Assembly: GCA_014896235.1 (NCBI GenBank)
Contig: JADBKU010000001.1
Location: 69,594 to 133,593 of the forward strand
Length of the DNA: 64,000 bases
From: a bacterium
GTDB taxonomy: Bacteria; Desulfobacterota; Binatia; Binatales; Binataceae
Reading direction: 5' to 3'
In this document: positions 1 through 64,000 of the stretch, one piece after another
Layout of the letters: every line of letters starts with the position of its first letter
Position numbering within the stretch: position 1 is the first letter of the stretch
Made by a program: the position numbers and the translations under genes
The notes under the pieces: generated by a model
The model's database searches: none
Seen by the model: only the letters and a program-made list of their open reading frames with translations
Told to the model about the DNA's origin: nothing

Positions 1-99
1 GCCGCCATCCTGGCGCTTACGGATTCCGCGCTGGCGGAACGGATCGCGGCGTGGCGGGCGGGCCGCGTCAAGGAATTGCTGGAGCAGAAGCTGCCCTGA
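1..99 (+). CDS. 3' end (33 codons) of an upstream gene running off the window; product unknown
   Basis: The frame is open from position 1 to TGA at 97-99 (…RVKELLEQKLP*). No family assignable from 33 residues. Confidence 0.3.
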   Translation, partial: AAILALTDSALAERIAAWRAGRVKELLEQKLP

Positions 100-157
100 A
101 TCGCAGGTGCGCTCCGCGCGCGTTGCGCCCGGAGCGCGGCCGCGATGTAATTGAGCG

Positions 158-994
158 GTGATGAAACCTTGTTTCGCAGGCGCGTTGGCCGCGTGCGCGA
201 TTTTGATGGCGTTCGCGCCGCCGGCGCGCGCGATCGATCTGCGCAAGGCTGGCACACTCTCGATTCCGGCGAACGCCGAAGTTGTGCCGTTTTCAACCGA
301 CCCGACGGTCGCGATGGTGTTGCGCCAGGACTTCAAGGCCGAACGGCGGTCGGCGCCCGCAACGGCGGCCGCGCCGGTGACCCTGACGGTTTCGATCATC
401 GAGGAGCCGCTCAAGCCTGGCGTTTCGCTCGAAGACCTTGCGCCGGGCGATCCCGATGTGCCGAAACTGCTCAGGGAGGCGGGGGAAACGCCGCCGCCGC
501 TCGGCGATACCGGCATCGCGCCCGATCAGGTCGCGGTCGCCCGCCTGCGCGCGCAACAGACGGTCCCGCCCGACACTATCACTCAATCCGAGCAGGCCGC
601 GAACGCGATGGGCGGACCGTTCGCGTGGGGCGGTCCGCTGATGGCGGAATCGATGATGGGCGCGCCGATGATGGGTGCGCCTGCGGCAGGCGGATGCCTG
701 CCGGGAACATATCCATGCCTGCCCGCCGCGGCCGCAACGCCGCGTCCGCAGCCGGGCGATCCGGGCTACGTCGGCGATACGCAGGCGTATATGCAGCAGG
801 GATCGGCGCTGAGCAATTTTCAAAGCGCTCAAGCCAACAACGATAACAACTACGACCGGGTGATAATTGCGCGCGCTTCAACCAGCGGCTCCGACGACGA
901 AATGACGGTGCTGGCCGTTGTCCATCCGGGCGAAGATCAGCGCGCCGCGAAGCGCCTGGTCGCCGAGGAGATCGCGAACGCCGTGCTGCGCTAG
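158..994 (+). CDS. secreted hypothetical protein with a tandem MMGAP repeat
   Basis: N-terminal signal-peptide-like segment MMKPCFAGALAACAILMAFAPPARA; tandem MMGAPMMGAP; Pro/Ala/Gly-rich. The competing ORFs 151-846 (+) and 293-832 (-) are Arg-rich alternative frames typical of high-GC noise. Confidence 0.5.
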   Translation: MMKPCFAGALAACAILMAFAPPARAIDLRKAGTLSIPANAEVVPFSTDPTVAMVLRQDFKAERRSAPATAAAPVTLTVSIIEEPLKPGVSLEDLAPGDPDVPKLLREAGETPPPLGDTGIAPDQVAVARLRAQQTVPPDTITQSEQAANAMGGPFAWGGPLMAESMMGAPMMGAPAAGGCLPGTYPCLPAAAATPRPQPGDPGYVGDTQAYMQQGSALSNFQSAQANNDNNYDRVIIARASTSGSDDEMTVLAVVHPGEDQRAAKRLVAEEIANAVLR

Positions 995-1015
995 CGCGGG
1001 GCGCGCCGCCTAGCC

Positions 1016-2134
1016 CTACACCCGATAGAAGTTCCGCGCGTTCACCGAGAGGATTTTGTCAATCGATTCTCTAGGCAGCGCGGAAAGATGTTCGCGCGCC
1101 TTCGCGACCGGATGGACGAAACCTTCGGCGTGCGGATAGTCCGAGCCGATGAAAAATTTGTCGTCGCCGGCGAACTGCACGATATACTTGAACATCTTTT
1201 CTTCCGGGTCGCCGCTGACCCAGATATTGCGCGCGAAATATTCGCCCACCGGCCGCTTCATCTGCGACGTTCCGCCCATGTAACGATAACGGTAATCGAC
1301 CCGTTCCAGCCATTCGCCCACCCATCCGACCATCGCCTCGACCGTGGCGACCCGCAAGCGCGGAAAGCGCTCGAAGACGCCGTCCACGACCATCGTGGTC
1401 AGCGCCTGGCGCGGGTCCTGAATCAGGTTCATCGTGAAGTACATCAGGCCCGGCTTCGGTTCCTTGTACCACGAGCTGCCGGTGTAATGGCGATGCGAGA
1501 CCAGATGCAGGCCGATCGAGATGTCGAGATCCTGCGCCGCCGCCCATATCGGATCGTAGTCCGGATGGCCGAAGCTGCGGCCGGCGATCGGCGCCGCTGA
1601 AACGAACGCGGTCCGGCATCCCGCTTTCGCCACGCGATTCAGTTCGGCGACCGCAAGGCCAGCGTCGCGCATCGAGATGTGCGCGGCGGGAAATAATCGG
1701 TCGCGATGGCCGCTGACAAGCTCGAAGGCCCATCGGTTGTAAGCGCGGCAAAGCGCATCGGCGAGGATCGGGTCGTCGAGTTCGCCCTCCCAAATTATGC
1801 CGATGCTCGGAAAGATGACCTGCGCGTCGATTTCCTCGCCGTCGAGGAAGCGGACGCGCGCGTCCATGTCCTGCCATTGTTCGCTGAACGCGCGATAGCG
1901 GTCGAAACCGCCGATCTGCGCGCCGTCTTCCTTCTGGCCGTAGCCCGAAAGCAGCCCCAGCACCTCCTCGACGTCGCGGAGCTTCAGCGGACGGTTGTCG
2001 CAGAGCATCGCGCGCTTGCCGGTCGCGGGATCGGCGGCGAGCTTTACCGTACGGTCGCGGAATCGCGGTTCGATATACTGCTCGAACATCTCGAGCGGCT
2101 CCATGAAATGGCTGTCGCCGTCGAATGCGCGCAT
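1016..2134 (-). CDS. amidohydrolase-2 family metal-dependent hydrolase (TIM barrel)
   Basis: 372 aa. Typical amidohydrolase-2 features (FDGDSHFMEP near the N-terminus, histidine-containing strands, C-terminal GSDYPH). Paralog of 53794-54894. Confidence 0.85.
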   Translation of the reverse strand: MRAFDGDSHFMEPLEMFEQYIEPRFRDRTVKLAADPATGKRAMLCDNRPLKLRDVEEVLGLLSGYGQKEDGAQIGGFDRYRAFSEQWQDMDARVRFLDGEEIDAQVIFPSIGIIWEGELDDPILADALCRAYNRWAFELVSGHRDRLFPAAHISMRDAGLAVAELNRVAKAGCRTAFVSAAPIAGRSFGHPDYDPIWAAAQDLDISIGLHLVSHRHYTGSSWYKEPKPGLMYFTMNLIQDPRQALTTMVVDGVFERFPRLRVATVEAMVGWVGEWLERVDYRYRYMGGTSQMKRPVGEYFARNIWVSGDPEEKMFKYIVQFAGDDKFFIGSDYPHAEGFVHPVAKAREHLSALPRESIDKILSVNARNFYRV

Positions 2135-2253
2135 CGCCGATCCTCCACGTCGAGAATTTATGATCCGTTTAGCAAAAGGAGCATGTTAACGACAAATTTG
2201 CGAACCTGCGCCGGCTTGAGCGGCGCACGGGCGACGTTGGGGCGGATGGCTTG

Positions 2254-2707
2254 CTAGCGTGCGACGCCGTTGGGGCGGGGCGGTTTTTTGCCCGGCACGA
2301 CCCTCAATTCGGGGCGCCGGAAACGCGCGTCGAAGCCGCGGACGCCGAACCATCCCGCAACGATGTAGAACGCCGCGAAGCCAATTTCCATCGCGGTGAT
2401 TCGCCGGTCGATGCTCCACTGCATCGCGGCGAGAAACGCGGTTCCCAGCACGATAAATACGGTCAAACGTGGAATGAACATCCGAATCGGCGAGTCCGGA
2501 TTGGCGGTCGCGCGGGCGGCGAGCGCCAGCCAGACCATCACGAACGCGAACGTTCCGCCGAGGCAGACCAGCGCCGGGAATTGTTTTTGAGCATTGTTGA
2601 AGTACAGCGAAAGCGCGAACAAAACGACGGCCGCGGGCGCGAAGACGATCGCACGCCACGACAGCGACACGCCCTCGCCATTCGTATCGGGTTCGCCGGA
2701 AGCCATC
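2254..2707 (-). CDS. hypothetical integral membrane protein
   Basis: Four hydrophobic helices. The 172-aa track ORF probably starts at the internal Met (MASGEPD…). No recognisable family. Confidence 0.4.
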
Positions 2708-2832
2708 GGCGGCCAGTATCCGCAAGCCGCGCCGGATAGACAAGCCGCGCCCGCGATGGCACGCTCGCGCAATCTGCGGCTGCGGCGAATCCATGACTAT
2801 TTCGCCGCGCCGATCGCACGCGGAGGTTCACG

Positions 2833-3612
2833 ATGTATCAATCATTCGAATATTCGGTCGCCGACGGAATCGCGCTGGTGCGCCTCAACCGTCCGAACAA
2901 GCTCAATTCGATCGACGCCGTGATGGTGCGCGAGTTCGGCGAGCTTGCGAACAACGTCCGCAACGACAAGGACGTGAAGGTTGTCGTTTTCACCGGCAAC
3001 GGCCGCGCCTTTTGCGCCGGCGCCGATATCGCGAATCTCAACAGCATCAACACCAGCGGCGAGTTCATGGGCTTTATCGAGCGCGTGCAACTTGCGTTCA
3101 ACGCGATCGAAGATCTCGATCGGCCGACGATTGCGGCGATCAACGGTATTGCGTACGGCGGCGGATGCGAATTGTCGCTCGTCTGCGATTTCCGCGTGAT
3201 GGCCGAGGAGACGACGATTGGCGTGCCGGAAATATTGATCGGCGTGCTGCCCGGCGCCGGCGGCACGCAGCGCCTGCCGAAATTGGTTCCGCCCGCGATC
3301 GCCAAGCGGATGATCTATCTCGGCGAACCGCTGACTGCGGCGCAAGCGCTTCAATTTGGCCTCGTAAACGAGGTAGTTCCCGCGGCCAAGGTGCTCGATA
3401 CGGCGATGAATCTGGCGCGGCGCTTGATCAAAATGCCGCCGCTGGCCGTGCGCTGCGCCAAGCTGCTGGTGCATACGGGGATGAACGCCGATTTGAAAAG
3501 CGGTATCGAGGCTGAACGGCAGGCGATGGCGTTCCTGTTCGGGACCGAAGATCGAGTGGAAGGGATGGGCGCGTTTCTGGGCAAGCGGCAGGCGTCGTTC
3601 AAGGGTCGTTAA
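2833..3612 (+). CDS. enoyl-CoA hydratase/isomerase (crotonase fold)
   Basis: 259 aa. GGAGG SD before ATG 2833. Crotonase signatures (VVFTGNGRAFCAGADI…, AAINGIAYGGGCEL). Confidence 0.9.
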   Translation: MYQSFEYSVADGIALVRLNRPNKLNSIDAVMVREFGELANNVRNDKDVKVVVFTGNGRAFCAGADIANLNSINTSGEFMGFIERVQLAFNAIEDLDRPTIAAINGIAYGGGCELSLVCDFRVMAEETTIGVPEILIGVLPGAGGTQRLPKLVPPAIAKRMIYLGEPLTAAQALQFGLVNEVVPAAKVLDTAMNLARRLIKMPPLAVRCAKLLVHTGMNADLKSGIEAERQAMAFLFGTEDRVEGMGAFLGKRQASFKGR

Positions 3613-3815
3613 GCGTTCGAAATCCGACCGGCCGTTTGCTTGTTTTTTTCAGGGACAGCGCTATAAGCCAGACTGTCAGGATGTATTAGGAGTTTTCGCC
3701 GAAAAGGAGTATAGGCAAGAAAAAATCCAAATACGGGGACCGGAGGGAGCGCCGGCCCTGAAAGACCAGCGCCGCTGTGTGGGGACATGGCGCGCGCGGC
3801 AAGGAGGAAGAGAAA

Positions 3816-5534
3816 ATGGCGGAGTTCGACACGATCATAAGGGGCGGAATGGTCGTTGACGGCACCAGGTTGCCGCGCTACCGCGCCGACGTGGGGATCA
3901 AGGACGGCAAAGTTGCGAAACTCGGCAAGCTCAAACCGCATCAAGGCGCGAAGGTGATCGATGCCGACGGGCAGATCGTGGCGCCCGGTTTCGTCGATCT
4001 GCATACCCATTACGACGCCCAGCTCTTTTGGGATCCGTACTGCACGATCTCGAGCTGGCACGGCGTGACGTCGGTGGTGATCGGCAACTGCGGCTTTGGC
4101 TTCGCGCCGGTCAAGCCGGAGATGCGCGACCGCGCGATGCTCACGATGACGCGCACGGAAGCCATTCCATACGCGTCGATGAAGGCGGGACTGCCGTGGG
4201 ATTGGGTGACCTATCCGGAATTCCTCGACAGCGTCGAACGCCATCCGAAAGGCGTCAACATGCTGCCGTTCGTGCCGATGGCGCCGATCATGACGTGGGT
4301 GATGGGCCTCGACGAGGCGAAATCGGGCCGGATGCCGACCGAAGCCGAGACCCAAGAGATGTGCCGGCTGATCAACGAGGCGATGGATCACGGCGCCTGC
4401 GGATGGTCGGCTCAGCGCTTCGGCCGCAACAGCGTGCAGGCGGACTATGATGGCACGCCAATGGTCACCGATTTGATGCACGACGAAACCGCGCTAGCGT
4501 TGGCGCGCGTGCTCGGCGAGCGCAACGAAGGCTTCATCCAGATGTCCTACATCCCGGACGCCAGCAAGTACGAAGGCGACATCCAGGACCATACGGAGAA
4601 GCATTTCGAAGAATTGGCGATGGCGGCAGGCCGGCCGATCCTCTACAACGCGATCGCGATCAACGACGCGCATCCCGAGCGCTTCCGCCGCCAACTGCAT
4701 TGGATCGAGAACTGCGCCAAACGCGGCATCCGGGTGTTCGGCCAATCCGCGACGCTCGAAGTCGGTTTCGTCTTCACGTTCAAAGACTGGAATCTGTGGG
4801 ACGACATGCCGGAGTGGCGCGAAGTCACCACGGGCACGATCGAAGATCGGCTGATGAAACTATCCGATCCGGAGCGCCGGCCGGGTCTGCGCAAAGTCGA
4901 TGAGATGACCGGACTCATCACCAACAACGTGCGCGATATTTTCATTCTCGAGTGCAAGCATCCGGAATTGAAGAAGTACGAGAACATGACGGTTGGCGAA
5001 GTGGCGGCGCGCGAGCACAAACATCCGGTGGACGCGATGCTCGATATCGCCTGCGCCGACGGGCTGAACACGGATTTCTATACGCCGCCGATCAACGTGC
5101 GCAACGACTATCTGAAAGAAATGGTCACCTCGCCCGGCATGGCGATCTTTGGCGTATCGGACGGAGGCGCGCACACGAAATTCTTCTCGGGCGGACGCTA
5201 TTCCACCGAGGCGATTATCAAAATGGGGCGCGACAACGAGATTCTGCCGCTCGAGGAGGTCCATTTCCGCCTGAGCGCGCATCCTGCGATGTGCGCGGGC
5301 TTCCGCAATCGCGGCACGTTGGTGGAGGGCAATTGGGCCGACGTGGTGATTTACGACCTCGACCGCCTCGCGATCAAGCCGATGGAGATCGTGCATGATT
5401 TTCCCGGCGGCGAATGGCGCCGCGTGCAGCGTCCGGAAGGATACTCGGCGGTGATGGTCAACGGTGAGGTGATCATCGACCATGGCCGGGAGACCGGCGC
5501 GACGCCGGGCAAACTGCTGCGCCGTGGCGGCTGA
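3816..5534 (+). CDS. D-aminoacylase-like (N-acyl-D-amino-acid deacylase family) amidohydrolase
   Basis: Start moved to MAEFD (ATG 3816), which has an AGGAGGAAGAGAAA SD. Motifs DGKVAKLG…APGFVDLHTHYD and NCGFGFAP are typical of the D-aminoacylase/amidohydrolase-3 family. Paralog of 55188-56888. Confidence 0.85.
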   Translation: MAEFDTIIRGGMVVDGTRLPRYRADVGIKDGKVAKLGKLKPHQGAKVIDADGQIVAPGFVDLHTHYDAQLFWDPYCTISSWHGVTSVVIGNCGFGFAPVKPEMRDRAMLTMTRTEAIPYASMKAGLPWDWVTYPEFLDSVERHPKGVNMLPFVPMAPIMTWVMGLDEAKSGRMPTEAETQEMCRLINEAMDHGACGWSAQRFGRNSVQADYDGTPMVTDLMHDETALALARVLGERNEGFIQMSYIPDASKYEGDIQDHTEKHFEELAMAAGRPILYNAIAINDAHPERFRRQLHWIENCAKRGIRVFGQSATLEVGFVFTFKDWNLWDDMPEWREVTTGTIEDRLMKLSDPERRPGLRKVDEMTGLITNNVRDIFILECKHPELKKYENMTVGEVAAREHKHPVDAMLDIACADGLNTDFYTPPINVRNDYLKEMVTSPGMAIFGVSDGGAHTKFFSGGRYSTEAIIKMGRDNEILPLEEVHFRLSAHPAMCAGFRNRGTLVEGNWADVVIYDLDRLAIKPMEIVHDFPGGEWRRVQRPEGYSAVMVNGEVIIDHGRETGATPGKLLRRGG

Positions 5535-5646
5535 TTGAACGAGTGATGCGGGCGCTGCGGATTTCCCGGCGTCCGCGCCGATTTGTTTGATACCACGTCG
5601 TAGATCAGGCGCGTACGAAAACGGAAAATCGGGAGGAGACAGGCGA

Positions 5647-6144
5647 GTGGGAAAATCCGGATGGGTGTTGGGACTGGTTGGCGCGATTGCTCTGGCGTGC
5701 GCGGTATCGGCGCCAGCGTATGCGGCGGGCGGCGCCAAGGCCGAAATCATCGCCTTCGAACACAAGTGCATTCAGGCGCAAACCACCGATGAATCGATGG
5801 CCTGCGTCGATAAGAACGACGTTACGTTTTACGACTTCGTGCCGCCGCTCAAGTATTCGGGCGCGGAGGCGGTGCGCAAGGATTTGGCCAACTTCTTTGA
5901 TAACGCCACGGATATCAAGGCTCGTTTCCTTGAGCTCGACGTCGTTACCGACGGCAAATTGGGCGTCGCCAACAGCATCCAGCATTTCACCTGGAAAGAT
6001 AAATCGGGCAAGGAGATGTCGGGAAATTTTCGCGTCACCGATTGTCTCCATAAAGTGGACGGCAAGTGGAAGATCTTCCATTCGCATATCTCGGTGCCGG
6101 TCGATCCGGCGACCGGCAAAGCCGTGATGGACGCGAAGATGTAG
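5647..6144 (+). CDS. secreted SnoaL/NTF2-like (DUF4440-like) protein
   Basis: GTG 5647 is preceded by GGGAGGAG. The signal peptide (GWVLGLVGAIALACAVSAPAYAAG) is followed by an NTF2-like alpha+beta domain. Start uncertain; the track ORF begins at 5587. Confidence 0.5.
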   Translation: MGKSGWVLGLVGAIALACAVSAPAYAAGGAKAEIIAFEHKCIQAQTTDESMACVDKNDVTFYDFVPPLKYSGAEAVRKDLANFFDNATDIKARFLELDVVTDGKLGVANSIQHFTWKDKSGKEMSGNFRVTDCLHKVDGKWKIFHSHISVPVDPATGKAVMDAKM

Positions 6145-6262
6145 AATTCGTTCCGCGTTCATGGCCTCTCCAGCGCGGAGGTCCGCGTAACCGCGAGCCT
6201 CCGCGTTTCTATTAGGAGATTCCGCTAACGCCAGAAATTGCCTATGATAGCGCTTTGCCGCT

Positions 6263-7147
6263 ATGGATTTTGTAGTAAAAATCGCCGGCCGGATGCCGGC
6301 GTCGTGGCGTGACGCCATCGACGGTTTCCGTTCGCGGCATCCGCGCTGCAACGCCCTAATCAAGCGTTTCATCCTGATTGCGAGCGGCGGTGACGCGACC
6401 ATAGCGCGAGGCGTGGGCGCGGGCCTGCGCTTCAACGCGGCAAATTCCGCGATGAGTTTTCTGATGGGCACGCACGACCCGATTTCGCAGGGCGCGCTTA
6501 AAATGCTGCTCAAGCCCGGCATGACCTTTTTCGACGTCGGCGCCAACGTTGGATTTTTCTCGGTAATTGCGGCGCGCCTGGTCGGCCCCGGCGGACGGGT
6601 GGTCGCGTTCGAGCCGTTGCCGTCGAACGCGCGCGCGCTTGCGCATAATGCCCGGCTCAACGGATTTCGCAACGTAGCGGTGCGGCAGGAGGCGCTCGCC
6701 GCGACGAATGGCGAGGCGGCGTTCCTGTTGTCCGCTGAACCAACCTGGGGCAAATTGAGCGATGCGGGAAAGCCTCCGGATCAGCATGATGGAGAAACGA
6801 CAGTCGCGGTGCGCCGCTTGGACGGCGTGATCGAGCGCGACCGTTTGCCCGTTCCAGACGTGATGAAAATCGACGTCGAGGGCGCCGAGGTCGATCTGCT
6901 CGCAGGCGCCGAGCGGACCTTGCGCGAGCGCCGCCCGGTGATCCTGATGGAACTCCACGGAACCAACCGCGAAATCGCCGGCAAATTGGCTGCGCTGAAC
7001 TATATCGCCGCCGTGCTCGGCGCGCCCGATGAAGTCGCCGTCGCGCACTGGAATGCGAACATAATCGCAATCCCGGCCGAGCGCGCCGACCTGGAGCCGC
7101 TCGTCGCGCAGTTGCGCTCGCCCCACGCCGCGGCGCTGGCCGCCTGA
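6263..7147 (+). CDS. FkbM-family SAM-dependent methyltransferase
   Basis: Motif FFDVGANVGFFS…VVAFEP…MKIDVEGAEVDLLAGAERTL is characteristic of FkbM methyltransferases. Confidence 0.8.
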   Translation: MDFVVKIAGRMPASWRDAIDGFRSRHPRCNALIKRFILIASGGDATIARGVGAGLRFNAANSAMSFLMGTHDPISQGALKMLLKPGMTFFDVGANVGFFSVIAARLVGPGGRVVAFEPLPSNARALAHNARLNGFRNVAVRQEALAATNGEAAFLLSAEPTWGKLSDAGKPPDQHDGETTVAVRRLDGVIERDRLPVPDVMKIDVEGAEVDLLAGAERTLRERRPVILMELHGTNREIAGKLAALNYIAAVLGAPDEVAVAHWNANIIAIPAERADLEPLVAQLRSPHAAALAA

Positions 7148-7176
7148 AGCGCCGCCGCCAAGTCCGACGAGGCGAC

Positions 7177-8337
7177 GTGTCCCCGACCAGGCGCCGCCGG
7201 CTTCTGACCATCGGACATTCCTATTGCGTCGCCTTGAATCGGCGGCTCGCGCACGAGATGGCGCGGGTCGGCGCCGATCGCTGGGAGGTGACCGCCGTCG
7301 CCCCCGATTTTTTTCATGGCGACTTGCGCGATATTCCGCTCGAAGCGATTCCGGACGAGGCTTGCCGCCTCGAACCGGTTCCGGCGCGGCTGTCGCGTCG
7401 GATTCATTTTTTCTTTTACGGCGCGAGATTGGCTTCGATCATGCGCGAGGGCTGGGACGTCGTGCATTGCTGGGAGGAGCCGTACATCGTCGCCGGCGGT
7501 CAAATCGCGCGTCTCACGCCGCCGTCGGCCGCGCTGGTCTATTGGACTGGCCAGACGATCGCCAAACGCTATCCCCCGCCGTTTTCGATAATCGAACGCT
7601 ATAGCATGGCGCGCGCCGCCGGATGGGCAGCGCGGGGACATATCGGCGCCGAGACGCTCAAAGTCCGCGCCGGGTACGAGCGCAAACCGTGGCGCGTGCT
7701 GCCGCTTGGAATCGACGCCGAAATTTTCAAGCCCGACCCGGCCGCCGGCCGCGCGATCCGCGAACGTCTCGGATGGACCGACGGCGGCGCGCCGGTCGTC
7801 GGCTATTTGGGGCGGATGGTCGAGGCCAAGGGCGTTTCAATACTGATGCGCGCGCTCGAAAACGTGGCGGCGCCGTGGCGCGCGCTGTTCGTGGGCGGCG
7901 GGCCGATGGAGCCGGAAATCAAGCGATGGGCGGACCGTTTTCCGGACCGCGTGCGGATCGCCGCGGTCCCGCACGCGGAAGTCCCGGCTTATCTGAACGC
8001 GATGGATCTGCTTTGCGCGCCGAGCCAGACCACGCCGGGATGGCGCGAGATCTTCGGCCGGATGGTGATCGAGGCGTTCGCCTGTGGCGTGCCGGTCGTC
8101 GCCAGCGACAGCGGCGAAATCCCGGCCGTGGCCGGCGATTGCGCATGGATCGTGGGCGAGCGCGATCAATCCGGATGGGCCGCGGCGATCGCGGAATTGA
8201 TCGGCGATCCGAAGCGGCGGCGCGATCTCGCGGCGCGCGGACTCGATCGCGCGCTTGCCCACTACGCATGGCCGATCGTCGCGCGGATGCATCTCGAATT
8301 TTTCGATGAGCTGCTGGAGCGGCGCGCGCCAGCCTGA
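7177..8337 (+). CDS. glycosyltransferase family 1 (GT4-type)
   Basis: The C-terminal domain has GYLGRMVEAKG…EAFACGVPVVASDSGEIP, typical of GT4 retaining glycosyltransferases. Confidence 0.8.
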   Translation: MSPTRRRRLLTIGHSYCVALNRRLAHEMARVGADRWEVTAVAPDFFHGDLRDIPLEAIPDEACRLEPVPARLSRRIHFFFYGARLASIMREGWDVVHCWEEPYIVAGGQIARLTPPSAALVYWTGQTIAKRYPPPFSIIERYSMARAAGWAARGHIGAETLKVRAGYERKPWRVLPLGIDAEIFKPDPAAGRAIRERLGWTDGGAPVVGYLGRMVEAKGVSILMRALENVAAPWRALFVGGGPMEPEIKRWADRFPDRVRIAAVPHAEVPAYLNAMDLLCAPSQTTPGWREIFGRMVIEAFACGVPVVASDSGEIPAVAGDCAWIVGERDQSGWAAAIAELIGDPKRRRDLAARGLDRALAHYAWPIVARMHLEFFDELLERRAPA

Positions 8338-8370
8338 ACGCTCATCTGGCGCCGCGCGGCTCAATTCGCC

Positions 8371-9537
8371 TCACCCGGATTTCGGCGGCAGCGCTTCAAA
8401 CCACGGCGCGACCAGCTTCTCGTTGATCGAATAGGGAAATGCGTGTCCCCATTCGGGGAGTTCCTCGTATTTAAGGTTGTAGCCGATCGCGCTCAGCAGT
8501 TCGTTGGTCTGTCGCGTGAAAGCGACCGGGAAAATGAAATCGTGCACGCCGTGAATCACGAAGATCGGCGTGTCCTTGCCGCGCCCTTCGCGCAACATCG
8601 GATCGGCCGCCATATGCAGCGCGCCGGCGACCGGCGCGATTCCGCGGAAACGCTCGTGATGCTCCAGCCCCAGGATATAGGTGAAGATGCCGCCGTCGGA
8701 CAGGCCGCTTAAATAGATTCGGGAGCGATCGATCGGATAATCGCGGGCGACTTCATCGATCATCGCCAGAACCGAGCGCGCGTCGGAGCTGCGCAAGGTC
8801 ATTTCCCACGTGTTGCCCCATGATTTCGGCGCCAGTAACGCCCATCGCCGGCTGCGCGCCGGGCGAATCCACGTCCAGATATATTCCGAGCCTTGGCCGT
8901 AGCCGCCGTGCAGCGCGACCACCAGCGGCATCGGCGCGCCCGGCGCATAATCCTCCGGAATATAGAGCGTGTAATCGGATCGGGAATCGTCGCGCGGATG
9001 CTGCGTGAAGCCGGCCGGCGCCGATCCCGCCGGACGGTCGGTCGTGCGCGGCGCTGCGGCGCCCACGCTCAGGAAGTGCGCGTCGGCCAGCGGCATCAGT
9101 TCGCGCAATTCGTAAAGTTGATACAGGCCGGAACAGAATGCGCGGCGGCTGTAAAGAAACGCCAGCGTCCAGTCGCGATTCGGCGGCGCCATAAAGAGAT
9201 TGCACGATTTGCCGAACTCGGTCGCCGCCGCGCAGATCCGCTCGTGCCGATCCTTGAATTCCTCCGGCGGCGCAAGCGGCACGAATTCCTTTTCGAAACG
9301 CCGGAAGGTCGCGCCGACCGCGCCGACCAGGCGCGCCTGGCTGTCTTTCACGTCGCCGAGGCGCAAATTTTCGTGGATATCCTCGAAGACTTCGAGAAAT
9401 TTCACCAGCTCGCGTTCGAGTTCGTTCCACGCCGCCTGATATTCATCCTGGGTCATCGCGCTTCTCCCCGTTTGCGCGAGCATAGCCGCTTGCGCGCCGT
9501 TCGGCACGTCCGCCGCGCTCTCGCCGATCGGCATCAA
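8371..9537 (-). CDS. alpha/beta-hydrolase esterase (PHB-depolymerase/carboxylesterase-like) with a roughly 170-aa N-terminal helical domain of unknown function
   Basis: C-terminal PLVVALHGGYGQ…GLSDGG (GxSxG nucleophile) …IFVIHGVHDF. No signal peptide. The N-terminal 170 aa has no recognisable family. Confidence 0.7.
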   Translation of the reverse strand: MMPIGESAADVPNGAQAAMLAQTGRSAMTQDEYQAAWNELERELVKFLEVFEDIHENLRLGDVKDSQARLVGAVGATFRRFEKEFVPLAPPEEFKDRHERICAAATEFGKSCNLFMAPPNRDWTLAFLYSRRAFCSGLYQLYELRELMPLADAHFLSVGAAAPRTTDRPAGSAPAGFTQHPRDDSRSDYTLYIPEDYAPGAPMPLVVALHGGYGQGSEYIWTWIRPARSRRWALLAPKSWGNTWEMTLRSSDARSVLAMIDEVARDYPIDRSRIYLSGLSDGGIFTYILGLEHHERFRGIAPVAGALHMAADPMLREGRGKDTPIFVIHGVHDFIFPVAFTRQTNELLSAIGYNLKYEELPEWGHAFPYSINEKLVAPWFEALPPKSG

Positions 9538-9590
9538 GAGGTGTAAGTTGGCCGTTGGTTATATCCGAGCGAAAGGATTTCGTTCCCGCC

Positions 9591-10631
9591 ATGTTGGATT
9601 TTGGATTGCTGTTCGCCTTCCGCCGTCCGGACTTCGGCCGCGATTCGTTCGTCGATCTCTATCGCAAGCATCTCGATCTTTGCGTCGCCGCGGAAGATTT
9701 GGGTTACGACACGGTATGGCTCACGGAGCATCACTTCGTCCCCGACGGCTACTCGCCCTCGCTGCTGCCGATCGCAAGCGCGATCGCCGCGCGCACCAGG
9801 CGCATCCGTATCGGCACCTTCGTCTTGTTGCTGCCGCTCCATAATCCGTTGCGAGTGGCCGAAGACGCCGCGACCGTCGATATCATCTCGAACGGCCGGC
9901 TCGATCTTGGCCTTGGCCAGGGCTATCGCGTGCCCGAGTTCACCGGCTTCGACGTGCCGCGCAAGGAGCGTGGCGCGCGCCTCGAAGAGGGAACGGAAAT
10001 TATCCGCCGCGCCTGGACCGAAGACGGGTTTTCATTCGATGGCCGATTCAACCGCCTGCGCAATATCACCTTGTCGCCCAAGCCCGTCCAGCGGCCGCAT
10101 CCGCCGCTCTGGCTCGCCGGCCGCGGACCGAAATCGATCGCGCGATTGGCGCGCAATGGATATCACCTCTGCGGCACCGGCGGGCCGGATCAGCAGCAGA
10201 TGTACGACGCGGCGTTGAAGGAGCAAGGCAAAAATCCGGCGGATTTCAAAATCGCGCAGTTGCGCAACGCTTTCGTCGCACGCGATCCCAAGGACGCCTG
10301 GGATCATTCCGAGCGCGGGTTGCATTACATGTTGTCGTGCTACGGCGAATGGTTCCGCGAAGCGAGCGATCTTCCCGGCGACGAATTATACGGCCAGAAC
10401 ATCCCGCCCGTCGGCGAGTTGCGCCATAGCGACACGGCGCGATTTTTCGGCGAACCGCCGATCGTCGGTACGCCGGCGACCGCGATCGAGCTAATCGAGG
10501 ACTATTTGCGGCGCACCCGCGTGACCCATCTGGTGCTCTACATGGCCGTGCCCGGCGCCGACGCCGCGGCGGTGCACGAGAGCATGAAACTGTTCGCGGC
10601 GGAGGTGATTCCGCATTTCCGCCGACGCTGA
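9591..10631 (+). CDS. LLM-class (luciferase-like) flavin-dependent oxidoreductase
   Basis: Start set at MLDFGLLF (ATG 9591). TIM-barrel LLM motifs (GYDTVWLTEHHF…, ISNGRLDLGLGQGY). Confidence 0.85.
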   Translation: MLDFGLLFAFRRPDFGRDSFVDLYRKHLDLCVAAEDLGYDTVWLTEHHFVPDGYSPSLLPIASAIAARTRRIRIGTFVLLLPLHNPLRVAEDAATVDIISNGRLDLGLGQGYRVPEFTGFDVPRKERGARLEEGTEIIRRAWTEDGFSFDGRFNRLRNITLSPKPVQRPHPPLWLAGRGPKSIARLARNGYHLCGTGGPDQQQMYDAALKEQGKNPADFKIAQLRNAFVARDPKDAWDHSERGLHYMLSCYGEWFREASDLPGDELYGQNIPPVGELRHSDTARFFGEPPIVGTPATAIELIEDYLRRTRVTHLVLYMAVPGADAAAVHESMKLFAAEVIPHFRRR

Positions 10632-10742
10632 CGGCGCCGCGGCGTCCCCAGCGGAGCGAGGTTTCAGCGACGCAAAGGGCCGGACGGGCGGCCTGCCGCC
10701 CGTCCGGCTAAAACGCGGCCGCAGCCGCGCGGAGCCTCGCCC

Positions 10743-11583
10743 TCAATACTTGCCGAGCAATCCGCTCAATTCGGCGATTTTGAGTTCGCCCTCGCGCGTC
10801 TGTCCGCCGATTTCGAGGAACTTGCGCATATTGCGTCGCCCGCTTTCGGTGCGCACGAGTTGCTGGAACAGGTAGCTTTCGTCCCTAAGCCCTTCGGCCA
10901 ACGGCTTTTCGGCCGAATTGATCGCCTGTTTGGTCAGCCGCACCGCTTCCACCGGAAAGGACGCGATCCGTTGCGCGAGCCACTCAACGTATGGTCCGAT
11001 TTGCCCGGCGTCGAAGACGCGATTCAGATAGCCCCAGCGCTCCGCGGTCTCGGCGTCCAGATCGATTCCGCCCAGAATCACCTCGATCGCGCGATTTCTG
11101 CCGATCAATCGCGGCAGGCGCTGCGTGCCCGTTCCGCCGGGAAGGATGCCGAGCGGCACTTCCATCTGATTGATGATGGTCTTGCCGCGCACGCCGAAGC
11201 GCATGTCGAACGACATCGCCAGTTCCGATCCGCCGCCTCCGGCGCGGCCCTCGATTTGCGCGATCGTGATCTTGTCCATCAGGCGAAAGCGCTCGCACAT
11301 GTCGTGGTAGAACGCATTGGCGTAATCCTCGTGACGCGCCGGCTGGTCGATTGGAAATTCCAGAATCGCGGCGACGTCGAAATGCGCGATGAAGAAATCC
11401 GGGTTGGCGCTCCTCAGCACGACCACGAGCAGGTCCTTGTCGGCTTCGAGTTCGCTCGACAACCGGACGAGGTCGTCCAGCAGCGGCGCGGTGATCACGT
11501 TGATCGGCGGATTGTTGATGGTTGCATATGCGACTTTGCCCCGAATTTCGACGCTTATGACCTTGTAGTTCTCGTATGCCATG
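10743..11583 (-). CDS. enoyl-CoA hydratase/isomerase family protein
   Basis: Start at MAYENYK (ATG complement 11581-11583) with an AAGGAAAA SD. Crotonase fold (GGGSELAMSFDMRF). Confidence 0.85.
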
Positions 11584-11897
11584 GGTTTTCCTTTGTAGTT
11601 TTCCTGATTCGAGCGTCGCCGCTCGCCCGTTTCCACTTCATATCCGTCTTCGCTCCCATTCAGCCAGCCCCGGCGCATGGTTTGGCCGTGTCACGTGTGA
11701 CGCGATCCGGGATTGCCGCGCATCCGCCGCGACTCTTGCGATAAGAACACATCCCGGCGCCGCAAACCCCGCCGGCGTCTCCTGCGGGTTCCTTGAGAAA
11801 GTTTGAAAGGCGTGCTTTTGCTTGGTAAATCGTCCGAATCGACGGCGAATCGGGAGCAATCAAAATCGTCCGCCGCGCGACGACTCGGAGACGCACG

Positions 11898-12131
11898 ATG
11901 GCTGCCCAAGAAAGTGGAACCGGCGCCGAAGCCGCGCGGAAACGCCAATTCAGGCGCTTCATGTGCCTCGGCTGCGGCTTTCTCTACGACGAGGAACGCG
12001 GATGGCCGGAAGAGGGGATAGCGCCGGGCACGCGATGGGACGATATTCCGGCGGACTGGCGATGTCCTGATTGCGGAACCGCAAAGGCGCAGTTCGAGAT
12101 GGTCGAAATCCCCTACTATCGGGCGGCGTGA
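11898..12131 (+). CDS. rubredoxin
   Basis: Both CxxCG…CPxCG knuckles are present ([11 protein letters not shown]…WRCPDCG). There is a roughly 20-aa N-terminal extension; the alternative start is ATG 11961. Confidence 0.85.
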
Positions 12132-12145
12132 CGCGGAGCGGCGCG

Positions 12146-12895
12146 ATGGCGGATTATTTTGTGCTGAGAGATGAGGAACGCGGCCACAGCCATCTGCCGT
12201 CCACGGGCAGCTTCGCCGAGTATGTGGCCGGCCATCCCGACGGATGGATCGATCGCAAATCAAGCTTCAATTTCCGCGATTATCAAAGCGGCCGGCCGGG
12301 CTTCGGCAAGATCCGCGTATTTGGCGACGAGGTCTTCAGCGGCAACGGCGCCGGCTACAACATGCATCCGCATCACAACTTCATCATCATGGCGTTCGTG
12401 CTGCGCGGGGCGCTGACGCATATCAACACGATCGGAAAAATCGACGTGCTCAAGCCCGGCGATTATTACATCTTTTCGGCTGGCTCCGGCGGCAAGCATT
12501 CGGAATTGAATATCGAACCCGGCGAGATGAACGCGATTTACATCTGGGCGCTGCCGGGAAGACTGTTCGCGCCGCCGTCATATCGCCGGGGAAATTTCGA
12601 TTGCGCGCGGCGCGCGAACGCGATCGCGGAGTTGATCGGCGATGCTCCCGGCGCCTTGCCGGTCGATCAGGATCTCAGAGTCTCGCGCCTGTTCAGCGAC
12701 GCTGTCGCCGACTATGAATACAAGGTCGTGGACCGCCGTCACGGCGTCTATTTCTTTGTGCTCGAAGGCGGCGCGCGCTTTACGCAGGCCGAATTGCGCC
12801 GGCGGGACAGCCTCGGCGTCTGGAACTCCGGCGCCGTCGAATTCGAAACGACCGCGGAACGCACTGACCTGCTGATCGTCGAGACGGCGCTCTGA
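12146..12895 (+). CDS. pirin-family cupin protein
   Basis: HPHHNF…VLRG…H…G…GD…G…HSE metal-binding pattern. Start set at MADYFVL. Confidence 0.7.
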   Translation: MADYFVLRDEERGHSHLPSTGSFAEYVAGHPDGWIDRKSSFNFRDYQSGRPGFGKIRVFGDEVFSGNGAGYNMHPHHNFIIMAFVLRGALTHINTIGKIDVLKPGDYYIFSAGSGGKHSELNIEPGEMNAIYIWALPGRLFAPPSYRRGNFDCARRANAIAELIGDAPGALPVDQDLRVSRLFSDAVADYEYKVVDRRHGVYFFVLEGGARFTQAELRRRDSLGVWNSGAVEFETTAERTDLLIVETAL

Positions 12896-12955
12896 AATCA
12901 GCTTCAGTCTACTCGCCGCGGCCATGCCGCTTGCGTTGGGGCGCGGCAAGACAAG

Positions 12956-13357
12956 TCAGATTTTTATGCTCGCGCGCCACCCGGCGATCACGCTTTCCCA
13001 ATTACGGCCGTCGAAGCGATCGATCGGCAGGCGGTCGAGGTCCACTCCTTCAAGACAGCGGACGTTTACGTCGATTTTGTCAGGGTCGGAGCGCGGAATA
13101 TAGAACGGCGCGACGCCGCATACCGGACAGAAGTAATGGCGTGCGACTCCGGTATTGAAAGTGTAGGTCGCGAGGTTTTCGGCCGGCGTCAGCATCCGGA
13201 AATTTTCCCTCGGCACGATCCAGTGCAGATAGCCTTTTTTCGCGCAGATCGAGCAATTGCATTCGGTCACGCGCGCCGGCCGTCCGGCGACTTCGATCGC
13301 GATTCGCCCGCAATGGCATCCGCCGCGGCATTTACCGTCGGCGTTTTTCGCGTTCAT
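12956..13357 (-). CDS. GFA (glutathione-dependent formaldehyde-activating/CENP-V-like) family protein
   Basis: CHCG…C.C..C.K and …CPVCG zinc-site pattern; 133 aa. Confidence 0.8.
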   Translation of the reverse strand: MNAKNADGKCRGGCHCGRIAIEVAGRPARVTECNCSICAKKGYLHWIVPRENFRMLTPAENLATYTFNTGVARHYFCPVCGVAPFYIPRSDPDKIDVNVRCLEGVDLDRLPIDRFDGRNWESVIAGWRASIKI

Positions 13358-14178
13358 GCTTTCTCCGGTTTATTCGCGCGCGCTCCAAGCGCATGCGCGA
13401 CGCCAGGCATGACTTTGGGAAAGCCGCGGCCCTCCAGCTTGTCCTTCATGTAGCTGTCGAGGCCGTGCACCATGTAATGCGCATGAGCGTTGCGGATCGC
13501 GTTGCTGAATCCCATCTCGTCCTGCGCGGAATTCATCGCCCATTTCGCCATCCGCAGCGTGAACGGATCGTTTTCCGCGATCTCGTTGGCGAGCGCCATC
13601 GTTTCCGCTTCGAGACGCTCGCGGGGAACCACGTGGTTGACGAAGCCGTGGCGCAGCGCTTCCTCGGCGGTCACGAAGCGGCTGCGAAAGACGGCCTCCT
13701 TGGCGACTCGCAGCGGCAAGTCCCACGGAATCGAAAAATATTGCATCAGCGCGGGCAGGAATTTCGCGTCGTCGGCGGCGACGATCAAATCCATCGCGGC
13801 GGCGAACATCCATCCGCCAAATATGCACATGCCCTGAACTTGCGCGATCGTGGGTTTGTCGAGATTGCGCCAGCGCAAGGTCGCGTCGAGGAACAGATCG
13901 CGCGAGAGCGCGTATTCGCCGCGCACGCCTTTGGGGTAAGGACGGCGGCGCATGTCCTCGCGTTCCTCGGGAGTGCCGATATCGTGGCCGGAAGAAAATG
14001 TTTCGCCCGCAGCGGCGAGCACGATCACGCGCACATCTTGATCGGCGTTCGCGCTTGCGAAGGCGTGATCCATCTCTTCGATCATCACGCGCGATTGCGC
14101 GTTTTTGTAACGCGGCCGATTGGTGATTACTTTGGCTACCGCGCCATGACGCTCGTAAATTATAGCTTTGTACGTCAA
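13354..14178 (-). CDS. enoyl-CoA hydratase/isomerase family protein (TTG start)
   Basis: The crotonase fold begins at LTYKAIIYERHGAVAKVITNRP. An in-frame TTG (complement 14176-14178) follows a perfect AGGAGAG SD. The track ORF continues upstream as Arg-rich sequence that overlaps the plus-strand gene at 14538. Confidence 0.8.
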   Translation of the reverse strand: MTYKAIIYERHGAVAKVITNRPRYKNAQSRVMIEEMDHAFASANADQDVRVIVLAAAGETFSSGHDIGTPEEREDMRRRPYPKGVRGEYALSRDLFLDATLRWRNLDKPTIAQVQGMCIFGGWMFAAAMDLIVAADDAKFLPALMQYFSIPWDLPLRVAKEAVFRSRFVTAEEALRHGFVNHVVPRERLEAETMALANEIAENDPFTLRMAKWAMNSAQDEMGFSNAIRNAHAHYMVHGLDSYMKDKLEGRGFPKVMPGVAHALGARANKPEKA

Positions 14179-14430
14179 ATTCGCTCTCCTGTCGCCTGTT
14201 GGTTCGGGTTCTTGCTTTTCGCGCAACGCGCGGGCGCTCGCCAGTCGACGATGGAATCGTCGGCCGCGCTTTGCAACTCCTCCAAAGAAGCCACGATTAT
14301 GCGTTTCATGATCGCGCGCCGACAAAAGCCGGTTGCGGAATCGCCCGAAGGTGTCCGCGCGGCGTTCTGCCGCGAAAGTTAGCAGTTGTGGAAATTTTCG
14401 CGCTGGAGTAATGAATGAGCGTTCAGCCGC

Positions 14431-14460
14431 TTGACAGGAGCACTCGGATTTCAGTATAAG
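14431..14460 (+). promoter_or_regulatory. sigma70-like promoter candidate upstream of the di-iron protein gene
   Basis: TTGACA (14431-14436), an 18-nt spacer, then TATAAG (14455-14460), about 77 nt upstream of ATG 14538. Confidence 0.3.
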
Positions 14461-14537
14461 CAAGCAAGCGTTTGGTATTAGACGCCTGCAAAACGCGCCA
14501 ACCCAAAAGGTGACGACCAGATTCCGCGGAGGCTTCA

Positions 14538-15551
14538 ATGACTGAAACCGAACATCGAATCCAGAGCGAATACGAGACGCTCTATCAGCGGGAATACGCC
14601 GTGCTTGCGCCTGATATGCGGCGGCTCTACGAAAACGCCAAGCGCGACCAATGGAACGCTTCGCGCGATATCGACTGGTCGCAGCCGGTCGATCTGGACA
14701 AGGGCATCTTTGCCGACGGCCTGATCGACGGCTACGGCAGCGAGTTCTGGAACAAGCTCGACGAGAAAACCCGCCGCGAGCTGAACGTCGAATTTTCCTG
14801 CTGGCGTATCTCGCAACTTCTGCATGGCGAAGAGGGCGCGATGCTCGCGTGCAGCCAACTGGTCGATATGGTGCCGACCAACGACGCCAAATTCTTCCAG
14901 TCAACCCAAGTCGTGGACGAAGCGCGGCATACCGAGGTCCTCAGCCGCTATCTTAACGAGAAGTGCGGCGGCCGCATCTATCCGATGAACCACAACGTCA
15001 AGCATCTGTTCGATTATCTGCTTGGACAGGGCAAATGGTTCATCAAAACGGCGGGTTTGCAGCTGGTTGCGGAGACCTTCGCGGTGGGACTGTTCCGGAT
15101 GCTGGCGGAGACCGCGCAAGATCCCGTACTGAAATCGATCAGCAAACGGATTTTGCTGGACGAATCGCGGCACATGGGTTTTTCGGTGATCGGTCTGCCC
15201 GACATGATCGCGAGCCTGTCGCCGTCGGAGATGAGCGAGCTTGAGGATTTCGTCGCGGAAGCGTGCCGGTTGGTGTTGCGCGGCCAGTTCCCGCGCGAGG
15301 CCTTCGAGAAGATCGGCTTCAACAAGAGCGAAATCGATCAGGTTCAGAAAATCCGGGTCGAAAGCGCCAAGAGCAACGATTACGTATTTTTCCGTCAGAT
15401 CTTCCGGCGCGAGATGTACACGCAGGTCGTTTCCAACATGAAGAAGGTCGGCCTGATGACGCCGCGGACGGCCGAGAACTTGCGGAAGCTGGGAATAGAT
15501 CCCACAATTGATGGACGAGCCGCTACTCTCGAGTCGCAGCCCGGGGCCTGA
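14538..15551 (+). CDS. ferritin-like di-iron carboxylate protein (acyl-ACP desaturase/AurF-like oxygenase superfamily)
   Basis: Two E…(D/E)ExRH motifs (EEGAML…DEARHTE and ETFAVG…DESRHMG) sit about 81 residues apart, as in class-II di-iron oxygenases/desaturases. GCGGAGG SD. Confidence 0.6.
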   Translation: MTETEHRIQSEYETLYQREYAVLAPDMRRLYENAKRDQWNASRDIDWSQPVDLDKGIFADGLIDGYGSEFWNKLDEKTRRELNVEFSCWRISQLLHGEEGAMLACSQLVDMVPTNDAKFFQSTQVVDEARHTEVLSRYLNEKCGGRIYPMNHNVKHLFDYLLGQGKWFIKTAGLQLVAETFAVGLFRMLAETAQDPVLKSISKRILLDESRHMGFSVIGLPDMIASLSPSEMSELEDFVAEACRLVLRGQFPREAFEKIGFNKSEIDQVQKIRVESAKSNDYVFFRQIFRREMYTQVVSNMKKVGLMTPRTAENLRKLGIDPTIDGRAATLESQPGA

Positions 15552-15560
15552 ACGCGGGCG

Positions 15561-15618
15561 AGAACTCGCGGGGTTGGCCGGTCGGAAGGAAGAAGGTTGA
15601 CCGATGCCCGCGAGTTCT
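15561..15618 (+). promoter_or_regulatory. perfect 12-bp inverted repeat bracketing the TetR RBS and start codon
   Basis: AGAACTCGCGGG at 15561-15572 and its reverse complement CCCGCGAGTTCT at 15607-15618, separated by 34 nt containing the SD (GAAGGAAGAAGG) and ATG 15604. Confidence 0.35.
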
Positions 15619-16200
15619 TCGCAAGCGGCGCTTCGTGCACCGCGGCAGGATAATCGCCGCGCCCAACTGCTTGACGCGGCGGCCCATCTATTCAGCGAAC
15701 GGGGCTTTCACGCCACGTCGATGCGGGATATCGCAAAGGCGGTCGGCATGCTTTCGGGTTCGATTTATTACCACTTCGAATCCAAGGAAGAGATGCTGCT
15801 GGCCGTCTATGAGGAAGGCAAACGGCGGATCGCCGACGAGGTTGACGCGGCGGTGGCGAACACAACCGAGCCGTGGACGCGGCTCGAGGCCGCCTGCGCG
15901 GCCCATCTGCGCGCCTTGTTATCCCATCGCGACTATTCGCAGGCGATGATTCGCGCGCGTCCGCAGGAAGCCGGCGCTTTCGCGGGACGGATTCGCGAGC
16001 TTCGGCAGGACTACGAGATGCGATTCCGGCGCTTAATCGAGGATTTGCCGCTGCCGCCCGAAATCGATCGTCATTATCTTCGCTTGCTTTTGTTCGGCGC
16101 GCTAAACTGGTCGCAGGTCTGGTACCATTCAGGCGGCGATTCGCCGGAAATTGTAGCGCGCCATTTTGTTAGCATCCTTCGCAGACCACTTCAGGCCTGA
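15604..16200 (+). CDS. TetR/AcrR family transcriptional regulator
   Basis: N-terminal HTH (LLDAAAHLFSERGFHATSMRDIAKAVGMLSGSIYYHF) followed by an alpha-helical ligand-binding domain. Confidence 0.85.
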   Translation: MPASSSQAALRAPRQDNRRAQLLDAAAHLFSERGFHATSMRDIAKAVGMLSGSIYYHFESKEEMLLAVYEEGKRRIADEVDAAVANTTEPWTRLEAACAAHLRALLSHRDYSQAMIRARPQEAGAFAGRIRELRQDYEMRFRRLIEDLPLPPEIDRHYLRLLLFGALNWSQVWYHSGGDSPEIVARHFVSILRRPLQA

Positions 16201-17026
16201 TGCGGCGTCGCGGGGCGTCGCGGGGCGCCGATGCGTCGCTGCGGGCCGCGTTCGATTCGTCCTTCCGGCGCTTGCGCTATATTTGCTGATGGCGGTCTTG
16301 ATTAGGCCGCCCTCAGCAAATGCGACCGATTTCTACGAAATCCAGATTTATTCGTTCGATACCGTGCCTCAGGACCAGTTGATGGCCGAATTGCATCTGA
16401 ATTACGTCAGCACCGCGGTCGGCGTGGCCTCGAAATCGAATCTTCCGCTGTATCAGACTCACGCGACCTATGAATTCACCTATGGACTGCTGCCGTACCT
16501 CGAAGTGGGGCAGTATGTCTGCACGGCGATGTTCGAGCCGGGGCGATGGGAGTACGCGGGCGCGCGCACCAAAGTTCATTTCGGCATCCCGCAGACCGAA
16601 GATTGGCCGGTTCAATTCGGCGCCAATATCGAGCTTCAATATATGCGCCGCGCCGCGGTTCCGGATCCGTTCAATATCGAGTTCATGCCGATTATGGAAT
16701 CTCATTGGCGGCATTTCACCGCGATAGCCAATCTTTCCTTCGAAAAGCAGTTCAGCGGACCGGGAACCCGGGCGGGAATCTCATTGGAGCCGATGGGTCA
16801 GATTAGCTATCTGCTGACCAGATGGTTTGAGCCGTCGCTGGAATATTTTGGCGATATAGGAGCGGTTAAAGAGCCATATATATGGCCCGAGCAGCAGCAG
16901 TTTATCGTACCGGCCGTTAACCTCTACTTGATACCGCAGCTTGAGTTCAATTTCGGCGTCGGCTTCGGCATCACGACGAATCAACACGGCACGTTCGAAA
17001 AAGGCACGATCGGCTGGCTTTTTTGA
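16166..17026 (+). CDS. outer-membrane beta-barrel protein (possible substrate channel)
   Basis: Signal-like segment (…RVRFVLPALALYLLMAVLIRPPSANA), alternating amphipathic beta strands rich in Y/F/G, and a C-terminal …GWLF with terminal Phe typical of OMPs. Start uncertain: TTG 16166 in the track, with in-frame TTG 16280 and ATG 16286 as alternatives. Confidence 0.5.
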   Translation: MLASFADHFRPDAASRGVAGRRCVAAGRVRFVLPALALYLLMAVLIRPPSANATDFYEIQIYSFDTVPQDQLMAELHLNYVSTAVGVASKSNLPLYQTHATYEFTYGLLPYLEVGQYVCTAMFEPGRWEYAGARTKVHFGIPQTEDWPVQFGANIELQYMRRAAVPDPFNIEFMPIMESHWRHFTAIANLSFEKQFSGPGTRAGISLEPMGQISYLLTRWFEPSLEYFGDIGAVKEPYIWPEQQQFIVPAVNLYLIPQLEFNFGVGFGITTNQHGTFEKGTIGWLF

Positions 17027-17052
17027 CGCCGCCCGCGCCGGCGCCGCCACAC

Positions 17053-17211
17053 GGCGCCATTCGACGTCCCGCGTTGTACGGCGGCGCCGCTTGATGTCCC
17101 GTGGCGCCAAGTGGCGCCACAGACTGTACCGCTCGCGGTCCGCGGCTGCGCGGGATGTTCACGATGTCCCACGCCGTCCCGAACCGGCTGGCGGCGCCAT
17201 TTCGGGTCCCG
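17053..17211. repeat. degenerate direct-repeat array of a 19-bp motif GGCGCC-N7-GTCCCG (at least 4 copies, three at an exact 30-bp period)
   Basis: Copies at 17053-17071 (ATTCGAC core), 17083-17101 (GCTTGAT), 17113-17131 (ACAGACT, GTACCG variant) and 17193-17211 (ATTTCGG). Extra GGCGCC at 17103 and GTCCC at 17166 and 17176. Lies between the OMP gene end (17026) and the rhodanese gene end (17231). Confidence 0.5.
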
Positions 17212-17230
17212 GCGGACGCCGGCGCAGCCG

Positions 17231-17641
17231 TTATTCCCTGCGCGGAGGCATCGGTTCGACCGGGCCGCCCGCCGCCTTCCATCCCCGGAATCCGGTCCCG
17301 ATATGGCAGACCGGTTCGACGCCCATGTTCTTCAGCGCCAGCGCGGCGAGCGCCGAACGTCCGCCGCCCGCGCAGAAGAGCACCAGCTTTTTGCCCGCGC
17401 CGAAGGCTTCCTTGTAATAGGGGCTTTCGGGATCGACCCAGAACTCGAGCATCCCGCGCGGCGCATGATAGGCGCCCGGCACGCGGCCGTCGCGCTGCAG
17501 CTCGCGGATATCGCGGATATCGACGAGCATCACGCCCGGATCGTCTTTCATCGCGATCGCCTGTTCGGCGCTGACGGTTTCGATTTGCGCGCTGGCCTCG
17601 GCGACCAGTTCTTTTACGCCTTTTTTCAGCTTCGGCGGCAT
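17231..17641 (-). CDS. rhodanese-domain sulfurtransferase
   Basis: 136 aa. Active-site loop CAGGGRS with catalytic Cys. Confidence 0.85.
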   Translation of the reverse strand: MPPKLKKGVKELVAEASAQIETVSAEQAIAMKDDPGVMLVDIRDIRELQRDGRVPGAYHAPRGMLEFWVDPESPYYKEAFGAGKKLVLFCAGGGRSALAALALKNMGVEPVCHIGTGFRGWKAAGGPVEPMPPRRE

Positions 17642-17679
17642 AGCGGATTCCTTCGTTCGGGTTCGATGCGGGTTCGGAT

Positions 17680-18486
17680 TCAGCGGCCCTGATAGTTCGG
17701 TTTGCGCTTTTCCATGAAGGCGCGGGGGCCTTCCTGCGCGTCGCGGGACTTCATTACCGGGCGCGTGACCTCGTTTTCGATCTTGAAGCCTTCTTCGTAC
17801 GGACGGCCGGTGGCGCGGCGCACGCCCTGCTTGATCGCCTTCACCGCGAGCGGGCCGTTGGCGGCGATCGCCGCGGCCAGCTCCTCCGCCTTGGCCATCA
17901 CCTGATCAGCCGGCGTGACGTAATTGACCAGGCCGAGCCGGTAGGCCTCGGCCGCGTCGATCAGATTTCCGGTGAGCAGGATTTCCATCGCCTTGCAGTA
18001 AGGCATCTGGCGCGGCAGGCGCACGAGCGAGCCGCCGGCCGGAACGATCGCCCATTTGACCTCTTGTAGGCCGAAGCGCGCATGCTCGGCGACGACGCGC
18101 AGGTCGCACGCCTGCATCAGCTCGAATCCGCCGGCGATGCAGAAGCCGTTGACCGCGGCGATAATAGGCTTGTCGACGTCGTATTTGCGCAGGAGCGCCT
18201 GGTCGCCGAGCTTGCGGTCGGCGAAGAGCTTCTGGTCCCATTCGTCCTCGGGCTTGCGCGCGCCGGTGAAGAGCGGAATCAGCTTGCCGAGATCGGCGCC
18301 GGAGGAAAACGATTTCGCGCCCGCGCCGGTGACGATCGCGGCGCGGATTTCGTCGTCCTCATTGACGCGCCGCCACGCCTCGGCCATCCGGACCAGCACT
18401 TCGGGATTGAGCGCGTTATGGACTTCGGGGCGGTTGAGCGTGAGATAGGCGATATGGTTGCGGACTTCGAACAGCAAAGCAGGCAT
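17680..18486 (-). CDS. enoyl-CoA hydratase/isomerase
   Basis: Crotonase fold (AAVNGFCIAGGFELMQACDLRV). Start set at the second Met (MPALLFEV), which has a GGAG SD. The track start is 18504. Confidence 0.85.
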   Translation of the reverse strand: MPALLFEVRNHIAYLTLNRPEVHNALNPEVLVRMAEAWRRVNEDDEIRAAIVTGAGAKSFSSGADLGKLIPLFTGARKPEDEWDQKLFADRKLGDQALLRKYDVDKPIIAAVNGFCIAGGFELMQACDLRVVAEHARFGLQEVKWAIVPAGGSLVRLPRQMPYCKAMEILLTGNLIDAAEAYRLGLVNYVTPADQVMAKAEELAAAIAANGPLAVKAIKQGVRRATGRPYEEGFKIENEVTRPVMKSRDAQEGPRAFMEKRKPNYQGR

Positions 18487-18649
18487 GATGCGGCTCCGTC
18501 GCATGGCCGCGCATCGATGCGGCCGCGTTTGGCGAAAGTGCTAGCGAACTCGGCGCCCACATGCAATCGACGCCGCTCCGGTGATTCGAGTTTGGAAGGC
18601 CCTGATTGATCCGAAGCGAAAGAGAAATTTGGATCGGCGAATGTTAGCG

Positions 18650-18662
18650 TGTACGATGTACA
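18650..18662 (+). promoter_or_regulatory. inverted repeat TGTAC-GAT-GTACA about 20 nt upstream of the brnT start (candidate TA operator)
   Basis: tgtacgatgtaca directly precedes the GAGGGGCGGGAG SD and TTG 18681. TA operons are usually autoregulated via such palindromes. Confidence 0.3.
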
Positions 18663-18680
18663 TACGTTGAGGGGCGGGAG

Positions 18681-18953
18681 TTGGAGTTCGAGTGGGATAC
18701 AATAAAAGCCGAGGCGAATCGGCGGAAGCACGGGATTGAGTTCGTTGACGCCGTGATCGTTTTCGATGACGACCGCGCGGTTACTTTGATGGACGACCAT
18801 CAGGGCGAAGAGCGCTATGTGACCTTCGGTATGGACGCCGAAGGCCGAGTGCTGGCGGTTTGCTACGCGGTTCGCGGAACCGCCGTTCGCATCATCTCAG
18901 CGCGGAAGGCGACGGCGCGCGAGCGAGCGCAATACGGGGACCGGCGAATATGA
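18681..18953 (+). CDS. brnT: BrnT-family type II toxin (DUF497 ribonuclease)
   Basis: TTG start. Product (M)EFEWDTIKAEANRRKHGIEFVDAVIVFDDDRAVTL… matches the BrnT/DUF497 pattern (W…K…N..KHG..F.ea..vF.d). Its stop TGA overlaps the brnA ATG (ATGA). Confidence 0.85.
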   Translation: MEFEWDTIKAEANRRKHGIEFVDAVIVFDDDRAVTLMDDHQGEERYVTFGMDAEGRVLAVCYAVRGTAVRIISARKATARERAQYGDRRI

Positions 18954-19219
18954 AGAAGGAGTACGACCTTAGCAAAGGGAAGCGTGGCCCGGTGGTTCCG
19001 ATGCCGCCGGAAAAGGTGCGGATCACGATACGGCTGGACCGCACGATTGTGGATCATTTTCGAGATCAAGTGCGGAAAGCGCATCGGGGCAACTATCAGA
19101 CGCTGATCAATGACGCGCTCAGAGAGTACATCCGACGGCCTGGCCTCGCCGAGCAGGTCGGCGCGGAAGTGCGCTCGGTGCTGCGCGAGGAGCTGGAGAA
19201 AATCAAGGCGAACGCCTGA
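18950..19219 (+). CDS. brnA: BrnA antitoxin (CopG/RHH-like)
   Basis: MKKEYDLSKGKRGPVVPMPPEKVRITIRLDRTIVDHFRDQVRKAHRGNYQTLINDALREYI is the typical BrnA sequence. 4-bp overlap with brnT. Confidence 0.8.
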   Translation: MKKEYDLSKGKRGPVVPMPPEKVRITIRLDRTIVDHFRDQVRKAHRGNYQTLINDALREYIRRPGLAEQVGAEVRSVLREELEKIKANA

Positions 19220-19350
19220 ACCGCTCGGACGCACTGAGCCATTCGGGAGGAGTTTGCGCCCAATCGGAGAGTTCTCGATTCACACGAGCACCCTAGCGCG
19301 TTTGCCATACGCGCTACTGAAAAAACGCTAGGTAATCGAAATCGAAAATA

Positions 19351-19848
19351 CTATCGAGCGAGCTTTACACTTCCGCTACGACCGTCGTAGACAAGTAAAG
19401 CGTCCTTCAGTAGGGATCGCCCAATCAGCGCTCGATGGTACTGACCGCCAGCCTCGAGATGCACACCCGTGAATCGGCCGTATTGCACCGCTAATCCAGG
19501 AATTATGATATGCGCCAAGTATATATTTAAGGTTATGATTCCCCCGATGCCGGCCGAGTTTGTTTGATCAATCAACGGTAACTGGAGCTGCTGAGCGAGT
19601 TTTTCATCGATCGAGCTTTCGGTCGCGCCCGTATCCAATAACGCCAGCACTTGAACGGCAGGAATTGCTACTGGCGGGGCGCTTCCGCCCGGAACGGGTG
19701 GCAATGCCGTACCAAACATTGCCGGATCGAAGCCAATATCGACTAGAATAGTTGGTCCGAGCCAAATCAGAGCATCTTGGGCGCTCAGCGGGTTTGGCGA
19801 TCCTGGCCGAGACAGACCAGCGGGGAATCCGCACTCAAGGATTGCCAT
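19351..19848 (-). CDS. retropepsin-like clan AA aspartic protease (D-T-G-A subfamily)
   Basis: Catalytic LALLDTGATESSID, downstream hydrophobic-hydrophobic-Gly ALIGRSLL motif, and a roughly 110-aa core consistent with a half-pepsin monomer. No signal peptide. Lies in the low-GC islet. Confidence 0.7.
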   Translation of the reverse strand: MAILECGFPAGLSRPGSPNPLSAQDALIWLGPTILVDIGFDPAMFGTALPPVPGGSAPPVAIPAVQVLALLDTGATESSIDEKLAQQLQLPLIDQTNSAGIGGIITLNIYLAHIIIPGLAVQYGRFTGVHLEAGGQYHRALIGRSLLKDALLVYDGRSGSVKLAR

Positions 19849-20091
19849 CTACGCCGAAATCCCGAGTCGCGCTGCAAGGGATGCTGAAATCGGAGGTGTT
19901 GTGACCCCAACTTGGCGAATCAAATACGGCCCATGACCAAACCGTCGAACCGCTTCTGCCGCTGCCGAGTTAAAGGTGTCGAAGGCCCCAACGAACTCCG
20001 TACCGTGAAATATTACGAACTTTCCTCTGTAGTGACGCTCTAGCTCTTCCTTCATCGTCTCAAACGCTTTGATTTCAGTTTCGAGCGTCAT
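19849..20091 (-). CDS. small (about 80 aa) uncharacterised protein upstream of, and abutting, the aspartic protease gene
   Basis: Its stop TAG is immediately followed by the protease ATG. AGAGGTG SD 7 nt before ATG (complement 20091); the track lists the TTG alternative at 20097. No recognisable family (MTLETEIKAFETMKEELERHYRGKFVIFHGTEFVGAFDTFNSAAAEAVRRFGHGPYLIRQVG). Confidence 0.5.
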   Translation of the reverse strand: MTLETEIKAFETMKEELERHYRGKFVIFHGTEFVGAFDTFNSAAAEAVRRFGHGPYLIRQVGVTTPPISASLAARLGISA

Positions 20092-20213
20092 AGGCAAGCA
20101 CCTCTAAATTCCGGAGGGTTTTCTTATATTGTACCCCTTGTGTCAAGGGCGCCGCGATTATTTCCCACCGAGAACTGCAGCACTCATGCATATCTAAATA
20201 TCCAGGATTTTTT

Positions 20214-20256
20214 GCCCGTGCCGCGCTCCGACGCAAGCGAGGCGCGGGCCTTTTTT
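20214..20256 (+). terminator. GC-rich 13-bp hairpin flanked by T-runs on both sides (intrinsic-terminator-like/insulator)
   Basis: TTTTTT(20208-13) GCCCGTGCCGCGC … loop … GCGAGGCGCGGGC TTTTTT(20251-56). One mismatch and one wobble. Sits at the islet boundary upstream of the NMO gene. Confidence 0.35.
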
Positions 20257-20592
20257 AACGGCTTCTTAGGCGGGGAGGGTTTTGACCTTGCCGCTGGCGA
20301 GTTCTTCCGCGCGGCGTTGCGCCTCAACAATCCACGATTCCTTAACCACTGCCCGATCGATATTTTCGAGCTTTCGGGCGGGAACTTCCGCGCCCGGATT
20401 TCGCGTCAACTCTTCGCCTTCATGTTCCCGTCGCTCCCCGCAATTTCGAAGGGCGCCGCCAATGTCGGGCGACGTGCTTAACAGATTATAACGGCAAGTC
20501 GGAGCGGCGAAGCGGTTGATTCTCAAAGAAAACCGGATCGCGCTATAGTCCGGCGCGGGAGCGGACGCCGAAAGCGTCCGCCCTCCAGGGAG

Positions 20593-21723
20593 TTGTCGTC
20601 CGCGATGAGCGAAAAGGTGTTGCATACCGCGATTTGCGATCTGTTCGGAATCAAATACCCGATCTTGCTGGCCGGGATGGGCGGCGCGTCCACTCCGGCG
20701 CTGGCCGCCGCCGTGTCGAACGCCGGCGGTCTCGGCGTGCTCGGCGCCGCCGCCTGCGCGCCCGACGAGCTGCGCCAATGGATCCGGCGCACGCGCGAAC
20801 TGACCGACAAGCCGTTCGGGGTCGATACGCTGCTGCCGTCGACCGTGCCGTCGGGCGGGAGCGTGCAGAAGTTCAAGGCCGAACTGCCGCAAGCGCATAT
20901 CGATTTCGCGCGCGAGTTCAAGCGCCGCCACAATCTGCCGGATCCCGATCCGGCGAAGATGCACGGGCGCGGGCTCGCCTTTTCGCGCGAATTCTTCAAT
21001 CAGCAAATCGAGGTCGTGCTCGAGGAGCGCGTGCCGGTCTATGTCGCCGGCCTGGGCGATCCGGGCTTCATGATTCCCGAGGCGCATAAGCGCGGGATAA
21101 AGGTGATGGCGGTCGCGGGCGCGGTGAAGCACGCGCGGCGCTTCGTCGATTCGGGCGTGGACGTGATCGTCGCGCAGGGCACCGACGGCGGCGGCCATAA
21201 CAGCCGCGTCGGCACGATGGTGCTGGTGCCGCAGGTGGTCGATGCGGTGCGGCCGCTTCCGGTGCTGGCGGCGGGAGGAATCGCCGACGGCCGCGGGCTG
21301 GTTGCGGCGCTGGCGCTGGGCGCGGCGGGGGTATGGATCGGCACGCCGTTTCTGGCGACGCCGGAAGCGGGAATCGAGGATTTCCAGAAAGAGGCGATCG
21401 TCGAGGCGAGTTCGGAAGATACCGTCGTTGCGCGCTGCCTGACCGGCAAGCCGGCGCGCTTTATCAAGAACAAGTGGGCGGAGGAGTTCGAGGCGTCGGG
21501 ATTGAAGCCGCTGCCGATGCCGTTTCAGGGGCTGATCGCGATGCCGGTGATGGAGGCGGCGCGGCAAGCTGGGCGCAAGGATATAGTGCCGGGCTTCGCG
21601 GGGCAGTCGATCGGGATGATCCGCAAGATCCGGCCGGCGAGAGAAATTCTCGAGCAGATGGTGGCGGAGGCGGTCGAGATACTGTCGAAGAGCATGCCCG
21701 CGACGGTGCGTTTCGCCGGCTGA
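20593..21723 (+). CDS. nitronate monooxygenase (NMO/2-nitropropane dioxygenase family, FMN-dependent)
   Basis: IKYPILLAGMGGAS… and …VIVAQGTDGGGH… motifs of the NMO/FabK TIM-barrel family. Confidence 0.85.
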   Translation: MSSAMSEKVLHTAICDLFGIKYPILLAGMGGASTPALAAAVSNAGGLGVLGAAACAPDELRQWIRRTRELTDKPFGVDTLLPSTVPSGGSVQKFKAELPQAHIDFAREFKRRHNLPDPDPAKMHGRGLAFSREFFNQQIEVVLEERVPVYVAGLGDPGFMIPEAHKRGIKVMAVAGAVKHARRFVDSGVDVIVAQGTDGGGHNSRVGTMVLVPQVVDAVRPLPVLAAGGIADGRGLVAALALGAAGVWIGTPFLATPEAGIEDFQKEAIVEASSEDTVVARCLTGKPARFIKNKWAEEFEASGLKPLPMPFQGLIAMPVMEAARQAGRKDIVPGFAGQSIGMIRKIRPAREILEQMVAEAVEILSKSMPATVRFAG

Positions 21724-21750
21724 ACCGTTCATTTGCGAGGAGGCGCGAGG

Positions 21751-22959
21751 ATGGCCAAGGCAGCGCTGGACGATTTGAAGGTCGTCGAATACGCCGAGAT
21801 GGTCTCGGGGCCGATGTGCGGCAAGATGTTCGCCGACCTTGGCGCCGAGGTGGTCAAGCTTGAGCCGCCGGGATGCGGCGACGAAGCGCGGCGCCATCCG
21901 CCGTACCCCGGCGACGAACCGCATCCGGAGAAAAGCGCCTTCTTCGGCTATTTGAACACGGGCAAGAAGAGCGTCACGCTGAATCCGGCGACGGCGAGCG
22001 GCGCGGAGATTTTCCGCAAACTGATCGCGGACGCCGACGTGTTGATCGAAAACTATCCGGTTGGCCATCTGGCGCGGCTCGGACTGGGCTACGAGGCGTT
22101 GAGCGCGATCAATCCGCGGCTGGTGATGGCCTCGGTTTCGCCGTTCGGGCAGACCGGGCCGTATCGCGATTGGAAGGGCACGGACCTGATCGAGTGGGCG
22201 ATGAGCCTGACCGGCTATAACACGCCCACGCTGGTCGATGACGGCGAGCGCGAGAATCCGCTGCGCGCGCCGGGCCATCCGGCGGAAATGATGGGAGCGG
22301 CGAACGCGGCGGCGGCGGCGATGGTCGCGTTGGCGGCGCGCGACGCGACCGGGCGCGGCCAGTGGATCGACGCGCCGTGCTGGCAGGCGACGGCGAACAC
22401 GGCGAAGCTAGAGATGGCGGCGTACTCATACGTGGGGATTCCGTTCAGCCGCTTGCGTGCGAACGTGCAGGTGGGATTGGAGCCGCTGCCGTGCCGCGAC
22501 GGCTATATCTATACGCTGTGGGCGGCCGAGGCGCATTGGCGGGCGCTCAAGCAGTTGTTGGGAAATCCGCCCGAGCTGGAGAACGAGATTTTCGACGACC
22601 TTGCCGGCCGGCACGAGAACGACGATATCCTGCGCACGCTGATTCGCGCGGAACTGGCCAAGCACGACATGGATTACCTGGTGACGGAGGGGCAGCGGCT
22701 GGGCCTGACGATCGGCCCGGTGCATACGGTGGAGCAGGCCGCCAACCATCCGCATCTTGCGGCGCGCGGGGCGTTCGTCGAGATCGCGCATCCGATCGCC
22801 GGGCCGATACGGATGCCGCGGGCGCTGGTGCGGATGACGGCGACGCCGCCGCAATCGCGCCGGGCGCCGATGCTGGGGGAGCATAACGGCGAAATTTTCG
22901 GGCGGCTTGGAATCGACGCCGAGGCGCAGGCGGGATTGCGCGCGGCGGGCGTGATATAG
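21751..22959 (+). CDS. family III CoA-transferase (CaiB/BaiF/Frc type)
   Basis: Start at MAKAAL (ATG 21751, GAGGAGG SD). LDDLKVVEYAEMVSGPMCGKMFADLGAEVVKLEPP is the hallmark N-terminus. Confidence 0.85.
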   Translation: MAKAALDDLKVVEYAEMVSGPMCGKMFADLGAEVVKLEPPGCGDEARRHPPYPGDEPHPEKSAFFGYLNTGKKSVTLNPATASGAEIFRKLIADADVLIENYPVGHLARLGLGYEALSAINPRLVMASVSPFGQTGPYRDWKGTDLIEWAMSLTGYNTPTLVDDGERENPLRAPGHPAEMMGAANAAAAAMVALAARDATGRGQWIDAPCWQATANTAKLEMAAYSYVGIPFSRLRANVQVGLEPLPCRDGYIYTLWAAEAHWRALKQLLGNPPELENEIFDDLAGRHENDDILRTLIRAELAKHDMDYLVTEGQRLGLTIGPVHTVEQAANHPHLAARGAFVEIAHPIAGPIRMPRALVRMTATPPQSRRAPMLGEHNGEIFGRLGIDAEAQAGLRAAGVI

Positions 22960-22988
22960 GCCGCGCGGGAACGGAGGGGACGTTCAAG

Positions 22989-24209
22989 ATGGGACGGCTG
23001 CCGCTGGCAGGACTGAGAGTCGCGGACTTCAGTTGGATTATCAACGGGCCGCAAATCGCGCAGTGGTTCGCGACGATGGGCGCCGAGGTAATCAAGATCG
23101 AGTCGCAGACCTATATCGATATCGGGCGGACGAATCCGGCGGGGATGGCGGATCGGAAGCCGGGGTTGAACCGGAGCGGTTTTTATCACGCGCTGAATTA
23201 CGGCAAGAAAGCGATCAATCTCAACCTGAAGCATCCGAAGGGACGCGAGCTGGCGCACGAAATAATCCGGCGCAGCGATTTCGTGCTCGAATGTTTTCCG
23301 CGCGCGACGGCGGAAGGCTTGGGCCTCACTTACGACGAGATGCGCAAAGTGAAGCCGGACATAATCATGATTTCGGTTTCGCTGCTGGGAAAAGAGGGGC
23401 TGGAACCGTCGCGATGGGTGGGATGGGGACCGATGGCGTGCGCGTTCGTCGGGCTGTTCGACGCGCAGGGCTACGCGGGCGGGCCGCCGCGCCAGACCGG
23501 CGGCACTTGGCCGGACTACGCGGTCGCTTCGACGGTGGTGTTTCATGCGCTCGCCGCGCTCAGGCATCGCAACCGCACCGGCGAGGGGCAGTGGATCGAC
23601 GCGAGCATGGGCGAGACGGTGATCGGGCAGATGCATGAATGGTTCACCGACTACTTCATGAACGGGCGCGATCGGCGGCAGTGGGAGAATCGCGACGACG
23701 TGATGGCTCCGCACAACACTTATCCATGTCGCGGGGAGGACAAGTGGATCGCGATCGCGGTCGGTAACGACGAACAATGGGCGGCGCTGCGCAGCGTCAT
23801 GGGCGATCCGGAGTGGGCGCGCGACGCGAAGTTCGCCGATCAATACGGCCGCTGGAAGAACCGCGACGCGATCGACGCGCGGATGCGCGAGTTCACGCGC
23901 ATGCGCGACCATCTGCAACTTGCGGCGGAGCTGCAAAAGGCGGGGGTCCCGGCCGGCCCGGTGCTCGACAGCGTCGAGCTGCATCAGGACCCCCATCTGT
24001 GGGAATGGGGCTACTGGTGGAAGATGGACCATCACGAAGTCGGCGAGCGGATTTTGCCGGGGATGCCGGTGAAACTGAGCGGCGTGGAGAAATTCAACTA
24101 TTCGTATCCGCCGGACCTGGGACAGCATAACCGCGAAATTTTCGGCGGACTGCTGGGGCTGTCGGACGCGGAGATAAAAATCCTGATGGAGGAAAAGGTC
24201 ATCTACTGA
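22989..24209 (+). CDS. family III CoA-transferase (CaiB/BaiF type), second paralog
   Basis: LAGLRVADFSWIINGPQIAQWFATMGAEVIKIE…. Its stop overlaps the start of the thiolase-like gene. Confidence 0.85.
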   Translation: MGRLPLAGLRVADFSWIINGPQIAQWFATMGAEVIKIESQTYIDIGRTNPAGMADRKPGLNRSGFYHALNYGKKAINLNLKHPKGRELAHEIIRRSDFVLECFPRATAEGLGLTYDEMRKVKPDIIMISVSLLGKEGLEPSRWVGWGPMACAFVGLFDAQGYAGGPPRQTGGTWPDYAVASTVVFHALAALRHRNRTGEGQWIDASMGETVIGQMHEWFTDYFMNGRDRRQWENRDDVMAPHNTYPCRGEDKWIAIAVGNDEQWAALRSVMGDPEWARDAKFADQYGRWKNRDAIDARMREFTRMRDHLQLAAELQKAGVPAGPVLDSVELHQDPHLWEWGYWWKMDHHEVGERILPGMPVKLSGVEKFNYSYPPDLGQHNREIFGGLLGLSDAEIKILMEEKVIY

Positions 24210-25393
24210 TGGACACGCTCAAGGACAAGGCTTGCATCGTGGGCGTGGGCGAAAGCGCCTTCACACGCGGATCGGGCAAGACCGAACTGAGGCTGATGCT
24301 GGAGGCGTCGCTCGCGGCGATCGGCGACGCGGGATTAAAGCCGCACGATATTGACGGCATCGTCGGACCGCCGATCGGATCGGTTGCGGAGCATTTCGCG
24401 GCGAATCTCGGCATCGAGGATTTGCGCTTCGCAACGACGGTGCACATGGGCGGCGCGAGTCCGGTGGTGTCGCTGCAGGCGGCGGCGATGGCGATCGCGG
24501 GCGGAGTCGCGACGAACGTCCTGATTCCGCTGGGCTGGAACGGCTATTCGTCGAATCCGGTGCGGGGCGGCGGCGCGCGCGCCGAGACCGGCGAAAAGCC
24601 GATGCCCGAACCGAACCCGATGATGAACACGATCGGCGCGTTCTATTTGCCGTACGGCGCGACCGTGCCGGTGCAGTGGTACGCGTGGCTGGCGACCCGG
24701 CATAAGCATCTGTACGGCACGCCATTCGAGACGATGGGCGCGATCGCGGTGAACGGCCGCGCCAACGCGCATCTGAACGAAAAGGCGATGATGCGCGGCC
24801 GGCCGCTGACGATGGACGACTATCTGGCGGCGCGCTGGGTGTCGTATCCATTCCGGCTCTACGATTGTTGCCTCGAAACCGACGCGGCCGGCGCGGTGGT
24901 GGTGACGTCGGCGGAGCGGGCGCGCGACTTGAAGCATCCGCCGGTCTATATTTCCGGCGTCGCCGAGGGCCATCCGTATCCCGCCGACGACATCCCGGCG
25001 CGTCCCGATCCGTTCGTGATCGGGCTGAGCTTCGCGGCGCCCAAGGCGTTTGCGATGGCGGGCGTGACGCACAAGGACATCGATTTTTTAGAGGTGTACG
25101 ACTGCTTCACTTACGTCGTGATGCTGCAGATCGAGGCGATGGGTTTCTGCAAACGCGGCGAAATCAAGGATTTCATCACGCCGGAGCGCATCCGTCTGGG
25201 CGGCGAGCTTCCGCTCAATACGCACGGCGGCCTGCTGTCCGAGGCGCACGTCTGGGGCATCAATCACATCATTGAGGCGGCGCGGCAGTTGCGTCATCAG
25301 TGCGGTCCGCGCCAGGTCAAGGACGCGGAAATCGGGCTGGTGACGGGATGGGGCGATTTCGGCGACGGCGGATTGGCGATTCTCAGGAGATAG
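24209..25393 (+). CDS. thiolase-like protein (SCP-x/nonspecific lipid-transfer-type, DUF35-partnered)
   Basis: MDTLKDKACIVGVGESAFTRGSGKTELRLMLEA… thiolase fold without the classical biosynthetic thiolase signature. Followed by a DUF35 gene. Confidence 0.8.
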   Translation: MDTLKDKACIVGVGESAFTRGSGKTELRLMLEASLAAIGDAGLKPHDIDGIVGPPIGSVAEHFAANLGIEDLRFATTVHMGGASPVVSLQAAAMAIAGGVATNVLIPLGWNGYSSNPVRGGGARAETGEKPMPEPNPMMNTIGAFYLPYGATVPVQWYAWLATRHKHLYGTPFETMGAIAVNGRANAHLNEKAMMRGRPLTMDDYLAARWVSYPFRLYDCCLETDAAGAVVVTSAERARDLKHPPVYISGVAEGHPYPADDIPARPDPFVIGLSFAAPKAFAMAGVTHKDIDFLEVYDCFTYVVMLQIEAMGFCKRGEIKDFITPERIRLGGELPLNTHGGLLSEAHVWGINHIIEAARQLRHQCGPRQVKDAEIGLVTGWGDFGDGGLAILRR

Positions 25394-25399
25394 GGCGCG

Positions 25400-25816
25400 A
25401 TGGCCGACAAAATGTACAAATTGCCGACGCCGCGAGTCGGCGGATATTCGGCGGAGTTCTACAAATATTGCAGGGATCACGAACTGCGCTTTCAGCGTTG
25501 CACCGGATGCGGCGCGTGGCGCCACATTCCGCGCGACATGTGCGCGAAATGCGGATCGTTCGAGTTTGAATGGGCGCGCTCGAAGGGCCGCGGCAAAGTG
25601 TTTTCGTGGACGACCGCGCGTCAGCCGATGATGGCGCAATTCGCCGCGCACATTCCGTACAGTCCGGTGATCGTCGAGCTCGACGAAGGCGTCAGGATGG
25701 TGACGTGGCTGACCGACGTAAAGCCGGAAGAGCTCGAGCTAGGCATGCCGGTCGAGGTGGTTTTCGACGACGTGACGCCCGAGGTGTCCCTGCCGAAATT
25801 CCGGCGCGTGGCGTGA
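25400..25816 (+). CDS. DUF35 Zn-ribbon/OB-fold protein (partner of SCP-x-type thiolases)
   Basis: CTGCGAWRHIPRDMCAKCGS zinc ribbon followed by an OB-fold; 138 aa. Confidence 0.8.
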   Translation: MADKMYKLPTPRVGGYSAEFYKYCRDHELRFQRCTGCGAWRHIPRDMCAKCGSFEFEWARSKGRGKVFSWTTARQPMMAQFAAHIPYSPVIVELDEGVRMVTWLTDVKPEELELGMPVEVVFDDVTPEVSLPKFRRVA

Positions 25817-25819
25817 GGA

Positions 25820-26680
25820 TCAATGTGGAATCCAGAGCGGGGCCGCGCCGAACAGGCGATCGACGATGCCGATCTGGTAAGCCAGAACCAGGCCGAAGCC
25901 GAAACTGAGCAGGCCGGAGCCGGTGATTAGCGCCTCGTGCAAGCGCGTGAAGCGCCGCGCGGCGAAGACGAACGGCGTCGCAATCGCGATCGTGAGCAGC
26001 GCCATCCCTACGATTACGCCGACGCAGAATACCGCCAGATACGCCGCCGCCCATAGCGGCTGAGGAATGGCGCTCAGGACCAGCAGCGCGAGCGCCGCGC
26101 TGCCCGCCAGGCCGTGGACGAGACCTACCGCGAATGAGCGCATGAGCGGGCGGGTGGCGGCGAAACTTGTGAAGAACCCGGATTGCGCGGGTTCGCCGGC
26201 AAGACTGAGGTGTTCGTGTTCAGCCTCGGCGTGGCCCGCGCTGTGCACATGAGGGTGGCTATGTACAAAAAAGCCGCCCGATTCATCGCGCGAATGCATG
26301 TGCCGATGCGAGTGAACGTGCGCGTGCGCTTCGATTTTTTCAGCGCCGCCGAAGAATTTACGCGCCAACGAGCGCATCAGATTCGCCGCCGCAGTCGCTC
26401 CCAGCGCGATTAAGGCGAGTGCGACGGCGAACTCCATCGCAAGTCCAAGCCGCACGGGAACGGCGAGTTTGAAAATAATAATCGCCGCCCCAACCACCAT
26501 CACGGTCAGCGTGTGGCCGAGGCCCCAGACCGCGCCGATTCGGGCCGCCGCGCCAAGCCTGCGCTCGCGGCTCAGGATCGCGGTCACCGCGACGACGTGG
26601 TCGGCGTCGGTCGCGTGGCGCATTCCAAGGAGCAATCCCAGAGCGGCTATTCCAACAGGTTCAGCGGAAAAAAGACTCAT
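25820..26680 (-). CDS. NicO/RcnA-like nickel/cobalt efflux permease
   Basis: HATDADH motif in TM1, six hydrophobic helices, and a His-rich cytoplasmic loop (HAHVHSHRHMHS…HSHPHVHSAGHAEAEHEH). Start set at MSLFSAEP; the track start is 26725. Confidence 0.65.
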   Translation of the reverse strand: MSLFSAEPVGIAALGLLLGMRHATDADHVVAVTAILSRERRLGAAARIGAVWGLGHTLTVMVVGAAIIIFKLAVPVRLGLAMEFAVALALIALGATAAANLMRSLARKFFGGAEKIEAHAHVHSHRHMHSRDESGGFFVHSHPHVHSAGHAEAEHEHLSLAGEPAQSGFFTSFAATRPLMRSFAVGLVHGLAGSAALALLVLSAIPQPLWAAAYLAVFCVGVIVGMALLTIAIATPFVFAARRFTRLHEALITGSGLLSFGFGLVLAYQIGIVDRLFGAAPLWIPH

Positions 26681-26819
26681 CGGCGTACAAAATCCATTTC
26701 CGCCAATCAGTACGGGATTCCGCATCGGGAGTAAATCGTCCCGGTGCGCAGCGAGGGCGGCGCGCGAATCCTGCCTGAGGATTCGCGCGCCGCTTCAGTC
26801 TAAACTCGGGTTTCTTCGC

Positions 26820-27710
26820 TTAGTTTTTAGCCTTCCTGACTGGTTGAGAACCGAAGAACAGGAAAAAGTTCGTCGGCACGTCGCCGATCACGTCGCCGGA
26901 TTTCTGCGCCGCTCGCAGCGCCCTGACCGAGGTGATGCCGCTGGAGCCGTCGGCGCTGGGCCAATCGGCCTCATTGGTCACCAGTTCAGTCACGACCTGC
27001 CACCACACCGGCCGGCGCTGGAACGCGTCCGTATTGATCACGTGGCTGTGATTCGGCGTGGGCGTGAAGATGTTGGTGTTTGCGGGGACTGCGCCCTTGG
27101 TGAGGATATGCAGGGCGGGGCCGAGATCGAGTCGCGACGCATGCATCGTGCAGCTTCCCGGCGGATCGCCCGGCGCCGGACATTGTACGGCCACGGCGGG
27201 ATTCTGCTTGTACGCTTCGGGGATCGTTCCGAACAGGCTGATCAGCGCGTTGCCCAAATCGGCGCCGCAGAGCGTGACCGGCAGGTTCGGATTCATGCCC
27301 GGATTTTCGTTTGGATCGTTGTACGGATTATTCGTGTTGTCGCAGGCGATCGCGTCGTTCGGGTTGGTGTCTTTGACGCCGTTATGATCGAACATCGGCA
27401 CCAGAACGTAGAGCTTGTCGGTGCTTTGTATTTTGGCGCCGGTGGGATCGCGCGGCGGTTCGTCGGTGACCTGGCAGATCGGAATTTGCAGTTCCGCCGG
27501 GTCCGACTCGGCCGGCACATTGTTGAAGTTGAGGTCGTCGGTCGGCTGCTCCACGCAATCGTAATTTTCGGTATACGTGAAGATGAAAGGCCTGCCGAAG
27601 GCGAAAGCCGCCGTCTGGTTGGGCGCGAGAGACTGCGCTCCCGCGCCGCCGGCCGCCGCGATCAGGCCGATCGCCGCGCCCGCGATTGCCGCTCCAAGTT
27701 TTTGTCGCAT
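26820..27710 (-). CDS. secreted Cys/Asn/Pro-rich hypothetical protein
   Basis: Signal peptide MRQKLGAAIAGAAIGLIAAAGGAGAQS, at least 8 Cys, N/P/D-rich segments. Lies between the deacetylase and rcnA-like genes on the same strand. Confidence 0.45.
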   Translation of the reverse strand: MRQKLGAAIAGAAIGLIAAAGGAGAQSLAPNQTAAFAFGRPFIFTYTENYDCVEQPTDDLNFNNVPAESDPAELQIPICQVTDEPPRDPTGAKIQSTDKLYVLVPMFDHNGVKDTNPNDAIACDNTNNPYNDPNENPGMNPNLPVTLCGADLGNALISLFGTIPEAYKQNPAVAVQCPAPGDPPGSCTMHASRLDLGPALHILTKGAVPANTNIFTPTPNHSHVINTDAFQRRPVWWQVVTELVTNEADWPSADGSSGITSVRALRAAQKSGDVIGDVPTNFFLFFGSQPVRKAKN

Positions 27711-27789
27711 ACGCTCCTCCGATTCTCCGGCTTGGAATTTGCCGGTCATCGGATATACGGAGCGGCGCAACCTTTGGATCGCGCGGAGG

Positions 27790-28635
27790 TTATTTTTCCG
27801 GCGGAGGATTATTGCGCCGGAATTCCTCCGCGGCTTCGCGCATAGTGGCGAACCGCACTCCGGCCCGCATCCGCATCTGTTCGACCAGCCGCTCGAGCAT
27901 CAGCAAGCGATGGCCCCTGCCGATCGATTGGGGATGCATCGTCAAAATATAAACGCCCTCGCCCAGCCGGTCGTATAAATATTCGAAATCGCCCCACCAG
28001 ATTTCGAACATCCGCGACGGCGCGGCGAGACCGGGATTCACGCCGTTGCGCGTCCACACGTGTTCGAAGGCGGGGAAATCGTCCAGCCCCCAGGTGAATG
28101 GCAATTCGACCATCGATGTTGGCTTGCCCCATACGAAGGGTCCATCGGCCGGCGCTTGATCGCCGACCCGGCAATAGTAGGGCGTGAAATCGTCGCCCAT
28201 CATGCTGCTGTCGTAAAGAAAGCCGCGCTCGCGAAGACATTCGAGCGTCGATGGCATCAGGCCCGCCGCCGGCGAGCGGTAGCCGACGGGAACCTGGCCG
28301 GTGACGCGTTTGAGCGCGGCGGTCGCGCGATCGAAATCGCGCGCTTCCTCCTCGCGCGACGGCGGACGATCGTGAAAATATCCGTGATGTCCGATTTCAT
28401 GGCCCGCGGCCGCGATTTTTTCGACCGTGGCGGGAAAGGCGTCCGCGGTATGGCCGGGTATGAACCAGGTCGATTTGATTCCCCATTCGCCGAGCATCCG
28501 CAGCAGGCGTTCACTGCCGACGCGGCCGAATTCGCCGCGCGAAATCGCGCTGGGCGATTTCGCATGGAAAGTTCCGACCCAGACCGAAATCGCGTCGAAA
28601 TCGAAACTCAGACATACGGTGACGTTCTTTTTCAT
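27790..28635 (-). CDS. polysaccharide deacetylase (NodB-homology/CE4) family protein
   Basis: TVCLSFDFDAISVW…WFIPGHTADAFP…AAGHEIGHHGYFHD are the NodB motifs. Confidence 0.8.
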   Translation of the reverse strand: MKKNVTVCLSFDFDAISVWVGTFHAKSPSAISRGEFGRVGSERLLRMLGEWGIKSTWFIPGHTADAFPATVEKIAAAGHEIGHHGYFHDRPPSREEEARDFDRATAALKRVTGQVPVGYRSPAAGLMPSTLECLRERGFLYDSSMMGDDFTPYYCRVGDQAPADGPFVWGKPTSMVELPFTWGLDDFPAFEHVWTRNGVNPGLAAPSRMFEIWWGDFEYLYDRLGEGVYILTMHPQSIGRGHRLLMLERLVEQMRMRAGVRFATMREAAEEFRRNNPPPEK

Positions 28636-28989
28636 CGCGAACGGGCTCCTTTTCGATTTTGCTCGGCTGCCGGCGCCGATTCGATCTCTACTGCGCCGGG
28701 AAGACCGGCGTAAAGCGAATCCGAGCCTCGCATATGATATGAGCGCTATCGGCGCGGGCTTATCCAGCGTTGGCAGGCGCGCATGCGGTCCGCTTATTTT
28801 GTGATGCTATCTGGACTGGCGGGTATCGTTTTCCTTCTGATCGCGCCGAAGCGTTTTCGCCGTCTGGCGCGGCATCGCGCGTCATCGCGCGCCGCGAGGA
28901 AGCTTCGCTTGACAGCCCCGTCGGCCATGTTGTAAGCCCTTGCAGAACTTTGGACCCGGGGGTCCTTGGGAAGCGGCATCTTTTATCTC

Positions 28990-29020
28990 TTGACGAGCGC
29001 TTTCGGGGATTGGGGATAAT
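28990..29020 (+). promoter_or_regulatory. weak sigma70-like promoter candidate for the Ycf48-like/RND operon
   Basis: TTGACG 28990-28995 and GATAAT 29015-29020 with a 19-nt spacer. A structured roughly 180-nt leader follows, including an 8-bp-stem hairpin CGCGCCGA…TCGGCGCG. Confidence 0.2.
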
Positions 29021-29198
29021 GCGAGCGATCTGACCTGCGGAGCGATGCGTCCGCGTTTTTCCCTCGCGCATAGAGGCGCGAGCTGGCATATGCGATAGTC
29101 GCGCGCCGAAACTCGTTGCTCGGCGCGTTTCGAGCATGCGCCGGGGATGAACAACGCAGCCGCCGGAGTTCGACGCGAATAATCGAGGTAGTCGAGGT

Positions 29199-30227
29199 TT
29201 GAAATTTCAGCCAATGCGTTCCAGCAGATTTACGATCATAGCGGCCGCAGCCGCCTGCCTCCTGACGGTGGCGGCGACTGCGATTACCGCTGACAGCGCT
29301 ACTGAAGGCGTCAAGCGCACTTCAGCGCCTTCGTGGCTCAGTCTGTTCGGCGTGGCGATTCGTCCTGACAACGAGATCCTCGTCGTCGGCTCGAAGGCGC
29401 TGCTGTTGACTTCGACCGATCAGGGCAAAACCTGGATTCAGCGCACGATGCAGGAACGTCCCGGCGGACGGCTGTTCCAGGATCGCGACCTCTACTCGAT
29501 CCGTTTCGATTCGTCCGGCAAGTCCGGATGGGTCGTCGGCGAGGAGGGGATCATCCTGCATACGACCGACGGCGGCGACACCTGGAGCTTGCAGAAGAGC
29601 GGAACCACGAAGAACCTGTTCAAAATCGCCGTAATCGACGACAAGAACGTGGTGGTCGTGGGGGCCGACGGCACGATTCTCCGCACCGCCGATGGCGGCG
29701 ACACTTGGCAGTCGATCAAATCGCCGAAGAACGTGACCTGGTTTGACGTCACCTTCACCGATCCGCAGCACGGATGGATGGTGGGCGAATTCTCCACCAT
29801 TCTCGCCTCCACGGACGGCGGGCAGACTTGGACGCTCAATTACGGCGGCAATACGGGAGATTTCACGATCGGGCCGTTCTTTACGGTGACTTTCACTGAT
29901 CCCCAGCACGGAGTCGTCGCTGGTCTTGCGGGCGACACCGCAGTTACCAGCGACGGGGGCAAGACCTGGCAGAAGCAGAAGTTGCCCGATCCTGTGGCCA
30001 GCTATGTGGTTGCGGAAGATCCGGCGTCGAAGGCGCTTTGGGCCGGCGGCGCGGGCGGACGGATGTTCGAGCAGGTCGCCGGAGGCGAATGGAAGCCCTC
30101 CGATCGGGCGACCTTTCATGATTTGACGGATTTGGCGTTCGCAGGAAAACTCGGCGTCGCGGTTGGTCTAAACGGCACCATTCTGCTGACGGATAATGCG
30201 GGAGAGCAATGGCAAGCAGTTCAGTAA
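29199..30227 (+). CDS. secreted Ycf48-like BNR/Asp-box beta-propeller protein
   Basis: Signal peptide, then repeated S/TxDGGxTW Asp-box blades (TDQGKTW, TDGGDTW ×2, TDGGQTW, SDGGKTW). TTG start 29199 (alternative ATG 29214). Its stop overlaps the RND gene start. Confidence 0.75.
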   Translation: MKFQPMRSSRFTIIAAAAACLLTVAATAITADSATEGVKRTSAPSWLSLFGVAIRPDNEILVVGSKALLLTSTDQGKTWIQRTMQERPGGRLFQDRDLYSIRFDSSGKSGWVVGEEGIILHTTDGGDTWSLQKSGTTKNLFKIAVIDDKNVVVVGADGTILRTADGGDTWQSIKSPKNVTWFDVTFTDPQHGWMVGEFSTILASTDGGQTWTLNYGGNTGDFTIGPFFTVTFTDPQHGVVAGLAGDTAVTSDGGKTWQKQKLPDPVASYVVAEDPASKALWAGGAGGRMFEQVAGGEWKPSDRATFHDLTDLAFAGKLGVAVGLNGTILLTDNAGEQWQAVQ

Positions 30228-32635
30228 AAATGACCTCCCTGCGGATCGGCGATTTCGTCGTCCGCAACAGGGCCATCGTCGGTGCAATCCTGCTGATTAT
30301 CAGCGCCTTTTTCGGCTACGAGTGCACCAAGGTTGTCGTTCAAACCAAGTTTGACGACTTTTTCCCGAGCTATCATCACGACGTGCAGCTCTATCAGGAG
30401 TGGCACAAGTACGGCGGCGCGCAGACGCTCGCCGTGATGGTTCAGGTCAAGCATGGCGATATTTTCAATTTCGACACGCTGAAGAAGATTCAGGAAATTC
30501 AGCGCGACGTCGACAAGCTGCCGGGCGTTGACCACAACGAAGTGCTGTCGCTCGCTTCCTATCGCGTCAGCTACGCGGAAGCGACGCCAGGATCGCTGAC
30601 GATCAAGCCCTTCATGTTTCCGGAAGTGCCGAAGGACGCCGCTGGAATCGAGGCTCTGAAGAAGACCGTTCAGGCCAACCAAGCGAACATTTCGCAGTTG
30701 GTCAGTTCCGACTTGACCAGCGCTCTGGTAACCGCCTCATTCAACGAGCGCGGCTTGGACTACAAAAAGCTCTTCTACCAGGTTCAGGATATCGTCAAGC
30801 AGTATCAGGACGATAACAACCGCATCTATATAGCAGGCGAGCCGATCGTTCGCGGCTATGGCTATTACTACGAACCGACCGTCCTGGTGCTGTTCCTGAT
30901 CGCGGTCGCCGTGATGATCTTCATCCTGTGGATTACCGGCAGCCAGCGCAGCCGATGGTGGGCGCCGATCGTCACCGGCTTCTTGTCGGCCATCTGGGGC
31001 CTCGGCTTCGTTGGCCTGATGGGTTACGACTTCGATCCGGTCATGCTGGTCATACCATTCATCCTGACCGCGCGCGACATGTCGCACGGTATTCAGTGGC
31101 AGGGTCGGCTGCATGACGAACTCGACCGGTTGGGCGACAAGCTGGCGGCTTGCGCGGCCACGACCGACTTCATGTTGCCGCCGGGATTGCTGTCGATTCT
31201 GGCCGACATCAGCGGCATCATCTTCATCTCGTTCGGCGGCATCCCCGTCCTGCAACATATCGCGCTGGCCGGCACGGTATGGCTCGCCGGCAGTCTCACG
31301 ATGGTCTTCATCTTCCAGCCCATCCTGATGAGCTATCTGCCGACGCCTGAAATCAAGCATCGCAAGCAGCGGGAAGGATCGGGCGCGCGGAGCGCGGTTC
31401 GCGAATTCCTCGACTGGTTCGTGCACGTTCCGACTCGTCCGGGCGCCTTGCGCAAGGTTCTGCTTTGGGGGTCGTGCGGGTTTCTGGTTTATGGCGTAAT
31501 TTCCGGCTTGGATTGCAAAATCGGTTATTCGACCGCCGGCACGCCGCTCTACAAGAACAACTCAAAGGTCAACAAGGACATTCTGGCGGTCGGGAAAAAG
31601 TTCCCACTCGAAGAGGGCTGGGTGATCCTGACGACTCCTTCCTATCCCGACAAGCAATCCGTGCTGGGACCCGGAGTGCTGCGGATGGTCGACGATATGC
31701 GCGCCTACCTGTTTGAAGATCCAAAGGTTGCGCAGGTCGTCTCTTTCTCATCGACGGTGTCGGAACCGTTCAATGAGATGTTCCACTACGGCTATCCGAA
31801 ATATCTGGCTGTGCCGGATTCGATCGAGATGTCGGGCAACCTGTGGTTTCTGTATTTGAACGGATCGGCGCCGGGCGAATTGGAGCGCTTTATCTCGAAT
31901 CGCTCCAATAACGACACCTGTATCCGGGTGCTCCTGCGCGACCACAACTACGACACGCTCGAGAACATCCGCGAGCGGATCAAACGGTTCGTTGACGAGA
32001 GGGTCTCGCCGGATCCGTCGCTGAACAAAGTGCATGTCGATTATCTGGCCGGAATCGCGGGTCTCTATCTCTCGGCCAACGACGTCTTGAAGCAACTAGA
32101 TTTCTACAACATCACATTCGTGCTGGGCGTGGTGTGGGTATTTTGTCTGTTTTCGTTCCGCTCGTTCGTCGCGGCGTTCATGTTCCTGTTCGCCTGCGTT
32201 CTGGCCAACTTCGGCGCTTTCATTTACATGAATGCGCGCGATATCGGCCTGACGATCGATACGATACCGGTCATCTCGCTGGGTATCGGACTCGGAGTCG
32301 ATTACGGAATTTACATGGTCGCCCGAATCCGCGACGAGGTCATGGGCGGAATGGATGTCGATGACGCGATCGTGCTTGCGCTGCAGAGCACCGGCGTCGC
32401 GGTGTTCAACACGTTCCTCGTCATGATCGGCGGCATTTTCCCGTGGATTTTCTCGCCGCTGCTGTTCCACAACGAGATGAGCACGCTGCTGATCTTCCTG
32501 ATGGGCACGAACATGATCGCCGGCTGCATCATCCTGCCGTGTTATCTGTCGTGGGCGCGTCCGAGTTTCGTGTTCGGCGGCCGAGGCGCGATGAAGGAGC
32601 GCGAAAAGCCGAGCGCGACTGCCGCGGCTTCATGA
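30209..32635 (+). CDS. RND-superfamily exporter (MMPL/HpnN-like, 12-TM with two periplasmic loops)
   Basis: 808 aa with two 6-TM bundles (…LVLFLIAVAVMIFILWITGS…, …FVLGVVWVFCLFSFRSF…), each preceded by a large soluble loop. Overlaps the Ycf48-like gene end. Confidence 0.85.
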   Translation: MASSSVKMTSLRIGDFVVRNRAIVGAILLIISAFFGYECTKVVVQTKFDDFFPSYHHDVQLYQEWHKYGGAQTLAVMVQVKHGDIFNFDTLKKIQEIQRDVDKLPGVDHNEVLSLASYRVSYAEATPGSLTIKPFMFPEVPKDAAGIEALKKTVQANQANISQLVSSDLTSALVTASFNERGLDYKKLFYQVQDIVKQYQDDNNRIYIAGEPIVRGYGYYYEPTVLVLFLIAVAVMIFILWITGSQRSRWWAPIVTGFLSAIWGLGFVGLMGYDFDPVMLVIPFILTARDMSHGIQWQGRLHDELDRLGDKLAACAATTDFMLPPGLLSILADISGIIFISFGGIPVLQHIALAGTVWLAGSLTMVFIFQPILMSYLPTPEIKHRKQREGSGARSAVREFLDWFVHVPTRPGALRKVLLWGSCGFLVYGVISGLDCKIGYSTAGTPLYKNNSKVNKDILAVGKKFPLEEGWVILTTPSYPDKQSVLGPGVLRMVDDMRAYLFEDPKVAQVVSFSSTVSEPFNEMFHYGYPKYLAVPDSIEMSGNLWFLYLNGSAPGELERFISNRSNNDTCIRVLLRDHNYDTLENIRERIKRFVDERVSPDPSLNKVHVDYLAGIAGLYLSANDVLKQLDFYNITFVLGVVWVFCLFSFRSFVAAFMFLFACVLANFGAFIYMNARDIGLTIDTIPVISLGIGLGVDYGIYMVARIRDEVMGGMDVDDAIVLALQSTGVAVFNTFLVMIGGIFPWIFSPLLFHNEMSTLLIFLMGTNMIAGCIILPCYLSWARPSFVFGGRGAMKEREKPSATAAAS

Positions 32636-32710
32636 CCGCAAACCCGGCCGCGAGACGATCGGCTGAATCGGCATGATTTGCCGCTAAGCCCATATCTTTC
32701 CGACTAAGCC

Positions 32711-32747
32711 AACGTGGCGGACGCCAAAAGCGCCCGCCACGTTTTTT
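32711..32747 (+). terminator. rho-independent terminator after the RND exporter gene
   Basis: AACGTGGCGGACGC-caaaa-GCGCCCGCCACGTT (14-bp stem, 1 mismatch) followed by TTTTTT. Confidence 0.6.
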
Positions 32748-32794
32748 ATCGTGCGCGGCGGCGCTTTAGTTGTCCGAACGGACGGATCTCGGGA

Positions 32795-32826
32795 TTTCGG
32801 ACTTTCCCCGGATTAATGGTTATAAT
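32795..32826 (+). promoter_or_regulatory. promoter candidate for the tandem lipoprotein genes (perfect -10)
   Basis: TATAAT at 32821-32826 downstream of the terminator. The -35 is weak (TTTCGG/TTCGGA). About 150-nt leader before ATG 32980. Confidence 0.3.
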
Positions 32827-32979
32827 CATCCGCAGACCGCAAATCCGGAGCCTAGGCGTGAACAAACCGACCATTTTTGAAGTTTTCGCCCGAATTTATC
32901 GTCAATTATAGGGATTTCGACCCGGCTTACGCGGTTGGGCTTCGAGTCGGATGGCGAAAGGCGCGGGAGAACCACGTTC

Positions 32980-33825
32980 ATGATGCGAAAGCTGATTCTA
33001 CTGACAGTTGCAGGATTCACGGCCGTGCTATTCGTCGCGTGCCAAAAGCAGCCTCGGGCGACATTCGACCCCCGAAGTGCGAGCGAATTTTTTCCGCTTC
33101 CGCCCAAAGCCGTCTGGACGTACAAAGTTGACAGCAAAAGCCAGCATACGACTTATGTGGTCACGGATACGGTGGTGGGGCAGAAATATGTCCCGGCGCT
33201 GAATGTCACCGGGATGGTGGTCGAGGAATATTACAACCTCGATCGCGGCGGCGTGCGGCCGATCGTCTATACCAGCCACAACGGCTATCTCGATCGTCTG
33301 TCCGGGCTGGCCTACCAAAAGCAAGATATCGAAGCGCCGGCGTGGGGCCGTTCAGAAGAAGGCGAATTCATGCCGAAACTGCTTGCGCCCAATCTGGACT
33401 GGAGTAGCAAGATCTATCCCTTCGGCCACATTTCGGGGGCTTTCGACATTAGTCAAACTCATCACACCTATTTTGAACCCGAAGCGATCGTGGTGCCGGC
33501 GGGAAGTTTCCTCGGATGCATTCGCATAGATTCCGACGCGAGATATGAGGGTGGAACCTACGCGCAGAAGGGAAACAAGAATCTTAAATTGACCTACCGC
33601 GATTGGTACGCGCCGAACGTCGGCCTGATCAAGACAGTCGTGCTGGAAGGCGGGCCAGGCGGCTCGGAGATGGAGCACGTGGAATTGCTGCGCTACTCGA
33701 TTCCGTCCGCAGCGGGCGGCGCCACCGGCGCGGCGGACAATCGGGGAGCGCCGAGCGTTGGCAATTCGGCCGCTGATGCGCCACAATCGGCGAAATCGCC
33801 CGCGGTCTCGGCCAAAACCAACTAA
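32980..33825 (+). CDS. lipoprotein of unknown function, paralog A
   Basis: Start at MMRKLILLTVAGFTAVLFVAC (lipobox-like FVAC). About 50% identical to the downstream paralog (shared WTY+VDSKSQHT.YV.TD.VVG..YVPAL…LKLTY.DWYAPNVGLIKT). Disordered A/G/S/P tail. Confidence 0.6.
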   Translation: MMRKLILLTVAGFTAVLFVACQKQPRATFDPRSASEFFPLPPKAVWTYKVDSKSQHTTYVVTDTVVGQKYVPALNVTGMVVEEYYNLDRGGVRPIVYTSHNGYLDRLSGLAYQKQDIEAPAWGRSEEGEFMPKLLAPNLDWSSKIYPFGHISGAFDISQTHHTYFEPEAIVVPAGSFLGCIRIDSDARYEGGTYAQKGNKNLKLTYRDWYAPNVGLIKTVVLEGGPGGSEMEHVELLRYSIPSAAGGATGAADNRGAPSVGNSAADAPQSAKSPAVSAKTN

Positions 33826-33952
33826 GACCGAAAAATTCGGGCGACAACTGCTGTTTTCGGCATCGGGGACCGGCAGCGTTCAATCGCCGCCGGTAAGCTG
33901 GAACGGCATTGCTCTCGCGCCATGGGAATGGCGCGAATGGGGGACAATAGCG

Positions 33953-34780
33953 ATGCGCGATTGGTTTGCGGCGGCCGGTCTGGCCGCGCTCGTGACCATT
34001 GCGGCGGCCTGCAGCAGGCCTGTGCCAGCCAAAATCGATCTCCACGCCAACTTCTTTCCGCTCAAGACCGACATGACGTGGACCTACCGGATAGACAGCA
34101 AGAGCCAGCACACCTCCTATGTCATCACCGACCGCGTGGTTGGAAGCCAATACGTGCCCGCACTCAAATTGACGGGTTTGGTGGTCGCGGAATTTTACAA
34201 TTTGGATCGCGCCGGCCTGCGCCCGATTGTGTATGTCGACGACTCAGGATATCTGACGCGATTGTCGGGACTGGATTACGACAAGCATCGCATAATCACG
34301 CCCGCATGGGGGAAGTCGGAAGAAGACGATTTCCTGCCAGCGCATCTGGCGCCCAATTTGGCTTGGAACAACGAACTTTTTCCGTACGGCAAACTTCCGG
34401 GCGGATTCGAAATTGTGCAGAGCCACAAGAGTTTCGGCGAACCGGCCGACGTTGCCGTACCGGCGGGGCATTTCACCGGATGCATTCGGATCGAAACGCG
34501 GGCGCGCTATCAAGGCGGCGCGTATGCCGAATCGAAACAACAACTTAAACTGACCTACGAAGATTGGTACGCGCCGAATGTCGGCTTAATCAAAACGATC
34601 GCGTTTCAGGGCGGTCCCGACGGCCCGGAGATGGAGCGAGTCGAATTGATGAGATTCGACGTTGCTTCCAAAGGGGACCAGTTCACGCAAGCTCAGGGAA
34701 TCCGACCGGCGGCGAACCGGCCGCAGGCGAGCGCAGGGGCCTCAGCGCCCAAGGCGCAGAAGCGGGCGATCGCCGGATAA
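33953..34780 (+). CDS. lipoprotein of unknown function, paralog B
   Basis: Start at MRDWFAAAGLAALVTIAAAC (lipobox). Same conserved core as paralog A. The track ORF starts at 33758, but the signal peptide begins at ATG 33953. Confidence 0.6.
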   Translation: MRDWFAAAGLAALVTIAAACSRPVPAKIDLHANFFPLKTDMTWTYRIDSKSQHTSYVITDRVVGSQYVPALKLTGLVVAEFYNLDRAGLRPIVYVDDSGYLTRLSGLDYDKHRIITPAWGKSEEDDFLPAHLAPNLAWNNELFPYGKLPGGFEIVQSHKSFGEPADVAVPAGHFTGCIRIETRARYQGGAYAESKQQLKLTYEDWYAPNVGLIKTIAFQGGPDGPEMERVELMRFDVASKGDQFTQAQGIRPAANRPQASAGASAPKAQKRAIAG

Positions 34781-34934
34781 GGCTACGTTAAGCTCCACGT
34801 CAGGCTGGGTGGAGCCGAATCGCGCGGATTTTGCTTCGATCGCGCAAAGTTCGCGCGATCAGCTGCATCTCGCCCGGAAATAGATATCAGCCGATAAAGC
34901 TCGTCAAAACTTTCGACGCCTTGCCTTTGCGAAG

Positions 34935-35531
34935 TTAGCCGTTTGGAGGCGGCGCTGGCATCGAAACCGTCGGCGAACCTGGTCCGAACAACGGCTGGCC
35001 TTTTTGGTGGACGTAGTTGATCGCCACCGCGTCGATATAGAACCCGTTGTGTCCGGCTTCGCCGATGCGCCGGGTATGTTCGGCCTCCTGAATGTAATCG
35101 GCCGACGTCGCGTAAGCGTTTTTCTCGGTTGTTTCCGTCATCTGTTCGTTGGGCGAGGCGCGATAGAGCAGATTCTTGATATCTTGATGCTTGCTGTTGA
35201 TGATGACGAGGGCGTCGGCGCCGGTTTCGCAGGCTTTGCGCTGGAGAGCCGGCATGACGTCGGCTTGAGCGTCGCGTTCGTCGGCCCAGGCTTCAACGAT
35301 CGCGACCTGCTTGAACTGCGTCAGCGGCATTCTGTCGAGCAGCGGCATATTGCAAGTCGGCGGCTTGGCGGCGCGATTGTACGGCGCTATCTGCGTAAGC
35401 TCGACTTGAAGCGGCTGCTTCTGTGCGGCGCATCCGGCGACCATCGTGAGCGCTAGAATCAAGCCGGTCGTAGTTCGAAACGACCCGCTTACGCGACGGT
35501 GGGCGAGGCTGACCATACTCGTGATTTCCAT
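34935..35531 (-). CDS. lipoprotein, hypothetical
   Basis: Signal plus lipobox (LILALTMVAGCAA). No recognisable family. Pro-rich C-terminus. Confidence 0.45.
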   Translation of the reverse strand: MEITSMVSLAHRRVSGSFRTTTGLILALTMVAGCAAQKQPLQVELTQIAPYNRAAKPPTCNMPLLDRMPLTQFKQVAIVEAWADERDAQADVMPALQRKACETGADALVIINSKHQDIKNLLYRASPNEQMTETTEKNAYATSADYIQEAEHTRRIGEAGHNGFYIDAVAINYVHQKGQPLFGPGSPTVSMPAPPPNG

Positions 35532-35679
35532 CTCCGGCCTCGGGCGACATCGCTTGTCGCGCTAGATAGCTGCGCGGAAGATTAGCATAAACGCGTTCCA
35601 AAATCGCTAATGCCGGCGCATGAAGTTGCACGCGAGTTCAAGGTTTTTGAAACTGGTCAATTAGGGTAGAATATTTGAC

Positions 35680-36534
35680 ATGAGGCGCGCCGCGCGAATT
35701 CTGCTGAGCTTATGGCTGGCGGGCGCAATGACGCTTGCTCAAGCATGCGCCGGACCAGCCAGCAGTGCACGCGATTACGGTTCCGGCGCGTCCAGGGTCG
35801 GCTCCAATGCGGCGGCAAGCTCCACGCGGCCGTCATCCGCGCCCGGCAGCGCGCCGAATATGAACGGCATGGTGGTCGATAAGGACGCAAGCTTGGCATT
35901 GACCGCCCATTTTCAGCGCAATCGCCTGCCGCTGGTCGGAGCGCAAGTCTTGCGGAATCCGTCGACCGGCCAACGGGCCGTCGTGCTTTACGGATACGTC
36001 GCGACCGATCGCGGAAAATCTGACGCACAGCGGCAAGCCGAAGACTACATCAATGATCCCGAAGTGGACGTGGAAAACCGAGTCGTCGTCGATCCGCAAC
36101 TGATGGCATCGAGCGGTTCCGGCGGGCCGGGCACGGCTGGCGCTAATAATTCGACCGCTGGCTACTACGATCCGAATTCCGCACAATCCGCGAACTCAAC
36201 GCCCGGAACGCAGAGCTATTACGACCAGCAAAACCAGTCCGCACAGATTCAGCAGTATCAGCAATACCAACAGCCGAGCGCACAAAGCATAAACTCGATC
36301 GCGCCATTGATCGCGTTGCTTGGAATTTTGAGCGCGGGGATGGCCGCGAGCGGCCCGGGAGGGTTCGGAGTTGGGCCGGGCTATCCTTCGCCGTATGGCT
36401 ATTCTGGCGCTTATCCGCCCTATGGCGGATTTCCGGCGCCGATCGCGCCGATGGCCCCCGTGGCGCCGATGTCGCCGTTCGGCTACGGGGGATCGCCGTT
36501 TGGCTTTAGCGGTCCTTTTTCAACTTTTCCCTGA
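35680..36534 (+). CDS. secreted BON-domain-like protein with Q/N/Y-rich low-complexity region, a hydrophobic segment and a G/Y/P-rich tail
   Basis: Signal peptide, then a BON-like segment (LVGAQVLRNPSTGQRAVVLYGYVATDRGKSDAQRQAEDYI…VENRVVVD), then QQYQQYQQ, then IAPLIALLGILSAGMAA, then a GYPSPYGYSGAYPPYGGF… tail. Confidence 0.55.
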   Translation: MRRAARILLSLWLAGAMTLAQACAGPASSARDYGSGASRVGSNAAASSTRPSSAPGSAPNMNGMVVDKDASLALTAHFQRNRLPLVGAQVLRNPSTGQRAVVLYGYVATDRGKSDAQRQAEDYINDPEVDVENRVVVDPQLMASSGSGGPGTAGANNSTAGYYDPNSAQSANSTPGTQSYYDQQNQSAQIQQYQQYQQPSAQSINSIAPLIALLGILSAGMAASGPGGFGVGPGYPSPYGYSGAYPPYGGFPAPIAPMAPVAPMSPFGYGGSPFGFSGPFSTFP

Positions 36535-36590
36535 TACGGCCTGATTTTCGGCGAATTGTCACGGACCGGGACGCTTTCAGCCGGTCTGGA

Positions 36591-37745
36591 CTATCGCATC
36601 GGGCCAAAGAAGGCGCGGATATCGTCGGCCAAGAGCTTCGGCTGTTCCATCGCCGCGAAATGCCCCCCCACCGGCATCACGGTCCAGCGTTGGATATTGA
36701 AGGCGCGTTCGGCCCACGCCCGCGGCGGCTTCAGGATTTCGCCTGGAAAAATTGCCGCGGCGGTTGGCGTCTCGATTCGCCCGGACCGGTCCGGACGCCA
36801 CGGATGATGCCGCGCTTCATAATACAGACGGGTTGACGAATTGATTGATTGGGTGACCCAGTAGATCATGATGTTCGTCAGAACCTGATCCTTGCTTAAG
36901 GCCTTTTCCAAATTTCCGCCGCAATCCGACCAGGTACGAAATTTCTCGACGATCCACGCCGCCAGTCCGGCGGGCGAATCGTTCAGACCGTAGGCCAGCG
37001 TCTGGGGCTTGGTTCCCTGAATCCACTGATAACCGCTTTCCTCGCGCCGAAAATGATCCATGTCGGCCAAAAAGACCTTTTCTTCGCTGGATAGCTCGCT
37101 CGAATCGTCGCGCCGGCCGCCGACGAAGAGCAGATTCAAATGGATGCCGTAAAGGCTTGCGCCATGCACCTCGCCGAGGCGCGACGTAATCGCCGCCCCC
37201 CAATCTCCGCCTTGCGCGCAATAGCGCGAAAAACCGAGCACATCGGTCATTAACTCGTGGAAAATCTCGGCGATGGCTTGGATATTAATCGCGCGCGTGC
37301 GCGGATGGCCGGAGAAGCCATAGCCGGGCAGGGAAGGCGCAATCACCGTAAAGGAATGGTTCGGATCGCCGCCGTGCGCGCCCGGATCGGTGAGCATCGG
37401 AATGATCCGCGTGAACTCGCAAATCGAGCCGGGCCATCCGTGCGATAGCAGCAGCGGTTTGGGATTCGGACCGCGACCGGGTTCATGGATGTAATGAATG
37501 TCGATTCCGTCGATCTCGACATGAAATTGGGCGAAGCGGTTAAGCTCGGCTTCGTGCTTGCGCCAATCGTAATTCGTGCGCCAATATTCGACCAATTCCT
37601 TCATATAAGCTAGATTAGCGCCGTATTCCCATCCGGTGTTGGGCACTTCGTCGGGAAATCGGGTGCGCGCCAGCCGCTCCCGCAGGTCGCGCAGAACCTC
37701 ATCTGAAACTTCGATACGAAACGGTGCGATTGCGCCGTGAGCCAT
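36591..37745 (-). CDS. epoxide hydrolase (microsomal-EH-like, N-terminal EHN domain plus alpha/beta hydrolase)
   Basis: Start at MAHGAIAPFRIEVSDEVLRDLRERLARTRFPDE…HGWPGS. Nucleophile elbow GGDWGA. Confidence 0.85.
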   Translation of the reverse strand: MAHGAIAPFRIEVSDEVLRDLRERLARTRFPDEVPNTGWEYGANLAYMKELVEYWRTNYDWRKHEAELNRFAQFHVEIDGIDIHYIHEPGRGPNPKPLLLSHGWPGSICEFTRIIPMLTDPGAHGGDPNHSFTVIAPSLPGYGFSGHPRTRAINIQAIAEIFHELMTDVLGFSRYCAQGGDWGAAITSRLGEVHGASLYGIHLNLLFVGGRRDDSSELSSEEKVFLADMDHFRREESGYQWIQGTKPQTLAYGLNDSPAGLAAWIVEKFRTWSDCGGNLEKALSKDQVLTNIMIYWVTQSINSSTRLYYEARHHPWRPDRSGRIETPTAAAIFPGEILKPPRAWAERAFNIQRWTVMPVGGHFAAMEQPKLLADDIRAFFGPMR

Positions 37746-38100
37746 CGCGTGCCTCCACGGATCGATTCGCTTTTGCCGCGGCTGACTGACGCGAAGCGAG
37801 CCGAATCCGATGGAATTGCTATAGGCGATCATGTGCCGCAGTCAACAGCGCGAACCGTGAAATCGAAGTGAATCTGTGGACGTTGAAGATCGTCAGGCAT
37901 GGCGCGCCTTGATCCGTTGATTCGCCAAGTGGGAGAATCTTTGCGACGGCGGCGGGCATCGCGTGTCCGCAAGCGCCGTTTGAGCGCCGAATTTAAGCGG
38001 CGCGCGGAAAGATTTATGGCAAGCGGCCGGCTCCGGATCGCGGCGCGGTCCGCCGAGCGAGCCGGCCAACCGCAACCCATCACAAGGAATTGGAGCCAAG

Positions 38101-40131
38101 GTGGCACTCGCATCGGATTCGAAACTCACGCAGGCCGAACTCGACCAACTGTGCGTCAACTCGATTCGCGTACTCGCAATCGACGCGGTGCAAAAGGCCA
38201 ATTCTGGTCATCCGGGGATGCCGATGGGGATGGCGCCGGTCGCATATCTCCTCTTCACCCGCTATCTGAAGCACAACCCGAAAAATCCGCATTGGTACGG
38301 GCGCGACCGTTTCGTGCTCTCGGCCGGGCACGGCTCGATGCTGCTTTACGCATCGCTGTATCTGACGGGCTACGATTTGCCGCTCGACGAACTCAAGCGG
38401 TTTCGCCAGCTCCACAGTAAAACGCCCGGCCATCCGGAGCACGGCCTGACGCCGGGCGTCGAGACCACAACCGGCCCGCTTGGCCAGGGCTTCGGCAACG
38501 GCGTGGGGATGGCGATCGCCGCCAAACACATGGCGGCGCGGTTCGAGCGCGACAATCCGCGCCTGTTTGAACATCGCATTTTCGCGATCGTCAGCGACGG
38601 CGACCTGATGGAGGGAATTGCCAGCGAAGCCGCATCGATCGCCGGCCATCTCGGACTCGGCAACATTGTTTACCTCTATGACGACAATCACGTGACCATC
38701 GATGGTCATACCGACCTGTCGTTTTCCGAGGACGTCACGCGCCGCTTCGACGCCTACGGATGGCATACGCAAGTGGTCGAGAACGCCAACGATCTCGCCG
38801 CACTCAGCCATGCGATCGACAATGCGATCGCCGAAGACGGCCGGCCGTCGCTGATTCGCGTGCGCAGCCATATCGGCTACGGCAGTCCGCATCGCCAGGA
38901 CACCTCCGAAGCGCACGGCAAGCCGCTCGGCGCCGAAGAGATCAAGCTGGTCAAACAGTTCTACGGATGGCCGACCGAACCGGATTTTTACGTTCCCGAT
39001 GCGGCGCTCAACGAATTCCGCAAATGCGTCGAACGGGGCGCGCATTACGAGCGCGAGTGGCAGGACCGCTTTGACGGCTGGGCGAAGGCGCATCCCGAGT
39101 CGGCGGCGCAGTTTCGCGCGATGATCGCGGGGGAACTGCCGCGGGGATGGGACGCAGACCTGCCGGTTTTCACGAAAGACCAATCGTTTGCGACGCGCGA
39201 GTCGGCGTCGAAGGCCGAGCGCGCGATTCATCCGCACGTGTGGAACCTGTTCGGCGGCGCGGCCGATTTGAACGAATCGACCTTTACCGACGTGGTTGAC
39301 GGTGGCGATTTCGAGCGCGGAAACTATGCCGGCCGCAATCTTCATTTCGGCATCCGCGAGCACGGGATGTGCGCGATTCTTAACGGCATCGCGCTGCACG
39401 GCGGATTCATTCCGTACGGATCGAGCTTCTTCGTTTTCACCGACTATTGCCGCCCGTCGATTCGGCTCGCCGCGTTGATGGAACAGCACGTGATTTACGT
39501 TTTCACGCACGATTCGATCGGCGTGGGCGAAGACGGACCGACCCATCAGCCGGTCGAGCACCTGACGGCGATGCGCGCGATTCCAAATCTGACCGTAATC
39601 CGCCCGGGCGACGCCAACGAGGCGGTGGAGGCGTGGCGCGTCGCGATGACGCATCGAGGCGGGCCGGTGATGCTGGTTTTGTCGCGGCAGAAAATTCCGA
39701 CGTTGGATCGGTCGGTCACGGCGCCCGCTGCGGGATTGGCGCGCGGCGCTTACGTGCTGTGCGAGACGGCGGGTCGCGCGCCGGAATTGATCCTGATCGG
39801 AACCGGCTCCGAGCTCCATCTGGCGGTCGGCGCGAAGGCCGAGCTGGAAAAGCGCGGACATGCCGTGCGGGTGGTGAGCATGCCCAGTTTCGAGCTTTTC
39901 GCCAAGCAGCCGCGGGAGTATCGCGACGAGGTGCTGCCGCCCGCCATTCGCAAACGGCTGGCGGTCGAAGCCGGCGCGCCGGACGGATGGTATCGGTGGG
40001 TCGGGATCGACGGCGACGTGGTCGCGATGACGAGCTTCGGCGCGTCGGCGCCGGTGAACGACGTGATGAAGCATTTCGGCTTCACGGTCGAGAATGTGAT
40101 CGAACGGGCGCTCAAGTTGATTGGCCGCTAG
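38101..40131 (+). CDS. tkt: transketolase
   Basis: GTG start. …[19 protein letters not shown]…, the TPP-binding GDGDLMEG motif, and the C-terminal domain; 676 aa. Confidence 0.9.
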
Positions 40132-40176
40132 GCCGGGGCAGCGCGCGCATCCGCGTTCGCGCAGGGAGCAATCGCG

Positions 40177-43026
40177 ATGAGCAATTCTGTCAGTCGGCTC
40201 AAGCAATTGGGACAATTCGGCCAGAGCGTATGGCTCGATTATATCCGCCGCCATCTGCTCGTTTCCGATGAATTCCGCAAGCTGATCGAAGACGATGGCG
40301 TCGACGGGATGACGTCGAATCCGACGATTTTCGAAAAGGCGATCGCCGGTTCCAACGACTACGATGACGAACTGACCGAATTGGTCCGCGCGGGCAAAAG
40401 CGTGGACGAGATTTACGAGGCGCTTTCGACCGCCGATATCAAGATGGCGGCGGATCGGCTGCGGCCGATCTGGGAGCGCAGCCACGGGCGCACTGGTTAC
40501 GTCAGCTATGAAGTTTCCCCGCTGCTGGCGCATGACACCGACGGCACGATCGAAGCGGCGCGGCGCTATTTCAAACTGATCGACCGGCCCAACCTGATGA
40601 TCAAAGTGCCGTCCACGCCGGCTGGAATTCCGGCGATCGAAAAGCTGATCGCCGAGGGACGGTGCATCAACGTGACCCTGATGTTCTCGCTCAAGCATTA
40701 CGAGAACGTCGCGAACGCGTATATCCGCGGGCTTGAGGCGCGGGCGCGGGCGGGCCTGCCGCTGGATAAAATCGCCTCGGTGGCGAGCGTGTTCGTGAGC
40801 CGGGTCGAAACGCTGGTCGACAAGCGGCTCGACGAGAAGCTCAAGGCCAATCCGGACGAAGCGATCGCGGCGATGCGGGGAACGGCGGCGGTCGCGAACG
40901 CGAAGGTGATCTATCAGCGCTTCAAGGAGCTGTTCGGCGGGGCGGAGTTCAAGGCCCTGGCGGCGCGCGGCGCACGCGTGCAGCGTCCGCTCTGGGCGTC
41001 GACGGGAACGAAGGATCCGAAATACAGCGATATCAAATACGTGCAGGAATTGATCGGTCCCGACACCGTGAACACAATGCCGCCGGCGACGATGGACGCG
41101 TATCGCGACCACGGCGCGCCGCGCGCCACGCTGGAGGAAGGCGTCGCCGAGGCGAAAGAGACGGTCGAACGATTGCGCGGAATCGGGATCGATCTGTACG
41201 AAGTCGGGGAAGTGCTGCAGCGCGAAGGCGTGGATGCGTTCGTCAAGTCATTCGATGATTTGCTCGCGGTGATCAAGAAACGGCGTGACGCGATTCTGGC
41301 GGGCGCCCACGATCGGCAGCGGATCGCAGCGCCGGCGGCGGAGAAAGAGATCGCGGCGGCTTACGCGCGTCTCGATGCCGAGGAGTTTCCCTCGCGGCTG
41401 TGGCGGAAGGATCCGACGCTCTGGAAAAAAGAGCCGGCCCATCAGGAGATAATCCGCAACGCGCTTGGATGGCTGACCGTGCCGGAGACGATGGCCGAGC
41501 AGGCGGGCCCGTTGCGCCAGTTCGCGGACAGCGTGCGCAAGGAGCGTTACCAGGACGTTGTGCTGCTCGGCATGGGCGGTTCGAGCCTTTGTCCCGAGGC
41601 GCTGGCGAAGACCTTTTACAGCGCGCCGGGCTTTCCGCGGATGCACGTGCTGGACTCCACCGCGCCCGACCAGATTCGCGCTATTGAGCGGCGGATCGAC
41701 ATCATGTCAACGCTGTTCGTGGTCTCGTCGAAATCGGGCGGCACTGTCGAGACCATGTCGCATTGCGCCTATTTCTTCGCGCAGGCTGCGGCGCGGCGCG
41801 GAAACGCGGCGGGCCGCAGCTTCGTCGCGATTACGGACGCCGGCACGAATCTCGAAAATATCGCACGCGAGCGCGGGTTTCGCCGCATCTTTTTGAATCC
41901 GCGGGATATCGGCGGCCGTTATTCGGCGCTTTCGTATTTTGGACTGGTTCCGGCGGCCCTGATGGGAATCGACGTTGGCGCGCTGGTCGATCGCGGAATC
42001 CGGATGGCGCACAGTTCGGCGGCGTGCGTGAAAGCGCGCGACAACGCGGGCGTCGGTCTGGGCGCGGCGCTCGGGGCGTTGTATCAACAGGGCCGCGACA
42101 AACTGACGCTGATCATTTCGCCGTCGATCGCAGCGTTCGGCCTCTGGCTGGAGCAGCTTGTAGCCGAGAGCACCGGCAAGGACGGAGTGGGAATCGTGCC
42201 AGTGTACGACGAACCGGTGGGCGCGCCCGAGGTTTACGGCGGCGACCGGATGTTCGTCTATCTGCGGCTGGAGAACGGCGCCGACCCGGTGCAGGACGCG
42301 GCGGTCGCGGCGCTGGAAAAAGCGGGCCTGCCGGTGATCCGCATTTCGATCGAGGACAAGCTCGATTTGGGCGAGGAGTTCATGCGCGGGGAGCTTGCGA
42401 CGGCGACCGCGGGCGCGATGCTCGGGATCGACCCATTCGATCAGCCCAACGTGCAGGAGAGCAAGGACAATACGAACCGGCTGCTCAAAGAGTTCGCGGC
42501 GCGCGACAAATTCGCCGAAGAGCATCCGGCGGCGGAGCACGGAATCGTTTCGCTCTTCTGCCCGGATCGCGTGCGCGCGAAGATGGGCGGCGAAGGCGAT
42601 TTCGATGCGCTGCTCAAGGCGTTCCTTAGTCTCGCGAAGCCGGGAGACTATTTCGCGATAATGGCCTACGTCGCGACGGATCCGATGGTCGAGCGCGAGA
42701 TCGCGCGAATCCGGAAGGCGGTGCGCAACCGGCTTAAAATCGCGACGACCTTCGGCTACGGGCCGCGCTTTTTGCATTCGACCGGGCAGCTTCACAAGGG
42801 TGGACCGAATACGGGGCTGTTCCTGCAGATCACGCAGGATCATTCGGACAATCCGATGATTCCCAACGCGCCGTATGGGTTCGCGACGCTTAACGAGGCG
42901 CAGCATCGGGGCGATTACGAAGCGCTCGAGCGGCACGGCCGGCGCGTTTTGCGGGCGCATCTGCACGGCGACGTGGCAAGCGCGATGGGCGTGCTGCGCG
43001 GCGCCATCGTCGAAGCGCTGGGATGA
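40177..43026 (+). CDS. bifunctional transaldolase / glucose-6-phosphate isomerase fusion
   Basis: N-terminal transaldolase (GQSVWLDYIRR…DGMTSNPTIFEKAI) fused to a C-terminal PGI/SIS domain; 949 aa. Confidence 0.85.
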   Translation: MSNSVSRLKQLGQFGQSVWLDYIRRHLLVSDEFRKLIEDDGVDGMTSNPTIFEKAIAGSNDYDDELTELVRAGKSVDEIYEALSTADIKMAADRLRPIWERSHGRTGYVSYEVSPLLAHDTDGTIEAARRYFKLIDRPNLMIKVPSTPAGIPAIEKLIAEGRCINVTLMFSLKHYENVANAYIRGLEARARAGLPLDKIASVASVFVSRVETLVDKRLDEKLKANPDEAIAAMRGTAAVANAKVIYQRFKELFGGAEFKALAARGARVQRPLWASTGTKDPKYSDIKYVQELIGPDTVNTMPPATMDAYRDHGAPRATLEEGVAEAKETVERLRGIGIDLYEVGEVLQREGVDAFVKSFDDLLAVIKKRRDAILAGAHDRQRIAAPAAEKEIAAAYARLDAEEFPSRLWRKDPTLWKKEPAHQEIIRNALGWLTVPETMAEQAGPLRQFADSVRKERYQDVVLLGMGGSSLCPEALAKTFYSAPGFPRMHVLDSTAPDQIRAIERRIDIMSTLFVVSSKSGGTVETMSHCAYFFAQAAARRGNAAGRSFVAITDAGTNLENIARERGFRRIFLNPRDIGGRYSALSYFGLVPAALMGIDVGALVDRGIRMAHSSAACVKARDNAGVGLGAALGALYQQGRDKLTLIISPSIAAFGLWLEQLVAESTGKDGVGIVPVYDEPVGAPEVYGGDRMFVYLRLENGADPVQDAAVAALEKAGLPVIRISIEDKLDLGEEFMRGELATATAGAMLGIDPFDQPNVQESKDNTNRLLKEFAARDKFAEEHPAAEHGIVSLFCPDRVRAKMGGEGDFDALLKAFLSLAKPGDYFAIMAYVATDPMVEREIARIRKAVRNRLKIATTFGYGPRFLHSTGQLHKGGPNTGLFLQITQDHSDNPMIPNAPYGFATLNEAQHRGDYEALERHGRRVLRAHLHGDVASAMGVLRGAIVEALG

Positions 43027-43820
43027 GCGCGAGCGGCGGCGCGGCGCTGGAAAATCAAAATCTGACGGAACGGGTGGAGATGAGCGAGCCAAAAATCGTG
43101 GTGCTCGACGACGCGCAGGCGCTTTATGCCCACGCGGCCGAGGAAATTGCGCATCTGGCGGGCGAAGCCGTGTGCACGCACGGCGAGTTCACCTTTTGCC
43201 TCTCGGGCGGTTCGACGCCGGCCTCGATATACGCGATGCTCGGCACGAAATTCATGTTGAGCGTCGATTGGAAGGAAGTGCAGTTTTTCTGGGGCGACGA
43301 GCGCTGCGTGCCGCCGGACGATCCGGCCAGCAATTATGCGATGGCGGCGCGCACGCTGCTTTCCAAATTGACATTGAGGCCGGATCAGGTGCATCGGATA
43401 CCCGGCGAGCGTCCGCCGGCCGATGCGGCGGCCGCGTATGAAAAGGAAATCCGCAGCCATTTCAGTTTGGGTCAGGGAGAGTTCCCCCGCTTCGATCTGG
43501 CGCTGCTGGGGTTGGGGGACAATTCACATACCGCGTCACTGTTCCCTGGAAGTCCAGCGATCCACGAAACGGAGCGTCTGGCGGTCGCCGTCGAGGTTGA
43601 CGATCCGACGCAACGCCATCGCGTGTCGCTGACGGCGCCGGTCTTCAACAATGCCGCGCACGTGATGTTCATCGTCGCGGGCGAAGCGAAAGCGCAGGCG
43701 GTGTGGAACGTGTTGCGCGGTCCGCGCGATGTCGGGAAATATCCGGCGCAGGTCATAGCGCCGACCGACGGCGACGTCATATGGCTGCTCGATCGGGCGG
43801 CGGCGGCGAAGCTGGCGTGA
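43023..43820 (+). CDS. pgl: 6-phosphogluconolactonase
   Basis: …FCLSGGSTPASIY…WKEVQFFWGDERCVP… Its start overlaps the tal-pgi stop (ATGA). Alternative start at ATG 43080. Confidence 0.85.
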   Translation: MSASGGAALENQNLTERVEMSEPKIVVLDDAQALYAHAAEEIAHLAGEAVCTHGEFTFCLSGGSTPASIYAMLGTKFMLSVDWKEVQFFWGDERCVPPDDPASNYAMAARTLLSKLTLRPDQVHRIPGERPPADAAAAYEKEIRSHFSLGQGEFPRFDLALLGLGDNSHTASLFPGSPAIHETERLAVAVEVDDPTQRHRVSLTAPVFNNAAHVMFIVAGEAKAQAVWNVLRGPRDVGKYPAQVIAPTDGDVIWLLDRAAAAKLA

Positions 43821-43881
43821 GTCTTCGCGGCAATTTCAGGGAACGGCTGGAAGTTCCCCGGCCACGCGTGAAAGGACGATC

Positions 43882-44469
43882 ATGGCGCGCTTCGCGATTC
43901 GCCATCTGACGGCGATTCTGATTCTGGCGGCAGTGGCGGCGTGGGCCATTTTCTACCTACCCGGCACGCCGTCGTGGACAATTTTTCAACTCAAACAGGC
44001 GGTTGACGCGCGCGACGGCGCTGGCGCCGCGCGATTCGTGGATTTCCAGAAAGTCGTCGTCAACGCCGGCGACGAAATGGTCTCGGATCAGTCGGGCAGC
44101 GGTAATGTCGTTACCGAATTTCTCGGCAAGGGCGCCGTGCAGCTGTTCTCGGGTCCGATGGCGGCGCTATTGGAATCGTGGGCGGAAAAGAAAGTTGACG
44201 ACGGCGCACGGCAGGTGCAGATGCCAGCGCTTGCGGTCGCCGGCGCAATCCTGATGCTGCATCGCGATGGCGACAGCGCATACACCCGTTGGCAGGACAA
44301 CAAGGGCAAGGTGTGGGAAGTGCGGATGGCTCGCGAGCAGGGTCAGTGGAAAATCGTACAGGTCAAGAACGTCAAACAATTGCTTGACCGGCTGCAGCGC
44401 GAGCAGAGCAAAAATCCGTATGGTCCGCCCTATGTCCCGGCGCCGCCGAGCGCCGCCGCGACGCCCTGA
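43882..44469 (+). CDS. membrane-anchored hypothetical protein (DUF2939-like)
   Basis: Single N-terminal TM (LTAILILAAVAAWAIFYL) followed by a soluble domain. Family assignment is from memory of the DUF2939 pattern and is tentative. Confidence 0.4.
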   Translation: MARFAIRHLTAILILAAVAAWAIFYLPGTPSWTIFQLKQAVDARDGAGAARFVDFQKVVVNAGDEMVSDQSGSGNVVTEFLGKGAVQLFSGPMAALLESWAEKKVDDGARQVQMPALAVAGAILMLHRDGDSAYTRWQDNKGKVWEVRMAREQGQWKIVQVKNVKQLLDRLQREQSKNPYGPPYVPAPPSAAATP

Positions 44470-44590
44470 GCCGGCCTGAATAGGGGTCCGCGGCGGGCCG
44501 CGTTTACTCGGACGGATCCAGCCGGTAAGATAGAGAACGCGCGGTCGGCAGGCGTAAGCGTCTCGGCCGCGTATTCATATTCAGGGCGAT

Positions 44591-46435
44591 ATGCGACGGC
44601 AGGATATTCGAAATCTCGCGATTGTGGCGCACGTCGATCACGGAAAAACGACGCTGGTCGATGCGTTATTGCGTCAGTCAGGCGTTTTTCGCGCCAATGA
44701 ACAGGTGGTCGATCGCGTGATGGACTCGAACGCGCTGGAGCGCGAGCGGGGCATCACGATCATGGCGAAAAACACCTCGATCACGTGGGGCGATATCCGC
44801 ATCAATATCGTCGATACTCCCGGCCATTCTGATTTCGGCGGCGAGGTCGAGCGGACGCTGTCGATGGTCGATGGCGTGCTGCTGCTGGTGGACGCCTGCG
44901 AGGGGCCGCTGCCGCAGACGCGCTTTGTGCTCAAAAAAGCTCTGGAGGCCAAGCTTCCGGCGGTCGTATGCATCAACAAGATCGACCGGCATGATGCGCG
45001 GCCGGCCGAGGTGCTGGACGAAGTTTACGATCTTTTCATCGACTTGGGCGCCGACGAAAATCAGATCGATTTTCCCGTCCTCTATACAAATGGACGCGCG
45101 GGTACGGCGGCGACTAGCCTGAACGAGCCGGGACGCGATCTGCGCCCGCTGTTTGAGACGATAATCGATCAGTTGCCGGGTCCTGAAGTCGATCCCGACG
45201 CGTCGGTGCAATTTCAGGTCAACAATCTCGACTACGACGATTACGTCGGCCGTCTTGCGATCGGCCGAATCGTCGCGGGCGCGCTCAAGGTCGGCGAAAG
45301 TTATTCCGTGTGCCGTCCCGACGGCACGCGCGCGGTCAGCAAAATCACGCGGCTGTATAGCTGGCAGGGATTGAAGCGGGTCGAACGCGCCGAGGCGCGC
45401 GCCGGCGATATAGTGATGGTCGCGGGCAGCGATGAAATCGAAATTGGCGACACGATCGCGGACCTCGAGGAGCCGCGTCCGCTGCCGGGAATCCGCGTTG
45501 ACGAACCGACCGTCGCGATGACGTTTTCCGTCAACAACGCCCCATGGGCGGGCCGCGAAGGCGAATTTGTGACTTCGCGCAAGCTCGGCGAACGGATTAT
45601 GTACGAATCGCGGCGCAACGTGAGCGTACGCGTCGAACAGATCAGCGCCGATGCCTGGCGAGTCATGGGCCGGGGCGAACTGGCGCTCGCCGTGATTCTC
45701 GAGACGATGCGCCGCGAACGGTATGAACTCCAGGTTTCAAAACCCACGGTTATTACCCGCGAAGAGAATGGTGCAGTGCTCGAACCGATGGAATTCATCG
45801 TATGCGACATTCCGGAGGAGTATATCGGCACGGTTACGCAACTGCTTTCGGCGCGGAAGGGCCGCATGCGCTCGATGGAAACGCATGCCAGCGGACGCGT
45901 TCGTCTCGAGTACGACGCCCCGTCGCGCGGGCTGATCGGATTTCGCGGCCGGTTCCTCGCCGAGACGCGCGGACTCGGCGTGATGCATACGATTTTTAAC
46001 GGATATGCGCCGTGGGCGGGTTCGATTCGCTCGCGTCAGAACGGTGCGATGATTTCAGATCGCGAAGGCGTGGCGACCGGCTACGCGATTTTCCATCTTC
46101 AAGAGCGCGGCCGGTTTTTCATCTCGGCGGGCGATCCAGTCTACGAAGGGATGATCGTGGGCGAATATTCCCGCGAGACCAATCTTCCGGTGAATGTCTG
46201 CCGCGAAAAAAAGCTCACCAACATCCGCGCCGCGGGCCACGACGAGGCGATTCGCCTCACGCCGCCCCGCGTGATGACGCTTGATGCCGCGCTTGAGTGG
46301 ATCGACGAGGAAGAGTTGGTCGAACTCACGCCCACCTCGGTCAGGCTGCGGAACAAGATCCTGAAGACCGCGCTGCGCGGAAAGCATCGCGCGGCGTGGT
46401 CGGACACGGTTGAATCCGGCGTTGCCGGCGCCTGA
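44591..46435 (+). CDS. typA: translational GTPase TypA/BipA
   Basis: NLAIVAHVDHGKTTLVDALL…DTPGHSDFGGEVER; 614 aa. Confidence 0.9.
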   Translation: MRRQDIRNLAIVAHVDHGKTTLVDALLRQSGVFRANEQVVDRVMDSNALERERGITIMAKNTSITWGDIRINIVDTPGHSDFGGEVERTLSMVDGVLLLVDACEGPLPQTRFVLKKALEAKLPAVVCINKIDRHDARPAEVLDEVYDLFIDLGADENQIDFPVLYTNGRAGTAATSLNEPGRDLRPLFETIIDQLPGPEVDPDASVQFQVNNLDYDDYVGRLAIGRIVAGALKVGESYSVCRPDGTRAVSKITRLYSWQGLKRVERAEARAGDIVMVAGSDEIEIGDTIADLEEPRPLPGIRVDEPTVAMTFSVNNAPWAGREGEFVTSRKLGERIMYESRRNVSVRVEQISADAWRVMGRGELALAVILETMRRERYELQVSKPTVITREENGAVLEPMEFIVCDIPEEYIGTVTQLLSARKGRMRSMETHASGRVRLEYDAPSRGLIGFRGRFLAETRGLGVMHTIFNGYAPWAGSIRSRQNGAMISDREGVATGYAIFHLQERGRFFISAGDPVYEGMIVGEYSRETNLPVNVCREKKLTNIRAAGHDEAIRLTPPRVMTLDAALEWIDEEELVELTPTSVRLRNKILKTALRGKHRAAWSDTVESGVAGA

Positions 46436-46503
46436 TGGCGGAAATCAATCTAAATTTGTAAAACTCTTCGGCGCGGCGGAGAATTCTGTCCACGTCGAGT
46501 CCG

Positions 46504-49500
46504 ATGAGGTTTCTGCGCGTACTGCTGGCGATCGTTCTGGTCATCGTGATTTTGGCTGGAGTCGCCGTCGTGGTCGCGTTTCACAATCAGCCGACGCTTG
46601 TCGCCGTGGTCCTCGCGCGCATCAACGCCGGAACCGGGCTCGAAATTCGGCCGGCGCGGACCCGATTGAGATTCGGTGGCCATCTTGACGTCCTGCTCGA
46701 GCGGCCGACGGTCTATTTTCACGGCCGTGAAGTGGCGCGCCTCGAAGACCTTCGCGCGATCGTGAATTATCACGCGATTTTCGCGGGCAACGGCTTGCCG
46801 CTGCATTCGCTTGAACTCGATCGCCCAATAGTTCAGATGCCGGCGAACGCCGCTGGGGTTACTCCGCATGGATTGCCCAAACCCGATGTGGAAGCGGCTG
46901 ACAACCTGCTCGCCGCGCTCGATGCGATCGGCGATGTCACCTATCGCGTCGAAGTGCATGGCGCGCAATTGCACGACGTGAATTCCACGCCTTTGATCGA
47001 CTACTTCACCGTCGTCGCTCGCAAGGAACATCGCCGTTCCGGACGTTTGCCGTGGCTGCTCGAATTTGACGCGCATTGGGCTCACGCGCCCTTCGCCGGG
47101 CTCGGCGTTTCGGGGAATGTGCGCCTGGGCGCGGAACCCGGCCAGGACGTTGGATCGATCATGGACGGCAGGGTGGTTTTCCGCGGTCTTGCATTGAGCG
47201 GGTTTGAGGGACCGGCGGGTTTAAAGGCGACTGGATCGGCCGCCGGCTTTATCCGATTCTCCATGGCGCGCAACGGAGTAGTGACCGGCGCCGAAGATGC
47301 CGATTTTACGAAACTGGCTGTTTCCGGCCCTCCACTGGCCGCGCCGATCATTTTTGGGGACTGCGCGCTGCGGTCAAGGTTCAGCGCATCCGCGACGCGC
47401 ATGCAATTGAGCGAAATTGAGGTCTCGAAGGGCCAATCGGTGGTGATTGCTGGCGCGCTGGAAATCGGCGCTCCTTATGACCCCGATCGGACGATCAGCC
47501 TGAGCGTGGGCGACGGCAAGTTCGCGATCGCGGACGTTGCGGCTCAAGTACGCCATCTCCGCGCGATTCCATCATGGCTCAGTGCGGCGCTGGCCCGGCT
47601 GACTTCGGGCCAAGTGCGATTGATCGAAGCATCGCTCGATTCAACCGTGCCGTTGCGCAAGTGGAACGCGCTTACGATTCGTGACGATCTGTCGCTTAAG
47701 GCGTCGGTCGCCGGAGCCGGATACGATTCGCCTGCCAGCTCAGGATTGCCTGCCGTACGCCGCGTGTCGGCGACGGTCATTTACAACCGCGGGAAGCTGA
47801 CGGTCAGCGATGCTTCCGGTTATTTCGGCGACTCGAACTTAAAAAAAATCGACGGCGAAGCCCAATTTCGCGACGCCCCGCGTGAGATTTTCTACCGTTT
47901 GCGGGTGAGCGCCAAACTCAACGCGGGCGAAATTTTCGCGCTGGCGGCGCCGCTGCTCGCATCGCGCGGACCTGCATGGGCAAATCGATTGCAGGGCGCC
48001 AGAGGCGCCGCGAACATTTCCGGCCGCATCGCCGGGCGCGTGACGAATTCGCGATTGCTCGCGCCTGGCGAATATTCATTCGACGTTTCGCCCGAACGGT
48101 TGGGTTTGAAGATTCGCGGCGCGCCCACGCAAGTCGATCTTAATGACGGCGTGATCGCCGTACGCCCGGACGAGCTGCAGATTAAGAACCTGATCGTGTC
48201 GCCCGCGCTTTCCGGCGGCGGCAACCTGATGCTTGGCGGCGCGGTCAGACCGGGCGCGCCGTATCCTCGGTTCGAAAATCTTGTCGTCGAGGCGCATCGG
48301 ATTCGCGCCGAACGCTGGATGCCGCTGTTCGTCGACCAAAATCAGATGAACGTTCGCGGACCCATCAGCGGCAGACTGAATATCAACAGCGATTCGTCGA
48401 ATAATCGCGCGCCGACTGTCACCGGCAATTTGACGATGGGTTCCGGCGAATTGGGCTTCGGTTTCCTGCGATCGCCGATCATGGTGAATGCCGCGACGGT
48501 CGCCCTGAATGGAACCGGTTTGGAGCTCGACATCCCGAATGCGACGCTTGAAGGAAAGCCGATCGACTTGAACACGAAAGTCGCGGATCTGGCGAATCCC
48601 AAAGTCGAAATTGACGCGAACGCGGAAGATTTCGATTTCGAAGCGTTGAAGTTTATCCGCATGCCATGGTCGCCGAAAGCTAAAGTCACAGTTTTCCCGC
48701 TGCCGGTGTTTGGGCATCTGAAAGCGCAGCACGCGAAGTTCGGAAACCTGATGATGACGAATATGGCCACGGATTTTGAAAGAGGCGGCGGCCACTGGCG
48801 CGTCTATAATTTTGTCTCGCGGGCGCTGGGCGGTCGCGCACGATTGTCGGTTTCCGGCCTCACGGGACCAGACAACTGGATTCATATTGTCGGACGCGGC
48901 GTGCAAATGGACGCGGCGCAAATTTTCCTGCTTTCCGGGAATCGCAAGCCGGCCATTGTGGGAAAGCTGGGAACGACGCTCGATATTTGGGCCGACACGG
49001 ACGTGGATTTTTTTTCCTCGATGTACGGCAAGATTGGGATCGAGGCGACCAACGGAACGCTTAACCGATTCGCATTGATCAGCCGTATTCTGAGCTTCAT
49101 CGATGTTAAAAACTGGCTGACCGCGCGCCTGCCGGATCCTGACGCGTCCGGCATACCGTTCACCAAATTAAGTTGCGACGCGAACGGCATGAACGGGATT
49201 TTCGAGACCAAAAATTTCAAATTGCGCGGCCCCGTCATGGAAATTACGGCTACCGGCTCGGTGGACGCCGGCAACGACGTCATGAACATGCACGTGGCGT
49301 TGATGCCGTTCGATTCGTTCAATTGGCTCGTCGCCCATATTCCATTTATCGGCCGGAATTTGGCCACCGGCAGCAAAGGGCTCGTCGCGGCCTATTTTCA
49401 CGTGTACGGGCCGATAAATGATCCCACAGTCGTGCCGCAGCCGATCACATCGGTCGCCGAGTTTATCGCCAAGACGCTCAGCCTGCCGATAAATTTAATC

Positions 49501-49524
49501 GCGCCTAATACGATTAAGCCGTGA
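46504..49524 (+). CDS. AsmA-family giant envelope protein (AsmA/TamB/YhdP-like)
   Basis: 1006 aa. Single N-terminal TM (LRVLLAIVLVIVILAGVAVVVAF) followed by a long beta-rich periplasmic region. Confidence 0.65.
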   Translation: MRFLRVLLAIVLVIVILAGVAVVVAFHNQPTLVAVVLARINAGTGLEIRPARTRLRFGGHLDVLLERPTVYFHGREVARLEDLRAIVNYHAIFAGNGLPLHSLELDRPIVQMPANAAGVTPHGLPKPDVEAADNLLAALDAIGDVTYRVEVHGAQLHDVNSTPLIDYFTVVARKEHRRSGRLPWLLEFDAHWAHAPFAGLGVSGNVRLGAEPGQDVGSIMDGRVVFRGLALSGFEGPAGLKATGSAAGFIRFSMARNGVVTGAEDADFTKLAVSGPPLAAPIIFGDCALRSRFSASATRMQLSEIEVSKGQSVVIAGALEIGAPYDPDRTISLSVGDGKFAIADVAAQVRHLRAIPSWLSAALARLTSGQVRLIEASLDSTVPLRKWNALTIRDDLSLKASVAGAGYDSPASSGLPAVRRVSATVIYNRGKLTVSDASGYFGDSNLKKIDGEAQFRDAPREIFYRLRVSAKLNAGEIFALAAPLLASRGPAWANRLQGARGAANISGRIAGRVTNSRLLAPGEYSFDVSPERLGLKIRGAPTQVDLNDGVIAVRPDELQIKNLIVSPALSGGGNLMLGGAVRPGAPYPRFENLVVEAHRIRAERWMPLFVDQNQMNVRGPISGRLNINSDSSNNRAPTVTGNLTMGSGELGFGFLRSPIMVNAATVALNGTGLELDIPNATLEGKPIDLNTKVADLANPKVEIDANAEDFDFEALKFIRMPWSPKAKVTVFPLPVFGHLKAQHAKFGNLMMTNMATDFERGGGHWRVYNFVSRALGGRARLSVSGLTGPDNWIHIVGRGVQMDAAQIFLLSGNRKPAIVGKLGTTLDIWADTDVDFFSSMYGKIGIEATNGTLNRFALISRILSFIDVKNWLTARLPDPDASGIPFTKLSCDANGMNGIFETKNFKLRGPVMEITATGSVDAGNDVMNMHVALMPFDSFNWLVAHIPFIGRNLATGSKGLVAAYFHVYGPINDPTVVPQPITSVAEFIAKTLSLPINLIAPNTIKP

Positions 49525-49943
49525 AGAGGCGATCGCAAATGACTCGGAAAGCCGATGGCGGCGCGCGGATTCGTTCAGTGCGGTCGGATCCGGCGCGGGT
49601 GCGTCTGGCGCTCGTTACCGCCGCGGACGAGGCTCAGGCGGCCGCGATTGCGCGCGCGCTGATCGAAGAACGGCTTGCCGCGTGCGTTAATCTGATTCCG
49701 AACATTCGGTCGATTTATCGTTGGCGCGAAGCGGTCGAGGACGATCGGGAATGGCTTCTGCTAATCAAGACAACGGCTGCGCAATATAGGAAGATGGAGC
49801 GGCGGATTCTGGAGATGCACTCGTATGAAACGCCAGAAGTGATCGAGCTTGCGATCGCCGGAGGATCGGCGCCTTACCTGCGATGGCTGTGCGAAACGGC
49901 CGCTCCAGTCAAATTGTCGCGGCGACCGCCGCGGCGCGGCTGA
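49521..49943 (+). CDS. cutA: divalent-cation tolerance protein CutA
   Basis: …AACVNLIPNIRSIYRWREAVEDDREWLLLIKT…SYETPEVIELAI. Overlaps the AsmA gene stop (GTGA). Alternative start at ATG 49539. Confidence 0.8.
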   Translation: MKRRSQMTRKADGGARIRSVRSDPARVRLALVTAADEAQAAAIARALIEERLAACVNLIPNIRSIYRWREAVEDDREWLLLIKTTAAQYRKMERRILEMHSYETPEVIELAIAGGSAPYLRWLCETAAPVKLSRRPPRRG

Positions 49944-49986
49944 ACCTTCTCGCGCTTTCACACTCCAAGAGGTAGAACAGCAGCCG

Positions 49987-51060
49987 ATGTTTCGCGAAGC
50001 AATCGAGCGGATGGCGCCGTATACGCCGGGAGAACAACCGCGCCCCGGCCAGCGCCTGATCAAGCTCAACACTAACGAGAATCCGTATCCGCCGTCGCCG
50101 CGGGTCAGGCGGGCCATAATCGATTCCGCAAACGCGGCGCTGCGCCTTTATCCGCCGCCGCGCTCCGACGCTTTCGTTGCGGCCGCGGCGAATCTTTACA
50201 AAATCCCGCGCGGCATGATCCTGGCCGGCAATGGTTCCGACGAATTGCTCGCGATGTTGTTCCGGGCGACGCTCGGGCCGGGCGACGTCGTCGCGTACGC
50301 GATGCCGACCTATTCCCTTTACGATACGCTCGCGGAAATCCAGGAAGCGCGAGTCGTGGCGATTCCGCTCGGCGAAAATTACGCGCAACCACTTGAGGCG
50401 CTGGGCCGCGAACAGGCAAAGCTGACAATTGTATGCAGCCCGAATTCTCCATGCGGCACGCTCGCGCCGGCGTCAGAGCTCGAGGCGCTTGCGCGGCGGT
50501 TGCGGGAACGTCTCCTCGCGATTGACGAGGCCTATGTGGACTTCGCCGAATCCAATGCGCTTCATCTCGTGAAACGGTATCCGAATGTTGTCGTTATGCG
50601 CACGCTGTCGAAATCGTTTTCGCTCGCCGGGATGCGTCTCGGGCTGTTATTCGCCAATCCGGCGATTATCGAGTCGTTGCTGAAAGTGAAGGATTCCTAC
50701 AACCTGAATCGAACGGCGATCGCGGCTGGCGCCGCCGCTCTCGCGGACGCGGCCTGGATGCGCCGTAACGTCGAGCGCGTCAAAAAAACCCGGGCGCAAA
50801 GCGCGAAGCGGCTGCGCGCGCTCGGATTTGAAGTGCCTGAATCATCGTCGAATTTTTTGCTGGCGCGGATGCGCGGTCGCGACATGGCACCGCTCGCATC
50901 CGCGCTGCGCCGGCGTGGAATACTCGTGCGGCATTTTCCTAAGTCGGCGTTCAGCGACGCGTTGCGGATTTCGATCGGCACTCCGAGCGAGATGGCCGCG
51001 CTATTCAAGGCGCTCGCGCCGCTGATTAAAAAATATCCGGCGCTTCGCGCCGCGAGCTGA
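49987..51060 (+). CDS. hisC: histidinol-phosphate aminotransferase
   Basis: Start at MFREAIERMAPYTPGEQP…IKLNTNENPYPPSP. PLP-lysine region (…TLSKSFSLAGMRLG). Confidence 0.85.
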   Translation: MFREAIERMAPYTPGEQPRPGQRLIKLNTNENPYPPSPRVRRAIIDSANAALRLYPPPRSDAFVAAAANLYKIPRGMILAGNGSDELLAMLFRATLGPGDVVAYAMPTYSLYDTLAEIQEARVVAIPLGENYAQPLEALGREQAKLTIVCSPNSPCGTLAPASELEALARRLRERLLAIDEAYVDFAESNALHLVKRYPNVVVMRTLSKSFSLAGMRLGLLFANPAIIESLLKVKDSYNLNRTAIAAGAAALADAAWMRRNVERVKKTRAQSAKRLRALGFEVPESSSNFLLARMRGRDMAPLASALRRRGILVRHFPKSAFSDALRISIGTPSEMAALFKALAPLIKKYPALRAAS

Positions 51061-51120
51061 CATTCGAACCGACCGATGAGCCGGATTGGCCGCCTCTTCG
51101 ATAAATTCCGGCCGGCGCGC

Positions 51121-51726
51121 ATGGCTGAGACGGAAGAATTCTCGCGCGAAGGCGCCTTGGAACGGTGGATGGTCGTCGGTCTCGGCAATCCCGGCGAGCA
51201 ATACCGCCGATCCCGCCACAACGCCGGCTTCATGACTGTCGAACGCATGGCCGCGGCGCGCAACGCGGATTTTTCGCGCCGAAAATTCAACGGTGAGTTT
51301 GCCGAGGTTCGCGAGGACGGCGTGATTCTAATGCTGGTCAGGCCGGAGACCTTTTATAATCGCAGCGGAGATTGCGTGGCCGGAATTGCCGGATTTTTTC
51401 GCATCCCGCCCGAACGCATAATCGTGATTCACGACGATATGGATCTGCCGGTGGGCCAGCTTCGCGTCAAGCGCGGCGGCGGCGACGCTGGCAATCGCGG
51501 CGTGCGCTCGATCGCCGGCGCGATCGGCAAGGAGTTCAACCGCGTTCGCATCGGCATCGGCCATCCGGAAAGCCCGGGCGGCGACATCGATTACGTTTTG
51601 CGGCCGCTCAGCCGCGATGAATTAGCCGCGTTCACAACGATATTCGAGCGCGCGGCTGACGCGGCATTGGCGGTGATTCGCGAAGGGCTCGAGCGTGCGA
51701 TGAACCGCTTCAATCAGCGGGCTTGA
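51121..51726 (+). CDS. pth: peptidyl-tRNA hydrolase
   Basis: WMVVGLGNPGEQYRRSRHNAGF…HDDMDLPVGQLRVKRGGGDAGNRGVRSI. Start ambiguous (ATG 51076, 51121 or 51166). Confidence 0.85.
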   Translation: MAETEEFSREGALERWMVVGLGNPGEQYRRSRHNAGFMTVERMAAARNADFSRRKFNGEFAEVREDGVILMLVRPETFYNRSGDCVAGIAGFFRIPPERIIVIHDDMDLPVGQLRVKRGGGDAGNRGVRSIAGAIGKEFNRVRIGIGHPESPGGDIDYVLRPLSRDELAAFTTIFERAADAALAVIREGLERAMNRFNQRA

Positions 51727-51742
51727 CGCCCGCCAACCCCGC

Positions 51743-52651
51743 TCATGCGGCCGATTTCGGCGGTTGCGGCAATCCCCGATGTCCCCAGATGCTCGGCGCT
51801 TCGTGCCGTTGAACCTTCCACGTCGCGTCATCGACGGTGCGCGCGCCGTATCCGTACTCGATCTCAAACCCCGACGGCGATCGCATGTAGAACGACATCA
51901 TGTGGTCGTTGGTATGGCGCCCCAGCGAACCGGTGATCGGAATTCCCAAGTCCTGCGCCAGATAATAAGTTGACCCGACGTCATCGAGCGATTTCACCTG
52001 CAACATGAAATGCAGCAGGCGTTTTTGCGCCGGGATGACGCCGAATGCGATCGAATGATGCCGCGGATTGCAGTGCATGAAAGTAAGCGTGATCGCATCG
52101 GTTGGCCGCCCGCGCCGCATCCGCATCTCGATGAAATCGCTGATCCGCATGCCGAGCAGATCGCGATAGAAATGCAGGCTCCGTTCGGCGTCGTCCACGC
52201 GCACGACGATATGGCCAAGGCCCATTGTTCCCGTCTCGAAACCGCTGATCGAGCGCGGCGATTTGAACGGCCGCTCGAACGTCATCAGCGGACCGTAATA
52301 CGCCTCGGTGGCGATTCCGCTCGGATCGCGAAACTTGATGAATTCCGCGACGCCTCGCACACGCGCCTCTTCCGCTGTTCCCGCCGCGGTTTCGACGCCC
52401 GATTCCTTTAACTGCTCCGATAATTCGCGCAGTGCGCGTTGATCGGATACTTCCCATCCAACGAACGAAACGTCGTCATCGCTCCCGCTCGCGAGGATGA
52501 AACGATGATGATGCTCGTCCATCCGGAGCAGCAGCGCGCCGCCGTCGCCGTCGGCCGCCTCCAGCCCAAGCACCTCCGTGGCGAATTTGCGCCATGCGTT
52601 CTGGTCGGAAACGCTCAAACCGAGATATCCCAACTGCGTCACGCTCGCCAT
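51743..52651 (-). CDS. type I extradiol ring-cleavage dioxygenase (BphC/HsaC-like, VOC fold)
   Basis: Two tandem VOC modules with metal ligands (…GLGHIVVRV…, …HHSIAFG…, …FEIEYGYG). Confidence 0.85.
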   Translation of the reverse strand: MASVTQLGYLGLSVSDQNAWRKFATEVLGLEAADGDGGALLLRMDEHHHRFILASGSDDDVSFVGWEVSDQRALRELSEQLKESGVETAAGTAEEARVRGVAEFIKFRDPSGIATEAYYGPLMTFERPFKSPRSISGFETGTMGLGHIVVRVDDAERSLHFYRDLLGMRISDFIEMRMRRGRPTDAITLTFMHCNPRHHSIAFGVIPAQKRLLHFMLQVKSLDDVGSTYYLAQDLGIPITGSLGRHTNDHMMSFYMRSPSGFEIEYGYGARTVDDATWKVQRHEAPSIWGHRGLPQPPKSAA

Positions 52652-52750
52652 TGCGGTTCTCTCCGATTGCGACTGTTGCGCGAATTTTGTTCCCGATCGC
52701 GATATTGCCTTATCCGCATTGGTTCGGCCAGCGCCGGCCTGACGCGCCGA

Positions 52751-53671
52751 TTAGCGCCCGCCGCCGTGCCTGTCGATCAGCTTCATCAGGGCGTACGCCG
52801 CTTCCATGTATGGCGCCGCGATTCCGTGCCGATGCGCGGCGCGCACGACGGCGCCGCACAGCGCCTCGTACTCCAGCGGCTTGCCGCGCTGATGGTCCTG
52901 CAGAGTCGAAGGGCGGACGGCGCTCAACGCCGCGTGTGATCGCGTGAATTGATATTCGATCTCGCGCTCGCCCAGCGCGACGCCCTTGGCGCGCGCCGCC
53001 GCCGCGATTTCGCCCATCAAGTTGCGCAGCAGCGCGACCGCGTCATCGTCGGCAAGCAGCGTGCCGACGTCGCTCTCGGCCAGCGTCGCAACGGTGTTGA
53101 ACGCGCCGTTCCAGAGCAATTTTTCCCAGCGAATCGCCTTGATATCCGCGACGAGGCTTTGCAGAATCCCCGCCTTGCGGAAATGTTCGGCCAGGCGCCG
53201 CGCGCGATCGCTCTCTCCGCCTTCGAGTTCGCCGAATTCGATCGCGCCGCCGGTGCGATGCTCGATTTGGCCGGGCGCCACGAGTTCCGCGCCGATTCGC
53301 GAATTGCCCGCCATCACGCGGCCGCGGCCGAACATCTCCGCCAGCCGATATTCGTTTTCGACGCCGTTTTGCAGCGTCAGAATCACGCCGTCCGGCGCGA
53401 GGCATCCTTCGACCTGCCGGGCGGCCGACTCAGTGTCGTAGGACTTTACGCAGAACAGGACGAGATCATACGGCGCATGGTCGCGAGGTTCGGCGGTCGC
53501 GACCACGCGCAGGCCGAAATCGCCCTGATGGCTCTTGAAACGCAGGCCATGCGTGCGCATCGCGTCGAGATTCGCGCCGCGCGCGCAAAAGACGACTTCG
53601 TCGCCGAGCTGTTGCAGGCGCGCGCCGAAATAAGCGCCGATCGCTCCCGCGCCCATCACCAGCACCTTCAT
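52751..53671 (-). CDS. ketopantoate-reductase (PanE/ApbA) family NAD(P)-dependent oxidoreductase
   Basis: MKVLVMGAGAIGAYFGARL Rossmann start followed by the PanE C-terminal helical domain. Confidence 0.8.
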   Translation of the reverse strand: MKVLVMGAGAIGAYFGARLQQLGDEVVFCARGANLDAMRTHGLRFKSHQGDFGLRVVATAEPRDHAPYDLVLFCVKSYDTESAARQVEGCLAPDGVILTLQNGVENEYRLAEMFGRGRVMAGNSRIGAELVAPGQIEHRTGGAIEFGELEGGESDRARRLAEHFRKAGILQSLVADIKAIRWEKLLWNGAFNTVATLAESDVGTLLADDDAVALLRNLMGEIAAAARAKGVALGEREIEYQFTRSHAALSAVRPSTLQDHQRGKPLEYEALCGAVVRAAHRHGIAAPYMEAAYALMKLIDRHGGGR

Positions 53672-53793
53672 CGTGTCGCTCTCCGGCCTTCGGTTCGATT
53701 CATTTCAGAGGATTTAAGCCCTGCCGCGCCGAAAACGAAAGCGCCGCCGACGATCTTCCGCCGACGGCGCTTTCACGCATTTTCCCGCGCGTC

Positions 53794-54894
53794 TCAGACG
53801 CTCAGATGATAAAGCTCCGCGACGTTGTCATGCAGAATCGCATCCTTCTCCGCTTGCGTCAGATGCTTGGTCTGTTCCGCCAGCACTTCCTGCGACCACG
53901 GCCAGGTCGAATCGCTATGCGGAAAATCGTTCGCCCACATCATCCGCTTCACGTTGCACAGGTCCTTCATCTGGAACGCCACCCAGTCGTCCTGGAAGGT
54001 CGTATAGACGTGTTCGCGGAAGTACTCGCTCGGCATCTTTTGCAACTCGCGCCCCTTGAGCATCCAATTCCGATGACGCTTGTAGGCGTGATCCATCCGG
54101 TACATGAAATGCGGCACCCAGCCGGCGTCCGCCTCGACGCAAACCAGCTTGAGCTTCGGATGGCGCTCGAAGACCCCGCCGAAAATGAACGTACCAATCA
54201 GGTCCTGATTGCCGCGGATGATCGAGAGGAAATTGTTGATGCGCGGGCCGCGTGTCTTCCAGTTGTCCTGCTTGCTGGTGAGGATATGGAAGCTCAGCGG
54301 CATTTCCAAATCGATCGCCGCTTCCCAGAACGGATCGTAAATCGGATCGTCGTAATCCGAAACCTGCGGATTGCCCGGCATCATCACGCCGCGCAGGCCC
54401 ATCTCCTTCATCCTGCGCAGGTCGTCGATTCCCTCTTCGACCGAGCGCATCGACGTTTGCCCGAGTCCGATCAGCCGATCCGGATGCGCCGCGCAGTACT
54501 GCGCGATCCAGCGGTTATAGGCGTCGAAGCAGGCTTTTTTGTAGTCGTAATCCGGATGGTTGCAGAGCATCATGCCGACGGTCGGATAGATAACCTCGCA
54601 GGCGACGCCGTCGCGCTCCTGATCGGCCATCCGCGCCTCGGGATCCCATCCGCCGCGATGCAGTTCCTCGAACTTCGCGCCGAACATCTTGAGCGACATC
54701 GCGTCCTGGCCGGCCGCCGCCACCAGCCCCATCGGAATCGGCTTGCTCATCCCCTCGATCACGAAAATGTCGCCGAGCTTGTCGTCGCGCACCATGCGCG
54801 GCGCCCGATCGCGAAATTTCGGATCGATATGATCGACGTAACAGCCGGGCGGCTCGGTAATATGCGAGTCCGCCGATATGATTGGCTTCTCCAT
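53794..54894 (-). CDS. amidohydrolase-2 family metal-dependent hydrolase
   Basis: Start set at MEKPIISADSHITEP (ATG complement 54892-54894). Paralog of 1016-2134. Confidence 0.8.
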   Translation of the reverse strand: MEKPIISADSHITEPPGCYVDHIDPKFRDRAPRMVRDDKLGDIFVIEGMSKPIPMGLVAAAGQDAMSLKMFGAKFEELHRGGWDPEARMADQERDGVACEVIYPTVGMMLCNHPDYDYKKACFDAYNRWIAQYCAAHPDRLIGLGQTSMRSVEEGIDDLRRMKEMGLRGVMMPGNPQVSDYDDPIYDPFWEAAIDLEMPLSFHILTSKQDNWKTRGPRINNFLSIIRGNQDLIGTFIFGGVFERHPKLKLVCVEADAGWVPHFMYRMDHAYKRHRNWMLKGRELQKMPSEYFREHVYTTFQDDWVAFQMKDLCNVKRMMWANDFPHSDSTWPWSQEVLAEQTKHLTQAEKDAILHDNVAELYHLSV

Positions 54895-55187
54895 CAAAGG
54901 CCCTCCGTATGCGGGGTCCGCCGCGTCATTTTGCTCGCGGCCCCCAGAGTCATCTCGTCTCTTCTGAACTAACCAAAGTATAGCGCGTAATTCAAACGAA
55001 ATCCCGCTTGTCCGCGCATCGCTCCGACCCCCGGCGCGGCGTGCGCGCGCTTTACCCAAAGCCCTCCGATACGATAAGCAATACTTATCGGAATTTTCAT
55101 TCAGGCCCGCGTCGTGCCTGTGATTACGGCGGCGCGCGGAGCCTTACCAATCGCATCCCGGCTACGCCGGAGACGGAGAACCATACG

Positions 55188-56888
55188 ATGGACTTCGATC
55201 TGAAAATTACTGGCGGCACGATTATCGACGGCACAGGGCGTTCCGGCTATGCCGGCGACGTCGCCATCAAGGACGGCAAAATCGCCGCGCTCGGCGACGT
55301 CAAAGGCCGCGCCGCCGAAACCATCGACGCCAGGGGCCGCGTCGTCGCGCCCGGCTTCGTCGATATTCACACCCATTACGACGCCCAGTTGCTGTGGGAC
55401 CGCATGATGACCATCTCGCCGTGGCACGGCGTGACCACGGTCGTGATGGGCAACTGCGGCTTCACCGTCGCGCCGACCCGTCCCGAGCATCGCGGGCTGA
55501 TCATGCGCACGCTGGAGAAGGTCGAAGGGATGAGCCTTGAGGCGCTCGAAGGCGGCCTCGGCTACGATTGGCCTTTCGAGACCTTCGAGCAATATCTCGA
55601 CGCCATAGAGCAGCGCGGCACGGCGATCAACTGCGCCGCGCAGATCGGCCATACCGCCCTGCGCATGTACGTGATGGGCGAGGAGGCGACCGAGCGCGCA
55701 GCCACCGACGACGAAATCGCGAAGATGCGCGCGATCGTCAAAAACGCGATCAAGGCCGGCGCCGTCGGCTTCGCGACCTCGAAGGCCGTCACGCATGTTG
55801 GCTACGGCGGCAAGCCGGTGGCCAGCCGCAAGGCCACGCTCGACGAAATCAAGACGCTTATCGGCGCCCTGCGCGAGGCCGGCAGCGGCGTCGTGCAGAC
55901 CGCGGTGGGCCGCGAACTTTTCCTCGGCGAGATGGCTGAAATCGCGAAGGAAACCGGCGTGCCGATCACCTGGACCGCGCTGCTCGCCGGGATGACCGGC
56001 AGCAACGACGGCCATCGCCGGATGCTCGCGCAATCCGAGGAGATGGCGCGCCAGGGCTTGCCGATTACGCCGCAGGTGGCGTGCCGTCCGCTCAATTTCG
56101 AGCTGACCTTCAAGGAGCCGTTTATCTTCGAGGGCATGACCTCGGTGTTCGCACCGGTTTCCGCCGCGCGCGATATCGAGAGCAAAATCCGCATCTACCG
56201 CGACCCCGAATTCCGCGCCAAGTTCAAGGCCAAGGCCGGTTCTGGCGCCGATGTGAAATATCACGACCGCTGGGAGCGCGCGTGGATTTCGCATTGCCCG
56301 AGCGATCCGTCGCTGGAGGAGCGCAACGTCGCCGAGGTCGCGCGCGAGCGCAACGCCGATCCGATCGATTTCGTGCTCGACCTGTCGATCGAAAACAAGC
56401 TCGAAGCGCGTTTCCGCTTCGCGATTTTCAATTACGAAGAGCAGGAGGTCTTGGACCTGCTCAAATCGCCCAGCACCGTAATCGGCCTGTCGGACGCCGG
56501 CGCGCACGCCAGCCAGCTATGCGACGCCTGCTACTCGACCTATCTGCTCGGCCACTGGGTGCGCGAGCGCAACGCGCTGCCGCTCGAAAGGGCGATCTGG
56601 ATGCTCACGGCGCGGCCGGCGAGCGTTTTCAATATCAGCGATCGCGGCCGGCTCGAAACCGGACTGGCGGGCGACGTAGTGATTTTCGATCCCGACAAAA
56701 TTTCCGCGGGGCGGCTCCGCCGCGTGCACGACCTGCCGAAGGGCGCCGACCGGCTGGTTTCCGAAGCGGCGGGAATCGACGCGGTGATCGTCAACGGTTC
56801 GCTCCTGCGCCGCGAGGGTCGCGACATGGTGGCGGCCGACGGGCCGCTGCCGGGCCGGCTGCTGCGCAACGGCCGCGCCTCGGCCTGA
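55188..56888 (+). CDS. D-aminoacylase-like amidohydrolase, paralog of 3816-5534
   Basis: Start MDFDLKITGGTIIDGTGRSGYAGDVAIKDGKIAALGDV (ATG 55188, GGAGACGGAGAA SD). …APGFVDIHTHYD…NCGFTVAP. Confidence 0.85.
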   Translation: MDFDLKITGGTIIDGTGRSGYAGDVAIKDGKIAALGDVKGRAAETIDARGRVVAPGFVDIHTHYDAQLLWDRMMTISPWHGVTTVVMGNCGFTVAPTRPEHRGLIMRTLEKVEGMSLEALEGGLGYDWPFETFEQYLDAIEQRGTAINCAAQIGHTALRMYVMGEEATERAATDDEIAKMRAIVKNAIKAGAVGFATSKAVTHVGYGGKPVASRKATLDEIKTLIGALREAGSGVVQTAVGRELFLGEMAEIAKETGVPITWTALLAGMTGSNDGHRRMLAQSEEMARQGLPITPQVACRPLNFELTFKEPFIFEGMTSVFAPVSAARDIESKIRIYRDPEFRAKFKAKAGSGADVKYHDRWERAWISHCPSDPSLEERNVAEVARERNADPIDFVLDLSIENKLEARFRFAIFNYEEQEVLDLLKSPSTVIGLSDAGAHASQLCDACYSTYLLGHWVRERNALPLERAIWMLTARPASVFNISDRGRLETGLAGDVVIFDPDKISAGRLRRVHDLPKGADRLVSEAAGIDAVIVNGSLLRREGRDMVAADGPLPGRLLRNGRASA

Positions 56889-57017
56889 TATCCGGCGCCG
56901 GGCGTAATCCGCAAATGAAATCGGCGGGCCGCAATCGCGGTCCGCCGATTCTTTTTTGCCCCGGCGCTCCATCCGCGTAAAATCGTTCCATAGCGGTCCG
57001 CCGCGCCCTTACTCACG

Positions 57018-57497
57018 ATGACGTTTTCGTACTATTCCCTCGCCCCGCTCAATTCGGTCCTGAACAGCATCGCCGCGGTCCTGTTGCTGGCCGGTTTCGT
57101 ATTTATCCGGATGCGCTGGATTCGGGCGCATCGCGCCTGCATGCTGAGCGCCTTCACGGTCTCGGCGCTGTTCTTCATCTCCTACGCGACCTATCATTAT
57201 CACGTCGGCGACGTGCGCTTTCAGGGACGGGGCGCGATCCGTCCAGTCTATTTCAGCATCCTGATTTCGCACATCATTCTCGCCACGGCGATCGTGCCGC
57301 TGGCGCTGATTACGCTGTGGCGGGCGCTGCGCGGCAACTTCGCGCGCCATCGCAAGATTGCGCGCTGGACCTGGCCGATCTGGATGTACGTGTCGATTAC
57401 AGGGGTGGTCGTCTATCTGCTCTGCTACCGCCTCTATCCTCCGGGCTACAAAGTCCCCCTCTCGCAATCCTCCGCGATGTCCGTCTCATCGCGATAG
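57018..57497 (+). CDS. DUF420 family membrane protein
   Basis: Four TM helices with the pattern typical of DUF420 (…FISYATYHY…, …HIILAT…). Confidence 0.65.
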   Translation: MTFSYYSLAPLNSVLNSIAAVLLLAGFVFIRMRWIRAHRACMLSAFTVSALFFISYATYHYHVGDVRFQGRGAIRPVYFSILISHIILATAIVPLALITLWRALRGNFARHRKIARWTWPIWMYVSITGVVVYLLCYRLYPPGYKVPLSQSSAMSVSSR

Positions 57498-57870
57498 CTT
57501 CGTTCTCGGAAATTGACTTCTTTAGCGATGACTCCGAAGGTTTTTTCCCCTAAGTAAATGCTCATTGCGAAGACGGCAATAAAGAGACTGTATATCAAGT
57601 TAATAGTCAGCTAGTTTCCGATGTCGCGTAGCGTATTTTGAAGGCTCTTGGGTGCTTCTTCCAAGGATTCCAGGCCTAAATCTGCGAACCGGATATCGCC
57701 GCGTCTGATTCGTTCAGTCGTTTTTTGGTCAGATCGATCCGCTATCTGATCGCATCGATGCTCTTTGCGGGTATATCGTCTGTTATCGTTTTGTCTTACC
57801 CTGCCGGTGGCGGATTAGTCGCTTCGCTCTTCTGGTCGTATGCCGTTGTCGGGCGGCGCTTTGTATCATT

Positions 57871-57906
57871 AAAAAAAGGCGGCGGGGCCGTTGAGGCTCC
57901 GCCGCC
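57871..57906 (-). terminator. rho-independent terminator of the minus-strand alpha/beta-hydrolase gene
   Basis: On the minus strand: GGCGGCGGAGCC-tcaac-GGCCCCGCCGCC followed by TTTTTTT (plus-strand A7 at 57871-57877), about 29 nt after the stop codon. Confidence 0.65.
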
Positions 57907-57934
57907 GTTGTAGTTCGGTCGTAAGATTAGACGG

Positions 57935-58717
57935 CTAGCTCTTCAAAAAGCCGCGCACCGCCTGGATGAACGCTTCGGGCTGTTCGTACATCGGCAGATG
58001 GCCCGCCGCCTTGATCGTCTCGGTCTTCGTATTCTTGATCCGTTTGGCGAATTCGCCCGCATAAATCGGTGGCACCAGCCGATCCGACTCGCCCCACAGG
58101 AGCAGGGTCGGCGCGGCGATCCGGTGCGCCCGCTTCTTCAGGCCGCGATCGGGAATCGGCCACAGGAACTTCGACGCCATCGCGAGCCGCTTGGTCCGCT
58201 CGACGTACATCTCGACCAACTGTTCCTGATCGTCCGGAATCGCCAGGAAAAGCTGCGCAATCGGCGATTTCGGATCGTGGAACAGGTAGCTGCCCAGTTC
58301 GCTCAGGTCGAGCGCGAAGAAATCGGGTATCGGATGTTCGTCGAGCCAGAAGCCGGCCGAACCGACCAGCACCAGCTTTTTCGCGCGATGGACGTCCAGC
58401 GCCGCCGTTTCCGCCGCCAGCATCCCGCCCATCGAATGGCCGACGATGTGCGCGCTCGGGATGCCCAGTTCGTCCATCAACTGATGGTAGAACAGAGCCG
58501 CATCCACCACGTCTTCGATCAACTCGCCGCCAGTGGTCTCGCCGAAGCCGGGCAGATGCGGGGCGATTACGCGAAAGTCCTTGCCCAGTTCTTCAAGAAA
58601 CGGGTCGAATCCCGTCAGGCCGCCCGCGCCGTGGATATAGAGCAGCGGCTCGCCGGAGCCGAATTCCCAGGTTTCGACGGAAAACTTGCCGTCGCGGATT
58701 TTGTGAGTCGTCTTCAT
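57935..58717 (-). CDS. alpha/beta-fold hydrolase (meta-cleavage-product hydrolase BphD/HsaD-like)
   Basis: HGAGG… oxyanion region, GHSMGG nucleophile elbow, and a C-terminal AGHLPMYE His. Confidence 0.85.
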   Translation of the reverse strand: MKTTHKIRDGKFSVETWEFGSGEPLLYIHGAGGLTGFDPFLEELGKDFRVIAPHLPGFGETTGGELIEDVVDAALFYHQLMDELGIPSAHIVGHSMGGMLAAETAALDVHRAKKLVLVGSAGFWLDEHPIPDFFALDLSELGSYLFHDPKSPIAQLFLAIPDDQEQLVEMYVERTKRLAMASKFLWPIPDRGLKKRAHRIAAPTLLLWGESDRLVPPIYAGEFAKRIKNTKTETIKAAGHLPMYEQPEAFIQAVRGFLKS

Positions 58718-58719
58718 GC

Positions 58720-60024
58720 TTACTTCGCGCTCCGGCTTTCATGGGCGGCCGGGCTTGCCGCGTGTACGGTCTTGCCGTTGGTCTCGACGCGCCGGAAATC
58801 GAGCGGCGCGGGCATCGCGCGCTCCGCATCCGGCAGCGGCTTCGGCGACCATTTGTCTTCGAAATTCGACCACAGTCCGCGCATGTGCGGCATGACCTCG
58901 CGGGCGAACAGTTCCATGTTCAGGCGCACCAGCTCGGGCGGCATCGAGCCGATCTGCTGCAGCATCATCAGATGGCCGCAGTTGAGGCTCTTCATCGCCT
59001 CGGTCAGCCGTTCGCGGACGGTCTTTGGCGAGCCGGCGATGATATAGCCATCGTTGACGAAATCCTTCCAGGTCAGGCCCTCGCGACGGAGCGACGCTTC
59101 CTTGCCGACCTGCGCCACGATTCCGGCCCGGATCGTGCTCGGCGTGCGATAGCCCGGCGCGTCGGCGAAGCCGTTATAAACGTGCAGGCAGCGGTTGTAG
59201 AAGTAATCCATGTGGGGCGCGTAAAGCTCTTCGGCCTCTTGGTCGGTGTTAGCGACGGCGATTACCTGCGCGAAGCCGAGGCTGTAAGGATTCAGCTCCT
59301 TGCCCTTTTTCGCCATCACCTTCCAGTAGCCGTCGGCGACTTTCTTGCCGGCCTTGTAGCCGAAGTAGGAAAGGAAGCTGTACTGATGGCCGTGGTCGGC
59401 GCAGAAGTCCCACGTTTCGATCGAGCCGCCGCCGGGAATCCAGATCGGGGGATGGGGCTGCTGGAGCGGCTTCGGCCACAGGTTGACGTAGCGCAGCTTG
59501 GTGTATTTGCCGTTGAAGGAGAAGACGTCCGGCTCCGTCCAGGCGCGCAGAATCAGATCGTGCGCCTCGTAGTACTTCTCGCGTATCGTGGCCGGCACTT
59601 CGCCATAGCAGAAGTTCACGTCCATCGAGGTGCCGACCGGAAAGCCCGCGACCAGCCGCCCGCCGCTGATCACGTCGAGCATCGCGAATTCTTCGGCCAC
59701 GCGGACAGGCGGATTGTACAGCGCGATCGAGTTGCCAAGCACCACCAGCGCGGCGTTGCGCGTGCGGCGCGCCATCGCGGCCGCCATGATATTCGGCGAC
59801 GGCATCAGGCCGTAGCCGTTCTGATGATGTTCGTTGACGCCGAGACCGTCGAAGCCTAGGCGGTCCGCCAATTCGAGCTGGTCGAGGTAGTCGTTGTACA
59901 GTCGATGCCCAATTTTGGGGTCGTAGAGATTGCGTGGAATATCCACCCAGACGCTGCGATATTTGTCCTTGAAGCCTTCGGGCAGATAGCGGTACGGCAT
60001 CAGGTGGAACCACGTGAATTTCAT
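58720..60024 (-). CDS. LLM-class flavin-dependent oxidoreductase
   Basis: …LGFDGLGVNEHHQNGYGLMPSP…; 434 aa. Its stop overlaps the downstream hydrolase start (operon). Confidence 0.85.
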   Translation of the reverse strand: MKFTWFHLMPYRYLPEGFKDKYRSVWVDIPRNLYDPKIGHRLYNDYLDQLELADRLGFDGLGVNEHHQNGYGLMPSPNIMAAAMARRTRNAALVVLGNSIALYNPPVRVAEEFAMLDVISGGRLVAGFPVGTSMDVNFCYGEVPATIREKYYEAHDLILRAWTEPDVFSFNGKYTKLRYVNLWPKPLQQPHPPIWIPGGGSIETWDFCADHGHQYSFLSYFGYKAGKKVADGYWKVMAKKGKELNPYSLGFAQVIAVANTDQEAEELYAPHMDYFYNRCLHVYNGFADAPGYRTPSTIRAGIVAQVGKEASLRREGLTWKDFVNDGYIIAGSPKTVRERLTEAMKSLNCGHLMMLQQIGSMPPELVRLNMELFAREVMPHMRGLWSNFEDKWSPKPLPDAERAMPAPLDFRRVETNGKTVHAASPAAHESRSAK

Positions 60025-60303
60025 AGGGCTTCTCCTTGGCGATCTCGATCCTCGGTTCCGAGGGCCGCGTTAAATTATAACAGAATAGGCGAGGGTGGAA
60101 GCATTTAATCGCAATCCTGCTGGGCTTTCGACCTTGCGGCGGGAGGTCTGGGTTGATCGGGAAGTGGCAGCCGGGTACGTCGCCGCGGTTGTTATCGGGC
60201 CTGAGGATTTTGCGCGGACGGTTCGTCCGGATAAACTTGACGCAAATCCGTTGTAAACTGCGATCGGCGGCCATGCCGAGCATTGCAAGACAGGTAAAAG
60301 CGA

Positions 60304-60735
60304 GTGAAAGCTAAATTGCAGGACGATCTGAAAGCCGCGATGAAAAGCGGCGACAAGCTGCGCCTGATGACGGTGCGCGGCGTGCTCGCCGAGATTACCC
60401 GGCTTGAAAAAGACGTCCGGCGCGAGGCCAACGAGGCCGAGATCATTCAGATTATCAAGCGTGAGCGGGCCCGGCGCGACGAATCGCTCGAATTCGCGCG
60501 CAAAGGCGGCCGTGCCGATCTGGTCGAGCAATACGAAGGCGAGGCGAAGATTCTCGACAACTATCTACCCGCCGCGATCGGCGCCGACGAGGTTCGCGCG
60601 TTCGTCGCCGAGCGGATTGGCGCCGGCGTCAATCAAATTGGTCCGCTGATGAAGGCTCTGCGCGATCGTTTCGGCGCGGCGCTCGACGGCAAGATGGCGA
60701 GCGAAATCGTCAAGACGGCGCTTGCGTCCAAATGA
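60304..60735 (+). CDS. GatB/YqeY domain protein
   Basis: GTG start. MKAKLQDDLKAAMKSGDKLRL…IKRERARRDESLEFARKGGRADLVEQYEGE… is typical YqeY. Confidence 0.8.
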   Translation: MKAKLQDDLKAAMKSGDKLRLMTVRGVLAEITRLEKDVRREANEAEIIQIIKRERARRDESLEFARKGGRADLVEQYEGEAKILDNYLPAAIGADEVRAFVAERIGAGVNQIGPLMKALRDRFGAALDGKMASEIVKTALASK

Positions 60736-60897
60736 CGCCGCTGTCGTAGCTATCAACAAGCATGCCTATGCCCGTTAAAACATCGGCGGCGCCGTCGCCA
60801 AAAGCTGTGCATTACCGGCCGGAACCGACGTGTTTTCGCTATGCCAGTCTGATAAATTGACTTGACATGCGCTCATGGAGGAAGACGCGCGCCAGCT

Positions 60898-62154
60898 ATG
60901 ACACGCAACTTTGACCGCCGAGTAGTCGTGACCGGGGTGGGCCTCGTGACGCCTCTGGGCACCGGCGTCGAGAAGAATTGGGAAGCGCTGATGTCCGGCC
61001 GGTCCGGTATCGGACCGATCGATCGCTTCGAGCTTGAAGATTTCCCCACCCGGATCGCGGGCGAAGTGAGGGATTTCAATCCGCTCGATTGGATCGAGAA
61101 AAAAGACGTCCGCAAGATGGACCTCTTTATCCAGTACGCGATGGGCGCAACCGAGCAGGCGATGCGTCAGTCGGGCCTGCAAATCACGGAGGACAACGCC
61201 GACAACGTCGGCGTGCTGGTCGGCGTAGGAATCGGCGGATTGCTGACGATCGAGGAAAATCATCTTATTTTTCTCGACAGCCGGCTTAAGCGGCTTACGC
61301 CGTTCTTTATCCCCAAGCTGATTTCGAACCTCGCGCCCGGCCAAATTTCGATCCGTTACGGCGCCCGCGGCGCCAACTTCTCCACCACGAGCGCTTGCGC
61401 ATCGGGTAGTCATGCGATCGGCGAGGCGTTCCGGATGATCCGCGCGGGCTATCTGGACGCTGCGATTACCGGCGGCGCCGAGGCCGCGATTACGCCGCTG
61501 GGCATCGGTGGTTTCGTCGCGATGCGTGCGCTTTCGACGCGCAACGACAATCCAACCGCGGCGAGCCGCCCTTTCGACCGCGAGCGCGACGGATTCGTGA
61601 TGGCGGAGGGTTCCGCAAGCCTGATTCTTGAAGAGCGCGAGTCGGCGCTCAAGCGCGGCGCGAAAATCCTGGCTGAAGTGGTGGGCTATTTCGCGAACGC
61701 CGATGCCTACCATATAACTTCGCCGTCGCCGGACGGGCAGGGCGCCGCGCGCTGCATGCGCCGGTGTCTCGAAGACGGCGGCATCGATCCGTCCGAGGTC
61801 GACTATATCAACGCCCACGGCACTTCGACGCCTCAAGGCGATATCGCGGAGACGCAGGCGATCAAGCACGTTTTCGGCGAGCATGCGGCGCGGCTTGCGG
61901 TCAGCTCGACGAAATCGATGACCGGTCACGCGCTCGGCGCGGCCGGCGCGATCGAGTCGGTTTTCACGGTGCTGACGATCGTGAATGGCATGATGCCGCC
62001 GACGATTAACTACGAATACCCCGATCCGGAATGTGATCTCGATTACGTGCCGAATCACGCGCGCGCCAGGCGGATCCGGGTCGCTCTCAACAATTCGTTC
62101 GGTTTCGGCGGGACCAACACCACGTTGGCCTTCCGGCCCGCGGATGGAAAATAG
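60898..62154 (+). CDS. fabF: beta-ketoacyl-ACP synthase II
   Basis: RRVVVTGVGLVTPLG…, Cys in TTSACASG, HGTSTPQGD and KSMTGHALGAAG His motifs. Start set at MTRNFD (ATG 60898); the track start is TTG 60862. Confidence 0.9.
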   Translation: MTRNFDRRVVVTGVGLVTPLGTGVEKNWEALMSGRSGIGPIDRFELEDFPTRIAGEVRDFNPLDWIEKKDVRKMDLFIQYAMGATEQAMRQSGLQITEDNADNVGVLVGVGIGGLLTIEENHLIFLDSRLKRLTPFFIPKLISNLAPGQISIRYGARGANFSTTSACASGSHAIGEAFRMIRAGYLDAAITGGAEAAITPLGIGGFVAMRALSTRNDNPTAASRPFDRERDGFVMAEGSASLILEERESALKRGAKILAEVVGYFANADAYHITSPSPDGQGAARCMRRCLEDGGIDPSEVDYINAHGTSTPQGDIAETQAIKHVFGEHAARLAVSSTKSMTGHALGAAGAIESVFTVLTIVNGMMPPTINYEYPDPECDLDYVPNHARARRIRVALNNSFGFGGTNTTLAFRPADGK

Positions 62155-62165
62155 CGGTCGCCAGC

Positions 62166-63143
62166 ATGGGTTCGAGAATTGTCGCCACCGGGCGCGCCAC
62201 TCCCCGCACGGTCATCACCAACCACGAACTTGAGCGCCGGATGGACACCTCGGACGAATGGATCCGCACGCGCACCGGCATCTCCCAGCGCTACACGCTT
62301 TGCACCGGCGAATCGCTGGTCGAAGTGGCGGAACGCGCCAGCCGCGAGGCGCTCGCGCGCGCCGGGATGAAGCCTGAGGACCTCGAAGCGATTATCGTCG
62401 GCACGGTATCCTCGGATTTCGGCTTTCCCTCCTTCGCCTGCCAGTTGCAGCATCGGCTCGGCCTGACTTCGATTCCCGCGTTCGACGTCGCCGCGGCCTG
62501 CTCGGGCTTTATTTACGCGCTGAGCGTGGCGGACGCGACGATGCGCGCGGGCGAGTGGAGCCGGGTGCTGCTGATCGGCGCCGACGCGCTCTCGACCATG
62601 GTCGATTGGAACGATCGCTCCACCGCCGTGCTGTTTGGCGACGGCGCGGGCGCGGCGGTGATGGTCAGCGAACCCGGCCAGCGCGGCGTGCTCGGCAGCA
62701 TACTGCGGTCGGCGGGTCAGCACTGGGATTTGCTGTCCGTGCGCAATCGCGGCATCCAGTCGCCGATTGACGCCGAGGCGCGGACGAACCAGAACGACGC
62801 GATCAAAATGAAGGGTCCCGAGCTGTTCAAGATCGCCGTCAAGAGCCTCGAAGACATTACCCGCAGGGTGATCGAGCGCGCCGGCGTTACGCTTGATGAC
62901 ATTTCGCTGATCATTCCGCATCAGGCGAACCTGCGGATTATCAACGCGGTCGGCGAGCGACTCGGAATCAAACCTGAAAAGGTCTTCACGAACGTCGATC
63001 GGTACGGCAACACTTCGGCGGCGTCCGTGCCGATCGCGCTCGACGAAGCGATCGAATCGGGCCGGATTCACGACAACGATTTGGTGTTGCTGAACGCATG
63101 CGGCGGCGGATTGACCTGGGGCGCCAATCTGATTCGCTGGTAG
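62166..63143 (+). CDS. fabH: beta-ketoacyl-ACP synthase III
   Basis: Cys-His-Asn triad (AAACSGFIYAL, PHQANLRII, YGNTSAASVP); 325 aa. Confidence 0.9.
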   Translation: MGSRIVATGRATPRTVITNHELERRMDTSDEWIRTRTGISQRYTLCTGESLVEVAERASREALARAGMKPEDLEAIIVGTVSSDFGFPSFACQLQHRLGLTSIPAFDVAAACSGFIYALSVADATMRAGEWSRVLLIGADALSTMVDWNDRSTAVLFGDGAGAAVMVSEPGQRGVLGSILRSAGQHWDLLSVRNRGIQSPIDAEARTNQNDAIKMKGPELFKIAVKSLEDITRRVIERAGVTLDDISLIIPHQANLRIINAVGERLGIKPEKVFTNVDRYGNTSAASVPIALDEAIESGRIHDNDLVLLNACGGGLTWGANLIRW

Positions 63144-63208
63144 CCGCCGCACGGCAGGATTGGCGCGGCGCGCCCGGCCGTCATAATTGACTACTGCGAA
63201 TGGCGCCA

Positions 63209-64000
63209 TGATCGCGGACCTGATGCGCCGGCGGTTGCTCGTGATGCTGGGCAAGGGCGGCGTTGGCCGCAGCTCCGTGACGGCGGCGATCGCGCTGCTT
63301 GCGTCCCGCCGCGGCCGGCGCACACTCGTGATCGAGGCCGACCCGCGCGCGCCGATCGCCAGTGCATGGGGCGGCCGCCCCAGTTTTGAACCGCTGGAAC
63401 TCGCGCCAAACCTGAGCGCCATGATGCTCGGCGGCCAGGAATCACTCGAGCAATATTTGAGCTTCGTCGCTCCCCGCGCCGTCCTGCGTGCGGTCTTCAG
63501 AAGCCGGATCTACCAATATTTCGTGCATGCCGCGCCCGCAGTGCGCGAATTGACGATGATGGGCAAGGTCTTCCACGAAATCGAGCGGCGCAAGGCCCCG
63601 CTCAAGCCGTGGGACCTAGTGATCTTCGATGCGCCCGCGAGCGGACAGGCGCTTAGCATGATTCGCACGCCGTTCGCCGCCAGCGGCGCCTTTGGCGACA
63701 GCGTCGCCGGACGCGAGGCGCGCAACATCGCGGCGTTGCTTGGCGATTTCGCACGGTGCGGGATCGTCGCGGTGACGACCGCGGAACCGCTCGCGGTCGC
63801 CGAGACGCTTGAGCTCGGCCACGCCGTCGAAGCGCTTAAGATCAGGCTCGCAGCCGCCTTTTTCAATCGCGCTAGCGACGCCCGCTTCACCGCCGCAGAT
63901 ATCGCGCGAGTCGCGCGGCTGGCGGACCGCGACGCGGCGCTCGGCGGCGTTGACGATCTGGCCGAAATCGCGCGCGGCGCGCTGCGCCGCCGCACCCGCG
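63209..64000 (+). CDS. ArsA/GET3-like P-loop ATPase homolog with degenerate motifs (5' partial; runs off the window end)
   Basis: ATG 63209. Deviant Walker A GKGGVGRSS has Arg where the canonical GK[ST] Lys sits. The ArsA signature DTAPTGH appears as FDAPASGQ. No stop before position 64000. Absent from the ORF track because it is unterminated. Confidence 0.55.

Follow-up and report, generated by a model that had tools for sequence, protein, structure and literature searches.

Tandem DUF3108-like lipoproteins downstream of a Ycf48-like propeller and RND transporter operon in Binataceae

Comparison of the locus with AmeABCD-type systems

The AmeABCD system of Castellaniella defragrans is a four-gene system that has been tied to monoterpene tolerance (PMC6394551). 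Its counterparts in Pseudomonas and Shewanella were reported with fitness effects on Tween 20 and fatty esters, and with cofitness (bioRxiv 10.1101/2020.07.04.188060; 10.1101/072470), and complexes of DUF1329-BNR-RND and of DUF1302-DUF1329 have been predicted (PMC10866462, PMC13499233). AmeABCD and the cofit clusters known from Pseudomonas, Shewanella and Aromatoleum resemble the locus described here in that a gene for a Ycf48-like propeller directly precedes that for a HAE3-type RND protein. The closest annotated relatives of the BNR-RND pair were the clusters on plasmids of Aromatoleum EbN1 and Methylibium PM1, which have the order YCF48-related, MMPL, DUF1302, DUF1329.

The window (the whole 64-kb stretch of DNA that was analysed) belongs to a Candidatus Binataceae MAG from an uncultured soil bacterium. 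All four open reading frames of the preliminary description were found as described when the ORFs of the window were checked. The gene order is Ycf48-like BNR propeller, HAE3/MMPL-type RND, terminator hairpin and two tandem lipoproteins, with the following features:

29199-30227, plus strand: secreted Ycf48-like (COG4447) BNR/Asp-box beta-propeller, 342 aa (PF14870, PDB matches)
30209-32635, plus strand: HAE3/MMPL-type RND inner-membrane transporter, 808 aa (PF03176, TIGR00921, hydropathy)
32713-32749, plus strand: intrinsic terminator-like hairpin and T run closing the BNR-RND operon (sequence, fold energy)
32821-32826, plus strand: TATAAT box, candidate -10 element for the lipoprotein genes (sequence, conservation)
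32980-33825, plus strand: lipoprotein LipC (clade C), DUF3108-like beta-barrel, 281 aa, lipobox FVAC
33953-34780, plus strand: lipoprotein LipD (clade D), paralogue of LipC, 275 aa, lipobox AAAC
34935-35531, minus strand: lp198, conserved neighbouring lipoprotein, lipobox VAGC, taken only as a neighbour of the system
35680-36534, plus strand: p284, conserved neighbouring secreted protein with a Q/Y/P/G-rich tail and no Pfam match, taken only as a neighbour of the system (synteny)

The BNR protein matched PF14870 (PSII_BNR) at 3e-33 in the Pfam profile search and the Ycf48 structures PDB 2XBG/5OJP at 1e-26, which confirmed its earlier designation as a Ycf48-like propeller. A signal-like hydrophobic segment was seen at its N-terminus, and its identity with the YCF48-related protein encoded in the Aromatoleum EbN1 plasmid cluster was 29%. 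Assignment as the photosystem II assembly factor Ycf48/HCF136 itself was rejected, with an NF010237 equivalog score of 120 bits against a cut-off of 326 bits; the neighbourhood and the relatives are those of non-photosynthetic Binataceae.

The co-oriented RND gene starts 19 nt inside the BNR ORF, so the overlap of an 808-aa exporter gene with the propeller stop held true, and the adjacent, co-oriented pair was kept in at least 19 Binataceae species loci. The match of the RND protein to PF03176 (MMPL), at 5e-16, exceeded the cut-off; the one to TIGR00921 (HAE3), at 1e-29, scored 103 bits, below the 352-bit subfamily cut-off. In the hydropathy profile the transmembrane segments were laid out 1+5 / 1+5, and the two loops measured about 180-200 aa; a HAE3-type RND permease (COG1033) is expected to have 12 transmembrane segments and a pair of periplasmic loops of ∼200 aa. 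The protein shares membership of the RND superfamily, short periplasmic loops and the PF03176 match with mycobacterial MmpL and HpnN, but fails the full-length cut-offs of both: it scored 57.6 bits with TIGR00833 (cut-off 874.7) and 19.8 bits with TIGR03480 (cut-off 751.9). Because of these scores, and because the PDB matches to MmpL5/4/3 covered only the C-terminal transmembrane half (residues 570-780), the RND protein is not an orthologue of either. With the MMPL transporter in the Aromatoleum EbN1 cluster it shared 28.6% identity, the alignment covering 98% of its length. The affiliation of the BNR-RND pair with DUF1302/DUF1329 clusters that was proposed earlier is upheld by its relatives in Aromatoleum EbN1 and Methylibium PM1.

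It is well supported that BNR and RND form one operon, encoding a proton-motive-force-driven HAE3-type inner-membrane transporter and its periplasmic Ycf48-like partner, and that this operon is the Binataceae version of the AmeABCD-type envelope transport system used for hydrophobic compounds. As in the AmeABCD-type clusters, acyl-CoA metabolism genes lie nearby: beta-oxidation-type genes flank the BNR-RND cluster both in the window and on the Aromatoleum plasmid, and CoA-transferase/thiolase genes neighbour the BNR-RND-lipoprotein locus. Some Binataceae relatives also carry DUF1329 upstream or a DUF1302-like barrel downstream. In contrast, tblastn found no match in the 64-kb window to DUF1302, either with a bona fide DUF1302 or with the DUF1302-like barrel u625 of Binataceae relatives as query, and none to DUF1329. 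The slot after BNR and RND, which is occupied by DUF1302 and DUF1329 in canonical clusters, is occupied in Binataceae by the lipoprotein, in some cases preceded by u625; one or two DUF3108-like lipoproteins stand in this downstream position, beyond the terminator. No paper that we found mentions such a lipoprotein in an AmeABCD-type system.

The terminator proposed after the RND gene was recovered as a strong hairpin (ACGTGGCGG..CCGCCACG) followed by a T6 run at 32713-32749, with a fold energy of -25.2 kcal/mol, and was not called by a simple terminator scanner. Most related loci had a GC-rich hairpin of different sequence 15-100 nt past the RND stop, and the gap between the RND and lipoprotein genes was 200-450 nt. 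This conserved terminator implies that the two gene pairs are not one transcription unit in Binataceae. As to the separate promoter proposed for the lipoprotein genes, the TATAAT at 32821-32826 was present and recurred as TGGTTATAAT or TGGTTATACT in L011 and L005, its two closest relatives, but no recognisable -35 hexamer was found upstream and the promoter scan did not call the site. The box is accordingly taken as a plausible, putative promoter element.

Sequence and predicted fold of LipC and LipD

The most likely lipoprotein starts are internal ATGs at 32980 and 33953, preceded by GGGAG/GGGGA ribosome-binding sites, which give 281 and 275 aa compared with 296 and 340 aa for the maximal ORFs. 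LipC then begins MMRKL...FVAC/QKQP and LipD MRDWF...AAAC/SRPV. Lipoboxes of the pattern [LVI][ASTVI][GAS]C, as expected of bacterial lipoproteins (Lgt/LspA substrates), were found at the signal peptide ends at residues 18-21 (FVAC) and 17-20 (AAAC). All 79 homologues compared have the lipobox Cys, and among distant ones its conservation is at least 90%. LipC and LipD were 52% identical over 271 aa (E 3e-101), so the two tandem paralogous lipoproteins described earlier are indeed what the locus encodes. The C-terminal tail of LipC is disordered and Ala/Pro/Ser-rich. The duplication is old: first and second copies formed separate clades across Binataceae, and single-copy genomes keep a lipoprotein of either clade C or clade D.

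The two proteins had been thought to belong to no recognisable family. This view was revised to DUF3108-like: PF21347 (DUF3108_like) matched LipC and LipD below its cut-off of 27 bits, at 22.3 and 19.5 bits, a precomputed PF21347 annotation is attached to many homologues at 55-65% identity, and NCBI gives some homologues the name 'TapB family protein'. The predicted fold was a soluble-type beta-barrel of the YmcC/DUF3108 kind. This YmcC-like fold is shared with DUF3108 and DUF3108-like proteins (PF11306, PF21347; 'TapB family'), including PDB 4FVS (BDI_3050) and 3FZX (BF2203), with homology at the profile level. The window lipoproteins differ from these in being only 14-17% identical and below the Pfam cut-off, and in having subfamily motifs of their own (FFPL..W.Y, VPAG.F..C.R and DWYAP.VGL). 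To our knowledge, no member of the DUF3108 family has a known function. P. gingivalis TapB is known only as a virulence-associated gene (PMC10470040). Known DUF3108 genes sit in other gene contexts, those of Burkholderiales being linked to DUF3567/metH (PMC4364669), which indicates that the link to a transport system described below belongs to the lipoprotein subfamily and not to the whole superfamily.

More distantly, the predicted fold resembled DUF1329, LolA/LolB, MucB/RseB and LmcA. Barrels of the LolA/LolB, DUF1329, MucB/RseB and LppX/LprG types, which bind lipids or lipoproteins, are among the closest known counterparts, but no sequence or profile homology to a LolA-clan family was detected. 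An hhalign comparison with DUF1329 likewise revealed no relationship in sequence (probability 0.2%), and the analogy with mycobacterial MmpL/LppX would lie at the level of the fold only.

Gene context of the lipoprotein family

Among 27 informative species-representative loci of Binataceae, BNR and RND were upstream of the lipoprotein in 21, directly so in 18; in the other three (L016, L030 and L033) u625 lay between RND and lipoprotein. DUF1329 preceded BNR, RND and lipoprotein in L024 and L025, and was found within 4-8 kb in L010 and L020. The remaining six species loci, together with eight metagenome contigs that make up a whole sub-lineage, kept the lipoprotein, lp198 and p284, with BNR-RND cleanly absent at the locus. 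The lipoprotein, lp198 and p284 were the most invariant trio, syntenic in nearly all Binataceae loci. Because the whole region (PDA, BNR, RND, lipoprotein, lp198, p284, epoxide hydrolase and transketolase) is syntenic across the family, adjacency inside Binataceae is weak evidence taken alone.

Relatives at 26-40% identity, outside the Binataceae synteny block, were then considered in nine informative non-Binataceae lineages. They showed no lp198 or p284 matches, and all other synteny was lost. In about five of the nine, a component of the system was found within three genes of the lipoprotein. The arrangements were DUF1302-DUF1329-PSII_BNR-MMPL-...-lipoprotein (P0128, 35% identity), BNR-lipoprotein-DUF1302 (P0185, 26%), DUF1329-lipoprotein (the L104/L108/L110/L112/L114 lineage, 37%), lipoprotein-DUF1329 (L106/L107, 40%), and BNR-lipoprotein-ABC_tran-ABC2_membrane-GldG-like-DUF4340 (P0277 and the Myxococcales MAG P0281, about 30%), with the lipoprotein and ATPase genes overlapping in the last. 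The BNR neighbours of distant lipoproteins were 34-35% identical to the window BNR. The other four lineages had unrelated neighbours and no system component nearby. With about five of nine lineages linked and the families being rare per genome, a rough estimate makes chance linkage very unlikely. These results support that the lipoprotein family is tied to the system by gene context in several independent lineages, beyond Binataceae synteny.

Proposed role of the lipoproteins and alternatives

The recurrence of the family next to genes of one envelope transport system, in several unrelated lineages, makes it a probable further component of that system, overlooked so far. The explanation we favour, with moderate confidence, is that LipC and LipD serve the BNR-RND transporter as accessory lipoproteins that receive or hand off hydrophobic cargo. 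Each would be a lipid-anchored soluble beta-barrel. Neither has Asp at +2, which by the E. coli rule suggests anchoring in the outer membrane, facing the periplasm. There they may bind to the propeller, to a DUF1329-type shuttle or to both, and form a membrane-anchored receiver or hand-off point, acting in a LolB-like manner opposite a LolA-like DUF1329, or substituting for DUF1329 where none is encoded nearby. The analysis shows gene content, folds at the level of prediction and recurrent gene linkage; physical interaction, cargo, transport direction and membrane location are inferred. The earlier idea that the duplicated lipoproteins are partners of the exporter is thus supported by recurrent gene linkage as to an accessory role, while a carrier role in outward export of an envelope lipid would be conjectural; six of the 27 Binataceae loci and four of the nine distant lineages are unlinked.

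Those unlinked Binataceae loci fit a different and rather unlikely explanation, that the lipoproteins are general envelope lipoproteins in a block merely co-inherited in Binataceae, with lp198 and p284 as their true partners, if any, for example in an envelope-stress or outer-membrane maintenance module. The trio is the most invariant element and persists where BNR-RND is absent, the conserved terminator and the 200-450 nt gap separate it from RND, and lp198 shows a weak RcsF/FvfA-like fold hint; but confidence in the lp198 model is low (pLDDT 60), and the relatives at 26-40% identity, which have no lp198 or p284 matches, still adjoin BNR, DUF1329, DUF1302 or the full four-gene cluster. It is much less probable that the lipoproteins are catabolic enzymes or uptake receptors, which would act on or capture external hydrophobic substrates such as fatty esters for import, the system working inward to feed the neighbouring CoA-transferase/thiolase genes. 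P. putida needs the system to grow on Tween 20 and on butyl stearate, and DUF1302/DUF1329 have been proposed to act as esterases (bioRxiv 10.1101/2020.07.04.188060). The flanking beta-oxidation-type genes would also agree with such a role, as would the polar residues that hardly vary in the lipoprotein family and its one conserved Cys outside the lipobox; however, profile and structure searches gave no hydrolase fold or family match, the candidate His is not conserved in distant members, and export is the established function of RND pumps.

Conservation alongside the lipoprotein seems to favour the propeller over the pump, given one lineage in which propeller and lipoprotein are combined with an ABC-2 transporter in place of RND. 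In a more general, tentative form of the accessory explanation, the Ycf48-like propeller and the DUF3108-like lipoprotein form a portable periplasmic adaptor module that has joined varied inner-membrane engines, either an RND pump of the HAE3 type or an ABC-2/GldG-type transporter, and varied outer partners such as DUF1329 and DUF1302. Hydrophobic cargo would then cross the periplasm by a LolA/LolB-style relay, with the lipoprotein as its membrane-anchored, LolB-like acceptor. If so, the lipoprotein would add a fifth part, not described before, to a widespread envelope transport system whose mechanism is unsolved. The same neighbourhood could also mean, though this is improbable, that the lipoprotein only tethers or assembles the propeller at the membrane, next to any transporter, and never binds substrate. 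The propeller is the most often shared neighbour (in Binataceae, P0128, P0185 and the RND-less ABC-2 clusters L117/L119), and Ycf48 of cyanobacteria acts in assembly too, docking on intermediates of membrane proteins. Against this, the lipoprotein stands beside DUF1329 in two lineages in which the 5-10 kb covered contain no propeller, and the nearest relatives of the predicted barrel in fold are families binding lipids or the acyl chains of lipoproteins.

The propeller and transporter genes and a known envelope system

The propeller (BNR) and transporter (RND) genes lie upstream of the lipoprotein genes:

29199-30227, + strand: ORF of 342 aa, Ycf48-like BNR/Asp-box propeller (PF14870, 3e-33)
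30209-32635, + strand: ORF of 808 aa, RND-superfamily permease of the HAE3/MMPL kind (PF03176, 5e-16; TIGR00921, 1e-29)

The 19 nt shared by the two ORFs in the ORF list and the PF14870 and PF03176 matches confirmed the preliminary description of a propeller ORF overlapping an 808-aa RND exporter. The BNR protein matched the Ycf48 structures 2XBG/5OJP at 1e-26, and scored 120 bits against the photosystem II equivalog model, far below its cut-off of 326. The hydropathy of the RND protein showed a 1+5/1+5 layout with two loops of ∼180–200 aa, and its PDB matches to MmpL5/4/3 were confined to the C-terminal transmembrane half. Its scores against the HpnN and actII/MmpL models were far under the cut-offs. 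Two genes on the reverse strand are divergent from BNR, a polysaccharide deacetylase gene (27790-28635), which is syntenic in most relatives' loci and directly abuts the lipoprotein gene in one sub-lineage, and sec316 (26820-27770), encoding a 316-aa secreted protein without family.

The nearest annotated relatives of the RND protein (28.6% identity, full length) were found in YCF48-related → MMPL → DUF1302 → DUF1329 clusters on Aromatoleum aromaticum EbN1 plasmid 2 and Methylibium PM1 plasmid RPME01, in agreement with the earlier statement that such BNR-RND pairs occur in DUF1302/DUF1329-type clusters. These clusters adjoin thiolase, OB-fold and beta-oxidation genes (Aromatoleum: locus L123, 1-5618). 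Similar genes lie upstream of the locus in the window (21733-25816, + strand), encoding two family III CoA-transferases, a thiolase-like protein and a ChsH2-type Zn-ribbon/OB-fold protein. DUF1302 and DUF1329 were not found in the 64-kb window.

The DUF1302/DUF1329/Ycf48-like/RND system, found widely among Proteobacteria, is known but unsolved, with a debated direction of transport. Its phenotypes are clear and concern the tolerance of terpenes and the use of Tween 20 and fatty esters for growth. In Castellaniella, monoterpene tolerance is conferred by AmeABCD (PMC6394551), and P. putida needs the four genes to grow on Tween 20 and butyl stearate (10.1101/2020.07.04.188060). The genes cofit in Shewanella, Kangiella and Pseudomonas, and export of a cell-wall component was proposed (10.1101/072470). 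AlphaFold co-folding pointed to DUF1329-BNR-RND and DUF1302-DUF1329 complexes (PMC10866462, PMC13499233). A DUF3108-like lipoprotein is mentioned in none of these reports, and of the five papers returned by a full-text literature search for DUF3108, none concerns the four-gene system.

Family, fold and transcription of the lipoproteins

The region downstream of RND contains the following features, the first two recognized by sequence reading:

32713-32749, + strand: hairpin with T6 run (folding −25 kcal/mol)
32821-32826, + strand: TATAAT box
32980-33825, + strand: LipC, lipoprotein
33953-34780, + strand: LipD, lipoprotein

The maximal lipoprotein ORFs in the ORF list are 32935-33825 and 33758-34780 (+ strand). 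The gene starts are most likely the internal ATGs at 32980 and 33953, behind GGGAG/GGGGA, from which the signal peptides end in the lipoboxes FVAC (LipC) and AAAC (LipD). With 52% identity between them, the two proteins were indeed tandem paralogous lipoproteins, as previously described. They had been thought to belong to no recognisable family, which was found to be incorrect: each matches PF21347 (DUF3108_like) below threshold, and this annotation is present on many of 214 close homologues, a few being named "TapB family protein" by NCBI. Neither the lipoproteins nor the "TapB family" homologues have a model in NCBIfam. The name probably derives from PF21347 and P. gingivalis TapB, which is known only as virulence-associated (PMC10470040). 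In the literature DUF3108 is described as a barrel of the YmcC fold, with a link to DUF3567 in Burkholderiales (PMC4364669), and no function for it was found there.

The AF2 model of LipC (79 sequences) exhibited a barrel with pLDDT of 87 and a disordered C-terminal tail of ∼40 residues. Foldseek with this model retrieved 4FVS and 3FZX at E 1e-8, which are Bacteroidales DUF3108 lipoproteins with a "YmcC-like fold"; a profile built from remote members of the family and run against PDB sequences also retrieved 4FVS (2.4e-11) and 3FZX (4.8e-8). Out of 1.84 billion representatives, an exhaustive HMMER search retrieved only 391 clusters at E<1e-3; their members are small lipoproteins with the motifs FFPL..W.Y, VPAG.F..C.R and DWYAP.VGL in common. 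No match to LipC was obtained by tblastn against 72,556 plasmids. The duplication is old: first copies group in one clade and second copies in another, and genomes with just one copy retain either. The idea of a cryptic DUF1329 was dropped, as hhalign showed no relationship between the lipoprotein family and DUF1329. Both window proteins end in Ala/Pro/Ser/Gly-rich tails of ∼40 residues (33700-33825 and 34660-34780) predicted to be disordered (pLDDT below 50), and most homologues (250–260 aa) are without such a tail.

The terminator reported between the RND and lipoprotein genes was located at 32713-32749. It was missed by the promoter/terminator scanner, and terminator and promoter were then checked by reading and folding the sequence. 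The separate promoter claimed earlier was partly recovered: the TATAAT box is present, but no recognisable −35 element accompanies it, and the scanner reported no promoter upstream of LipC. GC-rich hairpins occur 15–100 nt 3′ of the RND stop in most Binataceae loci (∼30 loci; window equivalent 32636-32750), implying that Binataceae transcribe the lipoprotein gene separately. Their position is the same while their sequence varies between species, and this conserved position suggests a conserved operon boundary.

Gene neighbourhoods in Binataceae and distant relatives

Every close lipoprotein homologue came from Candidatus Binataceae MAGs. The window's proteins were searched for in 29 species-representative loci, 2 of which were truncated, leaving 27 informative. 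BNR-RND was found upstream of the lipoprotein in 21/27, either directly, with the deacetylase divergent from BNR (18 of the 29), or with a gene termed u625 (625–660 aa) between RND and lipoprotein (3 of the 29); it was not present within 8–10 kb upstream in 6. In a sub-lineage of metagenome contigs BNR-RND is cleanly missing, and the lipoprotein gene lies between the deacetylase and lp198 genes, both on the opposite strand. Two loci (L024, L025) carry DUF1329 directly 5′ of BNR-RND-lipoprotein. In Binataceae the lipoprotein is always followed by lp198, itself a lipoprotein, and p284, which is secreted and has a tail of low complexity. Because the AF2 model of lp198 was poor (pLDDT 60), its resemblance to RcsF/FvfA is only a hint. 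Taken alone, the Binataceae arrangement is conserved synteny in one family and proves little. A soil metagenome contig (Ga0070737_10011876, 6872 nt) showed 100% protein identity to the window from the C-terminal half of RND through an epoxide hydrolase gene, and the two probably come from one population.

Genes of the u625 type, none in the window, sit between RND and the lipoprotein in several Binataceae genomes and were located as follows:

L033, 1430-3307
L016, 7474-9414
L030, 5403-7265
L043, 3677-5590
L086, 5684-7627 and 7782-9755
L001, 2466-4394

Their products begin with a signal peptide and have a C-terminus like that of porins, ending ...QYNFNLL. No Pfam match was obtained even at E 10, and similarity to bona fide DUF1302 was detected in the conserved motif region only (BLASTP 1e-9; hhalign 92% over 72 columns). 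The product of u625 is probably an outer-membrane barrel of a divergent DUF1302 type.

Relatives at 26–40% identity, where the remaining synteny is gone, were also sampled; P0135, a 1-kb contig, was uninformative. P0128 showed DUF1302 - DUF1329 - PSII_BNR - MMPL - (two small ORFs) - lipoprotein (gene table only), and P0185 showed BNR → lipoprotein → DUF1302. By Pfam, DUF1329 precedes the lipoprotein in one lineage (L104, L108, L110, L112, L114) and follows it in another (L106, L107). In P0277 and the Myxococcales-labelled MAG P0281 the order is BNR → lipoprotein → ABC ATPase → ABC-2 permease → GldG-like auxiliary → DUF4340. The coordinates of this propeller-lipoprotein-ABC-2 arrangement are:

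L119, 8795-14262 (Myxococcales MAG JAPSFU010000002.1)
L117, 8764-12041

The BNR of such clusters is 34–35% identical to that of the window, closer than canonical proteobacterial BNR, and in P0277 the lipoprotein and ATPase genes overlap. The position of BNR and lipoprotein upstream of the ABC genes indicates that the pair is combined with a different transporter class. The preliminary description had proposed checking whether the lipoprotein family accompanies BNR/RND elsewhere. A component of the system was located within three genes of the lipoprotein in about 5/9 informative independent lineages, but the other four (P0130, P0174, P0171 and the L098-L102 group) had unrelated neighbours. Since the system is rare, such linkage is, as a rough estimate, far beyond chance.

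Proposed role of the lipoproteins and alternatives

By the E. coli rule, LipC and LipD, with no Asp at position +2, would probably be anchored in the outer membrane. From the observed gene content, folds and recurrent linkage, we infer a scheme of contacts, cargo, transport direction and localisation. BNR and RND would be the engine, in the inner membrane, that drives Ame-type transport of hydrophobic compounds, and LipC/LipD, as lipid-anchored soluble barrels, would serve the periplasmic/outer-membrane side of the pathway. There their most likely docking partners would be the propeller and/or a DUF1329-type shuttle, with which they would take or pass on cargo in a LolB-like role, and they may replace DUF1329 where none is encoded nearby. 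This scheme as a whole is regarded as moderately probable.

Counted against it were the separate transcription, the loci lacking BNR-RND, the four negative lineages, the lack of DUF1302/DUF1329 in the window and of any sequence link between lipoprotein and DUF1329. Several of these would fit bystander synteny, with lp198 and p284, the constant neighbours in Binataceae, as the real partners; given the recurrence in distant lineages, this was considered rather unlikely. Less likely still is a pure propeller-tethering adaptor, to which the BNR-lipoprotein pairs could be ascribed, while loci with DUF1329 next to the lipoprotein fit it less well. That the lipoprotein is an enzyme or uptake receptor appears very improbable: a candidate catalytic Cys/His/Asp set was dropped because the His varies in distant members. 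A portable propeller-lipoprotein adaptor module serving RND or ABC-2 transporters is put forward tentatively.

The locus is assigned as a Ycf48-like/HAE3 RND system of the Ame type, with DUF3108-like lipoproteins as a probable component. The earlier interpretation is partly supported: comparative genomics backs the functional link between lipoprotein and transport system, while a carrier role and lipid export are possible readings. The link is an incremental lead from gene context and overturns nothing. With a recurrent additional partner there is a new way to approach the passage of cargo across the periplasm, to which the ABC-2 pairing adds. The link also places a branch of the uncharacterised DUF3108-like ("TapB") family in a functional context for the first time and extends what little is known about the envelope of uncultured Binatia cells. 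Some 12 kb further downstream in the window, a 1006-aa ORF (46504-49524, + strand) matched YhdP/AsmA-like proteins weakly at its C-terminus (28.6 bits, cut-off 46) and may encode a bridge-type lipid transporter.
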